Shown here in pieces: positions 1-64,000 of a stretch of DNA of 64,000 bases. Made by a program: the position numbers and the translations under genes. Every line of letters starts with the position of its first letter. Positions within the stretch are counted from its first letter, which is position 1. The notes under the pieces were generated by a model. The model did not search any database. It was not told the DNA's origin and worked only from the letters and a program-made list of their open reading frames with translations. The stretch is from a virus: positions 1 to 64,000 of IMG/VR virus record IMGVR_UViG_3300044712_000538. One strand, written 5' to 3'.

Positions 1-21
1 CCCTCAGACTCGAATTATCAA

Positions 22-474
22 ATGATCAAGATTGACTCCTTCATCATCAATCCGGAAACCAAGAACTTTGGCGAGATCATATCCCGCCCATCGTCGATGC
101 TGCTGGACCAGTTCCTTATCTTTAATCCGCATGTCATATTTGCCCGGTTGGGGGATAATAACTGGATCGTTGTATGGGGTGGTAATCTCCGCAGCTTGAA
201 GCGCCTTACGGTCCGTCCGGATGACTATGCGCTGCAGATAAAGGCAATAGAGGAGGACATGCTCAAAATGGCTATTTGGCACCAAAAACAGTTGAAAGAT
301 GCTATCGCTAAGAGAGAGGCTGACACCGCAGAAAATACAAGAAAGAAACGCCGTTCGCGCCCTGGTCGTGCGAATAGGATGGCAAGTAAGAATGGCAAGG
401 CTCCGGGCCCGGCTGACGCAAGAAATGCTCGGCCAGAAGATCGGTGTATCGAGGGTGGAGATCTCCCGGATTGA
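22..474 (+). CDS. hypothetical protein
   Basis: 150-aa ORF; its low-complexity C-terminal tail overlaps the next gene. Confidence 0.5.
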   Translation: MIKIDSFIINPETKNFGEIISRPSSMLLDQFLIFNPHVIFARLGDNNWIVVWGGNLRSLKRLTVRPDDYALQIKAIEEDMLKMAIWHQKQLKDAIAKREADTAENTRKKRRSRPGRANRMASKNGKAPGPADARNARPEDRCIEGGDLPD

Positions 475-616
475 AACCGGAAAAGCCGCGACCAATATCC
501 GGCGGCTGGCCACCATATCTGCCGCCCTTGGCTACCCGATCCTATTTCGATTCAAGATGAAGCCGAGGCGTTATAAGGTCAAAACAAAATTTGTGAAAAA
601 GAAAAAGAAGCAATAA
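299..616 (+). CDS. XRE/Cro-C1 helix-turn-helix regulator
   Basis: RLRARLTQEMLGQKIGVSRVEISRIETGK...LATISAALG is a typical HTH_3 pattern. Confidence 0.85.
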   Translation: MLSLRERLTPQKIQERNAVRALVVRIGWQVRMARLRARLTQEMLGQKIGVSRVEISRIETGKAATNIRRLATISAALGYPILFRFKMKPRRYKVKTKFVKKKKKQ

Positions 617-644
617 TTTCAATCAACTAAAACCCATCTTCATA

Positions 645-950
645 ATGAAAAATTTCATCATCGCTTTCCTGCTGTTCTTCTCCGCTGGAGCCTTCGCCCG
701 ATGTACTCCGGATCTGGACGCTTTTGCCAAGGTGCAAATTGAATCCCTCCAGATCCAAGACTATGAATGCGAAGATCCTTTCCTGGTTGCGGTCCCGGCT
801 TTTGCCATCCAGAAGCATGTGCATGATCCCGGTCCGCAGGATGCTTGTAAGCCGCCCGCTATTACTACCGTTAAAAAAAGCGGCAAGGCTAAAGTCTACG
901 ATGATGCGAAATGGCCCGGAAAAAACTCGAAGGTCCGATGGTGCATCTAA
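645..950 (+). CDS. small secreted hypothetical protein
   Basis: signal peptide MKNFIIAFLLFFSAGAFA; four Cys. Confidence 0.65.
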   Translation: MKNFIIAFLLFFSAGAFARCTPDLDAFAKVQIESLQIQDYECEDPFLVAVPAFAIQKHVHDPGPQDACKPPAITTVKKSGKAKVYDDAKWPGKNSKVRWCI

Positions 951-987
951 CCTGATACCAGAAACGAATCAATAATAAGATGAAGGG

Positions 988-1014
988 TCCCCCGATATTT
1001 CGGGGGATTTTTTT
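988..1014 (+). terminator. intrinsic terminator
   Basis: TCCCCCGA-TATT-TCGGGGGA followed by T7. Confidence 0.75.
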
Positions 1015-1068
1015 GGCCGTTATCCGATCTACTTGTAAATTTACAAGCGCACAAAACCACACATTATT

Positions 1069-1452
1069 ATGGCCAGTCTTGAATGCAACCACCCGACCTG
1101 TTCCGGCGCACATTGCCGCCGGCCCAAGAAAGAAAAGGAGCCCTACCGGATCAAGCCGGTATCCCTGAAACGCAAAGAGATCAACAAGATCTATGGACCC
1201 AAAGCGGCCGCGTTCCGGGAAGCCAATCCCCGGTGCGTAATTAATTCTCCATGGTGTAAAAACCATGAGGCAGACGAAAAGGAGAAGACAACCGAGGGTG
1301 TTCACCATGTAAAGGGGAAGCACTCTACTCAAATGCTGCTGGATGAGGACTACTGGCTGCCAGCATGTAATCCTTGCAACAATTACATTGAATCACATCC
1401 GGAATGGGCAACGGCCAACGGATTCAAATTACCCGACTATGGTAGAAATTAA
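1069..1452 (+). CDS. HNH-like zinc-binding endonuclease
   Basis: C..C, VHHVKG, ACNPCNNYIE..P.WA...GF. Confidence 0.7.
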   Translation: MASLECNHPTCSGAHCRRPKKEKEPYRIKPVSLKRKEINKIYGPKAAAFREANPRCVINSPWCKNHEADEKEKTTEGVHHVKGKHSTQMLLDEDYWLPACNPCNNYIESHPEWATANGFKLPDYGRN

Positions 1453-1864
1453 TATTGAGCCGACCACAATTCAGGATGCAGCCGAGGATATGCTTGCGTT
1501 CATTATGACGGCACCGGAAGCACCGACTGATCCAGAGAAATATCCTCCGATTGAATTTGCGTCATGGGTCCACCGGCACTTTGGTCCGTTCTTCCGCAAT
1601 TCGTGGAACCTATGGTGGTATCCTGGCCACAAAACAACGATCTGGCCTCAGGATAGGCCGAAGCTGCTGGAAACATTCGAGAAGAGCGGAATATCCAACC
1701 CGGACGATATTATTGTGCTTACGGCCGTATATGCGTGGAGCATATACCACAACAAGCCGATTCATTTCCTTCATTACATCAACCAATGCAAGGCTTATTG
1801 GGCCCAAAGGGGATACCCGAACGGCCTGTGGTCCAGATACAACAATAACCCGAATGGCGAATAA
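1439..1864 (+). CDS. DUF6794-like protein
   Basis: H..FG..FRNSWNLW...F...GISNPDD motif; ATG 1439 overlaps the upstream stop region. Confidence 0.55.
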   Translation: MVEINIEPTTIQDAAEDMLAFIMTAPEAPTDPEKYPPIEFASWVHRHFGPFFRNSWNLWWYPGHKTTIWPQDRPKLLETFEKSGISNPDDIIVLTAVYAWSIYHNKPIHFLHYINQCKAYWAQRGYPNGLWSRYNNNPNGE

Positions 1865-2342
1865 AAAGCATGTGTTTAAGGTTGGCGGCAAACCGATCAA
1901 GTGGTCCCCTGAGAACCTTGATGCGTATAGCCGGGCTATTGAAAAGCTTACGGTCCCAAAGGCCAAGGCTCCAGCAAGGAAGATCCAGAAGCCGAAACTG
2001 ATAAAGGAGATAGAAGTATTCTTGCAGGCAAACAATATTGAGTACGAACTTGAACATGCCTTCATGGCACCGGAGCGCAAGTTTCGGTTCGATGTGGCGA
2101 TAAAAAAGTACATGATCGCTATTGAGTATGAGGGATTGTTTGCTGAAAAACCAGAACACACCGGGAAGTCCGGACACACAACAAGGGGTGGATACCTTAG
2201 CGATCTGGAGAAATATAATCATGCCACAATGCGGGGATGGAGGATTTTGCGCTACTCAGCCAATAAGGAACAACACCGGGGATGGTCATCGCACATTTTT
2301 CACTTAATAAATACATATCATGAGCCAATTCAAAAAAATTGA
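1854..2342 (+). CDS. DUF559/Vsr-like PD-(D/E)xK endonuclease
   Basis: RKFRFDVAI...IAIEYEG...HTT..GY.SDLEKYN.A...GWRILRY. Confidence 0.8.
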   Translation: MANKKHVFKVGGKPIKWSPENLDAYSRAIEKLTVPKAKAPARKIQKPKLIKEIEVFLQANNIEYELEHAFMAPERKFRFDVAIKKYMIAIEYEGLFAEKPEHTGKSGHTTRGGYLSDLEKYNHATMRGWRILRYSANKEQHRGWSSHIFHLINTYHEPIQKN

Positions 2343-2733
2343 AGGAAGCATGCGGGAGCATGCTCTTCGCAACGAAGCGACCAAAGTAGAAATTGAAATG
2401 TACACACGGAATTTGACCGAGGGCGAAATCGCTCTTGCAAAGGACAGGTTTGCGGCATTGTCAATGCGAAAGAGCCAGATGGAAGAGGAAAAGAAAGAAC
2501 GGGTAAAGGAAATGAACGATGAGATTAAGCGGGTCGGCAAAGAGGCGAAGGATCAGCTTCTTCGCGCAATACAGCGTTGGGAAACTGTTACCGGGAAGGT
2601 TTACTACATCCCGAACTTTGAGGACGGCGTAATGGAAATGTATGATGCCGAGGGAGAACTTATCCATTCCCGGAAGCTTCATCCCGAAGAGCGCCAGCTT
2701 ACCATTGATGGCTCACTCAAAGCAGTAAAATAA
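2320..2733 (+). CDS. coiled-coil hypothetical phage protein
   Basis: 137-aa ORF within the operon. Confidence 0.75.
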   Translation: MSQFKKIEGSMREHALRNEATKVEIEMYTRNLTEGEIALAKDRFAALSMRKSQMEEEKKERVKEMNDEIKRVGKEAKDQLLRAIQRWETVTGKVYYIPNFEDGVMEMYDAEGELIHSRKLHPEERQLTIDGSLKAVK

Positions 2734-2757
2734 TTCATCACTCATAAACCAACTATT

Positions 2758-3510
2758 ATGAATCATCAGATTAACATCACTCCGACCGGCAATGATATTG
2801 CTTTTGCAATGCGGACTGGAGAGTTGCCTAAGATCCCTGTCCTTACCGGGTTTAAGTTAGAGAATGTGTATCTTCCGTACATTGCTCAATACATTTCACA
2901 TCGGATCAACACGCCGCCGCATGATGAATCGCTCAGGAAGCCAGCAAACATTGCTACGGCGTTGGTGGTTGCAAAAATGCCCATGGGGCTTCAAACGCCA
3001 GTAATTACTTTTTACCAGGAGCCGGGTAATCCTTCTGCGGAAGTTGTTACCGGCGAACTGAAATTTTCTGAACAGTACATAACCTTTGTAGAGGAGATAA
3101 AGTTTACGAGGGACGCGCTTGTTCGGACACTTCGGGCCAACAAGAAGTATATTCCGGACTTCGATAATATCATACTGGCTGTAAGGACTTTTTCCGCAAG
3201 CATTGATGCAAACGTGTCTGCCGGGTCTGACAACAGGGCAAATAAGTCTTCTATGATCCTTAAAAATGTCGCCACCACCCTGCCGGAACAGATCAAAGTA
3301 GAGATACCGATCTTTCAGGGTCATGCGTTTTATTCTGCATGGGTTGATGTTTGCTTTGACGTATCGGATTCCGGATCAATGTCGTTTTGGTTCCAAAGTC
3401 CCGAACTAAGGGCTCTTGCCGTTGAAAAGGCTCAGGAGGAAATGAGCTTTACCATAAATAATATCATTGCCTCCTGCCCCGGAATCAACATCGTTTACCA
3501 AAACGTATAA
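2758..3510 (+). CDS. conserved hypothetical phage protein (DUF2303-like C-terminus)
   Basis: 250-aa ORF; LPE.IKVEIPIFQG...FWFQSPEL. Confidence 0.6.
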   Translation: MNHQINITPTGNDIAFAMRTGELPKIPVLTGFKLENVYLPYIAQYISHRINTPPHDESLRKPANIATALVVAKMPMGLQTPVITFYQEPGNPSAEVVTGELKFSEQYITFVEEIKFTRDALVRTLRANKKYIPDFDNIILAVRTFSASIDANVSAGSDNRANKSSMILKNVATTLPEQIKVEIPIFQGHAFYSAWVDVCFDVSDSGSMSFWFQSPELRALAVEKAQEEMSFTINNIIASCPGINIVYQNV

Positions 3511-3512
3511 CC

Positions 3513-3926
3513 ATGGCCATCCCAAGATTAAAAAGGCCTACCAATCAAACCAGCGCGGTCCTGTGGCTTTTTATCAGGAAGCGCACATGGACCCGCTGGA
3601 AAATTGAGGAGTGGACCGGATCGTCCTATCCCCCGGCCAGGATAGCGGATCTACGGAAGGCCGGAATCGTGTTCAGCGACATATTCAAGACGGGGGTGAA
3701 TAAATTTGGGCATACCTTTAATTACCGGGTGTGGACAATGGAAACCCCGGCCCCTGAGGCAATCAAAATATACAACAACATCAATGGAGCAGCTTATTCT
3801 TCTACCAACAGAAAACCCGGAAACGACGACGACGAAAGATACGAAGAGTTCGATCTCGCCAATCTCGTCAGAGCCAGCGTCCTCCTTAAAGACATCGAAG
3901 CCAAACAAGGGAAAGCCAAAGGTTAG
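3513..3926 (+). CDS. winged-helix DNA-binding protein
   Basis: PARIADLRKAG motif (HTH_39-like). Confidence 0.6.
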   Translation: MAIPRLKRPTNQTSAVLWLFIRKRTWTRWKIEEWTGSSYPPARIADLRKAGIVFSDIFKTGVNKFGHTFNYRVWTMETPAPEAIKIYNNINGAAYSSTNRKPGNDDDERYEEFDLANLVRASVLLKDIEAKQGKAKG

Positions 3927-4344
3927 GGTTGTCTACCGGGAGCCGGCACTTTCTGATCGACAGAAGCGGCATAGGGATATGCTGGCGGCTTCGATTAAGA
4001 TCAAGGAGAAGGAGTTCCAGGACTGGCCTACTCATATGGAGGTACAGGGGGCGAGGGTATATAAGCAAGCCGGGGATTTGATGGCGGCTTGTACTGAGTA
4101 TAAGCAGTTGAAGAAACAGGAATCAGATCCAGTGTGGTTAGTTGGTAAGCAGTTTAATCAGGTTGAAAATCTTATTACACAATGCTATCGAAATATTGCT
4201 GCCAATATTCGATTCCTTGAAAAGCTTGAAATGCAAAAAAATCAACTATTGGACTTAATGGCTAGCTTATACGATGATAAGGTTTCTGACGGAGAGATAG
4301 ATATTTTTGATCAAACTAATCCGGAGGAAGTATGGGTACAATAA
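3784..4344 (+). CDS. hypothetical protein
   Basis: start MEQLILL; helical C-terminal half. Confidence 0.6.
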   Translation: MEQLILLPTENPETTTTKDTKSSISPISSEPASSLKTSKPNKGKPKVRVVYREPALSDRQKRHRDMLAASIKIKEKEFQDWPTHMEVQGARVYKQAGDLMAACTEYKQLKKQESDPVWLVGKQFNQVENLITQCYRNIAANIRFLEKLEMQKNQLLDLMASLYDDKVSDGEIDIFDQTNPEEVWVQ

Positions 4345-4694
4345 AGCGACTGACGCACGATTCGTTTATGCCTGGCGGCATTCATTCCAATAAGCAGATG
4401 AAGTACGTCCCGGCGAAGTACCTGTTGTATCTGTATCGGAACAATATGTGTTCTGATCAGGTCAAGGACTACGTTTCCCGATATATGGATGAACTGCAGC
4501 GGGAAGTAAAAACCGATGGTGGCTGGTTGCGGGGCCGGGAAGATCAGGTATCTGCTCAGGCAGAGATTATTTTCGAGCAACTGGCAAAGCAAAACATGCT
4601 ACGGTTCGACCTGAATCAGTTTAAGCAGGACTACCCATCGCTATTCAAGGTAATAATCGATACTGCCGTAAAATTAAAAACCACACAACCATGA
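4332..4694 (+). CDS. DUF3820/QSregVF_b-like protein
   Basis: MPGGIH..KQMK.VPAKYLLYLY resembles MPFGKHKG..VP..YL.W. Confidence 0.6.
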   Translation: MGTIKRLTHDSFMPGGIHSNKQMKYVPAKYLLYLYRNNMCSDQVKDYVSRYMDELQREVKTDGGWLRGREDQVSAQAEIIFEQLAKQNMLRFDLNQFKQDYPSLFKVIIDTAVKLKTTQP

Positions 4695-4966
4695 ACACGA
4701 CCACGGAAATTGAAAGGTTGGTAGCGCCAGCAAAAGAATTTCTGAAGGCTTATTTTTCAGATGGGAAAGAAAGGAGGCCGTCCGACTTTGACGATGACAT
4801 TATGGGTGGGCTTGATACCAGATTTTTGTATGATCGTCCCCCAAGGTGGAATGAATCACCATTTTGCCCGGCACTCGGAGAATTGGTGGAGGAGGGTGTT
4901 ATAATGTTCAAGACAACCGAAGATGGCCAATACGTTTACTGGATGCCAAAAACAGAAGGAGCATGA
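4691..4966 (+). CDS. hypothetical protein
   Basis: ATGA-coupled ORF with AACCACAC leader. Confidence 0.65.
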   Translation: MNTTTEIERLVAPAKEFLKAYFSDGKERRPSDFDDDIMGGLDTRFLYDRPPRWNESPFCPALGELVEEGVIMFKTTEDGQYVYWMPKTEGA

Positions 4967-5424
4967 ATTTTCTGATAAAAAAGCGTGATAACATTTTCAA
5001 CTACTGGAAGCCGGACCCGGAGGACCAGCTACGGAACACCGAGTTCCTGTCCTTTCAGGGGAAGATCCTGCGCTTCCTTGCCCCCAACCGGGTGCAAATG
5101 TTTGCCGTGTTCGCCCCTGGCGCAACGATCAGCTACTTTGATCACCGGAACTTAAAACAGCATACCAGCAAGTCCGAGATCGCGGTAGAAGTGTTCAACG
5201 ACAATTTCTCCCACCCTGAGAAGATGATGAAGGGGATTGATCCCGAAAAGGATTATGTCCTCAATACCCTGACCGGCATCCCGGTTACGGTCGAGCAGTT
5301 GATGGAGGAGGCCGAGAAGCAAAAGAAGATCGCACTGGAGTACGAAAAATTTCTGAACGACAAGAAAAATCCTCTGAAAGTAGATGGAATTGCTGACAGT
5401 ATCCCGGCACAACAAGGAAATTGA
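4963..5424 (+). CDS. hypothetical protein
   Basis: ATGA-coupled ORF directly before the helicase. Confidence 0.6.
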   Translation: MNFLIKKRDNIFNYWKPDPEDQLRNTEFLSFQGKILRFLAPNRVQMFAVFAPGATISYFDHRNLKQHTSKSEIAVEVFNDNFSHPEKMMKGIDPEKDYVLNTLTGIPVTVEQLMEEAEKQKKIALEYEKFLNDKKNPLKVDGIADSIPAQQGN

Positions 5425-6727
5425 GGCTGCGGTCCTTGGGATGATCCTTGTGGATTCATCCTGTTTTGAACTGGTTCACTCTATCGTGCAACCTGACTGC
5501 TTTTACATTTCCGAGCATCAAGCAATTTTCAAAGCCATGGCATCGCTGGCTGCCCAAGGCACCGGCATCGAACTGCTGACTGTGGTGAACGCACTCAAAT
5601 CCAGGAATGAACTGGATGTGATTGGCGGTCCCTTTGTCGTGGCAAAACTGGTGAATCAGGTTACATCCACGGTGCATGCCGAAGACTATGCCCGGATCGT
5701 ATATCAGGACTATCTATCCCGGAGCATCGTCCGGATGGGGATGACCATGGCGGCTGATGGCCAGAATCCTGCCAAAGATCCCCTCCAGTTGGCCGAACAG
5801 GTCCACAAGGATTTTGAATCGCTCAGGGACAAGCTATACAGCGGCAAGGAAATCAGTTTCCAGCAGATCGTTACTGATACCGTCATTCACTCCCTGAAAG
5901 CCCGAGACAACGAAGGATTGGACCTTATAGGCCTGCCAACCGGATCTCCCAAACTGGACCGTTTTACGGGCGGCTGGCAGGCCCCGGACCTCATCATTAT
6001 CGCTGCCCGGCCGGGGTGCGGTAAAACGTCCCTGTCCCTTGATCTGGCCCACCGGCTGGCAGGGAACGGGCACCCGGTAGGGTTTATCAGTCTGGAGATG
6101 GCTGGTCGGCAGCTTGTGACCAAACTTCTGTCCAAGGAAGCCCGGCTATCAGCCCTGCAGATTATGCGCGGTAATTACGGCACGGATCAGGTAGACCGGA
6201 TGGCCAAGGCCGAGGAATCGCTCAGCAAACTACCCATCTATATAAACGACCGGGTTTCCGACATACATGAAATCCGGTCTTGGTGTTATAAGGTGGTAAG
6301 GAAGTTCGGGGTCCGGGCCATATTCATCGACTATCTGCAGTTGGCCGGGGCATATGCGCCTGGCCGGAGCCGGGAGAACGAAATAGCCGAGATCTCAAAG
6401 CAATGCAAGCGGATGGCGAAGGAACTGGACGTTCCGGTGTTCCTCCTCAGCCAGCTTTCCCGAGAGGCTGAGAAGAAGCAGAAGCCTACGCTGGCCACCC
6501 TCCGGGAGAGCGGTGCTATTGAGCAGGATGCGGATCAGGTGATCTTCATTTACGATGATCCGGATGTAGAATTTACCTACCAGATGGAGGATAGCGGGAT
6601 GGCAAAGCCGGTTCATGTTGAATGGGCCAAGTATCGACTGAATACCCCTGCAGCTTTGAAAGCAAGATTTAACCGTAAATATTCCTTCTTTGATTTCGAT
6701 GAACAGGAGGAATTACCCTTATTTTGA
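5384..6727 (+). CDS. dnaB: replicative DNA helicase DnaB
   Basis: E.AVLG N-domain, Walker A ARPGCGKT, SLEM, IDYLQL, LSQLSR, LRESGAIEQDAD. Confidence 0.97.
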   Translation: MELLTVSRHNKEIEAAVLGMILVDSSCFELVHSIVQPDCFYISEHQAIFKAMASLAAQGTGIELLTVVNALKSRNELDVIGGPFVVAKLVNQVTSTVHAEDYARIVYQDYLSRSIVRMGMTMAADGQNPAKDPLQLAEQVHKDFESLRDKLYSGKEISFQQIVTDTVIHSLKARDNEGLDLIGLPTGSPKLDRFTGGWQAPDLIIIAARPGCGKTSLSLDLAHRLAGNGHPVGFISLEMAGRQLVTKLLSKEARLSALQIMRGNYGTDQVDRMAKAEESLSKLPIYINDRVSDIHEIRSWCYKVVRKFGVRAIFIDYLQLAGAYAPGRSRENEIAEISKQCKRMAKELDVPVFLLSQLSREAEKKQKPTLATLRESGAIEQDADQVIFIYDDPDVEFTYQMEDSGMAKPVHVEWAKYRLNTPAALKARFNRKYSFFDFDEQEELPLF

Positions 6728-7068
6728 TGGCTAAAATGGAGTACCCATATTTCAATTACAATTCCCGCAAGATGGTAGTCAGCGAGCGCATTACCATTGA
6801 CTACAAACATAACTGCCTGCTGGAGTTAAATGGGGACCATGTGGAGGCAGCACATAGCCTTGAAGTGTTCCGGGAATACCTTTGGTCCGAATGGCCACTA
6901 CTGGTCTTCCAGTACCGAATAAAAACGATTTTGATTTATAGCAGGAAGGGCGTTCCGGCCCCGATTACAACCTTTGATTGGGAAAGCATTTTTTTGGAAG
7001 CCTGTAAAAATAGCCTTATTTTAGAACGGTTTTTACACATACAACACAACAATAACCGGCATGCGTAA
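6727..7068 (+). CDS. hypothetical protein
   Basis: coupled to the dnaB stop (TGATG). Confidence 0.5.
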   Translation: MAKMEYPYFNYNSRKMVVSERITIDYKHNCLLELNGDHVEAAHSLEVFREYLWSEWPLLVFQYRIKTILIYSRKGVPAPITTFDWESIFLEACKNSLILERFLHIQHNNNRHA

Positions 7069-7435
7069 AAAGGGCGTTTCAAGGGATGTGAAGCCAATCA
7101 TATCCTTGGACTCTATTGAGGTCGCAATGCGGCCAAACTTTTGCTGGATGCAGCATCATAGCCGGAGGTTTATGACTAATCCTACCTTCGAGGGCCATCA
7201 GAGCGTCGGCATTATCATCTTCATCAAGCTTGCTGAGTTGCATGGACATGATCCGGTAGACATTATGGATTACTTGGGGATTGAGCCAGACGAGTACCGG
7301 GAAAAGAAGTCCATGTTTGACGGCGAGTACAAGAATAAGAGATTCCAGGGCAAGGTTCATCTTGTCTTAAACGCTATCTCCAGACGGCATAAGTCGGATC
7401 TGGATATTTCTTCAATCTTAAAATTTAAAGCATGA
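7061..7435 (+). CDS. hypothetical protein
   Basis: 124-aa ORF. Confidence 0.6.
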   Translation: MRKKGVSRDVKPIISLDSIEVAMRPNFCWMQHHSRRFMTNPTFEGHQSVGIIIFIKLAELHGHDPVDIMDYLGIEPDEYREKKSMFDGEYKNKRFQGKVHLVLNAISRRHKSDLDISSILKFKA

Positions 7436-7731
7436 AAAAGTTCTTGAACGTGGCAACACTTGTTGCTATTGGTGTTTTGCTATTTTTCGTGGGTGCCATC
7501 ATCCATGAGAAGAACGTATTGGCCTACGAATATGCTCGATCCGAAATGAAGATCCTTGTTTGGATCTGCCTTGGCATTGCCGTAGTGTACCCGCTGGTTG
7601 CAGACAACATCACCATTGTCCGCAACGAGAATCTGAATACATTTTTGGTCGTGGTAATTTGGGGCCTGATGATTGCTTTGGCATTCCTGTTCGCCGGGTA
7701 TCTTGAATCATTCGGAAATCCATACCTATGA
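7432..7731 (+). CDS. small membrane protein (3 TM)
   Basis: three hydrophobic segments. Confidence 0.7.
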   Translation: MKKFLNVATLVAIGVLLFFVGAIIHEKNVLAYEYARSEMKILVWICLGIAVVYPLVADNITIVRNENLNTFLVVVIWGLMIALAFLFAGYLESFGNPYL

Positions 7732-8228
7732 CAGTATTCACAACGACCAAAGGTCGTCGCCGTGCCCGGCCATGGTGGCTGATCCGACCTGTACTGCTGC
7801 CGCTGAGATATACATCAGTCGTTACGTTCACTCAGAATTGTAAATATTCGCTACCGGGCGAAGACTGGATGGACGCAAACAAGCTTTTGGGTGTCCGGCT
7901 GCTTACTTGGAAGAAAAACAGTTTCCGAATTGGATGGCGCTGGAATCCGTATGACGAATGCATTGAACTATGCGCTTACCGATATACCGATGGGGAGCGG
8001 TTTATCTACTGGTTCCCGGTAAAGTTCAATCGCTACGAAAACATTGTCATAACGCTTGCCTTTTCGGAGCCAGGGGAGGTCGATGTTTTTATCGCCAACA
8101 AGATCGCCACCCGGTTTAAATTCAACTGGACCAAAAGATCCAGACTTGGATTGAAGCATAATGTTTTCTTTGGCGGCAATAATCCCGCCCCTCAGGACGT
8201 TTCTATTTACATCACCACTTTAAATTAA
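7728..8228 (+). CDS. hypothetical protein
   Basis: NKL.G...NSFRIGWRWNP...FFGGNNPAPQD; ATGA-coupled. Confidence 0.7.
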   Translation: MTVFTTTKGRRRARPWWLIRPVLLPLRYTSVVTFTQNCKYSLPGEDWMDANKLLGVRLLTWKKNSFRIGWRWNPYDECIELCAYRYTDGERFIYWFPVKFNRYENIVITLAFSEPGEVDVFIANKIATRFKFNWTKRSRLGLKHNVFFGGNNPAPQDVSIYITTLN

Positions 8229-8235
8229 CACACAC

Positions 8236-8520
8236 ATGCAAGATCAAAACACGCCAACCGTAGAGCAACCGGAAACGTATGGAGAGCGCATTATCCGGTC
8301 GAAATTCAACCCCTCCGGCAGCGAGGATGTTCGGTTCATAAAAGAGTCAACGGCAGCCCTGATTGACAAAAATCGGGCTTCCCTGAAAGCGTATCTCGAA
8401 AAGAACACATCCCCGGAACTGGACGAGCAAAGGAAGGATGCGGCCAGGTGGTCCGCGCTGGCCACTACCTATTACGAAATGGCGGCAATGTTTGCCGTAA
8501 AAGTTGCTACTGCTCCTTAA
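8236..8520 (+). CDS. Acb2/Tad1-like helical hairpin protein (candidate immune-signal sponge)
   Basis: GE...R..FNPSG...IK...A.LID...R..ALA.T.YE.AAMFAVK.AT pattern. Confidence 0.65.
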   Translation: MQDQNTPTVEQPETYGERIIRSKFNPSGSEDVRFIKESTAALIDKNRASLKAYLEKNTSPELDEQRKDAARWSALATTYYEMAAMFAVKVATAP

Positions 8521-8570
8521 AGTCAGTATCTTCACATTTCGGAATCCATAAGCAGCATTTGCGGAAATTC

Positions 8571-8600
8571 AAAAACCCCTGATTTCTATCAGGGGTTTTT
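8571..8600. terminator. bidirectional intrinsic terminator
   Basis: AAAAACCCCTGAT-TTCT-ATCAGGGGTTTTT between convergent blocks. Confidence 0.85.
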
Positions 8601-8655
8601 CTTATATTTGGTTTCGCTTATCCATCGAGATTTTCTTCTCAACCGTCCTGGATTT

Positions 8656-9051
8656 TTATCCGGGACTTTTTTTCGCCCATTTCTCTTCCATCCTTCTGTA
8701 TTTTTCTTTTGAATCGTAGCGCAAATGACAAGCTTGGCATAGTGCCTTGAGCCTATCCAATGAAACATAATGGTTTGTTTCATCGTGATCAAGGTGAGCA
8801 ACAGTCAGCACGACTTTTATCTTTCTAACAGGCCTATTCCTACATTCTCTATTTGCATCTTTCTCGTTGCTGAACCATATCGATCTTAGCTTGTATCGGC
8901 CATCTGTATCCCTGATCGGGAAACGAACTGACCATACGGTTGCGTAATTTTCAAGACCGCACATTTCGCATTTCCCGTCTGCCCTTTTGATTACGGCTGG
9001 AACAATTTCCTTCTTCCAGTTTTCTGGATATTTTTTGTAGTCTATCGGCAT
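8656..9051 (-). CDS. HNH endonuclease
   Basis: YP.NWK, CEMCG, LTVAHLDHD, LKALCQACHLRYD. Confidence 0.85.
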   Translation of the reverse strand: MPIDYKKYPENWKKEIVPAVIKRADGKCEMCGLENYATVWSVRFPIRDTDGRYKLRSIWFSNEKDANRECRNRPVRKIKVVLTVAHLDHDETNHYVSLDRLKALCQACHLRYDSKEKYRRMEEKWAKKSPG

Positions 9052-9057
9052 AATCTA

Positions 9058-9540
9058 TTACGGTAAGTGAATGAACTTTCCGGATATTCCGGATAGTATA
9101 AGCGATCTGGCATTATCTCGACCATATGCAATAAGGCATGACGGAGATCCTGCATTCCATGGCTTCCGGTCCCCGTCAAGGTGGTGGAACTTGATCCGGT
9201 TCCGGATGAACAGTATGCCATGGGCCTTGTACCAAACGTGATCGAAGAACATTTGTGTTTCCGTCCGGGCGAAGATCAGGACAATAGCATTACCATGCTC
9301 GGCGCATTTCTGGAGCCACTGGCCGGTCTTCTTTCCATATGGGGGATTGCAGAATACCCGTCCGGACCATGACTGGATCAGGCCATCATCCAGAACGGTA
9401 TAGTGCTTGTCGGCCGTATCCCATGGCCGGTTGATCGGGCTGCAGGGGTCCAAGTCGAAACGCCCCAAGGCTTTTATGATGCCTGGGGGCGTTAACCATT
9501 CCTCTTTCCCACCTTTCTTCCTGTCGAATGATGTATCCAT
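9058..9540 (-). CDS. phage DNA N6-adenine methyltransferase (Dam-phage family)
   Basis: EWLTPP, FDLDPC, VFCNPPYG, ARTET. Confidence 0.9.
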   Translation of the reverse strand: MDTSFDRKKGGKEEWLTPPGIIKALGRFDLDPCSPINRPWDTADKHYTVLDDGLIQSWSGRVFCNPPYGKKTGQWLQKCAEHGNAIVLIFARTETQMFFDHVWYKAHGILFIRNRIKFHHLDGDRKPWNAGSPSCLIAYGRDNARSLILSGISGKFIHLP

Positions 9541-9920
9541 TAGCCTATGCTTTTCCAGTTCCTAAGGATCTTTTCAATAAACTCTTCGTCTGGCCCGTCT
9601 TCGCAAGCGGGTATGTGGCCGAAGAACATTTTTTGGTAGTTGACATGATCATTGCCCCTTGCCACCATCATGGAAGAAGCTATTGTCCATACCCTCATTG
9701 TGTACGAGGTAATTAACAACTGGTACTGGTTGCTCATTTCAATCCTATATGCGATGGTGGTAAGGGGCTGAGGGGAAATGTAAAATCCATGGTAATGATC
9801 GTCAAAATTACTAATGTACTCAACAAGTACATTTCCAGGAAAAGCCCTTTTGATTAATGCAAGGTGCTGCTCTGCTGCCAATTTGAGTTCTTCGTAAGGC
9901 TGGTCTGATCTTCTTTTCAT
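9540..9920 (-). CDS. hypothetical protein
   Basis: 126-aa ORF with AAAACCACAC leader. Confidence 0.6.
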   Translation of the reverse strand: MKRRSDQPYEELKLAAEQHLALIKRAFPGNVLVEYISNFDDHYHGFYISPQPLTTIAYRIEMSNQYQLLITSYTMRVWTIASSMMVARGNDHVNYQKMFFGHIPACEDGPDEEFIEKILRNWKSIG

Positions 9921-9931
9921 GATGTGTGGTT

Positions 9932-10294
9932 TTATTTATTTAAAGCTTGTTCTGCAAATCGTACCGCTTCAAACCATTGTGCTGGTGTTGGCATTCCGGA
10001 TCGTAGCCCTTCCTGCTCGGATAAATGAAGATGGACGAGCCTCATAAGTGCTTTCCGGATTTCGGATTCTCTTGGATCTTTTTGTATTTTGAACTTGGCT
10101 TCATGGCTGAAAACAACCGTGATCCGTCCGCTGGCAGTTTCAGCGTATAGCTTCCCAACTTCATCCCTCCACCACTCCAGAATATCATTGTCTACGTCCT
10201 CCAGCGTAAACGGACATTGTAGTGCATACTCCACCCCATAGATTCCAACGCTCGGATCTCCTTGGTCGGTGACATAACAAATTAAGTTGCCCAT
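9932..10294 (-). CDS. hypothetical protein
   Basis: 120 aa; GDPSVGI motif. Confidence 0.65.
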   Translation of the reverse strand: MGNLICYVTDQGDPSVGIYGVEYALQCPFTLEDVDNDILEWWRDEVGKLYAETASGRITVVFSHEAKFKIQKDPRESEIRKALMRLVHLHLSEQEGLRSGMPTPAQWFEAVRFAEQALNK

Positions 10295-10387
10295 ACATCA
10301 TATTTTAAAAGTCTTGAAATCATGAACATTGTCTTACAGTAGATCGGAGATCGATATATACTCATTTGAATCCGAACATCGTCGTAC

Positions 10388-10591
10388 CTACTCATCCTGT
10401 GCTTCATTCCTGAGGTGTTGGGTGTTAAGAATTTTGACGCTATAAGTGGCCATGGAAAGAAAATCAAGCCCTTCCTGCCTTCTTACCTTGGCCTTGATAG
10501 TTTCCATATCGTCGTTCTCATCGCAGCGGATTTTTGTTGTGCCGGAATATGATCCGTAAACAACACTTACTGTGTGAATTACCTGTGCCAT
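10388..10591 (-). CDS. hypothetical protein
   Basis: 67-aa ORF within the operon. Confidence 0.55.
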   Translation of the reverse strand: MAQVIHTVSVVYGSYSGTTKIRCDENDDMETIKAKVRRQEGLDFLSMATYSVKILNTQHLRNEAQDE

Positions 10592-10612
10592 AATTGGTTA
10601 TTGTTTAGTGGT

Positions 10613-11317
10613 TTAGAAAAGACATAATTGGCCAGTCTTGGTGGCTATAACCGTTTCTGGCTCCGGTTCCTGCTTTACTGGATCTTTCCATCTTTTAACT
10701 GGAGGGAGGCCGTTGGCCATCCTTGTTGCATCGTATGCATCTATAACGGACTTCTCCAGAATATCATAGTTGATTTTCATCCATCGCTCAATCCTATCCA
10801 GCGCCCATATCATTGCATCCTGCCTTGATTCGTAAAGGTGGTCATAGTGCATGAAGGCTCCAGAATATGATCCGGTATCCTTTGCTTCAAGCTTATACCC
10901 GTATAACCATTGCCCGTTTGGGCATTCGTAAAGCCTTATTGTTATCTCGGATTTTTTGGTCTTGGCAATGGTAACCGGGACCTCCTCAGGATAGGGGCAT
11001 TCTATCCAGCGGCCGCCGGCACTACACCTGAATGTCGTGTACCCGGCAATTTTGGCCGTATATATGGCCCTGATGCCCCATTTGATGATCCGCTTATCGT
11101 CGCATCCATCGTTCTCGTAATGAAGCCGGATGGCCTTGGCAACGTCTTTTATGGTTACTTCCTGCCATCCATGGTCGGTATCCAGTACGGCACCAAGGGG
11201 AGAAAGATAAGCCAGGATCGGGATGCGGACGTTATCGGGCAGGGAGTCAATTTCTTTTCGCTCAGGGCTCCACCTATTGGATGGGGGAGCGGCTGTGTCT
11301 TTGTTCTTTTTGGCCAT
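10613..11317 (-). CDS. hypothetical protein with C-terminal QLCLF
   Basis: start MAKKNK preceded by AAAACCACGACC. Confidence 0.7.
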   Translation of the reverse strand: MAKKNKDTAAPPSNRWSPERKEIDSLPDNVRIPILAYLSPLGAVLDTDHGWQEVTIKDVAKAIRLHYENDGCDDKRIIKWGIRAIYTAKIAGYTTFRCSAGGRWIECPYPEEVPVTIAKTKKSEITIRLYECPNGQWLYGYKLEAKDTGSYSGAFMHYDHLYESRQDAMIWALDRIERWMKINYDILEKSVIDAYDATRMANGLPPVKRWKDPVKQEPEPETVIATKTGQLCLF

Positions 11318-11426
11318 GGTCGTGGTTTTTTTGTTTGCGTTCTCTACGGGTATTATTGATCGTGTCAATTACCCATGCTGCAGCGAATAGGGCAATGATT
11401 GCCCAAAAGATGATCTTTCCTATCAT
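11274..11426 (-). CDS. small membrane protein
   Basis: MIGKIIFWAIIALFAAAWVI TM segment. Confidence 0.45.
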   Translation of the reverse strand: MIGKIIFWAIIALFAAAWVIDTINNTRRERKQKNHDHGQKEQRHSRSPIQ

Positions 11427-11445
11427 TGTGGTTTTCTTTGGGTGG

Positions 11446-11640
11446 TCAATAGCAATTATAGCCGTCATCCCGCCATGGTCGCTGGCCGTCGATGACGCAA
11501 GTATCATAGGCGTATGTCATTGGAACTCGGTAGTTCACATAACACTTGTAGCACTTCACATTGGCTTGCTCCTCAGCCTTCTCGCAGGAGATAAAGAAAA
11601 GGAGCATGAACAGGGCGGCTAAGGCAATTTTAATTTTCAT
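11446..11640 (-). CDS. small lipoprotein
   Basis: MKIKIALAALFMLLFFIS-C lipobox; Cys-rich. Confidence 0.6.
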   Translation of the reverse strand: MKIKIALAALFMLLFFISCEKAEEQANVKCYKCYVNYRVPMTYAYDTCVIDGQRPWRDDGYNCY

Positions 11641-11733
11641 TTTCGTTGTTCCCATTTTTGATAAATGCATCGAATTATCCACCAGAATACGGTAGTTATC
11701 AAGCACCAAAAAACTACATCACCTAATGCCATC

Positions 11734-12579
11734 CTAAAAATTCCATATCGTCCAAACGCCATTTATTTGCCTTTCCCTTATCCATGCTCCGGTTTTATAG
11801 AGGGTGAATCTTACGGCAGTTTTAACCCCGGAAACGGTATAATATCGGGTGAATCTATACATCCTTATGCTGGTGTCTTCCTTGAATCGAATATGCGGCC
11901 TTTCTGCCCCCGTCAACGCCTTATGGGCATCCAGCGTATCGCTTACCCTTGCCACCCCAACGGTGTCCGTCATGTGGATCGACATTGAAAATTCAATGAT
12001 CTTGGAGTAGTCGATGGAGCATGTATCTCGGTCGATGTAGACGGTATCCTTCACCGGTCTTGTACTGTCTGGCGGTGGCAGTTCGCCTATTACCGGCTCG
12101 ATAAAATACTGGCTATTGCCGAATTGGGAGGCAGGGAAGGTAACCGTGGGAGAATAGGTGTATGTCCCTCCGATCCCAGTATATTTCGGAAGCTTCATCG
12201 GGAATACGGCCGGGCTGGAAAAGTAGTTCCCGAACGGGCTGAGGTAGCTGATAATGTATTCCTGCCCGGCCGCCACCGGGATGGGAGAAGCGAATAGCAC
12301 TTCCTTCCATCCGGTTGTTTCGTCCATGCTGGTTGCCGAGGCCAGCAAATAACCGTTCCTCCACAATCCGATCGATACATCGCCCCGAAATCCCCGGTAG
12401 TACCTGGCTCCGGTAACCATTGCATTCTGTTTCGGGACAAAGCGCAGCCCCAAGTTGATTGCCATGCCATCGCTGGTAAGCATCCCGCTATCCGGGGTCA
12501 TGAGACCCTGAGCGGTCAATCGGTAGGCCAACAGGGACATGGCCACAAAAAACAAAAGGGCGATGATGATCTTTTTCAT
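11734..12579 (-). CDS. secreted DUF4082-domain protein
   Basis: signal peptide; NLGLRF...VTGARYYRG...GWKEVLFASPIPV.AGQEYIISY. Confidence 0.8.
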   Translation of the reverse strand: MKKIIIALLFFVAMSLLAYRLTAQGLMTPDSGMLTSDGMAINLGLRFVPKQNAMVTGARYYRGFRGDVSIGLWRNGYLLASATSMDETTGWKEVLFASPIPVAAGQEYIISYLSPFGNYFSSPAVFPMKLPKYTGIGGTYTYSPTVTFPASQFGNSQYFIEPVIGELPPPDSTRPVKDTVYIDRDTCSIDYSKIIEFSMSIHMTDTVGVARVSDTLDAHKALTGAERPHIRFKEDTSIRMYRFTRYYTVSGVKTAVRFTLYKTGAWIRERQINGVWTIWNF

Positions 12580-12580
12580 T

Positions 12581-12973
12581 CTATTTGGATTTTCTTGTTC
12601 GGCTTACTTCCGGAACCCTCCAAAGGGCCAGTTTTTCGGAATCGACATGCGGATTAAAAAGGACATTGCCATCCAGCTTGAATCCTTCCATCATTTCATG
12701 CTCTATGGCAGCCCTGTAAGCGGCATATGCCGTTTTAATGATCTCGTCCGTGGTCATGTATTCGCTGAGATACCACTTTCGGCCGTGCCATGTTTCAGTC
12801 GTGCCAGTTTTGGTGCATCTGGCTGAATACTTGACCTGAATATACAACCTTCCTCCCTTTTCCGGGTGGATGTAAATCTGGTCCTCAATAACGTGCAGGG
12901 AGAATTGCTTTTCGAGGCATTCTGCTTTGATCCGGGAGAGGATGCGGGTAACCTTGGGCATCATTTTGTTCAT
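12581..12973 (-). CDS. conserved hypothetical phage protein
   Basis: GRKWYLS.YMT.DEIIKTA...EHE..EGF...FNPH. Confidence 0.75.
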   Translation of the reverse strand: MNKMMPKVTRILSRIKAECLEKQFSLHVIEDQIYIHPEKGGRLYIQVKYSARCTKTGTTETWHGRKWYLSEYMTTDEIIKTAYAAYRAAIEHEMMEGFKLDGNVLFNPHVDSEKLALWRVPEVSRTRKSK

Positions 12974-12984
12974 GGTTGTGTGGT

Positions 12985-13440
12985 TTAGTTCATATTGAAA
13001 TTGTAGGTGCCTATGCTGGTCTTGGTCTGGCGCATGGAATAGTATCCCATGTCATAGGCCAAGGCTCCGCTGGCGAATAGCTTGTAGTCGCCGGAAACGA
13101 GGTCGATCTTGTCAATTACCATGGGGACATACCCTGCAGCCTCAAATGTCTTCGTTACGTCTTTTAGGGCGGTCACCGGGATGACGCAATGAGGGTTCTT
13201 GTTAACCTGAAATCCGATCTCCCCCCTGGAATTGATCATTGCCTGTTTGGCATCCTCCCCGAAGCAATATATAAAAGTGGTGCCGGGATAGACAACAAAC
13301 ATGATGATCTTGCGGTCCTGCAGGATTGGATAAATCTTCTTTACCTCTGTGCTGGCATGCTTGTAGACTTGGTAAAGCTTGTCGATGATGGACCAGTCGC
13401 GGTTGCTCAGGTGGTCCATAATTGGTCCGAAATTGTTCAT
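12985..13440 (-). CDS. stand-alone MutS domain I-like protein
   Basis: VKK.YP...IIMF...F..CFGEDA...IP..AL......AGY.....D resembles MutS_I. Confidence 0.55.
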   Translation of the reverse strand: MNNFGPIMDHLSNRDWSIIDKLYQVYKHASTEVKKIYPILQDRKIIMFVVYPGTTFIYCFGEDAKQAMINSRGEIGFQVNKNPHCVIPVTALKDVTKTFEAAGYVPMVIDKIDLVSGDYKLFASGALAYDMGYYSMRQTKTSIGTYNFNMN

Positions 13441-13573
13441 GTTATTGGGTTTGGTTTTGTGGAATAAAAAGGGCCCCGCTATGGAAATAGAGGGCCGTCA
13501 ACCATTTCTAACTTGTGAGTCCGAAATAAAGGTACGAGAGTGCTTTGAAATTTCAAAGGGCTGGATTGTATTT

Positions 13574-13831
13574 TTAGGCAAGAAGATCTGTTTCTGGATT
13601 TTCTAGCCTTACAATTTCCCCTTTTACTTCGTAATGGACGCAGCCTTCCGGGATGTAGCTTTCCCCGTCTGGATTACAATGAGGTACTTTTTTGATCGTT
13701 TGGATGAGCGCTTCGACTTCCTTTGCAATTTCATCCATCTGGTCCTGATCCAGTATCCCATCGTCCGGGATCTTGTCAATGGAAATGTCAAAGGTGATCC
13801 CTACCCTTGCCCATACTTTAATCTTTGCCAT
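13574..13831 (-). CDS. hypothetical protein
   Basis: KVWARVG...DGESYIP. Confidence 0.65.
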   Translation of the reverse strand: MAKIKVWARVGITFDISIDKIPDDGILDQDQMDEIAKEVEALIQTIKKVPHCNPDGESYIPEGCVHYEVKGEIVRLENPETDLLA

Positions 13832-14015
13832 GTGTGTCGATTTTTCGGTTTTTAAGTTTACGTTCTGTGACTTGCTTCTTGTGGCATTCTATGCATAGGT
13901 GGAAGCGGCGCATCTTGAGTTTGCCGAAACGGGTATCTTTCTCCCAATAGAATCCGTATTTAGCATCCTTGTGCTGTCCGCAATATTTACAGTAATGAAG
14001 GTTTTCCATGCTCAA
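13818..14015 (-). CDS. small zinc-finger protein
   Basis: CKYC...CIEC. Confidence 0.5.
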   Translation of the reverse strand: MSMENLHYCKYCGQHKDAKYGFYWEKDTRFGKLKMRRFHLCIECHKKQVTERKLKNRKIDTHGKD

Positions 14016-14018
14016 TGG

Positions 14019-14780
14019 TTAAAATAGTGGCAGTTGAACTGTTTGTTTATGGCTCTGGTAGTCCTTGTTGGCCTCATAGAAGGCTCTGGAGAATCCCTTG
14101 GGGGTATTGGACCGGATTTCCTTGGTGCGGTCGGATTTGCCCCCTAATCGCATATGTGGGCTGCCCCACTCGTTCCCCTTCACCGGCTCAATGGGCATTT
14201 TCTTCATGTTCCGGTTAAAGTTGCCCCACAATCCGGTTTTCTTGGTGTATGCTTCCATCTGCAGGATAAAATCGCTTTCCTCCGGGGTTACTCCCTTCCC
14301 GTTCTTGGTCCGGATCTCGGAAAGCTTTTTCAGGTCTTCGCTGGATGGGGAGTTCCATCCGGCAAATTCCGATGGGTGGAAGTAGTAGGGGTTGTCCAGT
14401 CCTGTGAGGCTGCCGATCCTTCCAACCGGGTTTTCAATGGCCCAAAAGAATGTACCCTCATACTCCGGGTCGGTCGGCTCAAACACGTCCACAATTTTCA
14501 TTACCTGGCTTACCAGTAGGATGGAAGCTGCGGTCTGTCCTGTCTGGTCCTTGATGTTAAACCAGCGGGCGCCGGAACTGGCAAAATCCGTGCATGGGAC
14601 TGCAGCAATAATGCCGTCTACGTTCTCGAAGTTTTCAAGGCAATATTCCACGGAATCAATATTGTGGATGTCCATGAGTTCATCCAGTTTTATGTCCCAT
14701 TTGATCACGTTCCAACCCGCTTGGAAAAACGGGTCGGACCATGTTCCTGAGTAGTCAAAAAGGCTGAGTAATGTTTTCAT
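14019..14780 (-). CDS. DNA cytosine-5 methyltransferase-like protein
   Basis: LLSLFDYSG (motif I), VPCTDF (catalytic PC), IENPVG (motif VI), YTKKTGLWG. Confidence 0.8.
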   Translation of the reverse strand: MKTLLSLFDYSGTWSDPFFQAGWNVIKWDIKLDELMDIHNIDSVEYCLENFENVDGIIAAVPCTDFASSGARWFNIKDQTGQTAASILLVSQVMKIVDVFEPTDPEYEGTFFWAIENPVGRIGSLTGLDNPYYFHPSEFAGWNSPSSEDLKKLSEIRTKNGKGVTPEESDFILQMEAYTKKTGLWGNFNRNMKKMPIEPVKGNEWGSPHMRLGGKSDRTKEIRSNTPKGFSRAFYEANKDYQSHKQTVQLPLF

Positions 14781-14971
14781 TCCGGATAGATTTTAACGGC
14801 GCTGGCGGGGGCCCCTGTGTATTTGCAAATGAGGTCCTTGGCTTCCTGTTCGGTCCGGGCGCGCATGGAATACCGGTCGTATCCCCTGCCTCCGCATTTT
14901 ACTGTTGCCCGCCACTTTGGATCGGTAGCTGGAGCGCCGGTGTGAACGAATTTGAACGTGTCCTTTTTCAT
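14777..14971 (-). CDS. hypothetical protein
   Basis: 64 aa, translationally coupled. Confidence 0.5.
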   Translation of the reverse strand: MKKDTFKFVHTGAPATDPKWRATVKCGGRGYDRYSMRARTEQEAKDLICKYTGAPASAVKIYPE

Positions 14972-14973
14972 AA

Positions 14974-15231
14974 TTACCAGTTGAAAGATTTCAGGGTTTT
15001 AAGGACAATTTTTTCTGAATTTGTAAGCGGAAGGTTTTTGGGGCTTTCCATTTGCTTTGAAAACTTTCCATCCTCCAGCACTTCGTCGGGGCTAAATGGC
15101 TGCGGGCTTACTATGTCTGATTCATCAAGGTCCCGGTTGTCGTAATCGACAATTACAAACCGAACATCGTCGGTATTTGCGGAGATAGATTGGATCAGTC
15201 CTCCTTCAATCGTGATCAATACTTTGGTCAT
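14974..15231 (-). CDS. hypothetical protein
   Basis: KVLITIEGGLIQ...IVDYD. Confidence 0.7.
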   Translation of the reverse strand: MTKVLITIEGGLIQSISANTDDVRFVIVDYDNRDLDESDIVSPQPFSPDEVLEDGKFSKQMESPKNLPLTNSEKIVLKTLKSFNW

Positions 15232-15323
15232 GGCCTGTGGTTTTAAATTTCAATCAAGATACTGTACGGTCCCTGTACTTCCAAGGGAATTGTGATGGGC
15301 GGCAATATGCCGGGATGAGCGGT
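15232..15323 (-). promoter_or_regulatory. promoter with two 20-bp-spaced direct repeats
   Basis: plus-strand GATGGGCGGC at 15294 and GATGAGCGGT at 15314; -7-like TATCTTG on the minus strand. Confidence 0.65.
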
Positions 15324-15601
15324 TAGGGGCGATATGGGCCCCCTACCTTAACGGTCTGCCCGGTAGCGGATACCACGGCATACCCATCAATTTTAAGGCG
15401 CTCATAGTCCTGGCGGATCATGTCATGGACCTGTTGATACTCGGGCTGGTGGTCGTATATCTTCATGACGAGCGGGTTAAACGTAATCCTGCCTATTTCT
15501 GCATAGCTTCCACGGTGTTCTTTCCGGCGATCCGTGTAAACGTATGCATTCGGATAGGTGCCGCAAAATAGGTCCGTAGCGGGGTTAAATGGCGGTGTCA
15601 T
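15323..15601 (-). CDS. hypothetical protein
   Basis: 92-aa ORF. Confidence 0.6.
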   Translation of the reverse strand: MTPPFNPATDLFCGTYPNAYVYTDRRKEHRGSYAEIGRITFNPLVMKIYDHQPEYQQVHDMIRQDYERLKIDGYAVVSATGQTVKVGGPYRP

Positions 15602-15921
15602 GCTTCCTGAAAATTTAAAAGTTGAGTAAGTACAAAGCTTTCCAGTATGTCGAAAAATCCTCCTTCCTCAACGTCCGGATCGTCACGGAGTCTGCGGGTA
15701 AATTCCATAGTACACTCCATGGCGAAAATCCACATTCCTCCCTGTCCATGCTCGGCCATTACATCCAGCAGTTTGCATTCCAACGGATCGAGTTCTTCGC
15801 CTATCTTCTTAGCGGCAATATCACCATGTATGTCTTCTATGATGGCAACAACGTGGTAGTGGGTTTCCAGAAAATCCTCCAGTCCGTGCTTGCTGATAAG
15901 GGCTATTTGTTCCTGTGTCAT
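15598..15921 (-). CDS. hypothetical protein
   Basis: FLETHY.VV...GQGGMW..A...T.EF. Confidence 0.65.
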   Translation of the reverse strand: MTQEQIALISKHGLEDFLETHYHVVAIIEDIHGDIAAKKIGEELDPLECKLLDVMAEHGQGGMWIFAMECTMEFTRRLRDDPDVEEGGFFDILESFVLTQLLNFQEA

Positions 15922-15925
15922 GGCG

Positions 15926-16147
15926 TCATTGTTTGGTGGCTTCTAATTTTTGAACGAGGTGAATCCAAAGGTCGTCGGCTGACATTGCCGGGAGTTTATT
16001 CTCACGCAGCCATGCGTTATACAGTTCGGAAAGTACATTGTGGTGGCTCTCGTCCGTATCGTTCCACAATTCGGTAAACTGCTCCAGAATGATTAGCTGG
16101 CGGTCCGTGGTCTTATGCTTGGCTCCTTTTTCGTAATCGTATGGCAT
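15926..16147 (-). CDS. hypothetical protein
   Basis: start MPYDY; WL.EN.LP.MSADDL. Confidence 0.55.
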   Translation of the reverse strand: MPYDYEKGAKHKTTDRQLIILEQFTELWNDTDESHHNVLSELYNAWLRENKLPAMSADDLWIHLVQKLEATKQ

Positions 16148-16163
16148 GGTAGGTATTTTTAAA

Positions 16164-16183
16164 GGGCAGGGTTTCCCCTGCCC
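16164..16183 (-). terminator. hairpin / weak terminator
   Basis: GGGCAGGG-TTTC-CCCTGCCC. Confidence 0.5.
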
Positions 16184-16194
16184 CTGTTGGTTAA

Positions 16195-17433
16195 TCAAAG
16201 GTGGGATGAGGCCCAATTATCTGCGGCTTGGTCAAGGGATGCATCCAGCATGTCCCCGCCATGGTCATGCTCAGGTTGCTGGTCTGCATCGGCTCCTGTC
16301 CAGCCGAGGGTGCGCAGGTAGTTCCGGGTGGCTGGCGTGTCCTTCTTGTACCACAATTTCCCGAAGCGGCTCCACCGAAAACCGTTCCTTTTCAAGCTAT
16401 CCAGTACGTCCGGGTCCGGCTTCCGGGCGAACTTTACTTCAATCCCTCCTTTTGCCGGGTTGGAAGTTACCAGTAGTTCACCGGCCGGGTGTTCTTGTGG
16501 TGCGGGGATTGGTACTACCGGCTCCTGATTGGCGAAATTTTCTCCCATGGCTCCGGCTCTGGCTCCTTCCTTTAAGTCCACCTTCCTGATCCTCCATCCG
16601 GTGCCATGGTATCTTTCCGTGGATGAGATCCCGAAAGAGATTTCCCGGTTGCGGATTTCAAACCAGTGCGGGGTGTCGGCTATTTCCTCCATGTTCCGGG
16701 CTGCCTGTTTCAGTTCGTTCATGTCGTTCCGTGTGTACGGGGACCATGCGAGGAGGGCTCGGCGTTCCGTGCGGGTGGCGAAGTAGTCGCTATACAGGTC
16801 GCAAGCATCGACTTCGTAGGTGGCCACAATGGCGGCCGCTGCCCATGACGGGCGGGAGTCCAGGATTTCATTCTGCCGGGTTTCCTGTGCCAGTCGTTCC
16901 GAAGCTTCCACGATCTGCCGCTCCTGCCGTTCCCGTTGTTGGGCATCGGCCAGTGCGTTGGCTTTCTGGATGATCTCCTCCATCTCTTCCGGTGTTGCCT
17001 GAGTGTGGCTCTCATAGCTGGCCTTCACATCAATGGCCAATCGCTGGTACTTCTCACCGGCTCCGTCGATCTGGATGCAGGGAAAGCCGCCAAAACTGTT
17101 CCGCTGGCTGGATTCTACTACATAGAGGTCCCCGTTTTTCTCGAACACATGGCCGACCGGGGGGATAAACCGTACCGGGAGTTCGCCGGCCTCCAGTTTG
17201 GCGTTGAAATTGCGGATGCCTTGGTTCAAAGCTTTCTGGAGTGCGGCCTCCGTTGCCCGGCTGCAGGGAGTCCGGAGAAGCAGGATGTTCGGGTCGGAAA
17301 AGATGGCGATGGACCACATACCGTCATGGCTGGTGCCACCGGCTGCGGTTACGTCGATGGTCTGCGTTCTACTGTTTTTGCTGGCATAGATTTCCCAGTC
17401 ATACCCGTTTACTGATACTTTGTGCTTTAACAT
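16195..17433 (-). CDS. multi-domain hypothetical protein (mobile-element leading-region type)
   Basis: D..SDYF......LLAWS..TR.D..EL..AA domain plus C-terminal GIEVKF..KPD..V...LK.NGFRWS....WY domain. Confidence 0.7.
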   Translation of the reverse strand: MLKHKVSVNGYDWEIYASKNSRTQTIDVTAAGGTSHDGMWSIAIFSDPNILLLRTPCSRATEAALQKALNQGIRNFNAKLEAGELPVRFIPPVGHVFEKNGDLYVVESSQRNSFGGFPCIQIDGAGEKYQRLAIDVKASYESHTQATPEEMEEIIQKANALADAQQRERQERQIVEASERLAQETRQNEILDSRPSWAAAAIVATYEVDACDLYSDYFATRTERRALLAWSPYTRNDMNELKQAARNMEEIADTPHWFEIRNREISFGISSTERYHGTGWRIRKVDLKEGARAGAMGENFANQEPVVPIPAPQEHPAGELLVTSNPAKGGIEVKFARKPDPDVLDSLKRNGFRWSRFGKLWYKKDTPATRNYLRTLGWTGADADQQPEHDHGGDMLDASLDQAADNWASSHL

Positions 17434-17461
17434 GGTCTTATGGTTTTGTGTGTGAAAAATG

Positions 17462-17491
17462 AAAAAGAAAAGGACCGGCCGGGACCGGTCC
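17462..17491 (-). terminator. intrinsic terminator
   Basis: GGACCGG stem with a T-tract on the minus strand. Confidence 0.55.
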
Positions 17492-17501
17492 ATGGGCTAG
17501 G

Positions 17502-17750
17502 CTACCAGCTAATTTCCTCAATATACTCCGGGGTTACTTCGGACAAAATCTCGTTAATCTGGCGCTTCATTTCCTTCTCGTCGTTATTGCTGACGATGGC
17601 CTCCTCAATCTCTTCGCTGAGGTTGGCCATTTCGGACGTGTCCGGGAGGTCACTGAGGGATACTCCCATAATCCGCTGAACGTGACGATTGAGGAGGGTC
17701 CGGGCGGTTCCGTATGCTCCGTGTTTGGCTGCGTGTTCTTTGATGGTCAT
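17502..17750 (-). CDS. hypothetical protein
   Basis: 82 aa; G.SL.DLPD. Confidence 0.65.
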   Translation of the reverse strand: MTIKEHAAKHGAYGTARTLLNRHVQRIMGVSLSDLPDTSEMANLSEEIEEAIVSNNDEKEMKRQINEILSEVTPEYIEEISW

Positions 17751-17843
17751 GGTACTGTGGTTTTAAATTTGATGTAATATAGGGCACGGATTAAGGCAAT
17801 ACAAGGGAATTGGGATGAACGGTCTGGTAAAATGATGAGCGGT
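17751..17843 (-). promoter_or_regulatory. promoter with two 20-bp-spaced direct repeats
   Basis: GATGAACGGT at 17814 and GATGAGCGGT at 17834; same layout as 15232-15323. Confidence 0.65.
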
Positions 17844-18046
17844 TAATGAAGATCAAATACTTGTCTTTTGGTTACCTTTTTGCACATTTCAATCTCCCTG
17901 CAGTCCACGATGTCCGGTTCTGGCGGGTGCGGTCCTTCCACGATTTCAATGGCTAGTTTCTCGGCCGCCTGTTGGTCCTTGGCGGCTACATTGAACGTGT
18001 AAATCTTGGTATCTCTTACGGTGACTTCAAAAAATTGCTTGGCCAT
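17843..18046 (-). CDS. small hypothetical protein
   Basis: FEVTVR......V.A.D...AE..A. Confidence 0.55.
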   Translation of the reverse strand: MAKQFFEVTVRDTKIYTFNVAAKDQQAAEKLAIEIVEGPHPPEPDIVDCREIEMCKKVTKRQVFDLH

Positions 18047-18050
18047 GGTC

Positions 18051-18617
18051 TTAGTGGTTTAACTGTTTCAAATAATGGTGTTGGTCCATGTCGTCCATCA
18101 TGTCTATGATCTTCTTTAGTTCTGCCGGGCTAATCGGATTTGATTTTGGCTTTTCCGTTTCCTCCTCCGGCTGGCTCTCTGGAAATATGTCGTTTCTGTG
18201 AATGAACGCTTTAAAGAAAAGTTTTTCCCGCTCCTTTTGCTCCTTCTTGAATCGTTCCATTTCCTTCTTGTATGCCTGAGCATAGAAATGAAACTTGGCT
18301 TCAATCTCAACGTGCTGGCTCGGGGTTACTTCAATCTCTATGCTCCGGAACTTTCCCCGCTCGTTCTTCCGGGAATAGTAGGTTTTGATCCTTACCACGG
18401 TCCGCACAACTTGGAAGAATAGCGGCACCATGTCCGTGGGGACCTTGTACCATTTCCCGGTAGCGTGTTCATCGTCTATGTCTTCCATGGATATTCCGTG
18501 CTTTTCCATGGCGGCGTATAGCATCCTTTTTGCGTTCTCTTTCTCTCCTCCTTCTCCCTTATCGGCCAAAGCTTTTAGTTTCCTGAGGAGGTCCAAAATG
18601 CGGTTGTTGTCGGTCAT
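18051..18617 (-). CDS. DUF2786-like protein
   Basis: ILDLLRKLKALA.KG.GGEKENA..ML...M.KHGI. Confidence 0.75.
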   Translation of the reverse strand: MTDNNRILDLLRKLKALADKGEGGEKENAKRMLYAAMEKHGISMEDIDDEHATGKWYKVPTDMVPLFFQVVRTVVRIKTYYSRKNERGKFRSIEIEVTPSQHVEIEAKFHFYAQAYKKEMERFKKEQKEREKLFFKAFIHRNDIFPESQPEEETEKPKSNPISPAELKKIIDMMDDMDQHHYLKQLNH

Positions 18618-18844
18618 GGCTGACTGATTTTGCTCGTTTGTAAAATGATGGCTTTGCCGGTGGCGGTAGTCCTGACTGATTTCGGTCCGCACATCGCAGC
18701 CCCCAAAATGAGGGATACGATGATCCAAAAAATGCCGGGGTGGCTGGCTGACTGTCTGAGCGGGTGCTGGTTGTACTCTTGGCGGGTCATGGTCCGGTAG
18801 TTGATGGGTCGGGCGTGTGCTGGTTTGCGGTCTTTGTTCTGCAT
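18614..18844 (-). CDS. small membrane protein
   Basis: one TM segment IFWIIVSLILGAAM. Confidence 0.45.
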   Translation of the reverse strand: MQNKDRKPAHARPINYRTMTRQEYNQHPLRQSASHPGIFWIIVSLILGAAMCGPKSVRTTATGKAIILQTSKISQP

Positions 18845-18854
18845 GGTTATGGTT

Positions 18855-19139
18855 TTAAAGATTTTCGGCTATCCATATCTCCCGGTAGCTGGAGGACCGG
18901 GGCAGGGCGGTGGTGTGTTTGGCATCATTCAGGTCATGGGCAAAGGTTGCACGAATGGCGTGTTGGGCGTTGAATCCTTGGGACTCCCTTTCCATTCGGA
19001 TGGCGAACAGGTAAAAACCGGCCAGTCCTTCAAGGGATTCAGGTCCCTTGTGGTCCTCCATGGTCATTAGTTTGTATATCCATGTGGCTCTGTCAATGGT
19101 AAATGGGTTGCGGTCTGCTAAAAATTGGAATGCGTCCAT
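18855..19139 (-). CDS. hypothetical protein
   Basis: 94-aa ORF. Confidence 0.6.
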   Translation of the reverse strand: MDAFQFLADRNPFTIDRATWIYKLMTMEDHKGPESLEGLAGFYLFAIRMERESQGFNAQHAIRATFAHDLNDAKHTTALPRSSSYREIWIAENL

Positions 19140-19150
19140 GGTTGTGATTT

Positions 19151-19405
19151 TTAAAGTTCGGAAAATTTGCTTTCTGCGTCGACCAGTTCTTGAGCAAGTA
19201 CGTCTTTCAGTTCCCGGAAAAATCCCTCACAAAGGTCTTCCCATATCTGGTCTCCGGTGGCGTTCTTTACGATCCCGGAAATGCCGGGAGGAAGGTTTAA
19301 ATGGTTGGCGGGTTTCCTTATCTCGCTGAGGGCATGAAGTGCCTCTTTTATCTTTCCCGCCTTGTAGATAAAAAAGCTTGCTGCGTTGTACTGTTCGTTG
19401 GTCAT
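19151..19405 (-). CDS. hypothetical protein
   Basis: MTNEQY...L...E..F.EL. Confidence 0.65.
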   Translation of the reverse strand: MTNEQYNAASFFIYKAGKIKEALHALSEIRKPANHLNLPPGISGIVKNATGDQIWEDLCEGFFRELKDVLAQELVDAESKFSEL

Positions 19406-19431
19406 GGTAGTGTGTTATGTGGTGGAAAATA

Positions 19432-19449
19432 GCGGGGATTGCTCCCCGC
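19432..19449 (-). terminator. hairpin / terminator
   Basis: GCGGGGA-TTGC-TCCCCGC. Confidence 0.5.
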
Positions 19450-19456
19450 CTGTTAA

Positions 19457-20062
19457 TTAGATTAATCCTTCGTCGGCAAAGGAATAGTATCCGGTTCCTT
19501 GGCCTCCTACGATGATGTGATCCAGCAGCCGGATGTCGAAGTAGCGGGCGGCCTCCCGTATCTTAATGGTCAGTTCTTCATCTGCCCGGCTCGGTTTCAG
19601 GCTCCCGGACGGGTGGTTGTGGCAAAGGATCATGGAAACAGCGTTATGGGATAATGCCCGGCGCAGGATCGTGCGGGGATCGGCCACGGTCCCGGTTATT
19701 CCTCCTTGGCTGGTCTTCTCAATGGCCATGACTACATTGGCCCTATTGAGGTATGCAACGTGAAATTCTTCCACCTGCAAATCATTCAACCGGGCCTGAA
19801 AATGGCGGGCCATGGATGCAGCCCCCGTAATCGGGTCCACCGGTGCGGTGTCCTGCATATCTGCCCGGCGGCTAAATTCGATTATGGCGGCTGCACGGTG
19901 GGCAATTTTGGCGGGTATGCCATTGAGGGTCATTCCATCATATCCTGCCCGGCGAATGGCAGAAACGGTCGGGAAAACAGCAAAGAGGGCATTTGCATCC
20001 TTCTCGCCTAAAATAGCGGCAATTACTTGCCGGTCGGTCCTAAGGTCTGTGCTGGTGAACAT
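19457..20062 (-). CDS. radC: RadC family JAB-domain protein
   Basis: EEFHVAYLN, GGITGTVADPR, HNHPSG...PSRAD, LLDHII. Confidence 0.95.
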   Translation of the reverse strand: MFTSTDLRTDRQVIAAILGEKDANALFAVFPTVSAIRRAGYDGMTLNGIPAKIAHRAAAIIEFSRRADMQDTAPVDPITGAASMARHFQARLNDLQVEEFHVAYLNRANVVMAIEKTSQGGITGTVADPRTILRRALSHNAVSMILCHNHPSGSLKPSRADEELTIKIREAARYFDIRLLDHIIVGGQGTGYYSFADEGLI

Positions 20063-20065
20063 GGT

Positions 20066-20263
20066 CTATTTGGTTTTGATGAGTTCGCAATAAAATGAGA
20101 GGTCCTCCGGGTCAATGCGGCCAAACCGGACGCTGGAATAAAAGCCTTGGCGGTAATATTGCTCTTTCCATTGCTCGAAGTAGCGGATCGCTGCCCGCTT
20201 GGTCTTGAAGTCTTCCATCCGGATCGTGAATCCATCAGGCGAAAGAATGTTAAACATGGTCAT
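20066..20263 (-). CDS. hypothetical protein
   Basis: ILSPDGF.I...W..QY..QGFYSS. Confidence 0.65.
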   Translation of the reverse strand: MTMFNILSPDGFTIRMEDFKTKRAAIRYFEQWKEQYYRQGFYSSVRFGRIDPEDLSFYCELIKTK

Positions 20264-20325
20264 TGGGTTTGTGGTGAAAATTGCCCGGAATTTCACCGGG
20301 CTGGTCTGGCCGTCCGTCCTCCCGG

Positions 20326-20712
20326 TCAATATTCGGAAGGTAATAACATCACTCCATCGGCAAAGTAAAACCGGATACTGCCATGGGGAAAATCGGTGAA
20401 TCCGATACGCTGAGTGACAATAGGATCGCCACCGTTCCCGTCCGTGCATATGGCCGTTATTCCGTCCGTGGTCTTGCTCCTCTTAAAATCCCATACTTGG
20501 AAATGTTCGGCCCTAACTTTCGGGTTAGTCTGGTGGCTCACTACTACATCGATCATCCAAAATGCACCCATGGTAGCGGCCACATATTGCACTCCGTCCG
20601 TGTGCATGGCTCTGCGGGTCCAATGGGGATAGTAGTGATCGGTGCCGGTGAATTGCTGGAGGGCTGGCTCGTCGTTTGCATGGCTGGTGGGCCTCTTGGT
20701 CTTTGTCAACAT
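20326..20712 (-). CDS. DUF6876 family protein
   Basis: LQQFTGT..YY.H.....TDGV.Y.A...GAFW.ID...FQVW...DGN...Q.I.FTDFP...LLPSEY. Confidence 0.85.
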   Translation of the reverse strand: MLTKTKRPTSHANDEPALQQFTGTDHYYPHWTRRAMHTDGVQYVAATMGAFWMIDVVVSHQTNPKVRAEHFQVWDFKRSKTTDGITAICTDGNGGDPIVTQRIGFTDFPHGSIRFYFADGVMLLPSEY

Positions 20713-20738
20713 GGTATTTGGTTTGTGTGGTTAATGGC

Positions 20739-20954
20739 TCAATTATCTTTGCTGGTCAATGGCTTGTTGCATACATGGCAATATTCCTGCTCCTCTTCAT
20801 AATCCGGATGGTCCTCCTTATAACTGAAACAGTTACCACGGGTGTCTGGCCCATCGCCTAAATTGCCATACTCTTTTATGGCCTCTGCTTTGGTCGGAAA
20901 ACATAAACGGCAAAAATCTAGGGGATCGCTTTCGCTGGTATAAATTCTAGGCAT
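20739..20954 (-). CDS. small Cys-rich protein
   Basis: DFC..CFP...HPDY....Y.C..C.KPLT..DN. Confidence 0.65.
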   Translation of the reverse strand: MPRIYTSESDPLDFCRLCFPTKAEAIKEYGNLGDGPDTRGNCFSYKEDHPDYEEEQEYCHVCNKPLTSKDN

Positions 20955-20981
20955 ATACTTTGGTTTTTGGTTTGAAAATAG

Positions 20982-21000
20982 GGCGGGATTTTCACCCGCC
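20982..21000 (-). terminator. hairpin / terminator
   Basis: GGCGGG-ATTTTCA-CCCGCC. Confidence 0.45.
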
Positions 21001-21030
21001 TGATCTGGCTTCCATCCGTCCGGGAAAGGG

Positions 21031-21324
21031 CTAGAATAGCCCCCGGAATTTGTTTACTGACTGGTCGGCTATCATAGCCTCCAACTGGTTAATCTTCGCC
21101 TGTTGCAAATCAATCGTTTCACGCAGGGCGCTAATGGCTCTGTTTGCGTTGTCGAACTTCTTTCCCATATCCATCAGGTCCTCGGCGGCTTGCTGCTTGC
21201 CTTCTTCGCTGCCGTCTAACATAATGAGGACGTAAATACCGGCAGCCTGTTCCCATGTCGGGGTCAGGTCGATTGCTTCTACCATCTGCCCGTTGTACTC
21301 TACCATTTTCGTGTTGTGTCCCAT
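21031..21324 (-). CDS. hypothetical protein
   Basis: IDLTPTW......Y...L..G..EGK..A...L.DM. Confidence 0.65.
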   Translation of the reverse strand: MGHNTKMVEYNGQMVEAIDLTPTWEQAAGIYVLIMLDGSEEGKQQAAEDLMDMGKKFDNANRAISALRETIDLQQAKINQLEAMIADQSVNKFRGLF

Positions 21325-21396
21325 GGTCGTGGTTTTGTGTTGTTGTAAATTTCCACTAAGATATAGCGCAGGATAGGCCATGTCAAGCTATAACTG

Positions 21397-21466
21397 GACA
21401 AGCGGCAAAATAACTTGATGAGCGGTAAATGCCAGGGATGAGCGGTAAACGGGTATGATGAACGGT
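21397..21466 (-). repeat. four 10-bp direct repeats with a 20-bp period (ACCGCTCATC consensus)
   Basis: GACAAGCGGC 21397, GATGAGCGGT 21417, GATGAGCGGT 21437, GATGAACGGT 21457; -7-like TATCTTAG near 21355-21362. Confidence 0.85.
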
Positions 21467-21469
21467 AGG

Positions 21470-22105
21470 CTATTTCCGGGGCTGCATCATGCGCATAAAT
21501 TCGGCGCCTGCCATTAGGATCAGGGCGGCGTTTGGGTCCTTGGCCGTGGTCTGGTGGCTGGCCTGCTCCATGGCTCGGGTGAACTGGTCAATGGTCCCGA
21601 TGATCTTCTTGGCTATGGCCTGCCCTATTGGGGATAGCATCCATTTATTCTTTGCTGGATGCAGGAAGTATTGCGGCCATTGGCGGCGAAGGCTATACAT
21701 CCACCCGCCACCGTATTCTGGCCTCAGGTTAAATAGTGCGGACCATTGCCGGCCTGTTGCCGGTCGTCCTTCGTTGGCCTGCTGGGCATAATGCAGGGCC
21801 AATAACAGGCGCATGAATTGGGAGCGGTGGCCGATGGTCCTGCACATTACATCATGCCAAAGGAAAGCAGCGGATAGATAAGCGAGGTAATGGGATCGGT
21901 CCCGCTTGGTGTTTCTTCTCCCCCGCCTGAGCGGTTGGCCCGGCCATGGCGACCGGCCGAGGTATCCCGGCTGGCCCGGCTGGCGGGCTTGCCTTGGCCT
22001 CTTCTCTGGCTTCCTTGGTCCCTTGTCCTTTGCTCCCTTGGGTCTGCCCTTGGGCCTTTTCGGTGCCGGTTTCCCTCCGGTTTCTGCCATGTCATTATGT
22101 CCCAT
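21470..22105 (-). CDS. putative DNA-binding protein (basic GRPKG N-terminus plus wHTH-like domain)
   Basis: KGRPKGAKDK AT-hook-like motif; helical C-terminal domain. Confidence 0.5.
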   Translation of the reverse strand: MGHNDMAETGGKPAPKRPKGRPKGAKDKGPRKPEKRPRQARQPGQPGYLGRSPWPGQPLRRGRRNTKRDRSHYLAYLSAAFLWHDVMCRTIGHRSQFMRLLLALHYAQQANEGRPATGRQWSALFNLRPEYGGGWMYSLRRQWPQYFLHPAKNKWMLSPIGQAIAKKIIGTIDQFTRAMEQASHQTTAKDPNAALILMAGAEFMRMMQPRK

Positions 22106-22155
22106 TTTTAGAGGATATTCAATAAAACGCCAATATTCTGAAATCAGCGTTATAA

Positions 22156-22174
22156 CTGATTGATTATCAATCAG
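22156..22174. repeat. 19-bp palindrome
   Basis: CTGATTGAT-T-ATCAATCAG. Confidence 0.85.
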
Positions 22175-22178
22175 GAAA

Positions 22179-22206
22179 TCTGCTAATAATTTCTATTATG
22201 TTAAAT
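22179..22206 (+). other. dif: dif-like XerC/XerD recombination site
   Basis: TCTGCTAATAA-TTTCTA-TTATGTTAAAT; right arm identical to the canonical XerD arm, 6-bp spacer. Confidence 0.8.
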
Positions 22207-22716
22207 AGGATGTAGTTCCCCGCTATGACTCCTGCCCGGCCGGTGGCCATGTCCTCCCTTCCATTTGTCTTCCCTTTTGCCCCTATATATGGCAGCGTGC
22301 AGGGTGCTGGTCGGCAAGTTTTTTGGCCATCGAAAATGGACCCCACCCGGTTGCAGTTTTCGCGTTTCCCTTTCGCTGCGCGGCCCCCGGCTTTTTACGC
22401 GTTGGTGCGCCAGGTCAGCTACGGACTTCCGGGACCGTTTTTTTAATACTGGTTACAAATATGAATCTTTTCGTTGAAAAACAACCCCACCCGGTCTGAT
22501 ATTTTGGGTCCCCTTTTTGTGACAGTTTGTGTACGCGCCTGTTTTGGCTGGAATCCAATACCCGTAAGAGATACGGGTAGATCTTTGGTTCGGCTGCTGC
22601 AAGGGAAAATGTTACATATCCTTATTTGCCTATGGGCAAAAAAAACCCCCCTGGGGAGGGGGGAAATGATAGTGATCATTACTGAACACGACCGACTGCT
22701 TGAACAAAATTATTTT

Positions 22717-22747
22717 TTTGGTAGTTACCAGCAAAATTTTATTTTCG
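22717..22747 (+). promoter_or_regulatory. Bacteroidota sigma70-type promoter
   Basis: TTTG-N19-TATTTTCG (consensus TTTG-N19-21-TAnnTTTG). Confidence 0.5.
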
Positions 22748-23234
22748 TCGCCCGGCTGGAGTTTATCGGGACAAATATCTACGTTTTGGCCAGTCGCAGA
22801 CGCTGTAAAAAGGGTGGTTCCAAGCAGCAAGGGCAGTCCGAGGGAAGAAGCCCGGAACCTGGGGATGGGAAACCCCATAAGTCGCTTCCGAGTAACGGCC
22901 CCCCATTGGCCGGGACCCCACACTATACGCGACCGACTGCCGGCGACGCATAGCGGGAGGACTGCCGCCGGTTAACCCCCGGTTTTAGGCATCGTCCTGT
23001 CCCACCTACCGCTCCCTCTTGCCAGTAACACTCCCTACCGAGTAGATCAAAAAAAAAGATTCTCCACATTGCTTGGAAATTTAAAAGTGCGGTCGTATTT
23101 TGCATGCGCTCGTCCGGGGAGAGCATTACAAGTGACCCGACCAGGGGGCAGCGGAAATTAACCCACTATTTTTGGGGTCTGGATTTTTGAAGTACCCGCT
23201 GCCCTCTTAATTCCAAACCACAAAACGACAGATT

Positions 23235-23621
23235 ATGTCTGCAGATTCATCAGTACGCGACACTCGCGGGTTTTTCCCGGAAGAACAAATTGCTTATGTA
23301 TGCCACTCCGCGAACAAGGCGTGGTGCGATCTCCATGGAGATTTTTCTCAAAAGCGTTGGGAGGATGCCGAGGAATGGCAGCGCCAGTCGGCTATTGCCG
23401 GGGTAAAATTCAGGCTGGAGAATCCCGGTGCCAGCCCGAAGATGCAGCATGAAGCCTGGCGGCAGGCGAAAGCGGCTGACGGATGGGTGTACGGGGAAGA
23501 GAAGGACGCGGAGAAAAAGACGCATCCCTGCATGGTCCCGTATGCTGAACTGCCCGAATTTCAGCGCCGGAAGGATGCGCTTTTCGCGGCTATCTGCAAT
23601 GCTTTAACCGGCGAGATATGA
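23235..23621 (+). CDS. RyR-domain protein
   Basis: HEAW...K.ADGW.YG..KD..KKTHPCMVPY.ELP..QR.KD. Confidence 0.9.
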   Translation: MSADSSVRDTRGFFPEEQIAYVCHSANKAWCDLHGDFSQKRWEDAEEWQRQSAIAGVKFRLENPGASPKMQHEAWRQAKAADGWVYGEEKDAEKKTHPCMVPYAELPEFQRRKDALFAAICNALTGEI

Positions 23622-23797
23622 CGGACGAGCAAAGGGCGGTGCTGGCCGCTGCGGTTTCCGAAATCCGGCATAAGGTGGTGGAGGCTTTTGAGAACTGCGG
23701 CGCCAAAGAGAAATACTCTGCCATCATTTCCGACCAGTTTACCGGGAAATGGTTTCGGCTGACATTTGAAGAGGTCCCCCCAAATACTACTGCTTGA
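23618..23797 (+). CDS. small hypothetical protein (59 aa, not in the ORF track)
   Basis: MTDEQRAVLAAAVSEIRH...; coupled to both neighbours (ATGA, TGATG). Confidence 0.55.
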   Translation: MTDEQRAVLAAAVSEIRHKVVEAFENCGAKEKYSAIISDQFTGKWFRLTFEEVPPNTTA

Positions 23798-24171
23798 TGG
23801 CTTACGTTCACGATGCCTCCGAGGTTGATCCGCTATTGAAGGAGCGGCTGGCTGCAGAAGTGGCCCGGCTGAAACGGCTCCATCCGACCTGGAAGCGGGC
23901 ACGGCTTTATCGGAAGGCCGGGGAGCGGTACAATGTAAATCTGGTTATTGAACCCTCAACCAAGGAAAAACTGACTTATGGAATTGCTGGACAACCGGGT
24001 AATGATACGCCCAATCAGAAAGGAAAAGATAACGGCCGGGGGGATCATAATCCCGGAAACGACAAAAAACATGAACCTATCGGTGGGGGAAGCCCTGTCG
24101 GTGGGGAAGACGGATTGGGTAAAGGAGGGGATGAAGATCTTGTACCTGGAGAACACGGGCAGCAAGATTGA
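23797..24171 (+). CDS. hypothetical protein
   Basis: basic N-terminal half; tail overlaps groES. Confidence 0.45.
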   Translation: MAYVHDASEVDPLLKERLAAEVARLKRLHPTWKRARLYRKAGERYNVNLVIEPSTKEKLTYGIAGQPGNDTPNQKGKDNGRGDHNPGNDKKHEPIGGGSPVGGEDGLGKGGDEDLVPGEHGQQD

Positions 24172-24250
24172 CTGGAAGGGAGAGGTCGTCCAGGTTGTTT
24201 TCGAGGATGACGTTATTGCCATCGTGGATGACCCCGATGCTATTTTCTAA
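23978..24250 (+). CDS. groES: co-chaperonin GroES
   Basis: LDNRVMIRP...KITAGGIIIPET...G.ALSVG...VKEG.KILY...EDDVIAIV. Confidence 0.9.
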   Translation: MELLDNRVMIRPIRKEKITAGGIIIPETTKNMNLSVGEALSVGKTDWVKEGMKILYLENTGSKIDWKGEVVQVVFEDDVIAIVDDPDAIF

Positions 24251-24266
24251 CCATAAAAAATGATCT

Positions 24267-24557
24267 ATGCTTACTGATGTGATCGACTACTCAAAAAAAA
24301 ATGCGCTCGGCAATTCAAATCTGAATGGCCCTGAGCCGCCAGAAATGTCGGATTCTGACATGAAACTGATCGAAGAAATTGCGAATTTGATTTATGGCCG
24401 TGGGCCCGATGAAGGCAACTGGCTTTTCGAGAAAATTGCTCAATCCATTTTGAGGATGAGAGAAGAAGAAATTAAGCGACTGATAGCTGGCGTTCAAAAA
24501 GCAAATGAGCAAATCCGCATACTGGAGCAATCTTGCGAACTGCTTGGAAAACGGTAA
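24267..24557 (+). CDS. hypothetical coiled-coil protein
   Basis: 96-aa ORF. Confidence 0.55.
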   Translation: MLTDVIDYSKKNALGNSNLNGPEPPEMSDSDMKLIEEIANLIYGRGPDEGNWLFEKIAQSILRMREEEIKRLIAGVQKANEQIRILEQSCELLGKR

Positions 24558-24573
24558 AAAAATGTTATTTTTG
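24544..24573 (+). promoter_or_regulatory. Bacteroidota promoter upstream of the tail operon
   Basis: TTG-N19-TATTTTTG. Confidence 0.55.
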
Positions 24574-24606
24574 AATCCCAACAGGTCAAGTTGGTTTTGT
24601 GGTTTC

Positions 24607-24637
24607 GGGGTACGTTTGGTCGCGTACCCCTTTTTTT
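24607..24637 (+). terminator. intrinsic terminator
   Basis: GGGGTACG-8nt-CGTACCCC-T7. Confidence 0.8.
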
Positions 24638-24655
24638 ATTCCAAAATTTATTGCC

Positions 24656-25537
24656 ATGGTACATACACCAGTTGATTACTGCCTTGTGAAGATTGACAGG
24701 GCTTTCCAGGACGAGATTATTACCGAGGGTGGCGTTAAGTTCTTTCTCGATACGTCATACCACCCTGAACATCATGCCACCATTACCGGGGAGCTGGTAT
24801 CGGTCCCGAAACGGCTTGGGCCGGATTACCGCCAGCAGGGCAATTTCGTGAACATGGAGGCTGGCGACAAAATCTGCTTTTCGTATCTGGTTGTGTTCGA
24901 CCGGGGCTTTGATGATACCGCGAAGCATTTTTACAAGGTCGAGGAGATTGAGGGTGTGATGCAGCTATGGGTGAACAATTCTTTCGAGAAAATCCGGATC
25001 ACCCGGTTTGATGATATGGTGGCCGGGGTTTATACGAATGAGGCCGGGTTGCTGGTGGACGGCATCCAGCACAAAGGGCACCGTGCATGGGATGTGGTTC
25101 AGGCATGGCTTGGAAAATTCAGCCTGGAGGGAAGCGCCATCATAAACTACAACAATGCCCTTGAAATTGACGGAGATGTGTACTGGCGCTGCGACTGGCG
25201 GTATGTGTTTTTTAAAGTGGATCGGCTTGTGAGTGAATCTGGCGAGCAGCTTCGGCAGGAGATCACCATGGCACCGGGATACTGTCTGGTGTTCCCGGAA
25301 TCTCGGCAGACTGAATACCAAGGAAGGATCGAACTCCTGCAGCCGGTGCTTTCAAATTACACGGCTGAAAGTGCCGGCCGCGTCATCGCCAACGGACCGA
25401 CATTGTGGGGCCGTAAAGAGTACGGATTGAAAAATGGCGACAAGATCTTGTTCGATAAAAACTTCGCTGAAAAGTATGTCATAAATGGACAGGAAGTGCT
25501 TATTTTGAAGCATCGCTACATTATTGCGAAACTGTGA
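24656..25537 (+). CDS. GroES-like double-domain protein (crAss-like)
   Basis: ITEGGVK.F.DTSY...G.LVSVP...GDKI.F at the N-terminus and LK.GDKILF...Y.INGQE...LK...I at the C-terminus. Confidence 0.65.
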   Translation: MVHTPVDYCLVKIDRAFQDEIITEGGVKFFLDTSYHPEHHATITGELVSVPKRLGPDYRQQGNFVNMEAGDKICFSYLVVFDRGFDDTAKHFYKVEEIEGVMQLWVNNSFEKIRITRFDDMVAGVYTNEAGLLVDGIQHKGHRAWDVVQAWLGKFSLEGSAIINYNNALEIDGDVYWRCDWRYVFFKVDRLVSESGEQLRQEITMAPGYCLVFPESRQTEYQGRIELLQPVLSNYTAESAGRVIANGPTLWGRKEYGLKNGDKILFDKNFAEKYVINGQEVLILKHRYIIAKL

Positions 25538-26199
25538 TGGATCTAAAATTTCTTCACGACTTCCTGAATTTCATAGCTGACAAAGAGATGGGCGGCATGA
25601 TCCCGCATGATGAGATTGATATGGCTCTTCATGTCACCAGCATTCAGCTATTCAACGACTACAAGAAGGTGTATGACCTGAGCCAGGACGCGAAGGATGC
25701 GCTTTCTCCGTTCATGCGAAAGAAGCAATATACCTCTTCCGCAAAATGGGAAGTTCCGCAAGATTGCGGTTTCATTCTTTCCGCGATCCCTCAATTCTAC
25801 AATAACGCATTGGGTAAAAACGTGTACGGCGTAAATCGCCTGATTACCGAAACTGAGTTTGCATCGCGGATGAACTCCCAGGTCCGGCCGGTGTCGGCCA
25901 CCAAGCCGATATGTGTTCAGGAATGGGGCGAGGAGAAGCAGGCCGTTGTTTGGTATCCTGCAGGAGAATATTCCGGGACCATTTTTTACCTAAAATATCC
26001 CACCAAGCCAAAATACGTTTTCACCGTCAATGAAACGACCAGGAAGGAAACGTACATAGAGGGGAAAAGCACGACATTCGAGTGGAGTGAGGCTGACATA
26101 AACCGGATCATCTACCGGGCGGCACCGATCCTGGGCTTAACCATTGATGACAATGCCCTGATCCAGTATTCCATGCAACGTAAAATGGAAAATGCATGA
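25537..26199 (+). CDS. putative tail tubular/ring protein
   Basis: FIADKE.GG.I...E...A....QLF..Y, YLKYP..P pattern; position before the muzzle gene. Confidence 0.6.
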   Translation: MDLKFLHDFLNFIADKEMGGMIPHDEIDMALHVTSIQLFNDYKKVYDLSQDAKDALSPFMRKKQYTSSAKWEVPQDCGFILSAIPQFYNNALGKNVYGVNRLITETEFASRMNSQVRPVSATKPICVQEWGEEKQAVVWYPAGEYSGTIFYLKYPTKPKYVFTVNETTRKETYIEGKSTTFEWSEADINRIIYRAAPILGLTIDDNALIQYSMQRKMENA

Positions 26200-26828
26200 C
26201 AAGGTATTATCTGGCTGAACAAGTCATACTGTCGCTCAAAGGGGGGAAATACCACGTTTCTTCCTCCATTGAGATTGATGATGTGATCGCGTACATGCGG
26301 ACCATCATGCCGGGGATCGTCAAGCAGGAGTGGTTTCAGATGGCCAATGCCCCGGAAGGGGAAACGCTGCCGCAAAATCTGGCCCTGTCCCTGCATGAGA
26401 ATATCCCGGTCGAGCCGAAGGGGAAACGCTGGATCTCAAAATTGCCGGTTATGCCGGTATTCCTGCCCCGGAACATGGGCGTGTTTGAAATTTACAACCC
26501 GGACGATCCGGACTGTGTTTACATCCCGATCCTTCCGGGCCTGTGGACCAGCTTCGTGAAAGACAAGCTGATCTCCGATGCCGGTGGCCAGATTTTCTAT
26601 GAAACATACGGCAACATCGTGGAGTACAAGGTAAATCCGAAGGTGAACGCGGTAAGCATGAAGCTGGTGATTCAGGATATTTCATCGTATAGCGATAATG
26701 ATCTCCTGCCGATTTCGGCCGATCATGCCAAGATCGCCATCGACCAGGCGTTTCAGTATTTCGCCAACCAGCGGCCCCCGGCCCCAATCTCCGATCCGAC
26801 AACAGACACTCAATTCCGTAGGCAATGA
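26196..26828 (+). CDS. putative tail ring/connector protein
   Basis: coupled ORF in the tail module. Confidence 0.5.
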   Translation: MTRYYLAEQVILSLKGGKYHVSSSIEIDDVIAYMRTIMPGIVKQEWFQMANAPEGETLPQNLALSLHENIPVEPKGKRWISKLPVMPVFLPRNMGVFEIYNPDDPDCVYIPILPGLWTSFVKDKLISDAGGQIFYETYGNIVEYKVNPKVNAVSMKLVIQDISSYSDNDLLPISADHAKIAIDQAFQYFANQRPPAPISDPTTDTQFRRQ

Positions 26829-27568
26829 GTTTTATATCGATTGACTATATCGCATCAAAATGGCTGGTGGACCGGCGATACCCGAAGCACTGGTATGTCG
26901 ATGCCATCGGCTATATTTCAAACTGGCTCCGCGAATCGCAGCTTCATTCGCTGCCGATGATCGAGTCCCATACCATTACCCTGAACTCCTACAAGGCTGG
27001 TCCGCTGCCCTGCGGATACCTGTCGTGGGTCCGGGTGGGCATCAAGGACGGACAGTTTATCAAGCCGATTGCTGGCCGCCAGGGGTTGATCAATACCGTC
27101 AACACGGACGAAAACGGCAATAAGGTTCCACATGGAACATCGGAGATTACCGAGGAGGAAGGATACCGAATGTACTGGCTGGAGAATTTGGGGACCTACG
27201 GGGAAGATCTCGGCCGGCAGTACGGCGGCAGCGGGGATGATACCGGCCTTTTCAAGATCATGAAGGAGCGGAACGAGATCCAGATGGTCGAAACTTACAC
27301 GGAAGATACCGTGTATATGGACTGTCTGGTGTCGCTGAACAATGCCAAATTTTTCTCCAAAATCGACGAAATGTGCCTCCCGGCCGCAAAGTCGTTCGCT
27401 GACTGGCAGCATGAGCGCAACCGGAAGACGCGGAACGAAACCGTTGTGAGGGAAGCTGAGGCCCGCTACCGCGAGCATATGCGTATCCTCCGGGCCAATA
27501 TGTTCGACTACGGAATGGCCGACATTATCAATATCTGGTATCAAAGCGTAAAAGGGTCGCCTAAATGA
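26825..27568 (+). CDS. putative tail ring/connector protein
   Basis: LP.GY.SWVRVG motif; directly before the muzzle gene. Confidence 0.55.
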   Translation: MSFISIDYIASKWLVDRRYPKHWYVDAIGYISNWLRESQLHSLPMIESHTITLNSYKAGPLPCGYLSWVRVGIKDGQFIKPIAGRQGLINTVNTDENGNKVPHGTSEITEEEGYRMYWLENLGTYGEDLGRQYGGSGDDTGLFKIMKERNEIQMVETYTEDTVYMDCLVSLNNAKFFSKIDEMCLPAAKSFADWQHERNRKTRNETVVREAEARYREHMRILRANMFDYGMADIINIWYQSVKGSPK

Positions 27569-30500
27569 TTCCTATAAAACTGAGTTTTTTCAGCGGCGTA
27601 AATAATGATCTGGCCCCTCACCTGATGCAGGATGGCCAGTATATTACCATCGTCAATGGCCGGGTGCTTACCTCTGAAAAGGGAGAAATCGGGGTTGTGT
27701 CGGAACTTGGGGGCCACCTGGCGCTGAGTGCCCCGGATTCCGAGGACAAGCTTGGGGTATGCCTGATTGAGGATGTGGTCCGGCAGCGGGTTATCTGTTT
27801 TCGTTGCGATACGTCCGGCAATGGTAACCACGATATTCTGTGCTATGACGTTTTTGAGCAGACGTTTTATACCATCGCCAAAGGGGCTTACCTGAATTTT
27901 TCAAGCACCCGGCTGATTACCGCGCACATTATCGGGGATCTCCTGTTTTTCAATGACCGGGGCATCAACCCGCCGCGCCGGATCAACATGGAGGCCGGGA
28001 TCAAGACTTTCCATCCCCTGTATCAGACCAGCCAGCGTCCATATGAAAGCCCGGACAAATACACCATCACGGTCCTGCGGAATCCTCCGATCTATCCCCC
28101 GGTGGCCTTGAAAGGGTACAATCCAGCCTTCCCGAACAACTACATTGCTGACCTGGCGCTGCGCTTTTCCTGGAGGTTTATCTACCGGGACGGGGAAGAA
28201 ACGGTTTTCTCGGTGCCGAGCCATACCATGCTCCCCAACGTCAATTCGCGGGACAACCCTACCGATATTTTCAACTATATCAAGGTTGATATTCCCCTCT
28301 TCCAGAAAATCCCGTCCGATGTGGATCTGGTGGAAGTCGGGGTTAAGTTCGACCTGGATACCGGCTTTTTCATCGTCAAGCGGTGGGACCGGTCGGTAAC
28401 GGCTGACGCTACCGCGATCCTGAACCACAATGCCGGTATTTCCGCGCTGACATACGACTTCTACAATGATACGGCTGGCGAGGCCGTGTCTGAATTTGAT
28501 AGCATTGAACCGTACCACGATGTTCCCGAAACCGCACAATGGCAAGTAGTCGGCAGGGACCGCATCTACTACTTGGGGCCGGAGAATGGCAAAGACAAGC
28601 CAGAAAAAACGAGTATGACTACCGAAGCCATCACGGCCACGGTTTCCGATACTCCTCCGGTCCCTCCTGTTTTGCCTACCATGCAGTTCGAGCGCGACCC
28701 GGACGAGCCGGGCGGCGGCGGCTTCCGGTATATGGGGTGGATCTACTTCCAGGGGGCTCCTGTCGCAGGAAGCACATACACCATCATGCTTTCCGACAAG
28801 CAGTACAATGGCGGGAATCCCTTTGTCTGGATGCAGTACACGGTCCAAGCCGGTGATGACCTTGAAACCGTCATTCTGGCCCTGATCAATAGCAACCAGT
28901 TCAGCCCCGTAACCACTTACCCTCAGCCGGTGCCCAATTCCGTTCAGATCTACCTTGAAAGCGTTGTGGACCCGGACATAAACCGGTTTTCCATCACTTT
29001 TCTTGGTGTTTCCGGGGCGGGAGGATCGTCCGGAGGGACCTTATCGCCTGGTACTCAGGTTTTCAAGTCTGGCGCCAGCTTTACACCGAGCATCGTATTT
29101 TTTGATGAAGGCTTGCGGAATTGCGGGGTGATCCCGGCCGCGTCCTTTGATGTTCCTGAGCCGACCTTTGGCCAGACGGTTTTTGTTACCGCTCGGAAAT
29201 GGACCCTTTCCAATCTGGATGCGCTGGCAGAAATTCCTTCCTGGGCAGTTGCGTACGCACCGTGCCTGACCCTGAACTCCCGGACGCGCACCTTCCTGCA
29301 GATCCGGCCGGCAGCCATCGGCTATATCGATAAGGACGGGGCCGATGCTCTGACCTATTCCGATACGCATACCGGCATTTACCTTGATCTGGAATCCCTG
29401 CTTGAATATGGCATGGGGTACACCTATCAGGCCGGGAACAAGGATACCGCCTATATCTGGCTGGATACCGGTGGCCAGCGGTTTACGGCCCGGATCATTG
29501 GTCAGGAAGAAAACCGGGTGATCTGCCAAATGAAAGATCTTGGAAACCTGACCGGCCGGACCGCCAAGGTCGAGATCTTTACTCCATTCCTTCGCCCGTC
29601 CATTGAACTATTTTACGAGCAAGGGGAGGTTTTCCCCATAGCCAATCCCGGCACGGCCAACCGCCAGTACACCACGACGGTCGGTTACTTTACCGGGGAT
29701 GTGCGCCTGTTGAAGCGGAAAGCTGGAGCGTCCGATTACTATGTCGAGGCCATGAATTGCAACGACCTGACATGGAAGGACTGGCACACGGATACCGGTC
29801 GACCGAATACCGTTTTTAAGTCGAAGCGGGAGAAGCGGACCAATATCATCCAGTTTAGCGAAAAGCGGGTGCCTGGCACGACCATCAACGGATTGTCGCG
29901 GTTTTCGGTCGGCAATGAGGCGCTGGTCCCGATTGAGGCGGGTCATATCCAGTGTGCTGCTCTGTCGAACCAGGTTCAGTCCGAAGGATCGGTCATGTTC
30001 GTTATATGCTCCATGCACTCCGTTTCCGTCTACCTTGGCGAGCAGCAGCTACGCGATAACTCCGGGGATACCTATCTTGTCCAGTCCCAATCGGTGATTG
30101 GCACCATGAACGTGATGCGTTTCAGGAGCGGGACAGCCCATCCGGAATCCATGATTGAGCGGAACGGCAATGTCTACTGGTACGACATGGAGAATGCTCA
30201 GGTCTGCCGGTATGGTGGAAATGGGGTATATCCGATCTCGCGGGACGGAATCTCGCAAGATCTTAAAAAGCTGAGTGATGCCCTCCGGGCACTTTCGGAT
30301 GCGGACCTTGAAACAATGGAGCCTGGCCAGCGTCCGTATGTCATCGGCGGGTTTGATCCATACCACAATGAGTACCTGTTGGCGGTCCCGACCGTAAGCG
30401 AAACCGGGTTTGAGCCTCCCTTGGAGGATTATGGCACCGGTACGCTGCCCCCGGCCATGCCCTACCCGTATGCCTTTTACAATGGATTTGGCGGGGTGCT

Positions 30501-31062
30501 GGTCTTCAAGACCGGTGATGATGACGGAAAGGGCATGTGGATCGGTAGCCGGACGTACCGGCCGGAATGTTTTGGGTCAGTCGGAAGCTTCTTGTTTTCT
30601 ATGAAAGACGGGGAGTTGTATATGCATAATCAGGATTCGGCAGGGCTGAACAACTTCTACGGGGTGGCGTACCCTATGAAAATTATTTCTGTATGCTCCC
30701 CGCCAACCCCGACCAAGACGGCCCCGAAAGTTTACCAGGGCATCGCGGTAGAAGCGCGAAGGCCGCCATCCTTCATTCATTTCCGGACCGAGGGCGTTGA
30801 TCGGCTTGGAAATTACTTCCACCAAAGTTCGGATTTGTGGGACATGAATTTTTACAATAAGGAAGGTAACTGGTATGCGCCGATCATGCGCGACAGGCTT
30901 TCCCCGAATGTCGATGGGACCTTTTTGTATAAGTCGTACATTGGAGATAAGATGCGGGGATCGTACCTGAAATTTATGGCCGAATTTTCCAACGACAATT
31001 CGCGCTCTCAGGTTAAATTTGTTTCAATCATACACGCGGAAAGCCGCGGACACAAAATTTAA
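27565..31062 (+). CDS. tail stabilization (muzzle, P22 gp10-like) protein
   Basis: GVNND.AP..M.DGQY....N N-terminus, LFFND..NPPRRIN, G..HPES....GNVYWYD, GGFDPYHNEY, KEG.WYA. Confidence 0.8.
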   Translation: MIPIKLSFFSGVNNDLAPHLMQDGQYITIVNGRVLTSEKGEIGVVSELGGHLALSAPDSEDKLGVCLIEDVVRQRVICFRCDTSGNGNHDILCYDVFEQTFYTIAKGAYLNFSSTRLITAHIIGDLLFFNDRGINPPRRINMEAGIKTFHPLYQTSQRPYESPDKYTITVLRNPPIYPPVALKGYNPAFPNNYIADLALRFSWRFIYRDGEETVFSVPSHTMLPNVNSRDNPTDIFNYIKVDIPLFQKIPSDVDLVEVGVKFDLDTGFFIVKRWDRSVTADATAILNHNAGISALTYDFYNDTAGEAVSEFDSIEPYHDVPETAQWQVVGRDRIYYLGPENGKDKPEKTSMTTEAITATVSDTPPVPPVLPTMQFERDPDEPGGGGFRYMGWIYFQGAPVAGSTYTIMLSDKQYNGGNPFVWMQYTVQAGDDLETVILALINSNQFSPVTTYPQPVPNSVQIYLESVVDPDINRFSITFLGVSGAGGSSGGTLSPGTQVFKSGASFTPSIVFFDEGLRNCGVIPAASFDVPEPTFGQTVFVTARKWTLSNLDALAEIPSWAVAYAPCLTLNSRTRTFLQIRPAAIGYIDKDGADALTYSDTHTGIYLDLESLLEYGMGYTYQAGNKDTAYIWLDTGGQRFTARIIGQEENRVICQMKDLGNLTGRTAKVEIFTPFLRPSIELFYEQGEVFPIANPGTANRQYTTTVGYFTGDVRLLKRKAGASDYYVEAMNCNDLTWKDWHTDTGRPNTVFKSKREKRTNIIQFSEKRVPGTTINGLSRFSVGNEALVPIEAGHIQCAALSNQVQSEGSVMFVICSMHSVSVYLGEQQLRDNSGDTYLVQSQSVIGTMNVMRFRSGTAHPESMIERNGNVYWYDMENAQVCRYGGNGVYPISRDGISQDLKKLSDALRALSDADLETMEPGQRPYVIGGFDPYHNEYLLAVPTVSETGFEPPLEDYGTGTLPPAMPYPYAFYNGFGGVLVFKTGDDDGKGMWIGSRTYRPECFGSVGSFLFSMKDGELYMHNQDSAGLNNFYGVAYPMKIISVCSPPTPTKTAPKVYQGIAVEARRPPSFIHFRTEGVDRLGNYFHQSSDLWDMNFYNKEGNWYAPIMRDRLSPNVDGTFLYKSYIGDKMRGSYLKFMAEFSNDNSRSQVKFVSIIHAESRGHKI

Positions 31063-31066
31063 GCAT

Positions 31067-31750
31067 ATGGCAATCGGTCTTGCATTAGCTGCCGCCGGAA
31101 CAATTGCCGGCATTGTCCAGAAAGGAATTGCCGCGCGCCGCCAGCGGAAAGCTGCGAATAAAATCAACCCGGTAAACCCGGTGTATGAAGCTACCAAAGA
31201 AAGCGCCCAGGAACTCGCCATGGCCCGGCAGGCAAACAATGCTGATGTGGCTGGTGGTGCCGCCATGGAGCGATCCGCGTACACCCAAGGTGCCAATACT
31301 GTTGCGGCCGTCATGAAAGCTGGTGGATCTCCTGCCCAAGTCGCGGCCACCATCGCTCGGTCAAACATGGCCACCAATAAAGCCATGGCCGATCTGACCA
31401 TCAGGCGCACTCAGCAAAAGCTTGCCACCATGGGACTTGTCCAAGGTGCCCTCCGGGCCAGAAGCCAGCAACGGATGATGGAGCATCAGGACAAGATTCG
31501 CCGGTACGAAGGGGATCAGGCCGCCAAGGATGCGCTCTACCAATCTGCCGATCAGAACGTGGCTGGTATGTTCAATGATGCCGCTGGATTTGGCCTTACC
31601 GCTGCCATGGGCGGCCTGGATAAGGGTGTTGGGAAAAAACTTGGTGGCATTTTCGGTAAAAGCATGAAGGCATCCAAGTTCCAAAAATCCCTCAAAGCCG
31701 CACAAACGGCCGGGAAAATTGTAGGCTCAACAGACTTCCTACCCGGATAA
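31067..31750 (+). CDS. putative internal virion/ejection protein
   Basis: Ala/Gly-rich helical protein with hydrophobic N-terminus, after the muzzle gene. Confidence 0.6.
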   Translation: MAIGLALAAAGTIAGIVQKGIAARRQRKAANKINPVNPVYEATKESAQELAMARQANNADVAGGAAMERSAYTQGANTVAAVMKAGGSPAQVAATIARSNMATNKAMADLTIRRTQQKLATMGLVQGALRARSQQRMMEHQDKIRRYEGDQAAKDALYQSADQNVAGMFNDAAGFGLTAAMGGLDKGVGKKLGGIFGKSMKASKFQKSLKAAQTAGKIVGSTDFLPG

Positions 31751-31751
31751 T

Positions 31752-33647
31752 ATGCAAACACATCCAAATACAGGACGCGAGAAGGCCGGGGTGCTGCCAA
31801 GAATGTTTGCCCCCGTTGGATCATTGTGGCAACAATATTCGGCGCAGAAATCGCGCGAATCTACGCTTGCACAACAGCGATTGAAAGAAGAGCAAGCCCG
31901 GCAGGATGCATTGTCCAAGTACGCGAATAGCCTGATGGACAAAGATCTTGGCACCGGGACCGCGATTGACCCGGTGATCACTCAGGCCCAGGCTGACGTA
32001 AAGCAAGTGCTGGCCGAGGCAATAAAAGCCAACCCAAACATGCGGATGGCTGATCTGGACCTTATGGCCGGGAAATCGGCCGCCCGGATCAAGTCCGCGT
32101 CGGACAGGATGAGGGCGCTGGACAACAATATCAAAGGGTATGCTGCCAGCCTGAACAAGATACCGGGTGTTTCCGGTAAAGATCTGGAGCAAATGGCTCG
32201 GTTTGAAATGCTTTATGCCGATGACGGGAAAGGTGGCTACCGTCTGAAAACGATTGAAGAGATCAACTCCTATGATGGAGATCCGGTTGCCGTGGCCCTT
32301 GAAAAGCATGCAGACAAAATTGTTACCAGGGAGGCGCTGGATACCCATCTGGCAAAGCTCGGCGCGGCACATAAGGATGTTACGGTCCAGTCTGAAAAGA
32401 ATGGTGTTACTACCAAGAATTCCGTCAACGTAACCTATCTTCCCGGCCTGCATGATGTGAACGATGACGGGACCATATCTACCAAGAAGGAAATAAAGGA
32501 TCTGTCTGGCGTTTATGCCAATGTCCTTCCGAATAAAAGCTTTGGGCCCATGGCATCAAGTGTGATGTGGAGCCCTGATCCCGGTGCCGAATTCTCTAAG
32601 AGCAAAAAACTTCCCTTCCCGGCAAAGTTCGCAGAATACTACCCTGACGGTAAAATACCTCAACTGGCTGCAGATGCATACGACCGGATTTTCGGAACGG
32701 AAGGCGGCTCTATGTATCTTGAAAAGGAACTGAAAAAGCAGTACCCGGATCTCGACAAACTGAGCCCGTATTATGAAACCGCGAAGCGCGAAGTAGCTTT
32801 CAATCTGGTGAAAGATTATTCGGACCGAACCGGCATCAAGACCAATGACATGCAACGGAACTCGCCATGGGTCACCAAGATACAACTCGGCATTCCTACC
32901 AGCAGGGTAACGAAAGGCGATGGCGGTCCGGGTGGTGGCATTGACGAGAAGCTGAATAACTCACCGCTGGCCATCGTCGCCCGCGCGATGAATGGCGAAA
33001 CGTCTATCCTGGAAGGCGCAAGGCCAGAAACGATAACGGTCAATGGTGAGAAAAAACAGGTCATGAATTTTGCTCGCGGCCTTGCCGGTAACTTCAAGCT
33101 TCCCGATGATATATTCGGGAAAGGTGTTGAGGCCAGAACTGTTGCCGCGCACCCGGATGATCCGAATACTTTGCTGGTCGTATCTACTGACGGCCGGATG
33201 AAAACATTCAAGGGACCAGCCCTCAGGTCATTCTTCATAAACGTCGGTAAGCTTCAATCGCCGCCGATGGTCCCGGATGATGTTCAGAAAATCGTCAACT
33301 TCTACTTCAAGACTGGAGATACCAAAACGGAAGGATCTTTGGCCAGGTATAACCAGCAGGGATGGGATGAAGCATCTGCAAAGCTTGACCAGCAATACAG
33401 GCAGGAAAGGCTTGCCACATTCAAGACCCTGAAATCATTTGATGGGTCAAAAACAAAGGAGTTTGGAGAGTTCGCAAACAAGAGCGTTTCTATTCCCGGA
33501 AAGCCAGCAAAAACCATAAAATCGTTTACCTTTAAAAAGGGCGGGTGGTTCTCTTCGGACAAATATCTCTTGGAGTTTGCTGATGGAGAAAAAATGGAAT
33601 TTACGAGCAAAGGCGCAGCAGAAGATTTTCTGAACTACATCAATTAA
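31752..33647 (+). CDS. putative internal virion/ejection protein
   Basis: 631 aa, between the ejection protein and the giant protein. Confidence 0.55.
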   Translation: MQTHPNTGREKAGVLPRMFAPVGSLWQQYSAQKSRESTLAQQRLKEEQARQDALSKYANSLMDKDLGTGTAIDPVITQAQADVKQVLAEAIKANPNMRMADLDLMAGKSAARIKSASDRMRALDNNIKGYAASLNKIPGVSGKDLEQMARFEMLYADDGKGGYRLKTIEEINSYDGDPVAVALEKHADKIVTREALDTHLAKLGAAHKDVTVQSEKNGVTTKNSVNVTYLPGLHDVNDDGTISTKKEIKDLSGVYANVLPNKSFGPMASSVMWSPDPGAEFSKSKKLPFPAKFAEYYPDGKIPQLAADAYDRIFGTEGGSMYLEKELKKQYPDLDKLSPYYETAKREVAFNLVKDYSDRTGIKTNDMQRNSPWVTKIQLGIPTSRVTKGDGGPGGGIDEKLNNSPLAIVARAMNGETSILEGARPETITVNGEKKQVMNFARGLAGNFKLPDDIFGKGVEARTVAAHPDDPNTLLVVSTDGRMKTFKGPALRSFFINVGKLQSPPMVPDDVQKIVNFYFKTGDTKTEGSLARYNQQGWDEASAKLDQQYRQERLATFKTLKSFDGSKTKEFGEFANKSVSIPGKPAKTIKSFTFKKGGWFSSDKYLLEFADGEKMEFTSKGAAEDFLNYIN

Positions 33648-33654
33648 GACTATC

Positions 33655-36600
33655 ATGCCAGATTGGAGAGAACAATTACTTTCTGATATATCCAAGATAA
33701 AAGACCGGGACGCTGTATTGAAAAAATATCCTCAGTTGAAAGGGGATAAGAAAATGCTCCAGTCCCTTTACTCTTGGAATAACGCAAAAGCATCTGGCAT
33801 CCCGCCTACGGATCTTGATGAAATGTATCCGGAGGTAAAGTCGTTTCTGATCCAGCCCGATGCTGCTCCGGCTCCGCAGCCTGGCGCTACCGTTCCTCCG
33901 CAAAAAACAGTTCCGGTAAAGCCGGTCCAGACTGTTCCGGCACCGGCAGCAAATACCCCGAAACCATTTCAGCAGCTTGAAGCCTCTATTCAAAAGCATG
34001 CTACTATCGCCAAGGCTATCCCGGAAAAGGGATGGGGCGAAGATCTTACCAAAAAGATACTCGGCGGTATCTACCCGAATGTGGGAAATACAAAATCTGC
34101 GCAGCATCGGGAAATGATGATTGCCGAGGCCGACAAGGCTCTTTCTGAAAAGAAGTCGCTGATCGAAAAAACGAAGCCGCTGATTGATGAGGTAGCGAAA
34201 TGGTTCTCGCAGGATTACCAGACCGCAAAAAAGAAATACACGGTTGACGGTACTGACATGGGTGAGATCCGGGAAGACGTTGTGAGGGCCGAAGCCCGTA
34301 ATTGGGCAAAGCGATACGGCGGCGGCTCCGGCGTTGAAGAGATCTTGTTTGCGTCGGCCCTTGGCGCAATTCAGGTTGAGCAAGTAAAGCCGAAATATGA
34401 GGCAGAACTCAAAAGCCTGTATAAGCAGAAGTACGGGAAAGACATGCCGACTGAAAAGGAAGCAGATCTTTTCCAGAATGCTATCGTATCTGCCGCGAAG
34501 GATCAGGTAAACAAGCAGATCGAAAAATCCAGCCAGGAATTGAAGTTGAAGGTATCCCAAACATGGGATGAGCAATTCCGGAAGCAACTGGATGATTCGG
34601 CAAAGCGGTTTGGCTCCGATTCTCCTGAGTATAAAAACCAGTTTGCTCAGTCCGTTGCCGCAATAGGAAAGCTGGAGAAGCAATGGCGGCAAAAGGAGAT
34701 CGCCAGAATCGAGCGGATCAAGTCCGAACTGGAAGCTGGTTTGAAGAAAAAGATTGAATCCTTCAATGCTGAGGAGCAAATGAGGATTGGTGCCATATCG
34801 GACGAGGCATACAAAAAAGCATCTCAGGCATATTCCGAAGCAAAAGGCGAGAAGAAATACCGCGAGGTTGCTGCCGCCAGCGACTTTTTTGGGAAGTCCC
34901 AACTGAACATTGGATTTAATAGGGCGCTTACCGGCCGGCTCCTTTATGGGGTGGCCAGCCTTGGCGATTACCTGGCGAGCGAAGGCTACCAATCGGCCGC
35001 GATTGACTGGATGCGTTCCATGGCTACTACCGGGGGAGAGCTGGACGTTCCGGACCTGAAACTCGGGTTCGATCGGAATCTGGCCATGGCCCTTGCCACA
35101 AGGACCGGTGGCGGTATTGGCTCGTCTGCCGTGCCCATGGGAGCCGCCATGCTGACTATGAATCCGCTGGCCGGAGCCCTTGTTTCCTATAAGATGGAAA
35201 CGGCGATGATGGAGGCCGACATATGGAAAGAGCGTATGATGGCTGGAGATCCTGAAGCAAAGCAAAAGGCCGATAAGGCTGGCGCGCAGACCGCGATACT
35301 CCTGCCCCTTTATGTGCTTGAAATGGACCGCCTTTTCGCGGGCATGAAGAAGGGTGGATGGGTGAACAAGGCGCTGAACATTTATGCCCCGGAACTGGCC
35401 CAGGAAGTCCCTACGGAATACTGGCAGCAGTATCTACAAGCAAAGTCCTCCGGGTTTAAGGGGGATTTTGCTGATTTTGTTGCCGAGGACAAGGGTAACA
35501 TTGCCCTTGAAACCGCTATCGCCACCATCGGAATGTCCACCGTATTTGCCTCCATGGGCAAAAGCACGGAAGCCGTTGGCCGGGCTCTTGGCCCCAAGGC
35601 AAAGGATCAGGCTATTATCTCGCTGGCGCAGCGGACGCAGATGGCCCCGGTGGATTTTGTTCCTACTCCATCCCCGTATAAAGGTCCGGACAATGACCCG
35701 GCCGCTCCGGCTGCCCCGGCCGGCACCGCCCAGGCGGTAGATCCTCAGGCCGCCACACCCTCAGTATCCCCGATTACCATGGTCAATGCCGCCTTGGAGC
35801 AGGCATGGATGAACGGGGAAATGAGTGATGAGCAGCTTGTCGATGAGAAAAAGCATGCTGAAATGATCCTTGCCAAGCAGGATGAACTCGCCAAGCTTGG
35901 TCTGGAGCCGGACATGATCCGGCACTATATCGGCCTGCAGGCTGAAATGGTCTATCTGCAAAACCAAATGGCTGCCGCCAAGGACCCGGTCCTGCAGGCG
36001 AAATTTGAAAAGGACATTGCCGCGATTCAGACGCAGATGGCCAAGGTGATCGACGACAAGATCGAGGAAACCATATTTTCTGTTACCACCCCCTTTGGAG
36101 ATACCTATACCGCGACCGAGAAAGAATTGGATGAGATCATGAACAACCCCCTGTTTGGGGCCCCGGAAGATCTTGTCATTACCCCGATCAAGGGTCGGCT
36201 TACCCCGGACGAACAAAAGGTTGCCGATGCCTTAGCCGGGGCGAAGCTTCCGGACGGCCTATCCGACATGAGCGTTGAGAAGCTGGTCCAGAAGTTTGCC
36301 GGGTCGAAGGATTTCAATGAGCAACGGGAAGCGATAAAAATGTACCGGGATCAGCTTAATGATCCCCTGGGCCCAACTCCCCGGAAGCAAATGATCGCCG
36401 CTTTTGGGCAAGATCTTGCCGACCAGGTTGCCCCTCTTCCCTTTGGAGAGGTTGACAAAAAAGAGGTTGGTGAAAAACAGTTCAAAAACGTAACCGAAAG
36501 GCTAAAGTCCCGAGAGCCAGAAAGCTTTGAGGAAGAGGTTCTGCAAGGGTTCCTGCGTGATCTCCGTTTCTCTTCTGAGGACTTTACTCGGTATGCCGGG

Positions 36601-39600
36601 TTTGGCGGTAATTCCCGCTTGACGGGTGATAAAATTGGCGGCCGGGAAATGCGCCAGTACGCAATGAAGCGCCTCCGAAAAAAGTCGGAAGGCGGCATTC
36701 CCATTGACAAATACGTTCTCCAGCTTGCCGAAAAATGGGGCATTCCTCAGGGACAAGAAACGGACTATATCAATACGGTTATTGACCTGATATTGGAGCA
36801 TCCGGGACAGGCCAGCGTTATTTCTCGGCTGGAAGCCCTGCAGAGCGGTGCCAAAACACAGGAAGAGTATGATGCCTGGCTAGAAAGAAAATATGGAAAT
36901 GCGCAGGCCGCGAAGGATGCATTGGATGCCATGGATGACGACCTTACCGAGGATGTAAATGATGTAATTGAAAAGATTGACCAGATTACAGACGAAGAGG
37001 CAGAAAGCATCGCGGATGGAGCGATGAACAACTTCATCGACGAAAACGGGAACATCGATCTCTCCGCGATAAAGACATTCCTTGCCAGCGATGAGTTTAA
37101 CGCAATGCCTGAAAAGGTAAAATCAATCATAAAGGAGGTTACAAATGGACTCGACCAAGCTGAAACAGACACTCAGGATGATGGCAATACAGATAGCAGC
37201 GAAGAAGAAGACCAAGACGAAGAAGAAACGCCGGAAGAGTTAAAAGACGCCTATCAGACCGAGAACTACAATGATCTGGTGAAGGCGTGGGAAAGCGGAA
37301 ATAAGATATATGCGGTATCGGAACAAGATGAGGCCCCAACCCCTGTTACCAGTTGGGAAATGCTCAATAACTATCCCCTTGATGCATTGTGGATTGTTGA
37401 CCAGCAGGCCGAATCTCAATCCGAAAATGTTGTTGCTCCCAAGAAAGAAACCAAGGCTAAGGTCCGGCAGGAAACAAAAACTAAGCTGGCTGATGAAACA
37501 AAAAAGGCGCTGGATGACTTCCTTGATGCCTTTGATGAACTTGGCAATCTTGGGTTTGCATATGATCCGGAAGAGCAAGCCAAAAAGCAATTCAAGCTTT
37601 ATACTGCTGGCGCAAAGTTTGTTGCCGCCATGGCCAAGCAGGGCATATACCAGTTTAAGGATATGGTCCTTACCCTTGCAGAAAAGATGGGCGAAATACC
37701 CGGTGAACTTTTCCAGGCATTGAAAAAGGCATATGCTATGGCCTATGCTGATGATGAAACGGGCCTGATGGAAGATCCGAAGACATTGCGGACGCTTACG
37801 CTGGAAGACATTCTTGCGGAAAAGGATGATAGCAATGAATTATCTGGAATCGAAGCATTTAAAGAGGCTTTCCATAAGAATCTTTTTTCATTATGGGCTG
37901 ATTTATCAATAAACCCTGATGCAAATCCCCGTCCATCAAACATTATTGACCTTCGGAATATGGCCGTTGAAGCAAACTGGACTGGTGAAAACGGACTACC
38001 GGCTACGGACAATGAAATATTTGAGGCGGTTGAATCTGTTTTGATCAGATTTTCAAGGGAAATTGTTGCCATGTCTAAGGATAACCAAAAGGTTATGAAA
38101 AACCTGATGACGCTTTATAAAGTTCAGCCAACAATTTCAATGCGAGATAGCGACAGGGTAATGCTCCAGCAATACTCTACGCCTATACCATATGCATACG
38201 CTGCTGGCGTGTGGATGAAAAACCAGAACAAGTATCTTGAACCAACGGCCGGAAATGGCCTCCTTACGGTCGCCTTGGACCCGTCTAAGGTCGATGTGAA
38301 CGAAATCGACAAGACGCGCTTTGATATGCTGGCCGATCAGGGATTTTCATCAGTATCAAGCCGCGATGCCCTGGAGGGTTTTTCTGGAAAATATGATGGG
38401 ATAATTGCCAATCCACCGTTTGGGTCAACGGATAAAATAACCACCCAAGACGGGTATCCTATATCCGAACTCGCGCAAAGAATTGTTTATGAATCGTTAA
38501 AAACGCTGACTACAGACGGGAAGGCATCATTTGTCATAGGTGGACATACAGAATATGACGAAAAGGGGATCATGAAGGGGCGGGATCGCTTTTTCTTTAA
38601 CTACCTTTATGACAACTTCAATGTTGTCGATGTTATAAATGTAGCCGGAGATCTGTACGGCAAACAAGGAACCACATACCCTACCAGGCTGATTCTTATC
38701 GACGGAAGAAGGAATGTTGAAGGATCGCCAAGGAAAGAAACTCGGCATGCTCCGATGAAGTCCGTTAAAGGATTTGAAACGGTCGGACTGCAGGCTCCAG
38801 ACGATGCCGTTATATCCAGCTACCCCGAATTACTTAACCGTGTCTTAAAACCTAAAGACTATGGCCAACAAATTGATATTCCATCCGGAATGGACACCGA
38901 CAAGGGATCTGGCAACAATATTCCTGGCAACCGGCCCGGAGGACGCAACCAAGGAGGATCTGGTGGAAGAAATACTTCCGGCACGGTATCGAAACCTGGC
39001 AAAGGAGTATCTCAGGGAGGGGCACGACCTCCAGTATCTGGAAACCTATTTGCCGGAAGCGACGTTCAGAAGCCATCTGAGTCCAAATCAGGTCGCGCAG
39101 GAAATAATGGTAACGCCGCAGTTTTTGAGGGCCAAGGAAATGCTTTACCTCCAGGAGCCGGTCCCCGGCCTGCAGTTAGACCGGAAGTTGGCCGGACAAA
39201 TTTACAGGGACGCAACGCTCCTGACGCTGGTGGAAGCTTTGCAGGAGTTAGAAATGTAAGCATCGAAAACCTGTCTTCCGAAAACGTAGAATACATCCCG
39301 TCTAGCAATATGCAGTTTGAGGTTGGTACGGTTATCCCGCCAAAGATGGCGGTTGAAGTGTATCGGCATCAGGACATGCTTATTGAAATGTATGGGAACC
39401 TTGCCGATTTTGTTCAATCTGAATTAGAGTACGAGCCGGATGAATTTGCTGCTGCTTTTTCTTCCGAACAGGTTGATGCTCTTGCAATGGCCATACATAA
39501 GGCCAAGATGGGATCTGCAATGATTATCGGTGATCAGACTGGTGTTGGTAAGGGCCGGATCGCTGCCGGCATGGTCCGGTGGGCAGTAATTAACGGGTAT

Positions 39601-42600
39601 AAGCCGGTATTCATTACCGCAAAAGCAGATCTTTTTAGCGATTTCTGGCGAGATCTTAAAGATACCTTTAACGCACACCTTCGGTACTTTATCGTTAATA
39701 ATCAAACTCCGGTTACGGAATATCACCTTGATGAGAGTGGTGATGAAGTTCCTGTTGATATATTCCGTTCACCAGAGAAGTCAAATCCAGACTACAAGAA
39801 GATTCTTTTTAATGAATCGGAAAATTCGCAAGATTCATTTGATTTTGTCATGGCTACCTATTCTCAGTTTTCTGGAAAGAAAATGGCCGACAAAATAGGG
39901 TTCATGAAAGGGATGCTCAAAAGAGGATTCTTCATAATGGATGAATCACATTGGGCATCTGGAGATTCAAATACTGGAGAATTATTCAGGGAAATGACTT
40001 CAAGCGCCGATGCCGGGTTGTTCCTTTCTGCAACATTCGCAAAGAGGCCTGATAATATGCCGGTATATGCTACCAAAACGGCAATGAAGGATACTGGGCT
40101 TGATGATGAGGCTCTTGCTGACGCGATATTGTATGGCGGTCCGGCGCTGCAGGAGGCAGTTGCGGCGCAGCTTTCTGAAAGCGGAGAAATGATCAGGAGG
40201 GAGCGCGACTTTAAGGGTGTTGAGATAGATTATATCCCTCTTGACAAAGAAGGAGAATCTTGGGGGGTAAAAGACCAGAGCGAATACCATTGGGATGTTT
40301 CCAGGAGAATGTCTGAAATGATGATGGACATTATCCATTTTCAGAGGCATCACATTCGTCCGTATCTTGATGGTATCCGCGAGGCGGTTAAGGAATCTAA
40401 TCCAGAAATGAGTATAACCAATACTCCGTTTGCCTCAAAGGTTTTCAATATCAATAAGCAAATGCTTCTTGCCCTAAAAGCTGACGCATCGGTTGACTTG
40501 GCTATTAAGGAATTGAAAGAGGGGAAAAAGCCTGTAATATCCCTTTCTTACACAATGGAATCATTCCTGTCTGAGGAACTTGCCGTTGGTGATGTTGTCC
40601 CGAGGTTTGATTTTTCAAGTATCCTTATAAAGGGGCTTGAAGGAACTCTAAAAACAAGGACCCAAAATGGTTGGGGGAAGGTAACCACATCGAAAATAGA
40701 TATTGCGTCGCTCCCTGAGGAGTCCCAGGCCGCATACTGGTCGCTCGTTAAAAAGATTAAGGACAATACCATTGACTTGAACGCATCGCCTATTGACCAT
40801 ATAACGCATCGTCTTGAAAAGGCTGGATATTCTGTTGGCGAACTTACTGGCCGGCAGACAAGGCTTGTTCCGGTTGAAGATGGAGGATGGGCAATGACGA
40901 AATTCAAAAAGAGGAACAAGATAGATCTGGTTAAGAAATTCAACTCAGGGAAGATTGATGTAATTATCATGAATCGTTCCGTGGCTCAGGGTATTTCAAT
41001 GCATGCGTCATCGAAGTTTTCGGACCAGCGGCAGAGGGTGATGATTATCACAGAGCCAGAACTTGACGTAAATGATGAGATCCAAAAGCGCGGTCGTATT
41101 GATCGGGTTGGACAGGTTGTAAGGGGGGCGTATAGGTATCTTGTTTCATCAATCCCCGCCGAGCAGCGATTGATGATGATGTTCAAAAAGAAAGTAGCCA
41201 GCCTTGATGCAAACGCAAAGACAACGCAAACAAACAAGGCCAATGAAGTGAAGGTTGTTGACTTTTTGAATAAATACGGTGATCAGATTGTTGTTGATTA
41301 CTTATTTGAGAATGCTGCACTTAATGATGAAATACTTGATCCGCTAAAAATATCAGATCAGATCTTTTCTGGCGAACGCGATTACAAGCCTCAGTCCGGA
41401 GATGCCCATAAGGTAACAGGAAAGGTTGCGCTGCTTTCTCCAGAAAAGCAAAAGCAGTTTTACGATGACATTTCAAATCGGTACACCGATTTGATGAATA
41501 GCAAGCTTGCTACTGGAGAGTGGGATCTTGAATCAGAGGTAATGAAGCTGAACGCAGAAAAGATCTCTTCAAATATCCTTATTGAGGGAAACAACAATAG
41601 TCCTTTCTCGCGCGACGTTATTCTTGATGAATATGAAATTGACGTTCCGCGCGTTCCGATAAAAAAGGAAGAGTTAATCAAAATGGTTAATGACGAAAAA
41701 GCCGGAAATGATGTTGCTGATTATACCGCTGAAATAATAGACAGGGTTGAGGAGTTTTATGAAAAAAGGAAAGAGGCCATAAAAGAAGATATTACAAAAA
41801 ATCTACTTGAAAAAAGGATACTGATTGTTAATACGATAAGGGCAAAAATGACTGAGAAGAACGCCCCGGCCGAAGAGATTGAGCGTGCGGTAAAAGAGGC
41901 CGAGGAGAGAAATGATTATGAAAGGGAGGAGAAGATAAGGGCTGAGTTTGCGAAAGCTAATAGCTACAAGGACAGGCTTACTAGGTTTGCTAGGTTTTTC
42001 TACCCTGGAAGATCTGTCCGGTTCCCGGTAGGAGAAGGGAAGAACATGGTTACGCACCCTGCCGTTTTTGTTAAGATCTCGTTTTCGGAAAAAGGAATAT
42101 CCGAAAGCGATAGCATATACAGGCTTTCTCCGTCTGGAGTAAAGTTCCATTTTGCCGTCGATAGCGAGATTGTAAGAGATCAGCGTCCGGCTACATCAAA
42201 CGATTGGTTGTATGAAGCCATGATGAACTCTCAAATGGACTTTGAGAATAACCTTGATAATTGGGGCAAGTTTTCTGGAGGCTTAAGGAGGAAGGCGAGC
42301 ATCGTTTCTGGAAACCTTTTGAAGGGGTACGGAACTGTTAAGGTAGGGCGCGTTGTGAACTTTACTACGAGCGAAAATGATATTGCGAAAGGAATATTAA
42401 TGCCGTTTGGCGCTACTGCTGGAGAAGGGTTTAAGGGTAAAAGAATTGTTCCAATATCAAAGGCCATATCTATCCTTTTGGGACAGAGGGGTGCGGTATC
42501 TCTTGGCAAAGATGGTTTTTCTCTTTCCTTTTATGGGAAAATAATGAGCATAATCGTTCCTAAGTCAAGGAAAGAGGGCGGCGTTATATTCACCAATAAG

Positions 42601-45600
42601 GAAATACTCGACATAACCGGACCGTTTTATCAGAATGGAGGAAGCATGATTCAAGAGGTAAACGGTGAATCTTCTGCAAAAAAGGTTGGAGAGGTTCTTA
42701 CAAAATTGGGTTTTACCGCCGTAATTGATGAAAAACACCTTCCCAAGTCAGATGGCAATATAAGCAAGCTTGTTTCGGCTCCGGCTGGCCAGCAAGTAAT
42801 CCCATCAAGGGTCCCGGAAGAGTATATTTCAAGTACGCCCATTTCTCTTGAAGACATGGGTATTGGCCCGAATGATACTGCAGGGGAGATTGTTGACAAA
42901 ATGATTTCCTATGGCGGTCCGTTTACCGAGATCTTGAAGTTCATACGGGCTCTTCCTGGATTTAAAGACATAAGCATCCAGCAAGTTGAATCGCTTGACG
43001 CAAACCATCCAGTTAGGAAAGTAATTGGTGCGCTCGCAAGCGATGCATCCGGCGTTTACTTCAATATGAAGGACCGTCCGGACACAATCGTAACAGAAAT
43101 AGCGGGGAAGCCTATACAGGGTATTGTGGCTATTAATCAGGGTAAAACCAATAACGCATACTATACCCTTACGCACGAATTGCTTCACTTTTTGACCATC
43201 GATGGCATCGACTCAAAAGATCCTGAGGTCAAAAAGAAGCTTAAAAAGCTGGAGGACATTTACCTGTTTATGAGGTCTAAGCGGGATCGCTGGCTGATGG
43301 ATGCCATGGAATCCTCTTCTCAGCTTCCTGGCGGGGACAAAATGCCTGGAAAGAATGTTGAACTGGCTGGCGCGCAAAAGGAACTGGATGGAGCCCTGAG
43401 GGAACTGGAATCGGCCAAAAAGGCTTTTGATGCAAAGAGGAAGGAACTGGATAAAGGAATCGTTGCTGACCAGACAGATCTTTTTGGAAACCGGAAGAGC
43501 GATACCGGCAACTCTCTTTTTGATGAAAGGGCATCTCAATCAGGCCGCGATGCTGCCATGAAGCCTTTCCGCGACCGGCTGAACAAAGCTGAATCGGAAG
43601 CCAACCGTCTTCGGAAAAAAGTCGAAGGTCTTTTGGCTTCTGGCGGCGTGAGCCAGGGCGATCTTTTCTCGGCATTCGGATTTGGTCTGCAGGAATCGTA
43701 TGGCTTTACCAATTTTAGGGAATTTATGGTCGAATTGCTTATGAACCCGATGTTCCGGGCAAACATAAGCAACATAGCGGCACGGTCCGAAATGGAATTT
43801 GCGAATGCAATATGGGCTGGCGCAGATCCGGACAAGAGGTCTATTTTGGCAATGATTAAGGACTATATCCGGTCCCTGTTCAAATCCATTTTTGGAAAAT
43901 CATCTGTAAACCTTAACTCCCCGCTGGTTGATCAGGCGGTTACGCTGGCTGAGGATATTTTCTTCTCCGGGGAAAGCATTGTTGACCGGGTGTACGATAC
44001 CGAGGCGGGGAACTACTTTACCATATACAGTAACTACAATTCTGGACGATCCAGCCGTGGACCAGCATCGAAAACACTTTCTTTCTTCCCCGGATCTGGT
44101 GGCCAGGATACCGATTTCATCCTCAAAAACTATATCGCTCGGAAGGTTGTCGAGGGCATATTGTCGGATGCTACCATTTTGAATGTAGTTCAACGGCAGG
44201 GGATGGACCCGGTACAGGCAAAACAGATCATTGATCAGTACCGGAAGAATCCTCCCGGCAAAAAGGCAATGGCGAAGCTTTCTACGTTGGCCAGGGCTGA
44301 AAAAGTTGGCCCGGTAGAAGATGGCGAAAAGGAAAGGAAGCTGAATCGAATGATACCGGTATTTGATCCAAAGGGTATAGAAAGGATCAATGAGCATGCA
44401 ACAAGGTATTTGCCGAAGTCAATGAAGGTAAGCATGGAAGAGGCAGACAAGTTTATTGTCAATATCCCGACCCAAGATCTGAAGGACTTTGCAACCAATG
44501 TTCATAGCGTCCTGAACACCCTTCCGATTGACGTTCAGACTGCAATACGGATCGCGGCAATCCTGCGCATGCAGAGCGAGGTTACTTTGCTCCGGGCTCA
44601 GGGCGATCACGCCCAGGCTGATCGGGTTTCAGAAGATAGTGCCGAGATCTGGAATCACATGACCCCGCTTTCAACCGAATTGGGCCGGGCCGTGAATCTT
44701 TACAAGCGTCTTATCTCCGACCCGGCATTCTCTAAAATGTCCATCCAAAACAAGTTCAGGGCGTTTGTGGCTATGGCCGAAAAGGCTATTGGCCGGAAGC
44801 TTACAGATGGGGAGAAGAAAAAGTTGTTTGAAATGTTCCAAGCATGGGACGCGGCCCCGGACGGAATTGGAAAGCAAATTGCCATGGCCAAGATTATGGC
44901 CTACATCAATACGCTCCGGCCGATTAATTTGTGGGATCTGCTCACAAACATATGGTACTCAAAAATCCTTTCGGGACCGGCGACGCACTTTACTAACCTG
45001 TTCAGCAATATCTTCAACGGTCCGATGGAAATGTTTGTCCAGTCGTTGGCCATTGGGAAGAAATACAAGTCCAATCCTGGGAAAATTGCCTTTGATCTGA
45101 CCAAGGCTTGGTTCTCCGGGATAAGAAAAGGGTATGTTGAATCGAGGCACATTATGATTTATGGCCCGACGAAAGAGGAATCCACCAAGCTATACCAGAA
45201 TCACCTTATGGAGGAACTGGACTGGACGAAGGCGAATATTCCGTCATTCTGGAAAAAAGTCCTGAACTCGCCAGTCCTCCTATCCTTTAATCCTAAGATC
45301 TTGAAGTATGTCGGCCGGATGCTGGCTGCAGAGGACGCTATGCTCCAGAATGCCGGTGAGCATTCTTTTGCTGAGGTTCTGGCGTATCTGGAGGCCGCGA
45401 AGTCAAACAAGGGTGCCGACAAGAAGCTTTTGAAGCAAATGGCTCAGGCCATGGTGGCCAGCGATTCCATTTCATATGCCAAGGCGCAGCAGCAGGCATT
45501 AGACGAGGCCGTTGCCGCGCTGGATATGCTCCGGGATATGAGGTCCGAGGCTGAAATAGCTGGTAACATGGCTGAGGTAAAAGCTATTTCCAGGGAGATT

Positions 45601-46989
45601 GCCATGTGGGATCGCCAGGTTAAGGGGAAGCATAAAAACATTGCATTCCGGAAGCGGGTGTATGAGATACTGGAGGCCAAGGCTACCGAAACAGAAGAGG
45701 GTGCCCGCATTATGCATGACGCGGCCGCAAGGGCTTCAAAGGTTACATACAATTTCCCTCCAAAAGGATTGTTTACCAGAACGATGTACGATGTTCTAAT
45801 CTATGCCAGCGAGAAAGTCCTTCCGTTCAAGTTCTTTGTTCCGTTTGTCCGGATTGTTTCCAATCTGGTTGACAATATGATCAATTACTCGCCTGCAGGA
45901 TTTGTAACGCCGCTTATCTCTTATGCCAAGCCAAGCGCAAATACCACAAAGGATGAAAAGGGAGCAAGGCCTTTAACCGATGAAGAGCGTACGGAGGTAA
46001 TGATTAAGGCGATGATCGGAACTATTACATGGGTATTCCTTTACAATCTGGCCGTCCCGGACGGGGACGATGACGAGCCGTGGTTTTCTATTACCGGTGC
46101 TGGTCCATCCGACCAGGCGAAGGTATATGAGGCCCAAGAAACCGGCTGGAGGCCATACTCTATCCAGACAAGGGATGGAGAAACCATATCCTACAAGGCT
46201 ACTCCGTTTTTCGCCCTTCTTGCTTCCATTGGTGCCATATCCGATGAAATGAAGTTTGGCAAAAAGGATATATCCGAGAAGGATATATGGGACAAAATGG
46301 CTATCTCGGCATCTGGATTCGTAAAGTCTATTTTTGATAACTCTTGGATGCAGGGGCTTGATGAGTTGCTTAATTCTGCCAAAGCAGAAAACCGGTTTGG
46401 TAAGTTGGATTTCAACGTGGTTGACAAGGTTACAAAAAAAGGTGTTGATGTGGCTGGCGCTTTTGTTATGTCTAACCTGTCGAAGCAGATCGTAAGGATG
46501 CACGACCGGATTACCGAAACGCCAATGAAGAAAGCAGAAACGCCATATGAGCGAATTATAACCAACATGCCGATTGTTCGGAATGTTCTTCCGCATGAGA
46601 TAACCAATGTTTGGGGAGATCCTGTTGTGAACGAAACATATCTCGGGTTCCTTCCCCTGAGGGCCCAGGTAACAGAAAAGGATGACGTAATCTCCCTGCT
46701 GGTTAAAAACGGCGTTTGGATTGGCCGACCCAGGAACAATAAGGAGATTTATGACGGTGATGTACTTCGCCCGCTGACCAACGATGAATATTACAGGTAT
46801 TACGTTCTGGCATCACAAAAGCTGAAGTCCATGCTGAATGACCGGGAAACTATTGAGTACATAACCGAAATGGACCGCGAGGGAAATTCGGACGCGATAA
46901 AGACATTCATTCAATCTCGCAAGCAGAATGCCAACCAGGAAGCATTTATGGAACTGTTTGGCAATAGCGGAATAAATTCAGAGTGGTAA
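33655..46989 (+). CDS. giant DarB-like polyvalent virion protein: N6-adenine MTase + Strawberry-notch SF2 helicase + zincin + helical C-terminal domain
   Basis: QQYSTP, LEPTAGNG, NEID, ANPPFG (about 38160-38710); GDQTGVGKGR, DESH, LSAT.AKRP, QKRGRIDRVGQ (about 39500-41200); HELLH at 43174. Confidence 0.9.
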   Translation: MPDWREQLLSDISKIKDRDAVLKKYPQLKGDKKMLQSLYSWNNAKASGIPPTDLDEMYPEVKSFLIQPDAAPAPQPGATVPPQKTVPVKPVQTVPAPAANTPKPFQQLEASIQKHATIAKAIPEKGWGEDLTKKILGGIYPNVGNTKSAQHREMMIAEADKALSEKKSLIEKTKPLIDEVAKWFSQDYQTAKKKYTVDGTDMGEIREDVVRAEARNWAKRYGGGSGVEEILFASALGAIQVEQVKPKYEAELKSLYKQKYGKDMPTEKEADLFQNAIVSAAKDQVNKQIEKSSQELKLKVSQTWDEQFRKQLDDSAKRFGSDSPEYKNQFAQSVAAIGKLEKQWRQKEIARIERIKSELEAGLKKKIESFNAEEQMRIGAISDEAYKKASQAYSEAKGEKKYREVAAASDFFGKSQLNIGFNRALTGRLLYGVASLGDYLASEGYQSAAIDWMRSMATTGGELDVPDLKLGFDRNLAMALATRTGGGIGSSAVPMGAAMLTMNPLAGALVSYKMETAMMEADIWKERMMAGDPEAKQKADKAGAQTAILLPLYVLEMDRLFAGMKKGGWVNKALNIYAPELAQEVPTEYWQQYLQAKSSGFKGDFADFVAEDKGNIALETAIATIGMSTVFASMGKSTEAVGRALGPKAKDQAIISLAQRTQMAPVDFVPTPSPYKGPDNDPAAPAAPAGTAQAVDPQAATPSVSPITMVNAALEQAWMNGEMSDEQLVDEKKHAEMILAKQDELAKLGLEPDMIRHYIGLQAEMVYLQNQMAAAKDPVLQAKFEKDIAAIQTQMAKVIDDKIEETIFSVTTPFGDTYTATEKELDEIMNNPLFGAPEDLVITPIKGRLTPDEQKVADALAGAKLPDGLSDMSVEKLVQKFAGSKDFNEQREAIKMYRDQLNDPLGPTPRKQMIAAFGQDLADQVAPLPFGEVDKKEVGEKQFKNVTERLKSREPESFEEEVLQGFLRDLRFSSEDFTRYAGFGGNSRLTGDKIGGREMRQYAMKRLRKKSEGGIPIDKYVLQLAEKWGIPQGQETDYINTVIDLILEHPGQASVISRLEALQSGAKTQEEYDAWLERKYGNAQAAKDALDAMDDDLTEDVNDVIEKIDQITDEEAESIADGAMNNFIDENGNIDLSAIKTFLASDEFNAMPEKVKSIIKEVTNGLDQAETDTQDDGNTDSSEEEDQDEEETPEELKDAYQTENYNDLVKAWESGNKIYAVSEQDEAPTPVTSWEMLNNYPLDALWIVDQQAESQSENVVAPKKETKAKVRQETKTKLADETKKALDDFLDAFDELGNLGFAYDPEEQAKKQFKLYTAGAKFVAAMAKQGIYQFKDMVLTLAEKMGEIPGELFQALKKAYAMAYADDETGLMEDPKTLRTLTLEDILAEKDDSNELSGIEAFKEAFHKNLFSLWADLSINPDANPRPSNIIDLRNMAVEANWTGENGLPATDNEIFEAVESVLIRFSREIVAMSKDNQKVMKNLMTLYKVQPTISMRDSDRVMLQQYSTPIPYAYAAGVWMKNQNKYLEPTAGNGLLTVALDPSKVDVNEIDKTRFDMLADQGFSSVSSRDALEGFSGKYDGIIANPPFGSTDKITTQDGYPISELAQRIVYESLKTLTTDGKASFVIGGHTEYDEKGIMKGRDRFFFNYLYDNFNVVDVINVAGDLYGKQGTTYPTRLILIDGRRNVEGSPRKETRHAPMKSVKGFETVGLQAPDDAVISSYPELLNRVLKPKDYGQQIDIPSGMDTDKGSGNNIPGNRPGGRNQGGSGGRNTSGTVSKPGKGVSQGGARPPVSGNLFAGSDVQKPSESKSGRAGNNGNAAVFEGQGNALPPGAGPRPAVRPEVGRTNLQGRNAPDAGGSFAGVRNVSIENLSSENVEYIPSSNMQFEVGTVIPPKMAVEVYRHQDMLIEMYGNLADFVQSELEYEPDEFAAAFSSEQVDALAMAIHKAKMGSAMIIGDQTGVGKGRIAAGMVRWAVINGYKPVFITAKADLFSDFWRDLKDTFNAHLRYFIVNNQTPVTEYHLDESGDEVPVDIFRSPEKSNPDYKKILFNESENSQDSFDFVMATYSQFSGKKMADKIGFMKGMLKRGFFIMDESHWASGDSNTGELFREMTSSADAGLFLSATFAKRPDNMPVYATKTAMKDTGLDDEALADAILYGGPALQEAVAAQLSESGEMIRRERDFKGVEIDYIPLDKEGESWGVKDQSEYHWDVSRRMSEMMMDIIHFQRHHIRPYLDGIREAVKESNPEMSITNTPFASKVFNINKQMLLALKADASVDLAIKELKEGKKPVISLSYTMESFLSEELAVGDVVPRFDFSSILIKGLEGTLKTRTQNGWGKVTTSKIDIASLPEESQAAYWSLVKKIKDNTIDLNASPIDHITHRLEKAGYSVGELTGRQTRLVPVEDGGWAMTKFKKRNKIDLVKKFNSGKIDVIIMNRSVAQGISMHASSKFSDQRQRVMIITEPELDVNDEIQKRGRIDRVGQVVRGAYRYLVSSIPAEQRLMMMFKKKVASLDANAKTTQTNKANEVKVVDFLNKYGDQIVVDYLFENAALNDEILDPLKISDQIFSGERDYKPQSGDAHKVTGKVALLSPEKQKQFYDDISNRYTDLMNSKLATGEWDLESEVMKLNAEKISSNILIEGNNNSPFSRDVILDEYEIDVPRVPIKKEELIKMVNDEKAGNDVADYTAEIIDRVEEFYEKRKEAIKEDITKNLLEKRILIVNTIRAKMTEKNAPAEEIERAVKEAEERNDYEREEKIRAEFAKANSYKDRLTRFARFFYPGRSVRFPVGEGKNMVTHPAVFVKISFSEKGISESDSIYRLSPSGVKFHFAVDSEIVRDQRPATSNDWLYEAMMNSQMDFENNLDNWGKFSGGLRRKASIVSGNLLKGYGTVKVGRVVNFTTSENDIAKGILMPFGATAGEGFKGKRIVPISKAISILLGQRGAVSLGKDGFSLSFYGKIMSIIVPKSRKEGGVIFTNKEILDITGPFYQNGGSMIQEVNGESSAKKVGEVLTKLGFTAVIDEKHLPKSDGNISKLVSAPAGQQVIPSRVPEEYISSTPISLEDMGIGPNDTAGEIVDKMISYGGPFTEILKFIRALPGFKDISIQQVESLDANHPVRKVIGALASDASGVYFNMKDRPDTIVTEIAGKPIQGIVAINQGKTNNAYYTLTHELLHFLTIDGIDSKDPEVKKKLKKLEDIYLFMRSKRDRWLMDAMESSSQLPGGDKMPGKNVELAGAQKELDGALRELESAKKAFDAKRKELDKGIVADQTDLFGNRKSDTGNSLFDERASQSGRDAAMKPFRDRLNKAESEANRLRKKVEGLLASGGVSQGDLFSAFGFGLQESYGFTNFREFMVELLMNPMFRANISNIAARSEMEFANAIWAGADPDKRSILAMIKDYIRSLFKSIFGKSSVNLNSPLVDQAVTLAEDIFFSGESIVDRVYDTEAGNYFTIYSNYNSGRSSRGPASKTLSFFPGSGGQDTDFILKNYIARKVVEGILSDATILNVVQRQGMDPVQAKQIIDQYRKNPPGKKAMAKLSTLARAEKVGPVEDGEKERKLNRMIPVFDPKGIERINEHATRYLPKSMKVSMEEADKFIVNIPTQDLKDFATNVHSVLNTLPIDVQTAIRIAAILRMQSEVTLLRAQGDHAQADRVSEDSAEIWNHMTPLSTELGRAVNLYKRLISDPAFSKMSIQNKFRAFVAMAEKAIGRKLTDGEKKKLFEMFQAWDAAPDGIGKQIAMAKIMAYINTLRPINLWDLLTNIWYSKILSGPATHFTNLFSNIFNGPMEMFVQSLAIGKKYKSNPGKIAFDLTKAWFSGIRKGYVESRHIMIYGPTKEESTKLYQNHLMEELDWTKANIPSFWKKVLNSPVLLSFNPKILKYVGRMLAAEDAMLQNAGEHSFAEVLAYLEAAKSNKGADKKLLKQMAQAMVASDSISYAKAQQQALDEAVAALDMLRDMRSEAEIAGNMAEVKAISREIAMWDRQVKGKHKNIAFRKRVYEILEAKATETEEGARIMHDAAARASKVTYNFPPKGLFTRTMYDVLIYASEKVLPFKFFVPFVRIVSNLVDNMINYSPAGFVTPLISYAKPSANTTKDEKGARPLTDEERTEVMIKAMIGTITWVFLYNLAVPDGDDDEPWFSITGAGPSDQAKVYEAQETGWRPYSIQTRDGETISYKATPFFALLASIGAISDEMKFGKKDISEKDIWDKMAISASGFVKSIFDNSWMQGLDELLNSAKAENRFGKLDFNVVDKVTKKGVDVAGAFVMSNLSKQIVRMHDRITETPMKKAETPYERIITNMPIVRNVLPHEITNVWGDPVVNETYLGFLPLRAQVTEKDDVISLLVKNGVWIGRPRNNKEIYDGDVLRPLTNDEYYRYYVLASQKLKSMLNDRETIEYITEMDREGNSDAIKTFIQSRKQNANQEAFMELFGNSGINSEW
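38861..39259 (+). CDS. probable nested gene (+1 frame) inside the giant protein linker
   Basis: 132-aa L/E/A-rich globular-looking ORF spanning the G/S/N-rich linker between the MTase and helicase domains. Confidence 0.55.
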   Translation: MANKLIFHPEWTPTRDLATIFLATGPEDATKEDLVEEILPARYRNLAKEYLREGHDLQYLETYLPEATFRSHLSPNQVAQEIMVTPQFLRAKEMLYLQEPVPGLQLDRKLAGQIYRDATLLTLVEALQELEM

Positions 46990-47660
46990 TGACAGGACAC
47001 ACACAACTATGCAGTATCGATCCATTTGCTCCAGACTTTGAAAAAAAGGAGTCGGTAAATGGATTGTGTTCGATGGCAATGTCCATCTGGTCTGGATGGG
47101 TTATTGATGTATCCGGGGAGGATGATGCCGATCCTGGGCCCAATTCGGAGATAATTACCAAGTATGGACACATGCCGGAAACGGTTTTTGACCTATTGAG
47201 GTGGGTTATACTGGTCTATGATCCGAGGTCCCCGCTGGTAAAGGACTATCCGGATCTTCCGACCAGAAAGTTCAGGGCCCTTGTAGCTATTGGTATTGAC
47301 GAAAAGGAATCTGATTGGGACTGGCTGATCTTGAATCGGGACAAAGGGGTTACAACAATGATTACCGCATACATGCGGAATTATTGCAAAAGCCGATTGT
47401 GGGCAATGATTGTTGCCAATAACGAGGCTTTTTGGGAGTTCTTTTCTACGATGATCGAAAGGAATCAGGAAGGGGCCGATGACATGAATGGCGTAAACGC
47501 CAAGATTAAAACGTCCGACGGGATGGTTTCGCTTCTGGAGAAGATTGATAAGCAGATGAATGACTTTTATGGCGAGGATAAGGAAACCATAGCGGAAGGG
47601 GACGAAATGTTTATGAGCGTAGAAAAAATGGCCGATGTACTATCCAATAGAAAACGGTAG
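46989..47660 (+). CDS. hypothetical protein (possible small terminase subunit)
   Basis: TAATG-coupled and immediately before the large terminase. Confidence 0.6.
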   Translation: MTGHTQLCSIDPFAPDFEKKESVNGLCSMAMSIWSGWVIDVSGEDDADPGPNSEIITKYGHMPETVFDLLRWVILVYDPRSPLVKDYPDLPTRKFRALVAIGIDEKESDWDWLILNRDKGVTTMITAYMRNYCKSRLWAMIVANNEAFWEFFSTMIERNQEGADDMNGVNAKIKTSDGMVSLLEKIDKQMNDFYGEDKETIAEGDEMFMSVEKMADVLSNRKR

Positions 47661-49725
47661 CATATTCGAGGTCCAGGGACTTAAATGCAACGTGCCTCCG
47701 GTAGGGTACGTTTGGGATGTTATCTCTAATAAGCTTGTTCATACCGGTGTTTATAAAAGATCCAGTAAGCCGACTGAGCAATATTGGGAGCGGTTTGAAT
47801 TGCCTCCGTGGTTTAAGGATCGGCGCAAGAAGGAACTTCGGATGCAGGAAACGGACCCGAATTATTACGATCCGGATCTTGCTGAGATTATAAAAAGGGA
47901 ATGGTTCCGCAGGCTGAATGGATTTTGGTTCTGGAACTATAACCCAAACAAAAAGGAAAGCGAGCCGTGCTATATTACCGGGTCGCATTATTTCTATGTT
48001 CAATGGTGGTGCCTTGATACTGGATACCCTGATTTCCGGATAACAGACCTTGAATACTACTACTTTCAGGCATATTGCATTGCAGATCCGTACTGTCTTG
48101 GCATGATTGAGATCGCAAAGCGTAGGCACGGAAAGACGTTCAAGGGCGGTCTATTTATCTATGAGTACGTTTCCAGGATGAAAGAAGCCATCGGCGCACT
48201 TCAATCTAAAACAAACATTGATGGAAGAAAAGTATTCAGAAAAGCAATCGTTCGACCGTTTAGGAAATTACCATATTTCTTCCAGCCACACTATGACACA
48301 ACTACTGGTAAAAGCCCTCAGAAAGAACTTCGTTTCATGGCTGGCAACATTCGTGGTAAGCTGGCCGAAACAATTGATGATATTGATGAATTGAACTCCC
48401 ATATCGACTTTGGGCCGAGCGATGAAGAATACTATGATGGCCAGAAGATCCACCGATACCTTGGGGATGAGGTTGGGAAAACAAAGGTAGTTGACGTTTA
48501 TGAACGCCACCAGATTGTCCGGTATTGTCTTATGTCCCCGGACGGGAAGGTTCTTGGGAAATGCCTATATACTACCACGGTTGAGGATATGGGCAAGGAC
48601 CAGTTCTCCATTAAGAAATTCAGGAAGCTTTGGGACAACTCCAGCCAGTATGAGAAAGAGGAGAAGGGTCAGAAATGGACGAAGACGGGCCTTTATCGTT
48701 ATCTGGTAAAGGCGTACCGCTGCCGGCATGTTGACAAATACGGGTACGCCAATGAGAAGCTTGCGCTGGAAGAAATGATGGAGGAGCGCGCAATACATGC
48801 CGATGATCCTAAGGCGCTGAGTGCGCTTATCCGAAAGGAGCCTAATGATGAGGGAGAAGCTTTCCGGGTAGACGCTTCCAGGTGCCACTACAATCCGAAC
48901 ATCCTTTACAACAGGCGTGACTATCTTACCATCCACGATTCGTCAACATTCTATGTTCGGGGGAATTTTGCATGGAAGGACAATAAGCCGTTTACAGAGG
49001 TGGTTTTCAATAAAAACCCGAAGGGAAGATGGCGCGTTGCTTTATTGTTTGGCGACAGGAAAGAGGCGAATAATGTCCAAAAAAGAGGCAATTTGTTTTT
49101 CCCAGGGAATAAATTGCGATTCATAACGGGGGCTGACCCGTATGATCACGATATTACCGAGGATGATAGCCGGGCAAGTGATGGCGCAGGGGCTACCCTG
49201 CATCGGAATGACAGGAAGAGCCCGTATCATAAAGACTATGGAATGTCATTCGTGTGCATATACTTGGCAAGGCCGTCAAACGCTGACCTATATTACATGG
49301 ACATGATTCTCCAGTGCTGGTATTATGGATCTCCATTGATCTTTGAGAGCCAGAAGCCGGGGATCAAGAAGTTTTTTATTCGGCACCGGATGGAGCCCTT
49401 CTTGGTTATGGTTCCGGGATATTCTGATTACGGCATTCCTTCAACCATTGAGAACAAAAACGAGATAGTTTACGCTACGGAAAACCTTATCGATAATCAT
49501 TCTTCAAAGATATATTTCATCGAATGTATTGATGACTGGTTGGAATTTGACATAAAAAATACGAAGCCATTTGACTTGTCGATGGCAACAGGATGGGCGG
49601 CAGTAGGTGATAGCATTTTGTTGAGTACGGAAAAGAAGTATGATGATCTTGTTGATATACCTATGGTAAATTCCCTGGAAAGCTATTTCGATGAATTTGA
49701 AATACCCTCAATAAACAGAAGATAA
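47635..49725 (+). CDS. terL: terminase large subunit
   Basis: YITGSHYFY, KRRHGKT Walker A, YDGQK, DEVGK Walker B, GADPYDHD nuclease, D..MA.G. Confidence 0.92.
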   Translation: MYYPIENGSIFEVQGLKCNVPPVGYVWDVISNKLVHTGVYKRSSKPTEQYWERFELPPWFKDRRKKELRMQETDPNYYDPDLAEIIKREWFRRLNGFWFWNYNPNKKESEPCYITGSHYFYVQWWCLDTGYPDFRITDLEYYYFQAYCIADPYCLGMIEIAKRRHGKTFKGGLFIYEYVSRMKEAIGALQSKTNIDGRKVFRKAIVRPFRKLPYFFQPHYDTTTGKSPQKELRFMAGNIRGKLAETIDDIDELNSHIDFGPSDEEYYDGQKIHRYLGDEVGKTKVVDVYERHQIVRYCLMSPDGKVLGKCLYTTTVEDMGKDQFSIKKFRKLWDNSSQYEKEEKGQKWTKTGLYRYLVKAYRCRHVDKYGYANEKLALEEMMEERAIHADDPKALSALIRKEPNDEGEAFRVDASRCHYNPNILYNRRDYLTIHDSSTFYVRGNFAWKDNKPFTEVVFNKNPKGRWRVALLFGDRKEANNVQKRGNLFFPGNKLRFITGADPYDHDITEDDSRASDGAGATLHRNDRKSPYHKDYGMSFVCIYLARPSNADLYYMDMILQCWYYGSPLIFESQKPGIKKFFIRHRMEPFLVMVPGYSDYGIPSTIENKNEIVYATENLIDNHSSKIYFIECIDDWLEFDIKNTKPFDLSMATGWAAVGDSILLSTEKKYDDLVDIPMVNSLESYFDEFEIPSINRR

Positions 49726-49726
49726 T

Positions 49727-52126
49727 ATGGAGTACACAGGCAATAGTTCGGCTTACCCGGACCACAATATAGATCCAGAGAAAAAGGGTCATTCGTTCCA
49801 TCTTGATTATGCGAAAGCCATGTGGAACGATTCAATGAACTCGTTCCCGAATACAATATTCTACCACAATGCGGAGAACTATCGCCTGATCGACCAGTAC
49901 ATGACTGGAGATATTCCCATTGACAGGTTCAAAAAACTGCTGAATCAGGACGCGGACGCAAATACCAGCCCGCTGGCAATCGACTGGACACCCCGGAGAT
50001 TGTTTTCCAAGTTCAGGGACATTGGTATTTCAAAGATACTCCAGCGTGGATCGAATATCCGGGCTACCCCAATCGACGCTATCTCAAAGAATGAGATTGA
50101 TGATTACTATGCCGAAATGAAGGCCAAGATCGCCCTCCGGCAGGCCATGGAGAAGCAGGGGGCGGCTGAACTGGTTGATGGACCGGAACTGGCAAAGGGT
50201 GCCACAAATGAGCCGGAAACGCCCGAGGAACTGGAAATGCACATGGAGTACGACTACAAGCCTGGACTGGCGATGGAGTGCGAACTTGCCATCGATGTTA
50301 TTTTCAATGACAATAACATCCACACGGACCAGCGGGAATTTGCCGTTAAGCAGGCATTTGACTATGGTGTTGTTGGGTATTGCGATGGGCATGATAATGA
50401 CGGAAGGGTTACGGCATCTGCGGTTGACGTAAGGAGGATTATCACCAATTATTGCCGCAAGAAGGATTTCTCCGACATGATACATTGGGGGGAGGTCATT
50501 CGCGTTCGGATTGCTGATCTGGCCGACATGAGGAATGAGAAAGGAGAGCAGATCTTTAGCGTAGAAGATATAAAGGAAATCGAGAAAGTTAGTCAGATAC
50601 AAAGCATCAGGGATACCAGCGCGGGAGAAACAAACTCAATTGGACCGAATAAGGGCCATGTGTATGTGTTGCGGTATGAGTTTTTCACATGGAACACCCA
50701 GGTTTTCCGCAGGGATATTAACCCGGAAGGTAATTTCATTTTCAAGGATTCAAAGTACGAGAATAAGGACAAGCCGGAAACATTCATCATGGATGGGGTT
50801 GTTCACAAAAAGTACATTACTCGTACCAATCAGGCTATTTGCGAGGGATTCTGGATCATAGATAGCAATTTCGTCTATAACCATGGATTCCAGAAAAACA
50901 CTAAGCGTAGCCTTAATCCGCGATCCTCTACACGGACTTCCCTTTCCCTGCATCTAATGGCTGCAGATCTGGTAAACATGAAGGCCTATGGCATTGGTGA
51001 AAGGGCTATCCCGCTGATTGACGAATATCACCAGATAATTTTCAAGGCCCAAAACCTAAGAAACCGGATGATCCCGTCCGGGTATGACATTGATCTGGAT
51101 GCCCTGGAGGATGTTTCGCTTGTAAAAGGAGGCACCCCAATGCATCCAAAGGACGTACTGAAGTTCTTTTTCTCTACTGGCATATTGCTTTCGAGGAGAA
51201 GGGATGTGGCAGGCAACCAGAATGCGAATTACAAGGCGGTAAACGTCCTTCAAAATTCTATCGCAAACGATCTGGCGGCTTTATGGAACGACATTGCTAA
51301 TGTGGTAAACCAGATGCGGGACATTACCGGGCTGAATGAGCTTACAGACGGATCTACTCCGAATGCCAAAACGCTGGTCCCGGTTGCGAATATGGCCTAT
51401 GAATCAACAAACAATTCCCTGTATCTGTATGCCAACGCTGAAAAGAGGGCGAGAGAGCGCCTGGCTGCCGGCTGCGTCATGCGCCTGCAATCTTCCCTCA
51501 GGAGGGGTATTGTGTACGACGGGTATGCGTATTCTATGGGCCGTGAATCGCTGAGGTTTATCAAGATCTCCTCCGATGTTGGATTCCGGGAGTTTGCCAT
51601 CAAGCTGGAAGACCAGCCAACGGACGAGGAGCGCCAGTTGCTTGTCGCGGCCTTTACCGAGAAGAAGCAGCAGGGGTTGTTGACGGAAGAGGATGTGATT
51701 ACGATCATGGAAACGAAAAATCTCAAACAGGCTTACCGGCAAATGGCATACAAGATCCGGAAGCGGGAAGAGAAACTGCAGGCCCAAAAAGAAAGGGAGA
51801 TACAACTTAATGCTGAGGCCCAAAAAGAATCGAACATTGTCGCTGAATCGGAAAAAAGGAAAACGCTGAAAGATGAGATTGCAAAGAAAATGGCACTCCA
51901 GAAGCAAATCGACAACGCCAAGAGAAGGCTCCAGTATGAAAAGTTTCAGCAGGACGCATACATTAAGTGGCTGGAAATTTCCGGGAAAGATGGTAAGGAA
52001 ATTCCTGCCCCGCCGATGCCTGACCCGGTTTTACCGGAAGATGGAGAGGTTCCAGAAATAGGAGAGGAGGAAATGGCCGAAGGTGGATCTGAGGCCGAAT
52101 ACTCCGAAGAGGAGCCCATGATGTAA
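49727..52126 (+). CDS. portal protein
   Basis: 799 aa after terL; IDWTP...KF.DI, ITGLNE.TDGSTP...LV. Confidence 0.88.
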   Translation: MEYTGNSSAYPDHNIDPEKKGHSFHLDYAKAMWNDSMNSFPNTIFYHNAENYRLIDQYMTGDIPIDRFKKLLNQDADANTSPLAIDWTPRRLFSKFRDIGISKILQRGSNIRATPIDAISKNEIDDYYAEMKAKIALRQAMEKQGAAELVDGPELAKGATNEPETPEELEMHMEYDYKPGLAMECELAIDVIFNDNNIHTDQREFAVKQAFDYGVVGYCDGHDNDGRVTASAVDVRRIITNYCRKKDFSDMIHWGEVIRVRIADLADMRNEKGEQIFSVEDIKEIEKVSQIQSIRDTSAGETNSIGPNKGHVYVLRYEFFTWNTQVFRRDINPEGNFIFKDSKYENKDKPETFIMDGVVHKKYITRTNQAICEGFWIIDSNFVYNHGFQKNTKRSLNPRSSTRTSLSLHLMAADLVNMKAYGIGERAIPLIDEYHQIIFKAQNLRNRMIPSGYDIDLDALEDVSLVKGGTPMHPKDVLKFFFSTGILLSRRRDVAGNQNANYKAVNVLQNSIANDLAALWNDIANVVNQMRDITGLNELTDGSTPNAKTLVPVANMAYESTNNSLYLYANAEKRARERLAAGCVMRLQSSLRRGIVYDGYAYSMGRESLRFIKISSDVGFREFAIKLEDQPTDEERQLLVAAFTEKKQQGLLTEEDVITIMETKNLKQAYRQMAYKIRKREEKLQAQKEREIQLNAEAQKESNIVAESEKRKTLKDEIAKKMALQKQIDNAKRRLQYEKFQQDAYIKWLEISGKDGKEIPAPPMPDPVLPEDGEVPEIGEEEMAEGGSEAEYSEEEPMM

Positions 52127-52166
52127 AAAAAACTCCAAAAAAGGCGATCAGGTATTTACTGAGATA

Positions 52167-52174
52167 TAAATTTG
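52167..52174 (+). promoter_or_regulatory. Bacteroidota -7 promoter box for the capsid operon
   Basis: TAAATTTG matches TAnnTTTG. Confidence 0.5.
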
Positions 52175-52192
52175 AAACATAAAACCAAACAC

Positions 52193-52609
52193 ATGGACAA
52201 GTACATCAAGAAGTCCCGTACTGTTGTGGCTGCAGAACAAGTGGCTTTCACGGACGAAGAAAAAGAGGCCGTTCTCAGGAAGCAGAACGTGGCCAAATAT
52301 GGCGGCATCGTAAAGGTTACCCGCCCTGGCGATAATGGAGAGGATGCTTTCCATGTGGGCCTGTCGGTTGATTACTCTTTTGTGCTGGTTCCGGAAGGGG
52401 ACTACCTGGTTACAGATCTGGCTACCGGCAAGCGGTCTGTATGGGCAAAAGACCATTTTGAGAGGGAGTTTGAGCCCGAAACAAAGCCGGAAGAGTCTGA
52501 TCCTGTTACCGATGGCGAAGGTGGCGAAGGGGATGAGAGCGGCGAAGGGGATGGGGACGATCCAAAGGTAGAAGAGAAGACTTCTGGCAATAAAAAGAAG
52601 AATCAATAA
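52193..52609 (+). CDS. hypothetical phage protein
   Basis: KYIKK...V.AEQ...EGDYLV...KD.FE.EFE pattern plus an acidic tail. Confidence 0.65.
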   Translation: MDKYIKKSRTVVAAEQVAFTDEEKEAVLRKQNVAKYGGIVKVTRPGDNGEDAFHVGLSVDYSFVLVPEGDYLVTDLATGKRSVWAKDHFEREFEPETKPEESDPVTDGEGGEGDESGEGDGDDPKVEEKTSGNKKKNQ

Positions 52610-52630
52610 TCCAAACACATACACACAACT

Positions 52631-53704
52631 ATGGAAGTAGCAAACATCAATTTTGACGAAGTAAAGCAGGGAGATTTCCAAGTAGTCGATCCCTTGGCAA
52701 TGCCTTCTGGCCAGCAATCTACGGATGGCGATGGCCAAGGTCAGGCGCCGGCAGGCGACGGAACTCCCCCCGCCGGTCAGGCACCGGATGCGCCTCCCGC
52801 CGGTCAAGCACCGGCCACCCCGGCACCGGCCGGGCAAGACGCTCCTCCCGCCGGTCAAACACCCCCGGCCACCCCGCCTACTAGCCAACCGGCCGCCCAG
52901 GCTGCTCCTACGGACTGGAAGGATACGCTCAAACAGTTCGGCTTCAATGATGATTTCATCAAGCTGGCTGAGTTTGCAAAAACAAAGGGAGATCTCACGG
53001 AGTATCTGAAAGTCAAGAGCGCAAACTTCAAAGAAATGGACCCCATTTCGCTGGTGCGCATGGAGTTTGACGAAAAGTATTCCACCCTGTCAGCGGAAGA
53101 GAGGGAGGTTCTGTGGGATGTGGAGGTTGTTGAAAAATACAATCTGGACCGGGACAGGTTCCCGGAAACGGACCGGGCCGCTCAGGCCGGGATGATCAAG
53201 CTGAAGCTTGAAGCTGATCGCATCCGTCAGGACAAAATCAAGTATCAGGAATCTTTTGGGGCCCCAAGCTATGAGGACCCTGCAGTAAATACCGTGAATC
53301 AGGTCTTGGACAGTATTAAATCTTCCCAGGAAATGTCGGCGCTCCTGCAGAGCAAGACGCTGCCGTTTCAGGTAGAGGGGAAGCCTGTGTTCAATCTACG
53401 GGTCGAAGATCCGGATGAACTCGGGAATATGTTCATTGACCCCGATAAGTTCGGCGCGCATGCGTTCGACGAAAATGACAAGCCAAGGGTCCAGAGGATG
53501 CTTATGGCTGCTGCCATTTTGAAAGAGGGGGATCTTGTCGTTAAAAAGATCTTCGAGGCCGGTGTCGCTGCAGGGAGAAACAATCAGTATGAGGTAACCG
53601 AAGATGCCCAACAGTTCGGTGGTGGCGCTGCTCCGTCCGCTCCTGAGGAAAGCATTTTTGAGGCTTTCAGGAATCGCGGCAGGCTGGTTGAGCCGAACAA
53701 TTAA
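52631..53704 (+). CDS. putative capsid scaffolding protein
   Basis: acidic, Pro/Ala-rich N-terminus; directly before the major capsid gene. Confidence 0.65.
   Translation: MEVANINFDEVKQGDFQVVDPLAMPSGQQSTDGDGQGQAPAGDGTPPAGQAPDAPPAGQAPATPAPAGQDAPPAGQTPPATPPTSQPAAQAAPTDWKDTLKQFGFNDDFIKLAEFAKTKGDLTEYLKVKSANFKEMDPISLVRMEFDEKYSTLSAEEREVLWDVEVVEKYNLDRDRFPETDRAAQAGMIKLKLEADRIRQDKIKYQESFGAPSYEDPAVNTVNQVLDSIKSSQEMSALLQSKTLPFQVEGKPVFNLRVEDPDELGNMFIDPDKFGAHAFDENDKPRVQRMLMAAAILKEGDLVVKKIFEAGVAAGRNNQYEVTEDAQQFGGGAAPSAPEESIFEAFRNRGRLVEPNN
52741..52880 (+). repeat. imperfect PAGQ/PPAGQ coding repeats
   Basis: about 5 copies of (C)CCGCCGGTCA-like units. Confidence 0.7.
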
Positions 53705-53730
53705 TTACAAACCCATTAAATTCTCAAACT

Positions 53731-55077
53731 ATGGCGTACACACGCGGGATCACGGATAAGAAGTATATCTCAGCGATCCCTTTCATGGACCAGCGGGAGA
53801 TCCTCCCCCAAGTGTCAGACATCCACAATGATGCGGGTCTGACCGACATCATGGTACTCGGCAAGCAGTATAAGCGGGCCAAAATGGGTACTTATCACAA
53901 TTTCGTGAACGAAGCCCTGTATGTTCAGGGCGATACCACCGGCGCAACAGTAACCGGATCAGGTACGGCCACGGTAAATACCGCCCTGACTGCCGGCACC
54001 TCCGGTTATGTCCGGGTGGGCGATCTGGTGAAGTTCATCAACGCTGGCGGCAAAATCGGTCTGGTGATCGCGGTAACGCCCGGCACCAACGATGCCCTGC
54101 AGATCCAGTCTGTTGACGGAACCACCATCACCCACGTTGCCGGGGAAAAACTGTCTTTCTTCTCGAATGCATACGGCGAAAAGTCCAAGGCCGCGAGCAA
54201 CAGGAAGACCGGTGTTACCAAATATCTGAACAAGCTGCAGATCTTCCGCGAGGTAAATACCATCACGGACGTTCAGAAAGCTTCTCCGATCGAGGTAACC
54301 TACAAGGGACAAAACCTGGTGGTCTACAAAGACCTGTATGAAAAAGCCGTGAAGCTGAAAGGCGACATTAATGCGGCCGTGATCATGGGCGAAATGTCTG
54401 CCACCTCCTGGGATGATGCAAACCCCGCACTGGTTGATCCGACCAACAGCGGCGCCGTTCAGACCACCCGTGGTTTGGACTCGTACATCATCGGTCAGGG
54501 TGGCATCGACGATACCGTAGCCTCCCTGGGCACATTCGCGCTGGCCGATGCCGAGGATATTGTAAACCAGTTCGTTGCCAAGAAAGCGCCAAAGAGCCAC
54601 TATGGCTTCCACTCGACTGCCGTTGGCATGAAGGTGAGCAATATGCTGAAGGCTCTCGGAAGCGCCGGCACCATGCCTCAGCGGATGATGATTCAGGGTC
54701 AGTCCATCAACTACGATGCGACCGAATGGACCTACGGCGGCCACAAATTCCAGTTGACGAATTTGCCGATCCTTGACCATGTGGAAATCATGGGCGGTAC
54801 GATCATGGCAAAGTCGATCTATTGGGTTCCCACCGACCGGGTTAAAACCCACGGTGAAGACGGTGGCACCCATCCCCGCATCCAGATGAGGTACTGGCCC
54901 CATCAGATCGCATCCAACACCGGCACGGAACTGATTGCTGAGTGGCATGGTGGTGCAAAAGCACCTACCGGCCCGAACGGTGATCCCGAAGCCGTGTGGA
55001 ACACCTACTGGCTGACCTATCAGGGTCTGGAGTGCCTTGGCCTCCAGCACTTCGGTCGGACCAGGGTGATCAGCTAA
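53731..55077 (+). CDS. major capsid protein
   Basis: 448 aa; N..QIFRE...ITD, TTRGL...I motifs; strong codon bias; position after scaffold. Confidence 0.85.
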   Translation: MAYTRGITDKKYISAIPFMDQREILPQVSDIHNDAGLTDIMVLGKQYKRAKMGTYHNFVNEALYVQGDTTGATVTGSGTATVNTALTAGTSGYVRVGDLVKFINAGGKIGLVIAVTPGTNDALQIQSVDGTTITHVAGEKLSFFSNAYGEKSKAASNRKTGVTKYLNKLQIFREVNTITDVQKASPIEVTYKGQNLVVYKDLYEKAVKLKGDINAAVIMGEMSATSWDDANPALVDPTNSGAVQTTRGLDSYIIGQGGIDDTVASLGTFALADAEDIVNQFVAKKAPKSHYGFHSTAVGMKVSNMLKALGSAGTMPQRMMIQGQSINYDATEWTYGGHKFQLTNLPILDHVEIMGGTIMAKSIYWVPTDRVKTHGEDGGTHPRIQMRYWPHQIASNTGTELIAEWHGGAKAPTGPNGDPEAVWNTYWLTYQGLECLGLQHFGRTRVIS

Positions 55078-55102
55078 TCGCTGGCACATTTCCAGATAAA
55101 AC

Positions 55103-55130
55103 GGGGGAGGATTTTCCTCCCCCATATTTT
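55103..55130 (+). terminator. terminator after the major capsid gene
   Basis: GGGGGAGG-ATTTT-CCTCCCCC-ATATTTT. Confidence 0.7.
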
Positions 55131-55150
55131 AACACACACAAAAAAAAGAC

Positions 55151-56041
55151 ATGAGAAAAATTGGATCGCTTAATGCGTTTTCTGAAAAGTACCTGCAGAA
55201 GTTTCAGTTGAAGCCCGGCCAGGTTGTTGAGTACAAGCTACTGAACGGGAAAAAGAATGATGACCCGGATACGGCCAAGCAGCGGCCGATGAACTATCCA
55301 AGGACAACTTTCAGCTTGAAAGGCGCTGAGGCAGGGATATTCGATACCGAACTGAAAAGGAGGATTCCATGTGGTATTTTGCGGTCATACGATGTTACTG
55401 CTGCTGGAGAAATTGCAAATGCCGTATGGGAAAAATACATTGTTGATTCTCCGGATGGCGTATTTGCGCTGGTTGGTGGACAGGGGATCAACGATGAGAT
55501 CTACTTCATGTTGGAGCATCATCCGGAAAATGAAGCAACTCCTCAGGACCCGAATTTTCCGAAAAAATTCAAGAAGATCGACAAGGTTGCTGATTCTAAG
55601 GCGAAGATCCAAAAGAATGATCAGTTGCTCGAAGCCCTTGATTTTATCAAGCAGCTTGAGGTATCTGAAATACAAGAGTTCGCGCAAGCGTCTGGATGGA
55701 ATGCAAAAGAAGATCCATCTGTTCTTTATGCAATGATGCAAGAAATGGCAATGCAGGACCCTGCCAAGTTCCTTGCTCGCGCCAATGATCGTCGTACCGC
55801 AATCATGGCGCTGGTCCGCAAAGCATTGAGCGAAAATGTGATCGGGTATTCCCCTGTTCAGAACAAGTTTACATGGGCTGGCACCGATGATGTTATTGCT
55901 CAGTTTGAAAAGGCTGACGGGGTGGTTGCAGAAGACATGCTCGCGGACTATCTCTATACCGGCGGCAAGGAAACCGAGGCAAAGATGAATCAAATGAAGC
56001 GGGCCTTGGGCCTGATAGTCGATAAAAGCGACAAAAAGTAA
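55151..56041 (+). CDS. conserved hypothetical protein after the major capsid gene
   Basis: LEHHP.N, A..DP.KFL motifs. Confidence 0.7.
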   Translation: MRKIGSLNAFSEKYLQKFQLKPGQVVEYKLLNGKKNDDPDTAKQRPMNYPRTTFSLKGAEAGIFDTELKRRIPCGILRSYDVTAAGEIANAVWEKYIVDSPDGVFALVGGQGINDEIYFMLEHHPENEATPQDPNFPKKFKKIDKVADSKAKIQKNDQLLEALDFIKQLEVSEIQEFAQASGWNAKEDPSVLYAMMQEMAMQDPAKFLARANDRRTAIMALVRKALSENVIGYSPVQNKFTWAGTDDVIAQFEKADGVVAEDMLADYLYTGGKETEAKMNQMKRALGLIVDKSDKK

Positions 56042-56066
56042 GTTGTGTGTGTTTTGGAAAACACAG

Positions 56067-56094
56067 GCCCCCCGTTTCTACGGGAGGCATTTTT
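56067..56094 (+). terminator. terminator
   Basis: GCCCCCCG-TTTCTA-CGGGAGGC-ATTTTT. Confidence 0.6.
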
Positions 56095-56112
56095 GAACCT
56101 TTTATTTAGAAT

Positions 56113-57786
56113 ATGGAACTGCCTGGCGTTGACTTTACCGTGCATATCGATCAATCCGCAAAGACAATGCGGCTTGCTGACAATGGCGTATATGCGCCGG
56201 GTGTTCAGTCTGGCATAAAAGGTTACTTCTCTGTCATTCAGCCGGATGGCATGGAGATTCCGGGAAGTGCGCTAAATCCGTCTGTTGTATGGACCGGACT
56301 TTCGCTTACCTACTATGTAATAGGCCTCCGGCTGGCCATTGACGGGTGCATCCAGAATGGGGAGTATAAGGTTTCATACACGGTAAATTATCCCGGATAC
56401 GACCCGACTACTGTTACCAAAACATTCGTCATTGACTTTCCGGCAATAACATTGGATGTTGTTCCGGATATGAACGTCTTCATCCCGGATCTGAAAGTAA
56501 GGGACAAGACAAACTATTCCAGGGACGGATATACGCACTCTATTTTGAGGAATTGGGCATATGAAATTCTCAATGTTGCCCCCAAGGTAGAGATCACCAC
56601 TCCGCTCGACTATGTAGATCTTTCCTACAACGGCGAGTATTATGATGCCTACTATAATGTTGATTTTGCAGCCGTTGTAACCTATGTGAGTGTTGCCAAC
56701 TCTTGGCTGACGATAGCGGAATCGTTTTCTACATCACTCCAGACATTTGCCCAAAATCCCGGAAGCTTCGAGAATCTTATCAGCCGGCTTGAATGCCTGA
56801 AATCAAAGTATGATTCATATAAGTCTGGCTGCGTAGAATCGGAGATATACCGCAATAAATATTCTTTCGCATCTTCCCTTTTCCAGCACCTTGTTGATCT
56901 GGTTAAAATAGGTGACGCATTTTCGTCTACCGTTCTGGAGAACTACATGCAGGCCACCGAGGAATGCTCCAGCGGGGCTTATGTTCCATCAAATACGGTC
57001 ATTCCCCCTTTCGACATAAATGAAATTGTCGTTACCCAGGGGGATGTTGACATGCAGAATATTGGCGGTGAGGAAGGGATATACAAAGACTCTGTTGGCA
57101 CAAATCCTAAGGTATTCAGGCTGAAAACATTGAAGACGGCTGGCCTTATGGTTATCACTCCAGTCGGCGATGTTCTTGAATTTGAATACAGAAACAAGGA
57201 CATTTTCATCGAATTTGCTGATACATCAAGATCTTATGAGGCGGGAATGCTTGTGGAAAAGGCAATCGTCATTCCTACTGGAGGAGGACTTATGAATTTC
57301 CGTATAGGTACTACGCCTGGCGGGGAGGAACTTATCATGTCGCAGCCCATCCCTCAGAACGCGGTTAGGTCGTTTACCATTGACAGGTATCAGGAAGTCG
57401 CGCAAACTATATACTTTTCTGGAATTAATGCCGAAACGAAGATCATTGTCATTCTGGACAAGGTTTTGGGCGTATATTCTGATAGCGGATTTGATACAGG
57501 GAACGGGATGGGGTCCGGCGGGAAGCTTACGGTAAATGCGTCTACCGATGTATCTGTTCCGTTTGATACCGGATTTTATGTGAAGCATGCGGTTCTGGTG
57601 CCATCCGTTCCGTTGTCCGCGTTTAAGGTCGGCACGACAAATGGAGGAACGGAAATCATAAATGAAAGTTCAATCCCTGCAGGAGCATCGTTCCCCATAA
57701 AGATTGATACCTACTGCGAGATACCAAAAACCTTTTATTTCGGCGGCATAACCGGTCCGGTAGTTTTAATTGTCTACTATGAATAG
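56113..57786 (+). CDS. putative structural (collar/fibre-docking) protein
   Basis: beta-rich; duplicated C-terminal unit F.IGTT.GG.E.I...YF.GI; no signal peptide. Confidence 0.6.
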   Translation: MELPGVDFTVHIDQSAKTMRLADNGVYAPGVQSGIKGYFSVIQPDGMEIPGSALNPSVVWTGLSLTYYVIGLRLAIDGCIQNGEYKVSYTVNYPGYDPTTVTKTFVIDFPAITLDVVPDMNVFIPDLKVRDKTNYSRDGYTHSILRNWAYEILNVAPKVEITTPLDYVDLSYNGEYYDAYYNVDFAAVVTYVSVANSWLTIAESFSTSLQTFAQNPGSFENLISRLECLKSKYDSYKSGCVESEIYRNKYSFASSLFQHLVDLVKIGDAFSSTVLENYMQATEECSSGAYVPSNTVIPPFDINEIVVTQGDVDMQNIGGEEGIYKDSVGTNPKVFRLKTLKTAGLMVITPVGDVLEFEYRNKDIFIEFADTSRSYEAGMLVEKAIVIPTGGGLMNFRIGTTPGGEELIMSQPIPQNAVRSFTIDRYQEVAQTIYFSGINAETKIIVILDKVLGVYSDSGFDTGNGMGSGGKLTVNASTDVSVPFDTGFYVKHAVLVPSVPLSAFKVGTTNGGTEIINESSIPAGASFPIKIDTYCEIPKTFYFGGITGPVVLIVYYE

Positions 57787-59404
57787 GATTTTGTCTTTCC
57801 TGCTTTGTTTTCTTTTTGCCCAGGCTGCGGCACAGGATATTAACGCGCAAGGCCTTATGGAGCCGAAAAGGCTATTCCCGAGGGAGAACTTTGCGCCTCC
57901 TATTGATACTGTAATCCCCCCTGCTCGGCTTGGAGAATTAAGGTCAAGGCCTACCGAAGGAAGGGTTTATATGTGCGTTTCATATGTTGGTCAAAGGTGG
58001 ATCTCTATTTCCGGAGGAGGAGCCTTGCTGGTTGACAGTTCCATTTATTCGACCATCGCTCAGGCAAGGAAGATCGTCGGAGATTCTGTTGTAGCCGCTC
58101 ATATATTTAACAATGGTGTAACGAGAGATCCATCAAACCCGAGAGTAATTCAGCTTGGCGGCGCTTTGACTAAATCGACTGTTATTGGAGAGGGAGCGGG
58201 TGTATATTCTACTACTTTCCGGGATAGCCTTATCACTAATGATCGGGCTTTTTACATTCAGCTTCCATCCAGTTCGACACCTATGCGGTGGTGGGCTGGT
58301 ATGGGGCCGCTCAGGGATACCACTACTGTTGTATTGGGATGGAATGTCGGCCGATCCCTTTCCAGCCTGAACAGGTCTGGAGTTTTTATTGGGTCAAATG
58401 CTGGATCTGGTGCAACTTCCGGATTGGGTAATGCGGTTGTGGGATTTGAGGCAGGCCGGGACCTGACTACCGGCCAGGTGAATACATTTTTTGGATATAG
58501 GGCTGGACGGGGAATGACAAATGGATTAAACCATGTTGCCATCGGCCCTTCCGCTTTGCTTAGTTATACGTCCGGTACTTCTGCCTCTACAAATATGATG
58601 GCCTTTGGAACCGGATCTTTGCAGTTGGTTACATCCGGCGGCGCAACTACTGCTATCGGATATTCTTCAAATAGCAATGCAACTTCTTCTACTGAGAATA
58701 CTTCTGTTGGGCACCAAGTTCAATGGCAAGCCCTGACAACAACCGGCAACGTAGTGGTCGGTAAAGATGCGATGCGCGAAGGCCAGGTCCAGCTTTACAA
58801 TACAATATTGGGGACGAGGGGGCTTGTTGGATCAGCCAACTCAGTAAATCAGCCTACCGGGAATGTCGGTGCTGGATATGAGGTGATGCAGAACAATGAT
58901 GGTGGTGACTACAATGTAATGCTTGGGTTTCAGGTAGGAAAAAACCTTGGAAGCGTTAGCAATAAGCTGGTCATTGACAATTTCGACAATACGGTAAATC
59001 CTTTCCTTTACGGGGACTTCTCCGCTGATAGCCTTAGGGTGAACGCTTATTTGTCCGTGGAAAAGGTCGATAGCAGCGAGGAGGCTCAAAACACGATTTG
59101 GATTACCCAATCTGGAAGATTTATGAAATCGGCTGCTCGCCCGAGGATTTTGAGCGGCCAGGCAACTCTTGACTTTCCGAGTACGGCATCTGCAAACCAG
59201 TCTGAATTGACCGTTACGGTTACTGGCGCTGCCGTTGGTGATGCCGTTTCTATTGGCGCTCCGGTGGGATCAATTCTTGCAAATGGCGTTTACACTGGAT
59301 ATGTGAGTGCGGCAGATACGGTAACAGTTGTTTTTTTCAATGGAGCAAGCGGGCCTTCGCTGGACCCGGCAAGCGGGGTATTCAATGTTCGCGTCATTAA
59401 ATAA
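57779..59404 (+). CDS. fibre/adhesin-like protein with signal peptide
   Basis: MNRILSFLLCFLFAQAAAQ; roughly 14-aa N..G..AG beta-helix repeats; TVTVTGAAVGD.V C-terminal domain. Confidence 0.75.
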   Translation: MNRILSFLLCFLFAQAAAQDINAQGLMEPKRLFPRENFAPPIDTVIPPARLGELRSRPTEGRVYMCVSYVGQRWISISGGGALLVDSSIYSTIAQARKIVGDSVVAAHIFNNGVTRDPSNPRVIQLGGALTKSTVIGEGAGVYSTTFRDSLITNDRAFYIQLPSSSTPMRWWAGMGPLRDTTTVVLGWNVGRSLSSLNRSGVFIGSNAGSGATSGLGNAVVGFEAGRDLTTGQVNTFFGYRAGRGMTNGLNHVAIGPSALLSYTSGTSASTNMMAFGTGSLQLVTSGGATTAIGYSSNSNATSSTENTSVGHQVQWQALTTTGNVVVGKDAMREGQVQLYNTILGTRGLVGSANSVNQPTGNVGAGYEVMQNNDGGDYNVMLGFQVGKNLGSVSNKLVIDNFDNTVNPFLYGDFSADSLRVNAYLSVEKVDSSEEAQNTIWITQSGRFMKSAARPRILSGQATLDFPSTASANQSELTVTVTGAAVGDAVSIGAPVGSILANGVYTGYVSAADTVTVVFFNGASGPSLDPASGVFNVRVIK

Positions 59405-59410
59405 TGAATC

Positions 59411-59545
59411 ATGAAAAAGACAAATAAAAAGCCCAATCCAATGCTGTTTTTCGCAATAGTTTGGACCATTGTAATATTTGTCGTCCATGTTCTCCCGCAA
59501 AAAGCAGTCAATAGTATTTTTAGCTGGATCTCTGCTATTTTTTGA
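59411..59545 (+). CDS. 44-aa membrane peptide (not in the ORF track)
   Basis: MKKTNKKPNPMLFFAIVWTIVIFVVHVLPQKAVNSIFSWISAIF. Confidence 0.5.
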   Translation: MKKTNKKPNPMLFFAIVWTIVIFVVHVLPQKAVNSIFSWISAIF

Positions 59546-59567
59546 TGGCAAACGAAACTCAATATAA

Positions 59568-62396
59568 ATGAAGCGGTTACTCAACATCATATTTTTCTTT
59601 TCGCTACTTCTTTCGTCCAGCGTGTTTGGGCAAAGTATTATTCAGCCGGACAGGGCGGTAGTGAAGGAGAATTTCAGGCCGCCTCTTGATACGCTTATCG
59701 CTCCCGTATTTTTGGGAGAGCTGCGTACCAGGACTGCGGACAGTTCAATCTACATATCAATTTCTTTGACCGCTCCGAAGAAATGGATAAAAGCATCTGG
59801 ATCTGGAGGGGCAGATGGGAACAATTACCCAACGGCTTTAAGCTTCAATCAGTCAAATGACACCCTTACCCTTTCTTTATTTGGCAGGCCAAGCCTGAGT
59901 ACCGCCATACCAAGGGCGGTATATGACGGGTCAGAAACAAAGATTGGTGCCGGAACAGGCGGGGTTATCGTAACCGGGCTCGGAACTACTCCAAGCCCGT
60001 ATTTGATTTCAGTCCCGTCCTATAATGGATCAGAAACAAAGTTGTCTGCCGGGCCACGGATCTCTATTAGCGGGAGCGGCACTATACCTCAGCCATACCT
60101 TATTACCGCGGCCGATACGGACAGTTCAAGGTATTCGACCATAGCGAGGGTGATGCAAAAGATTGACAGTCTGGCGGCTCTTGCCTCCATACGGTCTATT
60201 GTGAGCGGGGACAGTTCGATACTGGTTACGTCCGGCACCGGCCCTACAGTCGATCTCAGGTCGAGGGATTCCGCGATTGACATTGTGTATATCTCTTCCG
60301 ATGGGTCAGTATTGTTTGAGCATTGGGGATCTGGTGATGGGGTGGATACGATTGATGTTCGGGCATTGGCCGGTGGTCCTGGCGGGGATAATTGGGGATC
60401 GCAGGCCGTTGTTAAGGATGGCACCCTTGTTGGGGATGGAACTACGATCAGCCCTCTTGGAGTTAATCTGGCTGCAATATCCGGGCTGGCCACCTATTAT
60501 ACGGCAGACGGAAAGTTTACCGGGAACAGATCCGTTGACCTTGATGGGTTATATACCCAATACCTTGACACGGTTGCTGGCGTTTCTTCCATATTCAGGA
60601 TCTCGCATGCTGGCATTCTGGTCCAGAAGAGCAATGCTCCTCCAATTGCCAGCGTACAGGACAGTTCTTTCATTTTCCAGTCTGGCGGCACTTATCTTTC
60701 CTCCACCACCAGAAAGCTTAATCTGGTTGCCCCGGATTCCATCTACGCCAGTTCCAGGATAACGCACCAAGGATACCTACCGATCCTTTCCCCCTTCCAG
60801 CTTACCACAAAAGCATATGTCGATAGCCTTCTTTCGACCATAAACGGTTCCGAAACAAAGATCTCGGCCGGGGCAAATGTTACTGTTACCGGTGCCGGAA
60901 CGACGGGAAGCCCATACATCATATCCGCGACGGCCGGTGGCGGCCCGGCTGGCGTTACCAGCGTAAACCTCACAATGCCATCGGCATTTACGGTCCTTGG
61001 CGGCCCCATCACTTCTGCCGGCACGTTTTCTGTAACCGCAAACGGAACGGCATCGGACTACATCGCGGGCAATGGTGCCATCCTCCCTTTCCCGGCCATC
61101 CCGACATATGACGGATCGGAAACGAAAATATCTGCAGGACCGGGCATCGGTGTTACCGGATCTGGAACGACCGGCAGCCCATATGTCATAACCAATCTGT
61201 CTAGCGGGAGCGTGGTGAGCGTAGGGATGAGCGTTCCGGCAGGCCTATCGGTATCTCCCGCAACAATTACCACAAGTGGCACCTTTGCCATCACTACATC
61301 CCTGAATGGATTGGTTATAGGAACAGGATCGGGGTTCTCTACCGCGTCCGTGTCCGCTCCGCTTACCTATTCCGGCGGCAACCTTTCAATTACTCAGTCC
61401 AGTGCATCGACAAATGGTTGGATAACCAGTACCAACTTTCAGAATTGGGAATCCAAGCAGCAACCATTGCAGTTCCGGGATGAAAGCAACCCGGTTGGTG
61501 CCCTGGGTGTTGTCCGGAACGTAAACTTTGTCGGGGCCAGGATCGCGGCAAGCCTAACCGATGCCAATACCGTAACCGTTACGGTGTCTGATCCTACCCC
61601 GGACGGGAATAACTACCCCCTTTCTGTTTCAACGTCTGGAGGCCTTATTACCATCGCGCGGTCTGGATTATCCGATATTGTTGATTCCCTGACCACGACA
61701 AGGGTATTGGAGGGCAGCAGGCTATACTTTACAACTGACCGGGCCCGGCAGTCCGTTTCTGCCAGTACGGGCCTCAGCTACAATGCCTCTACCGGTGTTT
61801 TTACCAACACATCCCCCGACCAGGTTGTTTCGATCTCCGGGACCAGCGGCATATCCGTTACCGGTTCATATCCCAACTTTACAATATCCGGATCTGGAAT
61901 TACAGGCATATTTTCTCAGAAATCATCCATTACTCCCGAGGGATCTTTTAACATCGCCTATGTCAAATCCCTTGGCGGGACATATGAAATTTCAGACAAG
62001 GTATTGAAGCTTGGGAACGTGAATGTCGATCCGCACAGGACAATAACGGTCAACGCAATGCTTTATGCGGATGCCTCATCCGTATTCCCTGGATTGTGGT
62101 ATCATGTGGCAACCCTTCCTTCCGGGTATAGGCCCACCGGGATTGTAAACTTCTCGCTGGCCAATTACGTCCCGACCATAGGCAACCCGGCCACAACTCC
62201 AATTCGGGCCAATGACAATTCCACCGGCATAACCGGGACCGCTGGCGCAGAATATAACTCCGCGAGCGGTTATATAGATCCAGATACTGGCTATATTTAT
62301 GTCAAATTGGGAACGATAGTATCGACCCCTACAAGGTCTGGTGTTTCTACGGTCCTGATACCTATTGTTGTAACTTTTTTCAATAACAATAATTAA
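59568..62396 (+). CDS. tail-fibre-like protein with signal peptide
   Basis: MKRLLNIIFFFSLLLSSSVFGQ; GSETKISAG..GT..SPY.I repeats, VTSV.L..P..F.V.G.PIT..GT units, EGSRLYFT.DRA, ATLPSGYRP tip. Confidence 0.8.
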   Translation: MKRLLNIIFFFSLLLSSSVFGQSIIQPDRAVVKENFRPPLDTLIAPVFLGELRTRTADSSIYISISLTAPKKWIKASGSGGADGNNYPTALSFNQSNDTLTLSLFGRPSLSTAIPRAVYDGSETKIGAGTGGVIVTGLGTTPSPYLISVPSYNGSETKLSAGPRISISGSGTIPQPYLITAADTDSSRYSTIARVMQKIDSLAALASIRSIVSGDSSILVTSGTGPTVDLRSRDSAIDIVYISSDGSVLFEHWGSGDGVDTIDVRALAGGPGGDNWGSQAVVKDGTLVGDGTTISPLGVNLAAISGLATYYTADGKFTGNRSVDLDGLYTQYLDTVAGVSSIFRISHAGILVQKSNAPPIASVQDSSFIFQSGGTYLSSTTRKLNLVAPDSIYASSRITHQGYLPILSPFQLTTKAYVDSLLSTINGSETKISAGANVTVTGAGTTGSPYIISATAGGGPAGVTSVNLTMPSAFTVLGGPITSAGTFSVTANGTASDYIAGNGAILPFPAIPTYDGSETKISAGPGIGVTGSGTTGSPYVITNLSSGSVVSVGMSVPAGLSVSPATITTSGTFAITTSLNGLVIGTGSGFSTASVSAPLTYSGGNLSITQSSASTNGWITSTNFQNWESKQQPLQFRDESNPVGALGVVRNVNFVGARIAASLTDANTVTVTVSDPTPDGNNYPLSVSTSGGLITIARSGLSDIVDSLTTTRVLEGSRLYFTTDRARQSVSASTGLSYNASTGVFTNTSPDQVVSISGTSGISVTGSYPNFTISGSGITGIFSQKSSITPEGSFNIAYVKSLGGTYEISDKVLKLGNVNVDPHRTITVNAMLYADASSVFPGLWYHVATLPSGYRPTGIVNFSLANYVPTIGNPATTPIRANDNSTGITGTAGAEYNSASGYIDPDTGYIYVKLGTIVSTPTRSGVSTVLIPIVVTFFNNNN
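59921..61190 (+). repeat. four (Y)DGSETKISAG...GT..SPY.I coding repeats
   Basis: copies near 59921, 60021, 60841 and 61107. Confidence 0.75.
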
Positions 62397-62408
62397 ACAC
62401 ACACACGA

Positions 62409-62654
62409 ATGAAAAGGAAAATTGCATTGATCGCGCTACTCACGGCCCTATTCTCTTTTTCCCCCAAGCAGGAAGACGTAAAGTCATCCACGCAGGAAAA
62501 AAAGGTAAAGATTGAACTGACGGTAACCGGGTTGAATACCGTTCTTACGGCCCTGCAGGATCGTCCAATGAAAGAGGTTGGCGGCCTTGTCCTTGATATT
62601 ATCCAGCAAGCCGAGCCTCAGCTTAAAGACACCACATCCACCAAAAAGAAATAA
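62409..62654 (+). CDS. small fibre-associated protein with signal peptide
   Basis: MKRKIALIALLTALFSFS plus LTV...N.VL.AL..RP.KEV.GL...I.QQA, a motif seen in small proteins next to fibre genes. Confidence 0.65.
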   Translation: MKRKIALIALLTALFSFSPKQEDVKSSTQEKKVKIELTVTGLNTVLTALQDRPMKEVGGLVLDIIQQAEPQLKDTTSTKKK

Positions 62655-62666
62655 AAGCATTTAGGT

Positions 62667-64000
62667 ATGAAGCGAGCATTGTTCCTTGTTTTTTTACTGG
62701 TTTCAATGGTAGGAATGTCCCAGGTTCAAACTTATTTGACCTGGGACTCTCCTCTTGGAAATTATATCCAGATAAACTCCAATCAGGGTATCCAGCGAAA
62801 TGCCGGAAATACATTCGGATATGATCAGGGGGACGTTGAATCTGTCCAAACCATATCCAGCGGCGAGTCTGTTACTTTTCAGATTGGTGCGCCCGGATCT
62901 CAGTTTTATATTGGCCTTATATCATCGAAGCCGAAGGGCCAAATCGTTGCAGATAATAACGAAGATGGAACCTGGGTGGGATCTGATGCCACGGTAAAAT
63001 TTGGTCAGGTCTTTGGTGTTTTCGGGAATGACAGTACCAGCGCATTTGAAGACGGTATTACAAAGGGAACAAAATATAGGGCCACGATAAATCAATGGTT
63101 CCGGATTAATTATACGGGGTCTTCCATCCAGTACCAGTATTCTACGGACAATGCCGCTACGTTCAACACCTTTTATACATCAACAAATACGGCATCTGGT
63201 TCATACTACGTCTACTTCTCTGCCTTTATTCTGAATGTTTCCCTGCAATCGATTTATAAAACTGGCGCAGGGGGCGGTAATCAGGCTCCTACCGTTTCAG
63301 CTACGGCCTCAAACAGTACCGTAACCTCCCCGGTAACAACCAATACCCTCACGGCATCAGCATCCGATCCGGACGGATCAATTTCATCCTATTCTTGGGT
63401 CAAAATTTCCGGACCGACTGGCGGCAGCATAACATCGCCTACGGCCTCTTCGACCGGAATTACCGGCCTTACGAATGCCGGGACATATGTTTACCGTGTT
63501 ACCGTAACCGACAATGGAGGAGCAACGGCAACTGCTGATGTGGCTTTCTTGGTAACTGGAGCAACTCAGCAGCTTGTAAATGCTGGTCCAGATCAGGCGC
63601 TTCCCATTGGTACAACGTCTACTACCCTATCTGGGACCGCAGTAACCGCCAGCCAAACCGACCTAATTATATTTTTTGGAGAATCAAATGCATCCGGCCA
63701 GGCACCGAATACTTCTGCGACCAGCATCGAGCGGCTGCCAAGGAGTTCCGTTAAGATCTACAACAATTTCAATGGGCTGATCGAAAACCTTGATCTGGAC
63801 CAGAACAATAATCTTGATGTATGCGGAATCCCGAGTACCCATGGTTGGGAAATTGGTCTGGCCGATGCGGTCGAGGCTGGACGGCTGAACAACCCTACAT
63901 ATCTTCTGAAAGTCGCATGCGCAGGCACCAGAATCGACCAATGGCTGAATGGCTCCGGAAACCCGTCTTGGAATGAGTTTGTACGGAAGGTGGATGACAT
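62667..64000 (+). CDS. secreted PKD-domain + SGNH/SASA acetylesterase protein (truncated by the window end; not in the ORF track)
   Basis: MKRALFLVFLLVSMVGMSQ; NQAPTV...ASDPDGSISSYSW.KISGP...GTYVYRVTVTDN.GA (PKD); IIFFGESNASG, GWEIGLA, LLKVA..GT.I..W (SASA). Confidence 0.8.
   Translation, partial: MKRALFLVFLLVSMVGMSQVQTYLTWDSPLGNYIQINSNQGIQRNAGNTFGYDQGDVESVQTISSGESVTFQIGAPGSQFYIGLISSKPKGQIVADNNEDGTWVGSDATVKFGQVFGVFGNDSTSAFEDGITKGTKYRATINQWFRINYTGSSIQYQYSTDNAATFNTFYTSTNTASGSYYVYFSAFILNVSLQSIYKTGAGGGNQAPTVSATASNSTVTSPVTTNTLTASASDPDGSISSYSWVKISGPTGGSITSPTASSTGITGLTNAGTYVYRVTVTDNGGATATADVAFLVTGATQQLVNAGPDQALPIGTTSTTLSGTAVTASQTDLIIFFGESNASGQAPNTSATSIERLPRSSVKIYNNFNGLIENLDLDQNNNLDVCGIPSTHGWEIGLADAVEAGRLNNPTYLLKVACAGTRIDQWLNGSGNPSWNEFVRKVDD

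Follow-up and report, generated by a model that had tools for sequence, protein, structure and literature searches.

The phage genome described here carries a 28-bp element (22179-22206) that mimics the dif sites of Bacteroidota and that, judged from its sequence and from its relatives, is probably a working substrate of XerC and XerD, the recombinases of the host; we give this reading a probability of about 0.6. It is the best reading because the match is exact, because equivalent sites recur in four lineages with unrelated flanks, because their conservation is sharply bounded, because the left arms of relatives are host-like and because site and phage-encoded recombinase exclude each other. 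Since the phage is without a recombinase of its own yet carries a close copy of dif, as related lineages do, it probably borrows XerC and XerD from its host. Xer binding, recombination and either of the biological roles weighed below are what we infer from these comparisons.

The stretch of DNA that was analysed (the window, 64,000 nucleotides) covers positions 1-64000 of a virus record that has 75,939 bp and a CheckV completeness of 100%. A 127-bp overlap of its ends indicates a circular assembly.

Sequence and arrangement of the dif-type site

The element TCTGCTAATAA-TTTCTA-TTATGTTAAAT is located on the plus strand and consists of a left (XerC-type) arm TCTGCTAATAA (22179-22189), the central region TTTCTA (22190-22195) and a right (XerD-type) arm TTATGTTAAAT (22196-22206). 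With two 11-bp arms in partial inverted symmetry around a 6-bp spacer (11+6+11) it has the core architecture of dif-type sites, the inner ATAA of the left arm being mirrored by TTAT in the right one. All 11 positions of the right arm are shared with the XerD arm of E. coli and with the predicted dif sites of Chitinophaga pinensis and Cytophaga hutchinsonii; the left arm is the weaker one, as in host dif sites, and agrees with the XerC arm of E. coli in 7 of 11 positions. Directly 3' of the right arm follow the bases AG (22207-22208, plus strand), which are conserved trailing bases in relatives. On the opposite side the four bases GAAA separate the left arm from a perfect 19-bp palindrome, CTGATTGAT-T-ATCAATCAG (22156-22174), built from two 9-bp arms and one central base. 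The earlier note on this DNA had reported just this succession at 22156-22206, a 19-bp palindrome and then a dif-like site with a perfect XerD arm and a 6-bp spacer, and it was found as described.

A search of the window with the core pattern TGCnnATAA-N6-TTATGTTAAAT gave a single match, without a mismatch. About 1e-6 exact matches are expected per genome, and shuffled sequence yields a mean of 0.04 matches with three mismatches permitted. The site is single in the complete 75,939-bp genome, the runner-up candidate agreeing in 16 of the 22 specified positions. The palindrome, also single in the window, is within chance expectation if taken alone (four palindromes with perfect arms of at least 9 bp in the genome, about one in shuffles); the chance of its standing 4 bp from the one dif-type site is about 0.003. 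In the cumulative GC skew the site is not found at an extreme.

Palindrome and site occupy the left edge of a gene-poor stretch of 1.1 kb (22106-23234), in which no open reading frame with a Pfam or PHROG match and no Rfam match was detected; an Rfam search over 20500-24700 gave nothing credible. The earlier description of a non-coding setting at a change of gene orientation holds, with leftward genes reaching from 22105, where the minus-strand block stops, back to 8656 and rightward genes from 23235 on, where the first clear plus-strand gene begins. Because of a strong terminator-like hairpin on the minus strand (22663-22646) the true point of divergence may be nearer to 23.2 kb, in which case the dif-type site would be situated upstream of the gene at 21470-22105, which encodes 211 aa. 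The remaining part of the stretch (22207-23234) is GC-rich and without a credible open reading frame; it includes a plus-strand promoter-like site (22474-22503) and may hold small RNAs or an origin.

The 211-aa protein P0128 is encoded on the minus strand (21470-22105) with its start codon 51 bp from the palindrome. Its N-terminus is basic and contains AT-hook-like GRP motifs (GRPKGAKD, LRRGRRNTK) that are kept in both of its homologues, the only two found among 1.84 billion representatives. The best fold matches of its C-terminal domain are winged-helix regulators of the DtxR/MarR type, with weak Z-scores of 5.5-7.4 obtained from two poor structure models (pLDDT 52); a winged-helix domain is read from these weak matches as probable. 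P0128 is a candidate binder of the AT-rich region of palindrome and site, and the palindrome is possibly an operator for this neighbouring DNA-binding protein.

Neither a tyrosine recombinase (PF00589) nor a serine recombinase (PF00239) was matched in the complete genome at E<=1. The earlier statement that the window contains no integrase can hence be extended beyond it, PF00589 being without a match in the whole genome. A ParA-type partition ATPase is not encoded in the genome either, and no genes for lysogeny, a repressor, excision or partition were recognised in a gene set of which most members, above all the early ones, are of unknown function. Beside the dif-type site no gene similar to RstR or XafT was recognised. 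The early regions further include two HNH/homing-endonuclease-like genes (8656-9051, minus strand; 1551-2342, plus strand) and two DNA methyltransferase genes (9058-9540 and 14019-14780).

Comparison with chromosomal dif sites

Predicted dif sites of Bacteroidota are available from Kono et al. 2011 (PMC3025954, supplement). They comprise AATACTTATAA TTTATA TTATGTTAAAT for Chitinophaga pinensis and TTGTTATATAA TTTACA TTATGTTAAAT for Cytophaga hutchinsonii, whereas the predicted right arms are TTATGTAAAAT in Flavobacteriia and TTATGTTAAGT in Pedobacter (PMC3025954). The spacer TTTATA is common to the predicted dif sites of C. pinensis, Gramella and F. johnsoniae (PMC3025954). A comparison with chromosomal dif of Chitinophagaceae had been recommended in the earlier note: against the predicted C. 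pinensis site the phage element agrees in 11 of 11 positions of the right arm, in 5 of 6 positions of the spacer and in 23 of 28 positions overall. The right arm is therefore exactly of the Chitinophaga/Cytophaga type. Of the spacer (TTTCTA versus TTTATA) the XerC half is the same in both.

The left arm deviates more strongly, and it is likewise the variable arm among host dif sites. It matches the predicted XerC arm of C. pinensis in 7 of 11 positions and the arm of Nitrosomonas dif in 9 of 11, and it departs from the Bacteroidota consensus by AATAA in place of TATAA and by a displaced TGT. In an exact scan no species representative of Bacteroidota combined this left arm with the perfect right arm. 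With the two predicted chromosomal sites (C. pinensis, C. hutchinsonii) the phage site shares the identical 11-bp right arm, a 6-bp spacer starting with TTT and the inner ATAA, and it differs in the outer left arm and in one inner position. The present site is carried by a phage and is not situated at a replication terminus.

Among species genomes the exact pattern TGCTAATAA-N6-TTATGTTAAAT mainly retrieved Nitrosomonas dif, ATTGCTAATAA TGTATA TTATGTTAAAT. Nitrosomonas was nevertheless rejected as the host, given that Shine-Dalgarno motifs are lacking in the phage and that all relatives of its DnaB are from Bacteroidota. The common left-arm core is taken as a natural variant of the XerC arm and not as a host signal. 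Two Nitrosomonas contigs (in the set L004-L013) combine the same dif arms with the spacers TTTGTA and TCTTTG; such variant-spacer sites could mark Xer-dependent elements or plasmid sites.

Affiliation of the phage and its putative host

The earlier note had considered the phage as crAss-like, a label that had to be given up. A tblastn search of its TerL against 50,697 phage records matched no crAss-like record and returned exclusively 87 podophages of Flavobacteriia (about 28% identity), which infect Flavobacterium, Cellulophaga, Tenacibaculum and Maribacter. The nearest cultured relatives are Elemovirus, Pachyviridae and Pervagoviridae, to which these records are assigned. None of the tests run on the sequence placed the phage with Crassvirales, and it is here considered as a tailed podophage of soil Bacteroidota.

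Its host, assigned by indirect criteria, belongs to the Bacteroidota and probably to the Chitinophagaceae. A Shine-Dalgarno motif precedes 2 of 46 genes and the leaders are rich in A and C; the nearest cellular DnaB helicases are those of Flavisolibacter, Polluticaenibacter, Chitinophaga and other Bacteroidota. A TerL with 45% identity to that of the phage is annotated on a 57,085-bp contig in the assembly of an isolate of Niabella terrae, a member of the Chitinophagaceae (GAB3024363.1). Sequencing runs containing the stretch are rhizosphere metagenomes only.

Relatives carrying the site

The closest relative is a 74,025-bp contig (P0131, P0121, P0002), compared by proteins alone, with identities of 87% for TerL, 78% for the virion protein and 65% for DnaB. 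The DNA of the site region matched no record of the phage collection. Relatives were looked for in IMG/VR by the pattern ATAATTT-N3-TTATGTTAAAT, which matched more than 116 contigs. At least 14 of these encode a TerL homologous to that of the phage (E 1e-44 to 1e-65, about 30% identity), and a tyrosine recombinase was found in 0 of the 25 records tested among the listed pattern matches. Three further genomes (G036, G038, G039), found independently by means of the 1165-aa virion protein, carry (T/A)AATCTTATAA TAAATA TTATGTTAAAT. In another one (G093, 73.8 kb), which has the order of replication genes in common with the phage, the site is identical in 28 of 28 positions to the predicted dif of Cytophaga hutchinsonii. 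Equivalent sites are present in related Bacteroidota podophages of at least three other lineages. Between the four site-bearing lineages the flanks and neighbouring genes are without similarity.

The kind of position is alike where the context was readable, with the orientation of the site in relatives inverted in comparison with the present phage. In five near-complete relatives it is found in a gene-poor junction of 1-2 kb between a leftward and a rightward gene block, and in the sole one of them with a detected homologue (G006) a RadC-like gene lies 3-4 kb from the site, as in the present phage. A conservation profile was obtained from ten TerL-confirmed relatives anchored on the site. Their flanks reach 0.44-0.46 bits per position. 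Conserved without being forced by the search pattern are T2, G3, T4 and T7 of the left arm, positions 4-6 of the spacer and the AGA behind the right arm, the latter occurring in 10 of 10 aligned relatives with 2 bits per position. The profile thus delimits a conserved island of about 32 bp with sharp edges. The left arms of the relatives fit the host consensus TTGTnnTATAA, and AG follows the right arm in most Bacteroidota-type IMG/VR sites among the matches listed.

The palindrome does not accompany the sites of the TTTGCA/TTTACA lineage and is absent from the best-sampled site-bearing lineage, and one possible parallel may represent an assembly fold-back. Its role as the binding site of an accessory factor, which the earlier note had put forward, is still a guess. 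Several other candidates were discarded. The motif CAATC, common to the palindrome and to repeats of relatives, was unconvincing, and the recurrent sequence GATAAyTTTAA TATGCG TTATGTAAAAC in relatives turned out to be a coding motif and not a site. Two records retrieved via a 128-aa gene with a RyR domain (L002, L003) are unrelated proviruses with integrases and without a homologous TerL, and a further contig (L014) is unrelated in spite of its similar left arm.

Some peculiarities of these records can be mentioned here. The assemblies of G039 (L171, G039:1-1593), G036 (L176, at its end) and G038 (L159 and L196, at its start) stop 8-65 bp from the left arm of the site, and the contig ends of these three independent assemblies do not overlap. 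A perfect palindrome of 52 nt stands at the start of G039, where it may represent a true hairpin, a physical end or a fold-back of the assembly; in G038 five iteron-like GTTACGAT repeats are located at the opposite end. In five other records (L158, L162, L172, L173 and L156, belonging to G004, G018, G012, G009 and G099) short tetranucleotides in tandem, among them (GGTC)n, (CGAC)n and (TACC)n, and CCAATCG repeats are located within 20-50 bp from the site. Several TerL proteins of the family (P0199, P0225, P0231, P0240-P0245 and that of G010 with 1069 aa) have about 1015-1070 aa and include Hom_end/LAGLIDADG domains, which suggests an intein or the insertion of a homing endonuclease.

Distribution of the site and of tyrosine recombinases

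The site is unevenly distributed. The nearest TerL clade of IMG/VR (40-46% identity) comprises 32 records, of which 13 have a completeness of 90% or more, and contains no exact and one variant site. The G009 clade bears the site, whereas its sisters with about 70% TerL identity are without it. Among cultured phages it was not found in Elemovirus, Baltivirus phi19:3, Callevirus phi38:1 and Gundelvirus (Gundel_1), and it is also absent from the related metagenome-assembled phage record MW202828.1. Conservation in relatives, on which the earlier note had made its proposal depend in part, is accordingly divided: the site is kept within several lineages and absent from others. We therefore regard it as an accessory, lineage-specific feature, comparable to integration modules.

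A complementary distribution was observed for phage-encoded recombinases. PF00589 was matched in 0 of 17 site-bearing relatives, whereas of 36 site-less ones 13 gave a match over the Pfam cut-off and 16 gave one at E<=1e-3. This exclusion, with Fisher p = 0.005 to 0.0008 if shared ancestry is ignored, is no more than suggestive, because the recombinase-bearing records cluster in few clades and the effective sample is small. From these counts the site seems to stand in for a phage-encoded recombinase, and as relatives carry either the site or a tyrosine recombinase of their own, it appears to replace both the recombinase and its target. That several lineages of Bacteroidota podophages with genomes of 57-76 kb have swapped a tyrosine recombinase for a mimic of host dif, with host XerCD acting as the recombinase of lysogeny or of a carrier state, may well be the case, though we would put it at somewhat short of even odds.

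The tyrosine recombinases of site-less relatives have 320-475 aa. Their matches to NCBIfam families are far under the cut-offs, so the class (integrase or resolvase) is not assigned. In five relatives (L470-L474; G106, G111, G105, G110 and G115) the recombinase gene, encoding 340-437 aa, is located within the early/replication block, a location that differs from the position of the present site. A gap of about 200-340 bp precedes the recombinase gene in these five genomes and may hold a target site. The tyrosine recombinase of Cellulophaga phage phi19:3 has 431 aa.

Possible functions of the site

If the established Xer/dif mechanism is taken as a model, the weaker left arm would be occupied by XerC and the right one by XerD, and the enzymes would exchange strands between the 6-bp spacer and that of another dif-type site. 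The partner could be the dif site of the host, leading to an integration of the IMEX type, or the copy on a sister phage genome in a dimer or catenane, leading to monomerisation while the phage is carried outside the chromosome. The use of host XerCD by a crAss-like phage, as originally suggested, is retained as far as a dif-type site of the Chitinophagia/Cytophagia kind in a recombinase-less phage is concerned, with which the comparative data agree; the crAss-like label is not.

The site might have nothing to do with Xer proteins. Palindrome and inverted repeat (ATAAT-N4-ATTAT) could serve phage proteins such as P0128 as elements of an operator, promoter or origin, and the resemblance to dif would be incidental. 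They are situated in an AT-rich part of a regulatory region, 51-100 bp upstream of where P0128 starts, P0128 resembles a DNA-binding protein, short repeats are found beside the sites of relatives, and the site is inessential to the family because it is missing from many relatives. However, a phage-specific operator is not expected to match host dif in its arms, spacer length, spacer and trailing AG in four lineages, and P0128 cannot be the common reader because it has two homologues only. Besides, a canonical Bacteroidota -7 box (TAnnTTTG) was not seen in overlap with the site, and it would be left unexplained why recombinase-bearing genomes are without the site, all of which makes this account improbable in our view. 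We find it much harder still to believe that the element matches dif by chance or is a passively carried remnant of host DNA, functionless in the phage. Its single copy and imperfect left arm would suit such an origin, but the numbers of matches expected per genome and in shuffles (see above) are far too low, the region has no DNA match in the phage collection, and equivalent sites recur as the sole conserved island within diverged flanks of related phages.

If the element is a substrate of host XerC and XerD, two roles have to be weighed, each of them less probable than not, and we lean slightly and tentatively towards lysogeny of the IMEX type, in which host XerCD would recombine the phage site with chromosomal dif so that the 76-kb genome integrates and is later excised in the same way. 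All published cases found of recombinase-less phages with a dif-like site integrate (PMC12715192, PMC3091885). The spacer is of the Chitinophaga type on the XerC side, the site of G093 equals a Cytophagales dif, and relatives bear tyrosine recombinases in place of the site. One TerL relative (P0186, 41% identity) is probably integrated because it is encoded on a 5.68-Mb contig, and IMG/VR includes putatively integrase-less records of about 35 kb, among them one with a provirus flag, whose ends are 17-600 bp away from a dif of the Bacteroidota type. On the other hand, the about 20 site-bearing records of the family include no flagged provirus, contigs of at most 87 kb carry 119 of the 120 best TerL homologues, the 80 best ones in metagenome contigs are all on contigs of at most 68.7 kb, and neither a repressor nor an excision function was recognised. 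A prophage between two good dif sites would, moreover, be prone to FtsK-driven excision. No integrated copy or dif-flanked junction was found among IMG/VR relatives, metagenome contigs and contigs of the source samples, and a first scan of metagenome contigs by virion-protein alignment gave no match. Contigs of one rhizosphere run aligned to 13000-32000 as a single 75,832-bp contig without a joint or loose end at the site, and a second run hardly covered this region; they speak neither for nor against integration because contigs drop rare forms. The competing role, which we judge only a little less probable, is the resolution or unlinking of multimers of a circular phage genome, XerCD acting on two phage sites to turn dimers into monomers as in cer and psi or in the dif of secondary chromosomes. 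It would agree with the plasmid-like layout (perfect XerD arm, weaker XerC arm, palindrome on the XerC side), with the non-coding region and short repeats in relatives, including the five GTTACGAT near the contig end of G038, with the observation that the family is seen almost only as free contigs of genome size, and with the 57,085-bp contig carrying the TerL of Niabella terrae, whose size fits a separate phage replicon. Against it can be held that the phage genome has no partition ATPase, that 72,556 plasmid records (PLSDB) contain no relative, that lytic growth has no need of monomers, that the palindrome is not kept in other lineages and that the identity of some phage sites to host dif would be unneeded. 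A bare dif core is also without resolution selectivity and needs FtsK.

Four records (G028, L044; G067, L076; G092, L134; and the 13-kb fragment G061, L063) end 17-600 bp from ACTACCTATAA TTTATA TTATGTTAAAT and are candidates for integrase-less prophages at Bacteroidota dif. G028, the one record of the four that was tested for PF00589, gave no match and is flagged as a provirus.

Relation to known systems and biological meaning

Viruses that use dif without a recombinase of their own comprise inoviruses, double-jelly-roll (DJR) vibriophages and TLC, all of which integrate, and full-length 28-bp mimics of dif are known among IMEX elements (PMC12715192). With the IMEX group (CTXphi, VGJphi and TLCphi of Vibrio, the dif-type double-jelly-roll vibriophages and the gonococcal genetic island) the present phage shares the lack of an own recombinase and the succession of XerC arm, 6-bp spacer and XerD arm, and also the coexistence of Int-type and dif-type relatives within one virus group. 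In contrast, the known IMEX are islands or small elements of filamentous, tailless or satellite kind, found mostly in Proteobacteria and all documented as integrated at dif, whereas we describe a 76-kb tailed podophage of Bacteroidota of which no integrated copy was found. Proviruses of Bacteroidales microviruses (Alpavirinae, BMV1-7) are integrated and have dif-like repeats that were proposed as XerCD targets (PMC3091885). They resemble the present phage in their Bacteroidota hosts, the missing recombinase and the dif-like sequences, but they are integrated 6-kb ssDNA elements, in contrast with a large tailed dsDNA phage seen only as a free circular assembly.

The plasmid sites cer (ColE1) and psi (pSC101) likewise represent a core for host XerCD that is carried by a replicon other than the chromosome; their XerD arm is conserved and their XerC arm weaker. 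They possess about 180 bp of accessory sequence on the XerC side, which binds PepA together with ArgR or ArcA, and the spacer of cer has 8 bp. The present site has only the 19-bp palindrome, no known accessory factor and no plasmid record. Phage P1, in which Cre/lox resolves dimers of the plasmid prophage, is comparable as a tailed phage with site-specific recombination by a tyrosine recombinase on its own circular genome, and relatives of the present phage, like P1, encode such an enzyme. P1 supplies its own recombinase, whereas the present phage would depend wholly on host XerCD.

The Xer-exploiting viruses in the searchable papers are filamentous, double-jelly-roll, micro- and satellite viruses; tailed phages are not among them, and no report was found for tailed phages of Bacteroidota. 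New here is the family-level picture within Bacteroidota, with dif-type and recombinase-type members. If our reading is true, these phages would be the first Xer-exploiting group of tailed phages with a clear split into int-type and dif-type members. This split within one family can be considered as a natural experiment in which recombination was ceded to the host. A possible mechanism would also be at hand for the poorly understood persistent (carrier-state) infections of Bacteroidota phages. If the site works, abundant podophages of soil and freshwater Bacteroidota that look virulent by their genes could covertly integrate or persist as circles, and the prediction of their lifestyle would change because the tools rely on integrase genes.

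Follow-up and report, generated by a model that had tools for sequence, protein, structure and literature searches.

The question raised by this locus is whether a long open reading frame that lies inside a giant phage gene, in the +1 frame, encodes a protein of its own or is only a by-product of the codons of the gene around it. The window, a 64,000-nucleotide stretch of DNA from a soil phage, contains a 4444-codon gene for a protein with a methyltransferase and a helicase. An earlier note, made from the letters alone, had singled out a 132-amino-acid open reading frame placed between these two domains in the +1 frame relative to the giant gene; the listing of open reading frames contains it with the quoted translation (132 codons, ATG to TAA), and the domain matches on either side confirm its location (Table 1). 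We conclude that it very probably does encode a protein, as a gene overprinted on the spacer between the two domains, and refer to the gene and its product as X. The stretch is contained in only two sequencing runs, both of rhizosphere DNA; all of the sampled words occur in both, and these runs may be its source.

The host gene and its inter-domain spacer

Table 1 Features of the host gene and of the nested gene
Feature	Position	Strand	Basis or remark
Host gene, 4444-codon polyvalent (DarB-like) protein, N6-adenine methyltransferase and Strawberry-notch-type SWI2/SNF2 helicase	33655..46989	+	ORF, Pfam
Methyltransferase core, Pfam MTS, aa 1561-1637, includes NPPF	38335..38565	+	Pfam match
+1-frame TAA stop	38846..38848	+	4 codons 5' of nested ATG
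A-rich leader AAAACCTAAAGACT before nested ATG	38847..38860	+	Soft evidence only
Main-frame spacer of giant protein, aa 1734-1867	38854..39255	+	Composition
Nested gene X (product P0001)	38861..39259	+	ORF, lineage selection, AlphaFold2 (AF2), hhalign, charge
Helicase, AAA_34 (aa 1935-2195) and Helicase_C_4 (aa 2380-2550)	39457..41304	+	Pfam match

The host gene qualifies as a DarB-like polyvalent gene, since a single giant polypeptide combines an N6-adenine methyltransferase with a Strawberry-notch/SNF2 helicase (Pfam: MTS, 5.6e-6, with NPPF; AAA_34, 3.7e-11; Helicase_C_4, 4.5e-19). Its protein has more than 1200 homologues of 2.4–7.8 kaa, with polyvalent-protein Pfam domains. Such polyvalent proteins, and the methylase-helicase dyad of P1 DarB, have been described previously (Iyer et al. 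2017, PMC5512222). The defining dyad of methyltransferase and SWI2/SNF2 helicase and the giant multidomain architecture are common to DarB and the host gene, and P1 darB is too distant for a comparison of the nested gene. By analogy with P1 DarB (PMC5512222), the host protein may be a virion component that is delivered along with the DNA.

In the main frame, the spacer is of low complexity, basic (pI 10.6) and rich in G, N, S and P, with F, L, I, M and V making up only ~13–14% of residues. X overlies main-frame residues about 1736–1868, and its product has a pI of 4.84 and a net charge of −8. A spacer this poor in F, L, I, M and V has few codons with T at position 2, so that +1 stops (TAA, TAG or TGA) hardly arise, and an open +1 frame with a seemingly globular composition could thus be a chance by-product of G, N, P and S codons. 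The length of the reading frame is indeed within chance (P about 0.3–0.5). Synonymous resampling of the nested stretch gives 1.1 expected +1 stops and no stop at all in 29% of resamplings (P(0) = 0.29), and when the whole host gene is reshuffled, its longest +1 run reaches 136 codons or more in 48% of cases. The open +1 runs in the host gene measure 146, 136, 134 and 120 codons, three of these (120–146 codons) being runs other than that of X. The significance of the nested frame therefore comes from comparative data rather than from its length.

Conservation and selection in the +1 frame

A word-based homologue search with P0001 returned no match, which leaves the chance explanation some room, but the nested frame itself is conserved: all 91 related loci (80 from IMG/VR, phage BS-TP4 and 10 bacterial) have an open +1 frame and a conserved ATG over the same spacer. 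Each of the 80 IMG/VR loci keeps the +1 frame open for at least 110 codons, compared with a median of 33 in the +2 frame; the nested ATG is retained in 81/81 loci and the nested stop is likewise conserved. BS-TP4 carries the nested gene (HMM E=1e-31), as do 10/10 of the loci in bacterial genomes. Among phages, tblastn matched nothing beyond BS-TP4 and two records of distant Acinetobacter phages; the nested frame is missing from one distantly related homologue, that of Acinetobacter phage MD-2021a (26% identity). In both position and frame X occupies the same place in homologous host genes, which supports the co-inheritance with the methyltransferase–helicase module that the earlier note had proposed. 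The nested gene is present in two cultured systems, Bacteroides phage BS-TP4 (host B. salyersiae BG8) and an element of Phocaeicola massiliensis DSM 17679. In BS-TP4 it spans about 10044–10388 of PQ571277, and the annotation of that stretch has no nested CDS.

Stop codons in the spacer are depleted specifically in the +1 frame. Across 15 lineages at no more than 70% identity we counted 9 +1 stops against 38.6 expected, and none of 400 resamplings was as low; the controls were calibrated, with 771 stops observed against 788 expected in the flanks and 202 against 189 in the +2 frame. This fourfold deficit, beyond the resampling null, argues against a chance open frame, as does the conservation of both the start and the stop.

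Substitution patterns point in the same direction. In 32 independent pairs, differences in the spacer at main-frame codon positions 1, 2 and 3 are 0.321, 0.209 and 0.163, compared with 0.094, 0.071 and 0.360 in the methyltransferase and 0.104, 0.065 and 0.421 in the helicase; main-frame codon position 1 is the wobble position of the +1 frame. In a clade of 36 sequences, the change from one pattern to the other coincides precisely with the nested ATG and the nested stop. Per possible change, spacer variants that are non-synonymous in the main frame and synonymous in the +1 frame occur at 0.365, compared with 0.076 for the converse class and 0.089 for changes that are non-synonymous in both. The frame-specific comparison that the earlier note had suggested as a check, run on relatives, puts the dN/dS analogue in the spacer at about 0.24 in the +1 frame and at about 1.2 in the main frame, with the pattern reversed in the flanks. 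Purifying selection over the spacer thus sits in the +1 frame, and the main frame is left to neutral drift. The amino-acid sequence of the spacer evolves neutrally in relatives, yet none of the 81 loci has a main-frame stop: the main-frame spacer is a hydrophobic-poor tether that is selected for openness only and not for sequence. The suggestion that this linker has the look of a real gene read out of frame was therefore right in substance.

Overlapping non-coding elements can also depress synonymous rates, and the constraint might in principle lie on the nucleic acid, as RNA or DNA structure or as binding sites in the spacer, instead of on a +1 protein. We regard this as extremely improbable: nothing specific points to such an element, and the strict three-base period with a wobble-like class, the +1 stop deficit, the conserved start and stop, and a confident protein fold with covariation from 28–49 sequences (see below) all speak for a protein.

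The lineage of the window itself was compared with its only close relative, P0003 (72% identical), using protein differences only, because searches of viral, genome and metagenome contigs did not turn up the DNA of P0003. Single position-1 changes account for 36 of 53 amino-acid differences in the spacer (68%) and for 102 of 276 in the domains (37%; Fisher P=3e-5). Of those 36 spacer changes, 31 are silent in the +1 frame (null 65%, P=0.004), and the spacer supplies the top two of about 70 sliding windows. From these protein sequences we infer that the +1 frame is probably under selection in this lineage also. The +1 runs at 37283–37721 and 44696–45098, considered as further nested genes, were rejected, having no position-1 bias.

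The chance explanation also draws on the missing Pfam, PHROG and word-search matches of P0001 and on a leave-one-out HMM that does not reach significance (see below). Against it stand, in addition to the stop deficit and the conserved ends, the rotated codon-position pattern, the position-1 bias in the window's own lineage and a predicted fold with a pLDDT of 90, and the other long +1 runs of the host gene are without such signals. A chance reading frame is already largely refuted, and we consider it very unlikely.

The product of X and its probable translation

The globular look of the nested product, which the earlier note had read from its composition, is borne out by a confident AlphaFold2 model (pLDDT 90.4, pTM 0.85) with a beta-alpha-beta unit followed by helices. 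A model for a second clade of X (pLDDT 91.7) has the same N-terminal strand, short helix, strand and long helix, the two models being compared by secondary structure only and built with covariation input of 28–49 sequences. The family is acidic (median pI 4.3, range 4.05–5.5, net charge −6 to −24), and P0001 falls within the pI range. In the family alignment only M1 is invariant, with Y5 nearly so (L15 in a second alignment). P0001 is 23–25% identical to the clade of L002, L004 and L011, and alignment with hhalign to 45 positional homologues gives P=3.1e-4 (probability 39.5%, 105 columns). An HMM built with the window left out scores P0001 at 4.7 bits, which is not significant; the membership of P0001 in the family therefore rests on position, frame, the hhalign result (P=3e-4) and the predicted fold.

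A profile of 28 +1 peptides retrieved 86 called proteins (cluster representatives) among 1.84 billion, 33 of them at E<=1e-10. Matches to described families were sought widely. Pfam and PHROGs searches with P0001 and with 28 and 49 family members gave chance-level matches only. For the 28 X peptides, Pfam TnpV was not among the listed best 25 of 36 weak single-member families (E<=1), all of those listed being at chance level, and a remote homology is possible. The best E in a profile search of PDB sequences was 0.49; Foldseek against the PDB with the two confident models returned nothing at E<=1e-3, the viral predicted folds of BFVD gave no match, and the wide VIA structural search gave best Z values of 3.0 and 3.5. 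The best ESM Atlas score was 0.82, with low recognition, and is uninformative. Co-folding of X with the methyltransferase (aa 1440-1735) and the N-terminal part of the helicase (aa 1868-2400) scored 0.00, which is evidence neither way.

X is probably a polypeptide in its own right, its translation starting internally on the mRNA of the giant gene, at the A-rich leader. This leader is similar to A-rich regions upstream of other gene starts in the window, which agrees, as soft evidence, with the claim that the nested start has a context like that of real starts. The leader contains no Shine-Dalgarno sequence, and the + strand has no Bacteroidetes-type TAnnTTTG (−7) box ahead of the nested ATG; in the relatives L002 and L004, AAGGAG is present 8 nt upstream of the ATG. 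X could instead be no separate gene but be reached only by programmed +1 ribosomal frameshifting, as the C-terminal extension of a methyltransferase–X fusion that ends at 39259. The shared strand, the +1 frame and the missing −7 box would suit such a route, as would database proteins in which X is in frame behind other domains: P0192 (PAD_porph and X) and P0139 (a polyvalent domain and X), although P0139 may be a deletion variant, because its two halves map to separate places in giant genes. The +1 stop four codons before the nested ATG, however, leaves almost no room for frameshift entry, and in several lineages a +1 stop lies one codon before it. The ATG found in 81/81 loci, the AAGGAG in the two relatives and the fact that most called homologues begin at this methionine also count against frameshifting, which we judge quite improbable. 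The comparative evidence shows one stretch of DNA that serves two reading frames: the +1 frame encodes a conserved, folded, acidic protein of ~15 kDa, whose conserved ATG and stop coincide with the borders of the spacer, and the main frame gives a tether.

Possible roles and parallels in known systems

X may well be a non-enzymatic binding partner of the methyltransferase–helicase dyad. It might help the dyad as a chaperone, or act as an acidic lid, either in regulating the dyad or in keeping it inactive inside the producing cell or the virion. The next most likely role, a possible but clearly less favoured one, is that of an acidic decoy for an enzyme of the host's defences. Ocr and ArdA are small, acidic, non-enzymatic DNA-mimic antirestriction proteins of mobile elements, and the X family is similarly small and acidic. 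In contrast to these, however, X of the window is only mildly acidic, and the searches of PDB sequences, Foldseek PDB and the wide structural search gave no sequence or fold match to them.

We also consider, more speculatively and as rather unlikely, that X began as a free-standing ancient gene, flanked by a methyltransferase gene and a helicase gene that were then still separate. Their fusion would have read through X in another frame, making the linker the derived frame, and X would now act in trans as an obligatory subunit, such as an acidic DNA-like lid, gating the injected methyltransferase–helicase or disarming host restriction. If this were true, X would represent a new family of counter-defence proteins, very widespread yet missed by every annotation.

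Giant polyvalent proteins are among the commonest cargo of phages and conjugative elements in gut and soil bacteria. The annotations that we inspected all treat the spacer as a linker, and a whole protein family was missed despite 86 context-free called representatives. We found no publication that describes this nested gene. It also lies outside the published description of polyvalent proteins, since the words linker, overlapping and frameshift are absent from PMC5512222. The methyltransferase–helicase dyad probably has a third component, one for which mechanistic and structural studies would have to allow. More broadly, what passes for a 'disordered linker' in a large viral protein can be the neutral shadow cast by a second gene, and this bears on the interpretation of disorder and low complexity.

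Overprinting of this kind has parallels in known systems. The Rz/Rz1 spanin genes of lambda, a double-stranded DNA phage, are arranged one inside the other, the embedded gene being complete with start and stop and lying in the +1 frame of the larger one. This pair has been named as a parallel for 'genes-in-genes' (bioRxiv 10.64898/2025.12.20.695498). X resembles it as an embedded +1 gene of a double-stranded DNA phage in which both products are expected to work jointly. The two differ in that there is no relation in sequence or fold, X is cytoplasmic, acidic and folded and is not a lipoprotein, and the host frame of X amounts to a neutral spacer within a multidomain protein of 4444 aa. The spacer of the hepatitis B virus polymerase overlaps preS/S, which encodes a membrane envelope protein. 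There, as at this locus, a disordered, sequence-tolerant tether joins two enzymatic domains while the other frame encodes a constrained functional protein, although the type of virus and the proteins are unrelated. For the intragenic out-of-frame translons of Synechocystis slr0489, slr1079 and slr1082, experiments have shown that both frames are translated and that their products interact (bioRxiv 10.64898/2025.12.20.695498). They share with X a long internal out-of-frame reading frame in a bacterial-type gene but are chromosomal and belong to another gene family (no methyltransferase or helicase is mentioned), and for X translation is predicted from sequence. Because the products of both frames interact in Synechocystis, this analogy supports the suggestion that X is a partner of the protein within whose gene it lies.

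Position of the nested gene and chance expectation

The nested gene, referred to here as X, occupies the +1 frame of the giant gene. As the earlier note had placed it, it lies between the methyltransferase (MTase) and helicase regions: Pfam domains were identified on either side, and X therefore covers the spacer between them. Homologue comparison places the giant gene in the 'polyvalent protein' class, among those with a DarB-like methylase–helicase dyad (PMC5512222). A run search found the window stretch in two rhizosphere metagenome runs only.

Coordinates of X, its host gene, copies in relatives and other features
Feature	Location	Strand	Basis or remark
Giant ORF, 4444 codons	33655-46989	+	ORF call
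X, nested ATG ORF, 132 codons, +1 frame of giant gene	38861-39259	+	ORF call
Methyltransferase core	aa 1561-1637 of giant protein		Pfam
Strawberry-notch-type helicase (AAA_34, Helicase_C_4)	aa 1935-2550 of giant protein		Pfam
Last conserved MTase motif (ELYNR-type)	38780-38860 and equivalents
Further +1 run, 146 codons	37283-37721
ATG ORF in that run	37310-37723
Further +1 run, 134 codons	44696-45098
Stop-free antisense run, 585 codons	33679-35433	-
X of phage BS-TP4	L081:2330-2692; PQ571277 ~10026-10388		HMM; inside single giant CDS gp3, X unannotated
X of Phocaeicola massiliensis DSM 17679	L102:3501-3845; NZ_KB905472.1 chromosome		Type strain; 97% identical to L041-type
X copy with a tandem expansion	L065:1357-1902

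The length of the ORF alone is no more than chance. For a +1 stop to arise, main-frame codon position 2 must be T, which restricts such stops to F, L, I, M or V codons, and because these make up only 13–14% of the spacer, few +1 stops arise there. With amino acids fixed and codons drawn from the giant gene's own usage, 1.1 +1 stops were expected over the nested stretch (zero in 29% of trials), and 48% of the reshuffled genes had a longest +1 run of 136 codons or more. Four open +1 runs of the giant gene, including that of X, measure 146, 136, 134 and 120 codons. The product of the window copy (P0001) has no homologue in Pfam, PHROG or word-based search, and in this single-sequence view X looked like a compositional by-product.

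Whole-gene synonymous shuffling rarely yields three +1 runs of at least 130 codons (P = 0.012), as seen here. The two besides X, the first of which holds an ATG ORF, were considered as further nested genes; neither has a position-1 substitution bias relative to P0003 (a close relative of the giant protein), so both are probably chance. There is also a long stop-free run in antisense to the 5′ portion of the giant gene.

Openness and selection across relatives

A spacer is present at the same place in every one of the 120 homologues listed for the giant protein (80–538 aa, median 120); these spacers are rich in G, N, S, P, Q and T, poor in hydrophobic residues and barely alignable. We examined 80 IMG/VR loci spanning the MTase, spacer and helicase, with 32–37% identity to the window's giant protein. 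In all 80 the +1 frame stays open for 110 codons or more across the spacer (median 157, compared with 33 in the +2 frame), and none of 81 segments contains a main-frame stop. Using one representative from each of 15 lineages at no more than 70% identity and the same resampling null, we found 9 +1 stops in the spacers against 38.6 expected, a number as low as this occurring in 0 of 400 resamplings. The null is calibrated (771 observed versus 788 expected in the flanking domains; 202 versus 189 in the spacer +2 frame), and composition therefore accounts for part, not all, of the openness.

In 81 of 81 loci the nested frame begins with Met followed by an aromatic/aliphatic pair (MTYY, MIYY, MKIYY, MEQKYY; MANKLIF in the window). 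Within clades the +1 peptides share long motifs (KYYA...L.IT.HPG.LT..D..NL.RM, and ELP..EWD-stop at the C terminus) and resemble members of a single protein family; the corresponding main-frame spacers have almost nothing in common. One copy carries a tandem expansion of about four EETYRNQ-like units, by which X is extended to 182 aa and the main-frame spacer to 159 codons with both frames intact.

Across 32 independent locus pairs (63–97% amino-acid identity), the fractions of differing sites at main-frame codon positions 1, 2 and 3 are 0.094, 0.071 and 0.360 in the MTase, 0.104, 0.065 and 0.421 in the helicase, and 0.321, 0.209 and 0.163 in the spacer. Because the third position of a +1 codon falls on main-frame position 1, the spacer has the pattern of change of a gene translated in +1. 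Within a 36-sequence clade that aligns without gaps, the most variable position switches from 3 to 1 at the nested ATG (main codon 232) and back to 3 at the nested stop (main codon 383). The last conserved MTase motif overlaps the leader and first codons of X; diversity in this clade is near zero at all three positions there, as would be expected for true double constraint.

Variants were also classed by their effect in both frames, as rates per possible change. Inside X, changes nonsynonymous in the main frame and synonymous in +1 occur at 0.365, the converse class at 0.076 and changes nonsynonymous in both at 0.089; the flanks show the opposite pattern and readily accept changes that introduce +1 stops. 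Inside X the corresponding dN/dS analogues are ~0.24 (+1 frame) and ~1.2 (main frame), and thus the amino-acid sequence of the spacer is neutral, with only its openness kept. Judged from these substitution patterns, constraint over the spacer is carried by the nested +1 frame.

P0003 (72% identity) is the sole close relative in the lineage of the window itself and is available as protein only, so the window's codons were used. The spacer alignment has a single gap, of two residues, at the nested start; an Asn–Glu junction there could still encode ATG. A single position-1 change could produce 36 of 53 spacer amino-acid differences, compared with 102 of 276 for the two enzyme domains, MTase and helicase (Fisher P = 3 × 10−5), and 32% elsewhere in the protein; position 3 accounts for none. 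As many as 31 of these 36 changes would be silent in +1, where the null expectation is 65% (P = 0.004). Among 120-residue sliding windows along the whole protein, the two over X have the highest position-1 fractions (0.67 and 0.62), and those over the other long +1 runs are unremarkable. The earlier note had read the spacer as the off-frame translation of a real gene in the next frame, and had proposed homologue stops and frame-specific dN/dS as checks; the conserved opening, the retained start, the deficit of stops and the neutral main frame all uphold that reading.

The predicted product and its distribution

AlphaFold2, given a 28-row alignment, predicts a confident fold for P0001 (mean pLDDT 90.4, pTM 0.85), with a strand (4–6), a helix (15–21), a strand (23–25), a long helix (31–52) and five further helices. 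The copy at L041, from another clade and nearly identical to that of BS-TP4, has the same predicted N-terminal layout (pLDDT 91.7). Fold searches with both models found no match among solved or viral predicted structures. TnpV did not appear among the weak Pfam matches listed for the X peptides. Alignment of P0001 with 45 X peptides of other loci gives P = 3.1 × 10−4 over 105 columns (hhalign), but its leave-one-out HMM match is below significance, so that P0001 is placed in the family chiefly by its position, frame, boundaries and fold. X peptides are acidic throughout the family (median pI 4.3, net charge −6 to −24; P0001, 4.84 and −8), and the window's main-frame spacer is basic (pI 10.6). 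Only M1 is invariant, with Y5 (A4 alignment) or L15 (A5 alignment) nearly so, a pattern that argues for a binding or structural protein over an enzyme.

A 28-peptide profile searched against 1.84 billion predicted proteins recovered 86 cluster representatives (33 at E ≤ 1 × 10−10), mostly of 100–150 aa and starting at the same Met. They match nested ORFs of the loci examined here at 30–94% identity, so gene callers have called X many times without its context. In two database entries X is in frame behind another domain: a PAD_porph deiminase-like domain in P0192 (411 aa), and the polyvalent-protein domain normally upstream of the MTase in P0139 (258 aa). The in-frame arrangement is either genuine or the product of a deletion or frameshift; P0139 could have arisen by deletion.

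The cultured Bacteroides phage BS-TP4 carries nested X (HMM E = 1 × 10−31) and, with its known host B. salyersiae BG8, offers a ready experimental system. In bacterial genomes, 10 of 10 loci have X inside a giant ORF and shifted from it by the same frame; carriers include P. coprophilus, Alloprevotella, Prevotella, Rikenellaceae, one Bacillota MAG and P. massiliensis DSM 17679, whose copy is presumably part of a prophage or integrative element. Acinetobacter phage MD-2021a has a distant homologue of the giant protein (26% identity) that is without nested X, and we saw no free-standing copy among the loci and proteins examined. The proposed co-inheritance with the MTase–helicase module thus holds in 80 of 80 IMG/VR loci, BS-TP4 and all the bacterial loci.

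Expression, function and known systems

A +1 stop lies 4 codons ahead of the nested ATG in the window and 1 codon ahead in several lineages. The leader is A-rich, resembling other starts of this phage, as the earlier note had observed; those starts are without Shine–Dalgarno sequences. AAGGAG occurs 8 nt upstream in two lineages. These features make internal initiation on the mRNA of the giant gene a more probable route to X than frameshifting. No Bacteroidetes −7 box was found upstream of the nested ATG.

X would then be translationally linked to the dyad, with which it is strictly co-inherited; it is also acidic and, by its conservation pattern, non-enzymatic. By analogy, we see an even chance that X is a binding partner of the MTase–helicase, either a chaperone or an acidic lid that regulates or holds the enzyme. 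Next after this comes an Ocr/ArdA-like decoy against host defence, which we consider rather unlikely. Nested out-of-frame genes are a known kind, as in Rz/Rz1 and HBV spacer/preS; the literature searched held no description of the X family, its host gene or its breadth. For X as a binding partner, the analogues are Rz/Rz1 and the out-of-frame gene pairs of Synechocystis, in which both products interact (bioRxiv 10.64898/2025.12.20.695498).

What the first reader, a model, noticed from the sequence alone, without database searches (positions are those of the whole stretch)
57779..64000. Tail-fibre module in which every protein carries a Sec signal peptide
Seen: four genes in the receptor-binding position (57779, 59568, 62409, 62667) begin with classical signal peptides, and three end in a Gln cleavage site (AAAQ, VFGQ, GMSQ). 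A 44-aa membrane peptide lies among them. Their bodies look like phage fibre or spike parts: shaft repeats, an LPSGYRP tip, a fibre-chaperone-like motif and an acetylesterase. Known: tailed-phage virion proteins normally assemble in the cytoplasm without signal peptides, and Gln at +1 is the Bacteroidota Q-rule for SPI substrates. Inference: the fibres and their chaperone are exported and assembled in the periplasm, then docked on virions at lysis. Alternatively they form a phage-encoded surface appendage or receptor-masking system.
Basis: partly seen in the sequence, partly recalled or inferred. Interest (0 to 1): 0.88.

Follow-up and report, generated by a model that had tools for sequence, protein, structure and literature searches.

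The report
Phage fibre proteins carrying export signals
An uncultured 76-kb short-tailed phage of soil Bacteroidota puts its host's secretion signal on a block of tail-fibre-like and sugar-degrading proteins, so these parts very probably mature in the periplasm and not in the cytoplasm, where tailed-phage particles are built.

Summary
gpA (57779), gpB (59568) and gpD (62667) begin with classical signal-peptidase-I signals followed by Gln at +1. gpC (62409) has a signal- or anchor-like start, and a 44-aa membrane peptide lies between gpA and gpB.

The signals are real and conserved:
- All 58 database clusters that share the gpA/gpB N-terminal domain carry one.
- 65 of 67 family members have a small-x-small|Q site.
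- Between gpD and its orthologue in a related phage, the signal is 6/19 identical and the next 100 residues are 96/100 identical.

The protein bodies are built from phage receptor-binding parts. No T9SS sorting domain was found.

The shared N-domain holds an invariant D-T-hydrophobic triplet that matches the Bacteroidota O-glycosylation sequon. That sequon is about threefold more frequent in this family than in leaderless fibre relatives.

The cultured, distantly related Cellulophaga phage phi18:3 has three consecutive signal-bearing genes, and its record annotates them as virion proteins from MS/MS.

- **Best reading (0.5):** exported, matured in the periplasm, and attached to particles at lysis.
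- **Main rival (0.3):** exported proteins that act on the envelope and are never part of the virion.

"Every protein" and "chaperone-like" are overstated. This scan has reported the same phenomenon on other phage DNA several times. My literature searches found no paper that describes it.

The parts
56113..57786 (+). p557: leaderless fibre-like protein directly upstream. It has two copies of a conserved ~85-aa C-terminal domain, and its stop overlaps the gpA start.
   Evidence: ORF. The C-terminal domain also occurs in the genes upstream of the signal-bearing fibre in L019 (collagen-like, 397 aa) and L021 (pectate-lyase-like, 922 aa). The same 8-nt overlap (YYE-stop / M-N-K/R) is seen in all three phages.
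57779..59404 (+). gpA, 541 aa: signal peptide, shared N-domain, YadA-head/PTL-type trimeric shaft, and a C-terminal lectin-like domain.
   Evidence: (PHROG virion structural protein and tail spike)
57779..57847 (+). gpA signal peptide (23 aa if cleaved at INA|Q24; alternative AAA|Q19).
   Evidence: Sequence. Q24 is invariant in the family alignment.
57848..58018 (+). gpA N-domain (~57 aa) with the invariant D43-T44-V45 sequon at 57905-57913.
59144..59401 (+). gpA C-terminal beta-sandwich, of the distal-domain type found in tailspikes.
   Evidence: AF2 pLDDT 90.5. Best match is the KP32gp38 C-terminal domain, Z 8.2, rmsd 2.7, 82 residues. The domain recurs at the extreme C-terminus of 13 other N-domain proteins.
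59411..59545 (+). 44-aa single-pass membrane peptide. No counterpart at this position in L019 or L021.
59568..62396 (+). gpB, 942 aa: signal peptide (59568-59630), N-domain (59631-59801, sequon D41-T42-L43 at 59688-59696), four YDGSETK shaft repeats and a distal tip.
62409..62654 (+). gpC, 81 aa: basic n-region and hydrophobic core but no Q-rule cleavage site. Either a signal or an N-terminal anchor. ORFan.
62667..64000 (+). gpD (first 444 of 1333 aa; it runs to genome position 66668): signal peptide 62667-62720, N-terminal domain, PKD, SASA acetylesterase, a DUF4832 glycosidase-like region, further PKD domains and a short basic tail.

Best explanation
gpA, gpB and gpD are late-expressed proteins of the receptor-binding and depolymerase type, and they are true Sec / signal-peptidase-I substrates of a Bacteroidota host.

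Supported directly by sequence and comparison:
- Each starts with a cleavable signal followed by Gln (the Q-rule).
- The signal is conserved in character but not in sequence across the whole family.
- None carries a T9SS sorting domain.

Inferred: the proteins cross the inner membrane, are cleaved before Gln (which the host glutaminyl cyclase can convert to pyroglutamate), trimerise in the periplasm, and can be O-glycosylated at the invariant D-T-x site of the shared N-domain and at further sequons.

Inferred, and the least secure step: they stay in the periplasm until holin/endolysin/spanin lysis mixes the compartments. They then attach to finished particles through the conserved N-terminal domain and serve as exchangeable fibres or spikes.

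The 44-aa peptide and the 81-aa gpC are non-conserved membrane accessories of unknown role.

I put export at about 0.9 and the whole chain, including incorporation into virions, at about 0.5.
For: Export:
- All 58 N-domain clusters and 9 gpD relatives that begin with the same N-terminal domain carry a signal; 65 of 67 have a small-x-small|Q site.
- Signals diverge (about 30% identity) while the mature N-termini are 70-96% identical.
- Gene packing and the conserved 8-nt overlap fix the start codon.

Receptor-binding nature:
- gpB shaft repeats are shared with leaderless phage fibres that end in Peptidase_S74.
- gpA matches PHROG virion and tail-spike families and PTL/YadA-head trimers.
- The gpA C-terminal domain matches tailspike distal domains, Z 8.2.
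- Family members carry K1-lyase_C, pectate lyase, GDSL, phage tail repeat, SO2946_C and LamG modules.
- One conserved N-domain is joined to many different distal modules, and two paralogues sit in one genome. That is the usual pattern of exchangeable fibres sharing one attachment point.

Virion association by analogy:
- Cellulophaga phage phi18:3 is distantly related (TerL 28%, portal 24%).
- It has three consecutive Q-rule signal-bearing genes, gp085-087, just upstream of its lysis genes.
- All three are annotated as virion/structural/tail proteins 'based on experimental MS/MS proteomics'.
- The gp086 and gp087 N-terminal regions (gp087 the first ~60 residues, gp086 ~115) match the starts of tail-fibre and pectate-lyase PHROGs.

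Glycosylation:
- The residue after the invariant D-T is V/L/I/T/A/M in 51 of 55 members. The motif is given in PMC8550257 and PMC12871550.
- Sequon observed/expected is 1.87 beyond residue 100 in the family, against 0.64 in 84 leaderless fibre homologues. Control motifs do not rise above about 1.1.
- gpA has 6 sequons against 1.6 expected (p 0.0075) and gpB 9 against 4.6 (p 0.04).
Against: - No tailed phage is known to me to assemble virion parts from the periplasm, and the topological barrier is real.
- This genome has leaderless fibre-like candidates (557, 664 and 801 aa) that could be the true receptor-binding proteins.
- The phi18:3 proteins share no detectable sequence similarity with gpA, gpB or gpD. 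MS of purified particles can also pick up co-purifying envelope proteins.
- The closest cellular homologues of gpD are free T9SS-secreted enzymes, so its signal may simply be inherited from a captured host gene.
- Sequon enrichment is uneven. There is none in gpD (5 vs 5.6), in the L021 fibre (1 vs 3.4) or in the L019 506-aa protein (0 vs 2.6).
- The N-domain fold has no significant match. The best is CBA120 TSP4 residues 20-76 at Z 3.9, which is within noise.
Confidence: 0.5

Rival explanations
1. The proteins are exported but never become part of the virion. The block is a late 'exit' or receptor-handling module. Periplasmic esterase/glycosidase (gpD) and lectin-like trimers (gpA, gpB) degrade, deacetylate or bind the host's surface polysaccharide as it passes the periplasm. 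At lysis they are released as free enzymes. The infected cell and its debris then stop adsorbing phage, and progeny escape the capsule or slime.
For: - The signals are real.
- gpD is a multidomain carbohydrate esterase/glycosidase. Its bacterial homologues (Chitinophagaceae, Puia and others, on megabase contigs) are secreted T9SS enzymes.
- gpD and two further signal-bearing proteins in L019 lack the shared N-domain, so they have no obvious common docking handle.
- Leaderless fibre candidates exist for the virion.
- In L021 and phi18:3 the signal-bearing genes sit directly next to the lysis genes.
Against: - A conserved N-domain joined to many exchangeable distal modules, with two paralogues in one genome, is what virion-attached fibres look like.
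- phi18:3 gp085-087 were found in virion preparations.
- A specific enrichment of glycosylation sequons suggests a long-lived extracellular role more than a brief periplasmic one.
Confidence: 0.3
2. The proteins are displayed on the surface of the infected cell, or on outer-membrane vesicles. They would form a phage-encoded appendage, decoy or receptor mask, carried across the outer membrane by a host system.
For: - Bacteria do export phage-like trimeric fibres with the same layout. In all 21 Bdellovibrio MAT fibres a conserved beta-rich domain directly follows the signal peptide, and the tips vary (PMC10769870).
- Bacteroidota genomes hold many signal-bearing PTL-trimer / Peptidase_S74 proteins.
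- gpD orthologues share a conserved basic C-terminal tail that might be a sorting tag.
Against: - No T9SS C-terminal domain scored at E <= 0.1 in NCBIfam or at E <= 0.01 in Pfam for gpA, gpB, gpC or gpD.
- The phage versions of gpD have lost the PF18962 domain that their bacterial homologues carry.
- The gpA C-terminal domain resembles tailspike distal domains.
- There is no lipobox.
Confidence: 0.08
3. The proteins are not exported. The hydrophobic N-termini are mis-called starts, uncleaved anchors (SAR-like), or virion segments that interact with membranes during infection.
For: gpC lacks a clear cleavage site. One database gene call for gpD starts at Met14.
Against: - No in-frame start lies closer than 26 codons downstream in gpA, and there is no nearby Met in gpB.
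- Intergenic gaps are 6-22 nt, and the start overlap is conserved in three phages.
- The hydrophobic cores are strongly hydrophobic and not Gly/Ala-rich like SAR domains. They are followed by canonical small-x-small|Q sites in 65 of 67 relatives.
- Conservation begins exactly at the Gln.
Confidence: 0.04

Closest known systems
Cellulophaga phage phi18:3 (Pachyviridae, NC_021794) gp085, gp086, gp087
   Same: - It is a podophage of Bacteroidota, distantly related to this one (TerL 28%, portal 24%).
- It has three consecutive late genes just upstream of the lysis genes.
- Each begins with a basic n-region, a hydrophobic core and a small-x-small|Q site.
- The N-terminal parts of gp086 and gp087 (gp087 the first ~60 residues, gp086 ~115) recur on 'tail fiber' and 'pectate lyase' PHROG families.
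- All three are annotated as virion proteins from MS/MS.
   Different: - No detectable sequence similarity to gpA, gpB or gpD, and a different N-terminal module without the PPxDT motif.
- No sequon enrichment there (1 observed against about 3 expected in each).
- As far as I could find, the record and the literature do not comment on the leaders.
Bdellovibrio bacteriovorus mosaic adhesive trimer (MAT) fibres (PMC10769870)
   Same: The layout is the same: a signal peptide, then a conserved beta-rich N-terminal domain, then a long trimeric phage-like fibre with variable adhesive tips. It shows that such fibres can fold outside the cytoplasm.
   Different: These are chromosomal genes of a predatory bacterium, deployed on its own surface or vesicle. 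They are not encoded in a phage structural operon. Homology to the N-domain here was not tested.
Classical leaderless phage tail fibres and tailspikes (Peptidase_S74-ended fibres; KP32gp38, LKA1 gp49, phi297 gp61)
   Same: Shaft repeats are shared at 55-60% identity over single repeat units. The gpA C-terminal beta-sandwich matches their distal domains (Z 8.2, 6.3 and 6.0). The enzyme modules are those of depolymerases.
   Different: Those proteins have no signal peptide and assemble in the cytoplasm. The proteins here always have one.
Q-rule signal-bearing proteins of Porphyromonas gingivalis prophages (PMC10367356)
   Same: These are phage-encoded proteins predicted to be signal-peptidase-I substrates that expose Gln at +1.
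   Different: They are five genes of unknown function in temperate siphophage-like elements. They were not described as fibre-like or as part of the virion module.
Bacteroidota T9SS-secreted PKD/DUF4832 enzymes (Chitinophagaceae)
   Same: About 40% identity to gpD over about half its length, with the same signal peptide, PKD and DUF4832 domains.
   Different: They end in the PF18962 T9SS sorting domain. gpD and its phage orthologues end instead in a short basic tail after the last PKD domain.

Membership tests
Sec / signal peptidase I substrates obeying the Bacteroidota Q-rule | Basic n-region, a 7-15-residue hydrophobic core, and small residues at -1 and -3 | tested here: met
   gpA, gpB and gpD by inspection. 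65 of 67 relatives meet it, with median length 19 and charge +1 to +2. gpC meets the first two features only.
Sec / signal peptidase I substrates obeying the Bacteroidota Q-rule | Gln at +1 (PMC10653852) | tested here: met
   Q24 (or Q19) in gpA, Q22 in gpB and Q19 in gpD. The Gln is invariant in the family alignments. gpC does not meet it.
Sec / signal peptidase I substrates obeying the Bacteroidota Q-rule | Actual cleavage and a pyroglutamate N-terminus | not testable with these tools
   Needs N-terminal MS.
T9SS cargo | C-terminal sorting domain (PF18962 / TIGR04183 type A, or TIGR04131 type B) | tested here: not met
   No hit at E <= 0.1 in NCBIfam or E <= 0.01 in Pfam for gpA, gpB, gpC or full-length gpD. 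Bacterial gpD homologues do carry PF18962, and the phage orthologues do not. By structure the result is inconclusive only: the top matches of the gpA C-terminal domain are tailspike domains.
Phage tail fibre / tailspike receptor-binding proteins | Trimeric fibre or beta-helix body with a distal binding or enzymatic domain homologous to known phage proteins | tested here: met
Phage tail fibre / tailspike receptor-binding proteins | N-terminal domain that attaches to the tail | tested here: inconclusive
   The conserved N-domain was modelled at pLDDT 76. The best structural match is CBA120 TSP4 residues 20-76 at Z 3.9, with no significant Foldseek hit.
Phage tail fibre / tailspike receptor-binding proteins | Presence in purified virions | not testable with these tools
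   There is only an analogy: phi18:3 gp085-087 are annotated from MS/MS.
Substrates of the Bacteroidota general O-glycosylation system | Extracytoplasmic location | tested here: met
   Predicted from the conserved signal peptides.
Substrates of the Bacteroidota general O-glycosylation system | D-(S/T)-(A/I/L/V/M/T) sequon (PMC8550257) | tested here: met
   An invariant D-T plus an allowed third residue in 51 of 55 N-domains. The family is enriched at O/E 1.87-2.26, against 0.64 in leaderless homologues.
Substrates of the Bacteroidota general O-glycosylation system | Glycan attached | not testable with these tools
   Needs glycoproteomics.
SAR (signal-arrest-release) domains | Weakly hydrophobic, Gly/Ala/Ser-rich, uncleaved N-terminal transmembrane segment | tested here: not met
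   The cores are rich in Leu/Ile/Phe (mean Kyte-Doolittle 2.7-3.1 over 10 residues) and are followed by canonical cleavage sites.
Bdellovibrio MAT fibres | Signal peptide, conserved N-terminal beta-rich domain, trimeric fibre and variable tip | tested here: met
   The architecture matches. This is a likeness of layout only.
Bdellovibrio MAT fibres | Homology of the N-terminal domain; chromosomal, predator-encoded | not tested
   No MAT sequence was compared. The genes here lie in a phage structural operon.

The most novel reading that the evidence does not exclude
In this clade of Bacteroidota podophages, the exchangeable receptor-binding fibres and spikes are made as secretory proteins. They are trimmed to pyroglutamate, O-glycosylated by the host at an invariant site in their attachment domain, and folded in the periplasm. 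They are attached to otherwise complete particles only when lysis mixes periplasm and cytoplasm. The host-type glycan on the attachment domain might itself be part of the docking handle, for instance read by the conserved C-terminal domains of the upstream p557-type protein.
Probability: 0.35. Interest if true: 0.9.

Novelty: new variant of a known kind. Interest (0 to 1): 0.75.

Why it matters
Tailed-phage particles are taken to assemble entirely in the cytoplasm. A conserved export signal on receptor-binding-type proteins points to one of two things. The first is a new assembly route: periplasmic maturation, host glycosylation, and attachment at lysis. The second is a new class of exported phage proteins, derived from fibres, that work on the host envelope.

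Either would change how tail fibres of Bacteroidota phages are annotated, expressed and engineered. Cytoplasmic expression in E. coli would give an unprocessed, unglycosylated product. It would also change how host range is predicted for soil, marine and gut Bacteroidota phages.

The question can be tested now in a cultured system, Cellulophaga phage phi18:3.

Tried and rejected
- **Complex prediction.** Complex prediction of the p557 C-terminal tandem domain with the N-domain gave no verdict (score 0.00). It is not evidence either way.
- **Fold of the N-domain.** Foldseek found nothing significant. The wide structural search gave only Z <= 3.9.
- **T9SS.** No sorting-domain hit by Pfam or NCBIfam. 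None appeared in the top 50 structural matches of the gpA C-terminal domain.
- **Relatives.**
  - No nucleotide match in the phage collection.
  - The N-domain gave no tblastn match in 50,697 phage records.
  - Pattern scans of IMG/VR and of GTDB genomes found no confirmed relative.
  - A repeat-based IMG/VR scan found only distant fibres.
  - The broad family alignment was too diverse to scan with.
  - Relatives cannot be drawn for a virus record.
- **gpC.** No family and no homologue, so the chaperone idea was dropped.
- **p557.** The Atlas search was uninformative.
- **Sequencing runs.** Only two DNA holders, both rhizosphere metagenomes and both possible sources of this DNA. No RNA holder is listed.
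- **Literature.** Three full-text searches found no paper describing signal peptides on tail fibres of Bacteroidota phages. The Hankyphage DGR paper notes that phage DGR targets lack signal peptides.
- **Maribacter phage Panino.** The 42 kb examined holds no such block.
Full report
**Setting.** The window is bases 1-64000 of a single 75,939-bp contig that occurs in rhizosphere metagenomes. It is a phage.
- The large terminase (47635-49725) and portal (49727-52126) match PHROG families at E 1e-62 and 1e-58.
- The capsid protein weakly matches the SU10 type.
- The nearest cultured phages are podophages of Maribacter, Flavobacterium and Cellulophaga, at about 25% portal identity.
- After the head genes come a 296-aa and a 557-aa gene, then the block in question, and then genes of 105, 72, 156, 664 and 801 aa.
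- The genome ends with a lysis cassette: holin-like proteins, a lipoprotein with a C-terminal membrane anchor, and a CHAP endolysin.

**The observation.** All five ORFs are present and tightly packed, with gaps of 6-22 nt.
- gpA (57779-59404), gpB (59568-62396) and gpD (62667 to genome position 66668) each begin with a basic n-region, a strongly hydrophobic core and a small-x-small|Gln site.
- gpC (62409-62654) has the first two features but no such site.
- The 44-aa ORF (59411-59545) is a single-pass membrane peptide.
- A simple scan of the whole genome flags about eleven real genes with such N-termini, and five of them are consecutive here.
- The gpA ATG lies inside the last codons of the upstream gene (ctATGAATAG).
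- The same 8-nt overlap (Y-Y-E-stop read as M-N-K/R) is found in two related metagenomic phages, L019 and L021. This fixes the start codon.

**Are the signals real?** SignalP was not available, so I used conservation.
- A profile of the first 105 residues of gpA and gpB found 58 further clusters among 1.84 billion representatives.
- Every one of them begins with a signal of this kind, followed by Gln and the same ~55-residue domain. The few exceptions are truncated gene calls.
- Nine gpD relatives that begin with the same N-terminal domain behave the same way. Their conserved domain starts at or right after the Gln.
- In all, 65 of 67 proteins have a [A/S/G/T]-x-[small]|Q site, with median signal length 19 and net n-region charge +1 or +2.
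- Between orthologues the signal is 26-33% identical, and nearly all of that is the M-K/N-R start. The next 60-100 residues are 70-96% identical.
- This pattern fits selection for hydrophobic character only, as expected of a cleaved leader.

The Q-rule itself is documented (PMC10653852). Q-rule proteins of unknown function have been noted in Porphyromonas prophages (PMC10367356).

**What the proteins are.**
- gpB shares its YDGSETK shaft units with ordinary leaderless phage fibres that end in Peptidase_S74. It has close full-length relatives on contigs of 74 and 77 kb.
- gpA matches PHROG 'virion structural protein' and 'tail spike' families and PTL-trimer/YadA-head-like clusters.
- The last ~85 residues of gpA fold with pLDDT 90.5. 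The fold is a beta-sandwich like the distal domain of tailspikes:
  - KP32gp38, Z 8.2, rmsd 2.7 over 82 residues;
  - phi297 gp61, Z 6.3;
  - LKA1 gp49, Z 6.0;
  - R-pyocin fibre tips, Z 5.4-6.0.
- The same domain ends 13 other N-domain proteins.
- Other family members carry K1-lyase_C, pectate-lyase, GDSL-lipase, phage-tail-repeat, SO2946_C and LamG modules.
- gpD is a 1333-aa enzyme with four PKD domains, a SASA acetylesterase and a DUF4832 glycosidase-like region.
- The cellular homologues of gpD lie on megabase contigs of Chitinophagaceae and relatives and end in the T9SS sorting domain PF18962. The phage orthologues have replaced that domain with a short basic tail.
- No T9SS domain is detectable in any of the four proteins.
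- gpC is an ORFan, so the chaperone reading is unsupported.

**Related phages.** L019 has four consecutive signal-bearing genes: a gpA orthologue, a LamG-like protein, an RCC1/PKD/beta-helix protein and a gpD orthologue. They follow a leaderless collagen-like fibre that shares the p557 C-terminal domain. The LamG-like part of one of them is homologous to the N-terminus of this phage's leaderless 801-aa protein. L021 has one signal-bearing N-domain fibre, placed between a p557-type spike and holin-like genes. The family was not found in the 50,697 deposited phage genomes, nor by pattern in IMG/VR or GTDB genomes. Its members sit on contigs of 48-97 kb. It therefore appears to be a trait of an uncultured phage clade.

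**Glycosylation sequon.** The only invariant residues of the N-domain are D-T and a Trp. Pro, Gly, Glu and Arg are nearly invariant around them.
- The residue after D-T is V, L, I, T, A or M in 51 of 55 members. This matches the Bacteroidota O-glycosylation motif D-(S/T)-(A/I/L/V/M/T) (PMC8550257; review PMC12871550).
- In this genome the sequon is over-represented in gpA (6 vs 1.6 expected, shuffle p 0.0075) and gpB (9 vs 4.6, p 0.04). It is not over-represented in gpD, and it is under-represented in the leaderless proteins taken together.
- Across the family, observed/expected is 2.26, or 1.87 when the first 100 residues are left out. It is 0.64 in 84 leaderless fibre homologues and 0.54 in bacterial gpD homologues. 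Three control motifs stay at or below 1.12.
- The enrichment is uneven between proteins, so I treat it as suggestive.

**Virion or not?** This is the open step.

In favour of virion incorporation:
- One conserved N-terminal domain is joined to many distal modules, and one genome holds two paralogues.
- The genes sit inside the structural operon.
- There is a lead from earlier notes of this scan, which I checked. Cellulophaga phage phi18:3 is distantly related (TerL 28%, E 2e-46; portal 24%).
  - It has three consecutive genes, gp085-087, just upstream of its lysis genes.
  - All three carry Q-rule signals.
  - All three are annotated as virion/structural/tail proteins 'based on experimental MS/MS proteomics analysis'.
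  - The gp086 and gp087 N-terminal regions (gp087 the first ~60 residues, gp086 ~115) recur on 'tail fiber' and 'pectate lyase' PHROG families.

Against it:
- I know of no precedent among tailed phages.
- Leaderless fibre candidates exist in this genome.
- gpD descends from secreted host enzymes.
- The phi18:3 proteins are not detectably homologous to those here.

The N-domain model (pLDDT 76) has no significant structural match. The best is the N-terminal part of CBA120 TSP4 at Z 3.9, and several tailspike particle-binding domains score Z 2-2.4. These values are within noise.

**Verdict.** Export is very likely (about 0.9). I favour periplasmic maturation followed by attachment to particles at lysis (0.5). 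The alternatives are an exported, non-virion envelope-acting module (0.3), surface display (0.08) and no export (0.04).

Bdellovibrio MAT fibres show that phage-like trimeric fibres with a signal peptide and a conserved N-terminal domain can fold outside the cytoplasm (PMC10769870).

This scan has reported the same phenomenon on other phage DNA several times. My three literature searches found no paper that describes it.

Noticed in passing
window 11734-12579 (- strand): A 281-aa protein in the early/middle region also has a Q-rule-type signal (…LTA|QGLMT…) followed by a DUF4082 domain (E 1e-25). So the phage exports at least one more protein outside the fibre block.
   Followed up: partly
window 645-950 (+): A 101-aa ORF with a signal-like N-terminus (MKNF…SAGAFA|R…). 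It matches no family.
   Followed up: no
L001 16785-17435 (genome 72784-73434, beyond the window): A 216-aa protein with a lipoprotein-type signal (…LASSC) and a C-terminal transmembrane helix. It sits between holin-like genes and a CHAP endolysin, and the layout is that of a unimolecular spanin like that of phage T1.
   Followed up: no
L001 13691-16096 (genome 69690-72095): A leaderless 801-aa protein with a LamG-like N-terminal region homologous to part of a signal-bearing protein in L019. It continues with more than a dozen tandem PGIG-x-V-x-V-T-G-I-A-P units.
   Followed up: partly
L001 10600-10669 (C-terminus of gpD) and orthologues P0151, P0156, P0158, P0161: gpD orthologues end in a conserved basic tail after the last PKD domain (…SNSRNRRVRS-I/V-NVQ and variants), at the place where bacterial homologues carry the T9SS sorting domain. 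Its function is unknown.
   Followed up: no
window 57779-57786; L019 2588-2595; L021 2764-2771: The same 8-nt overlap is conserved in three phages that are otherwise diverged. The upstream gene ends Y-Y-E-stop and the signal-bearing fibre starts M-N-K/R inside it. This points to translational coupling or a recombination joint between the two conserved domains.
   Followed up: partly
window 33655-46989: A single 4444-aa ORF precedes the terminase. phi18:3 has a 1935-aa MS-verified virion protein in a comparable block.
   Followed up: no
P0016, P0018, P0068 (bacterial proteins found with gpB): Bacteroidota chromosomal proteins that share the fibre repeats also start with Q-rule signals. In the database's precomputed annotation they carry PF26696 (PTL_trimer) and, for two of them, PF07603 (Lcl_C). 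My own Pfam scan confirmed only Lcl_C in P0016 and found no family in P0068. Exported phage-like trimers may therefore also occur in the hosts themselves.
   Followed up: partly
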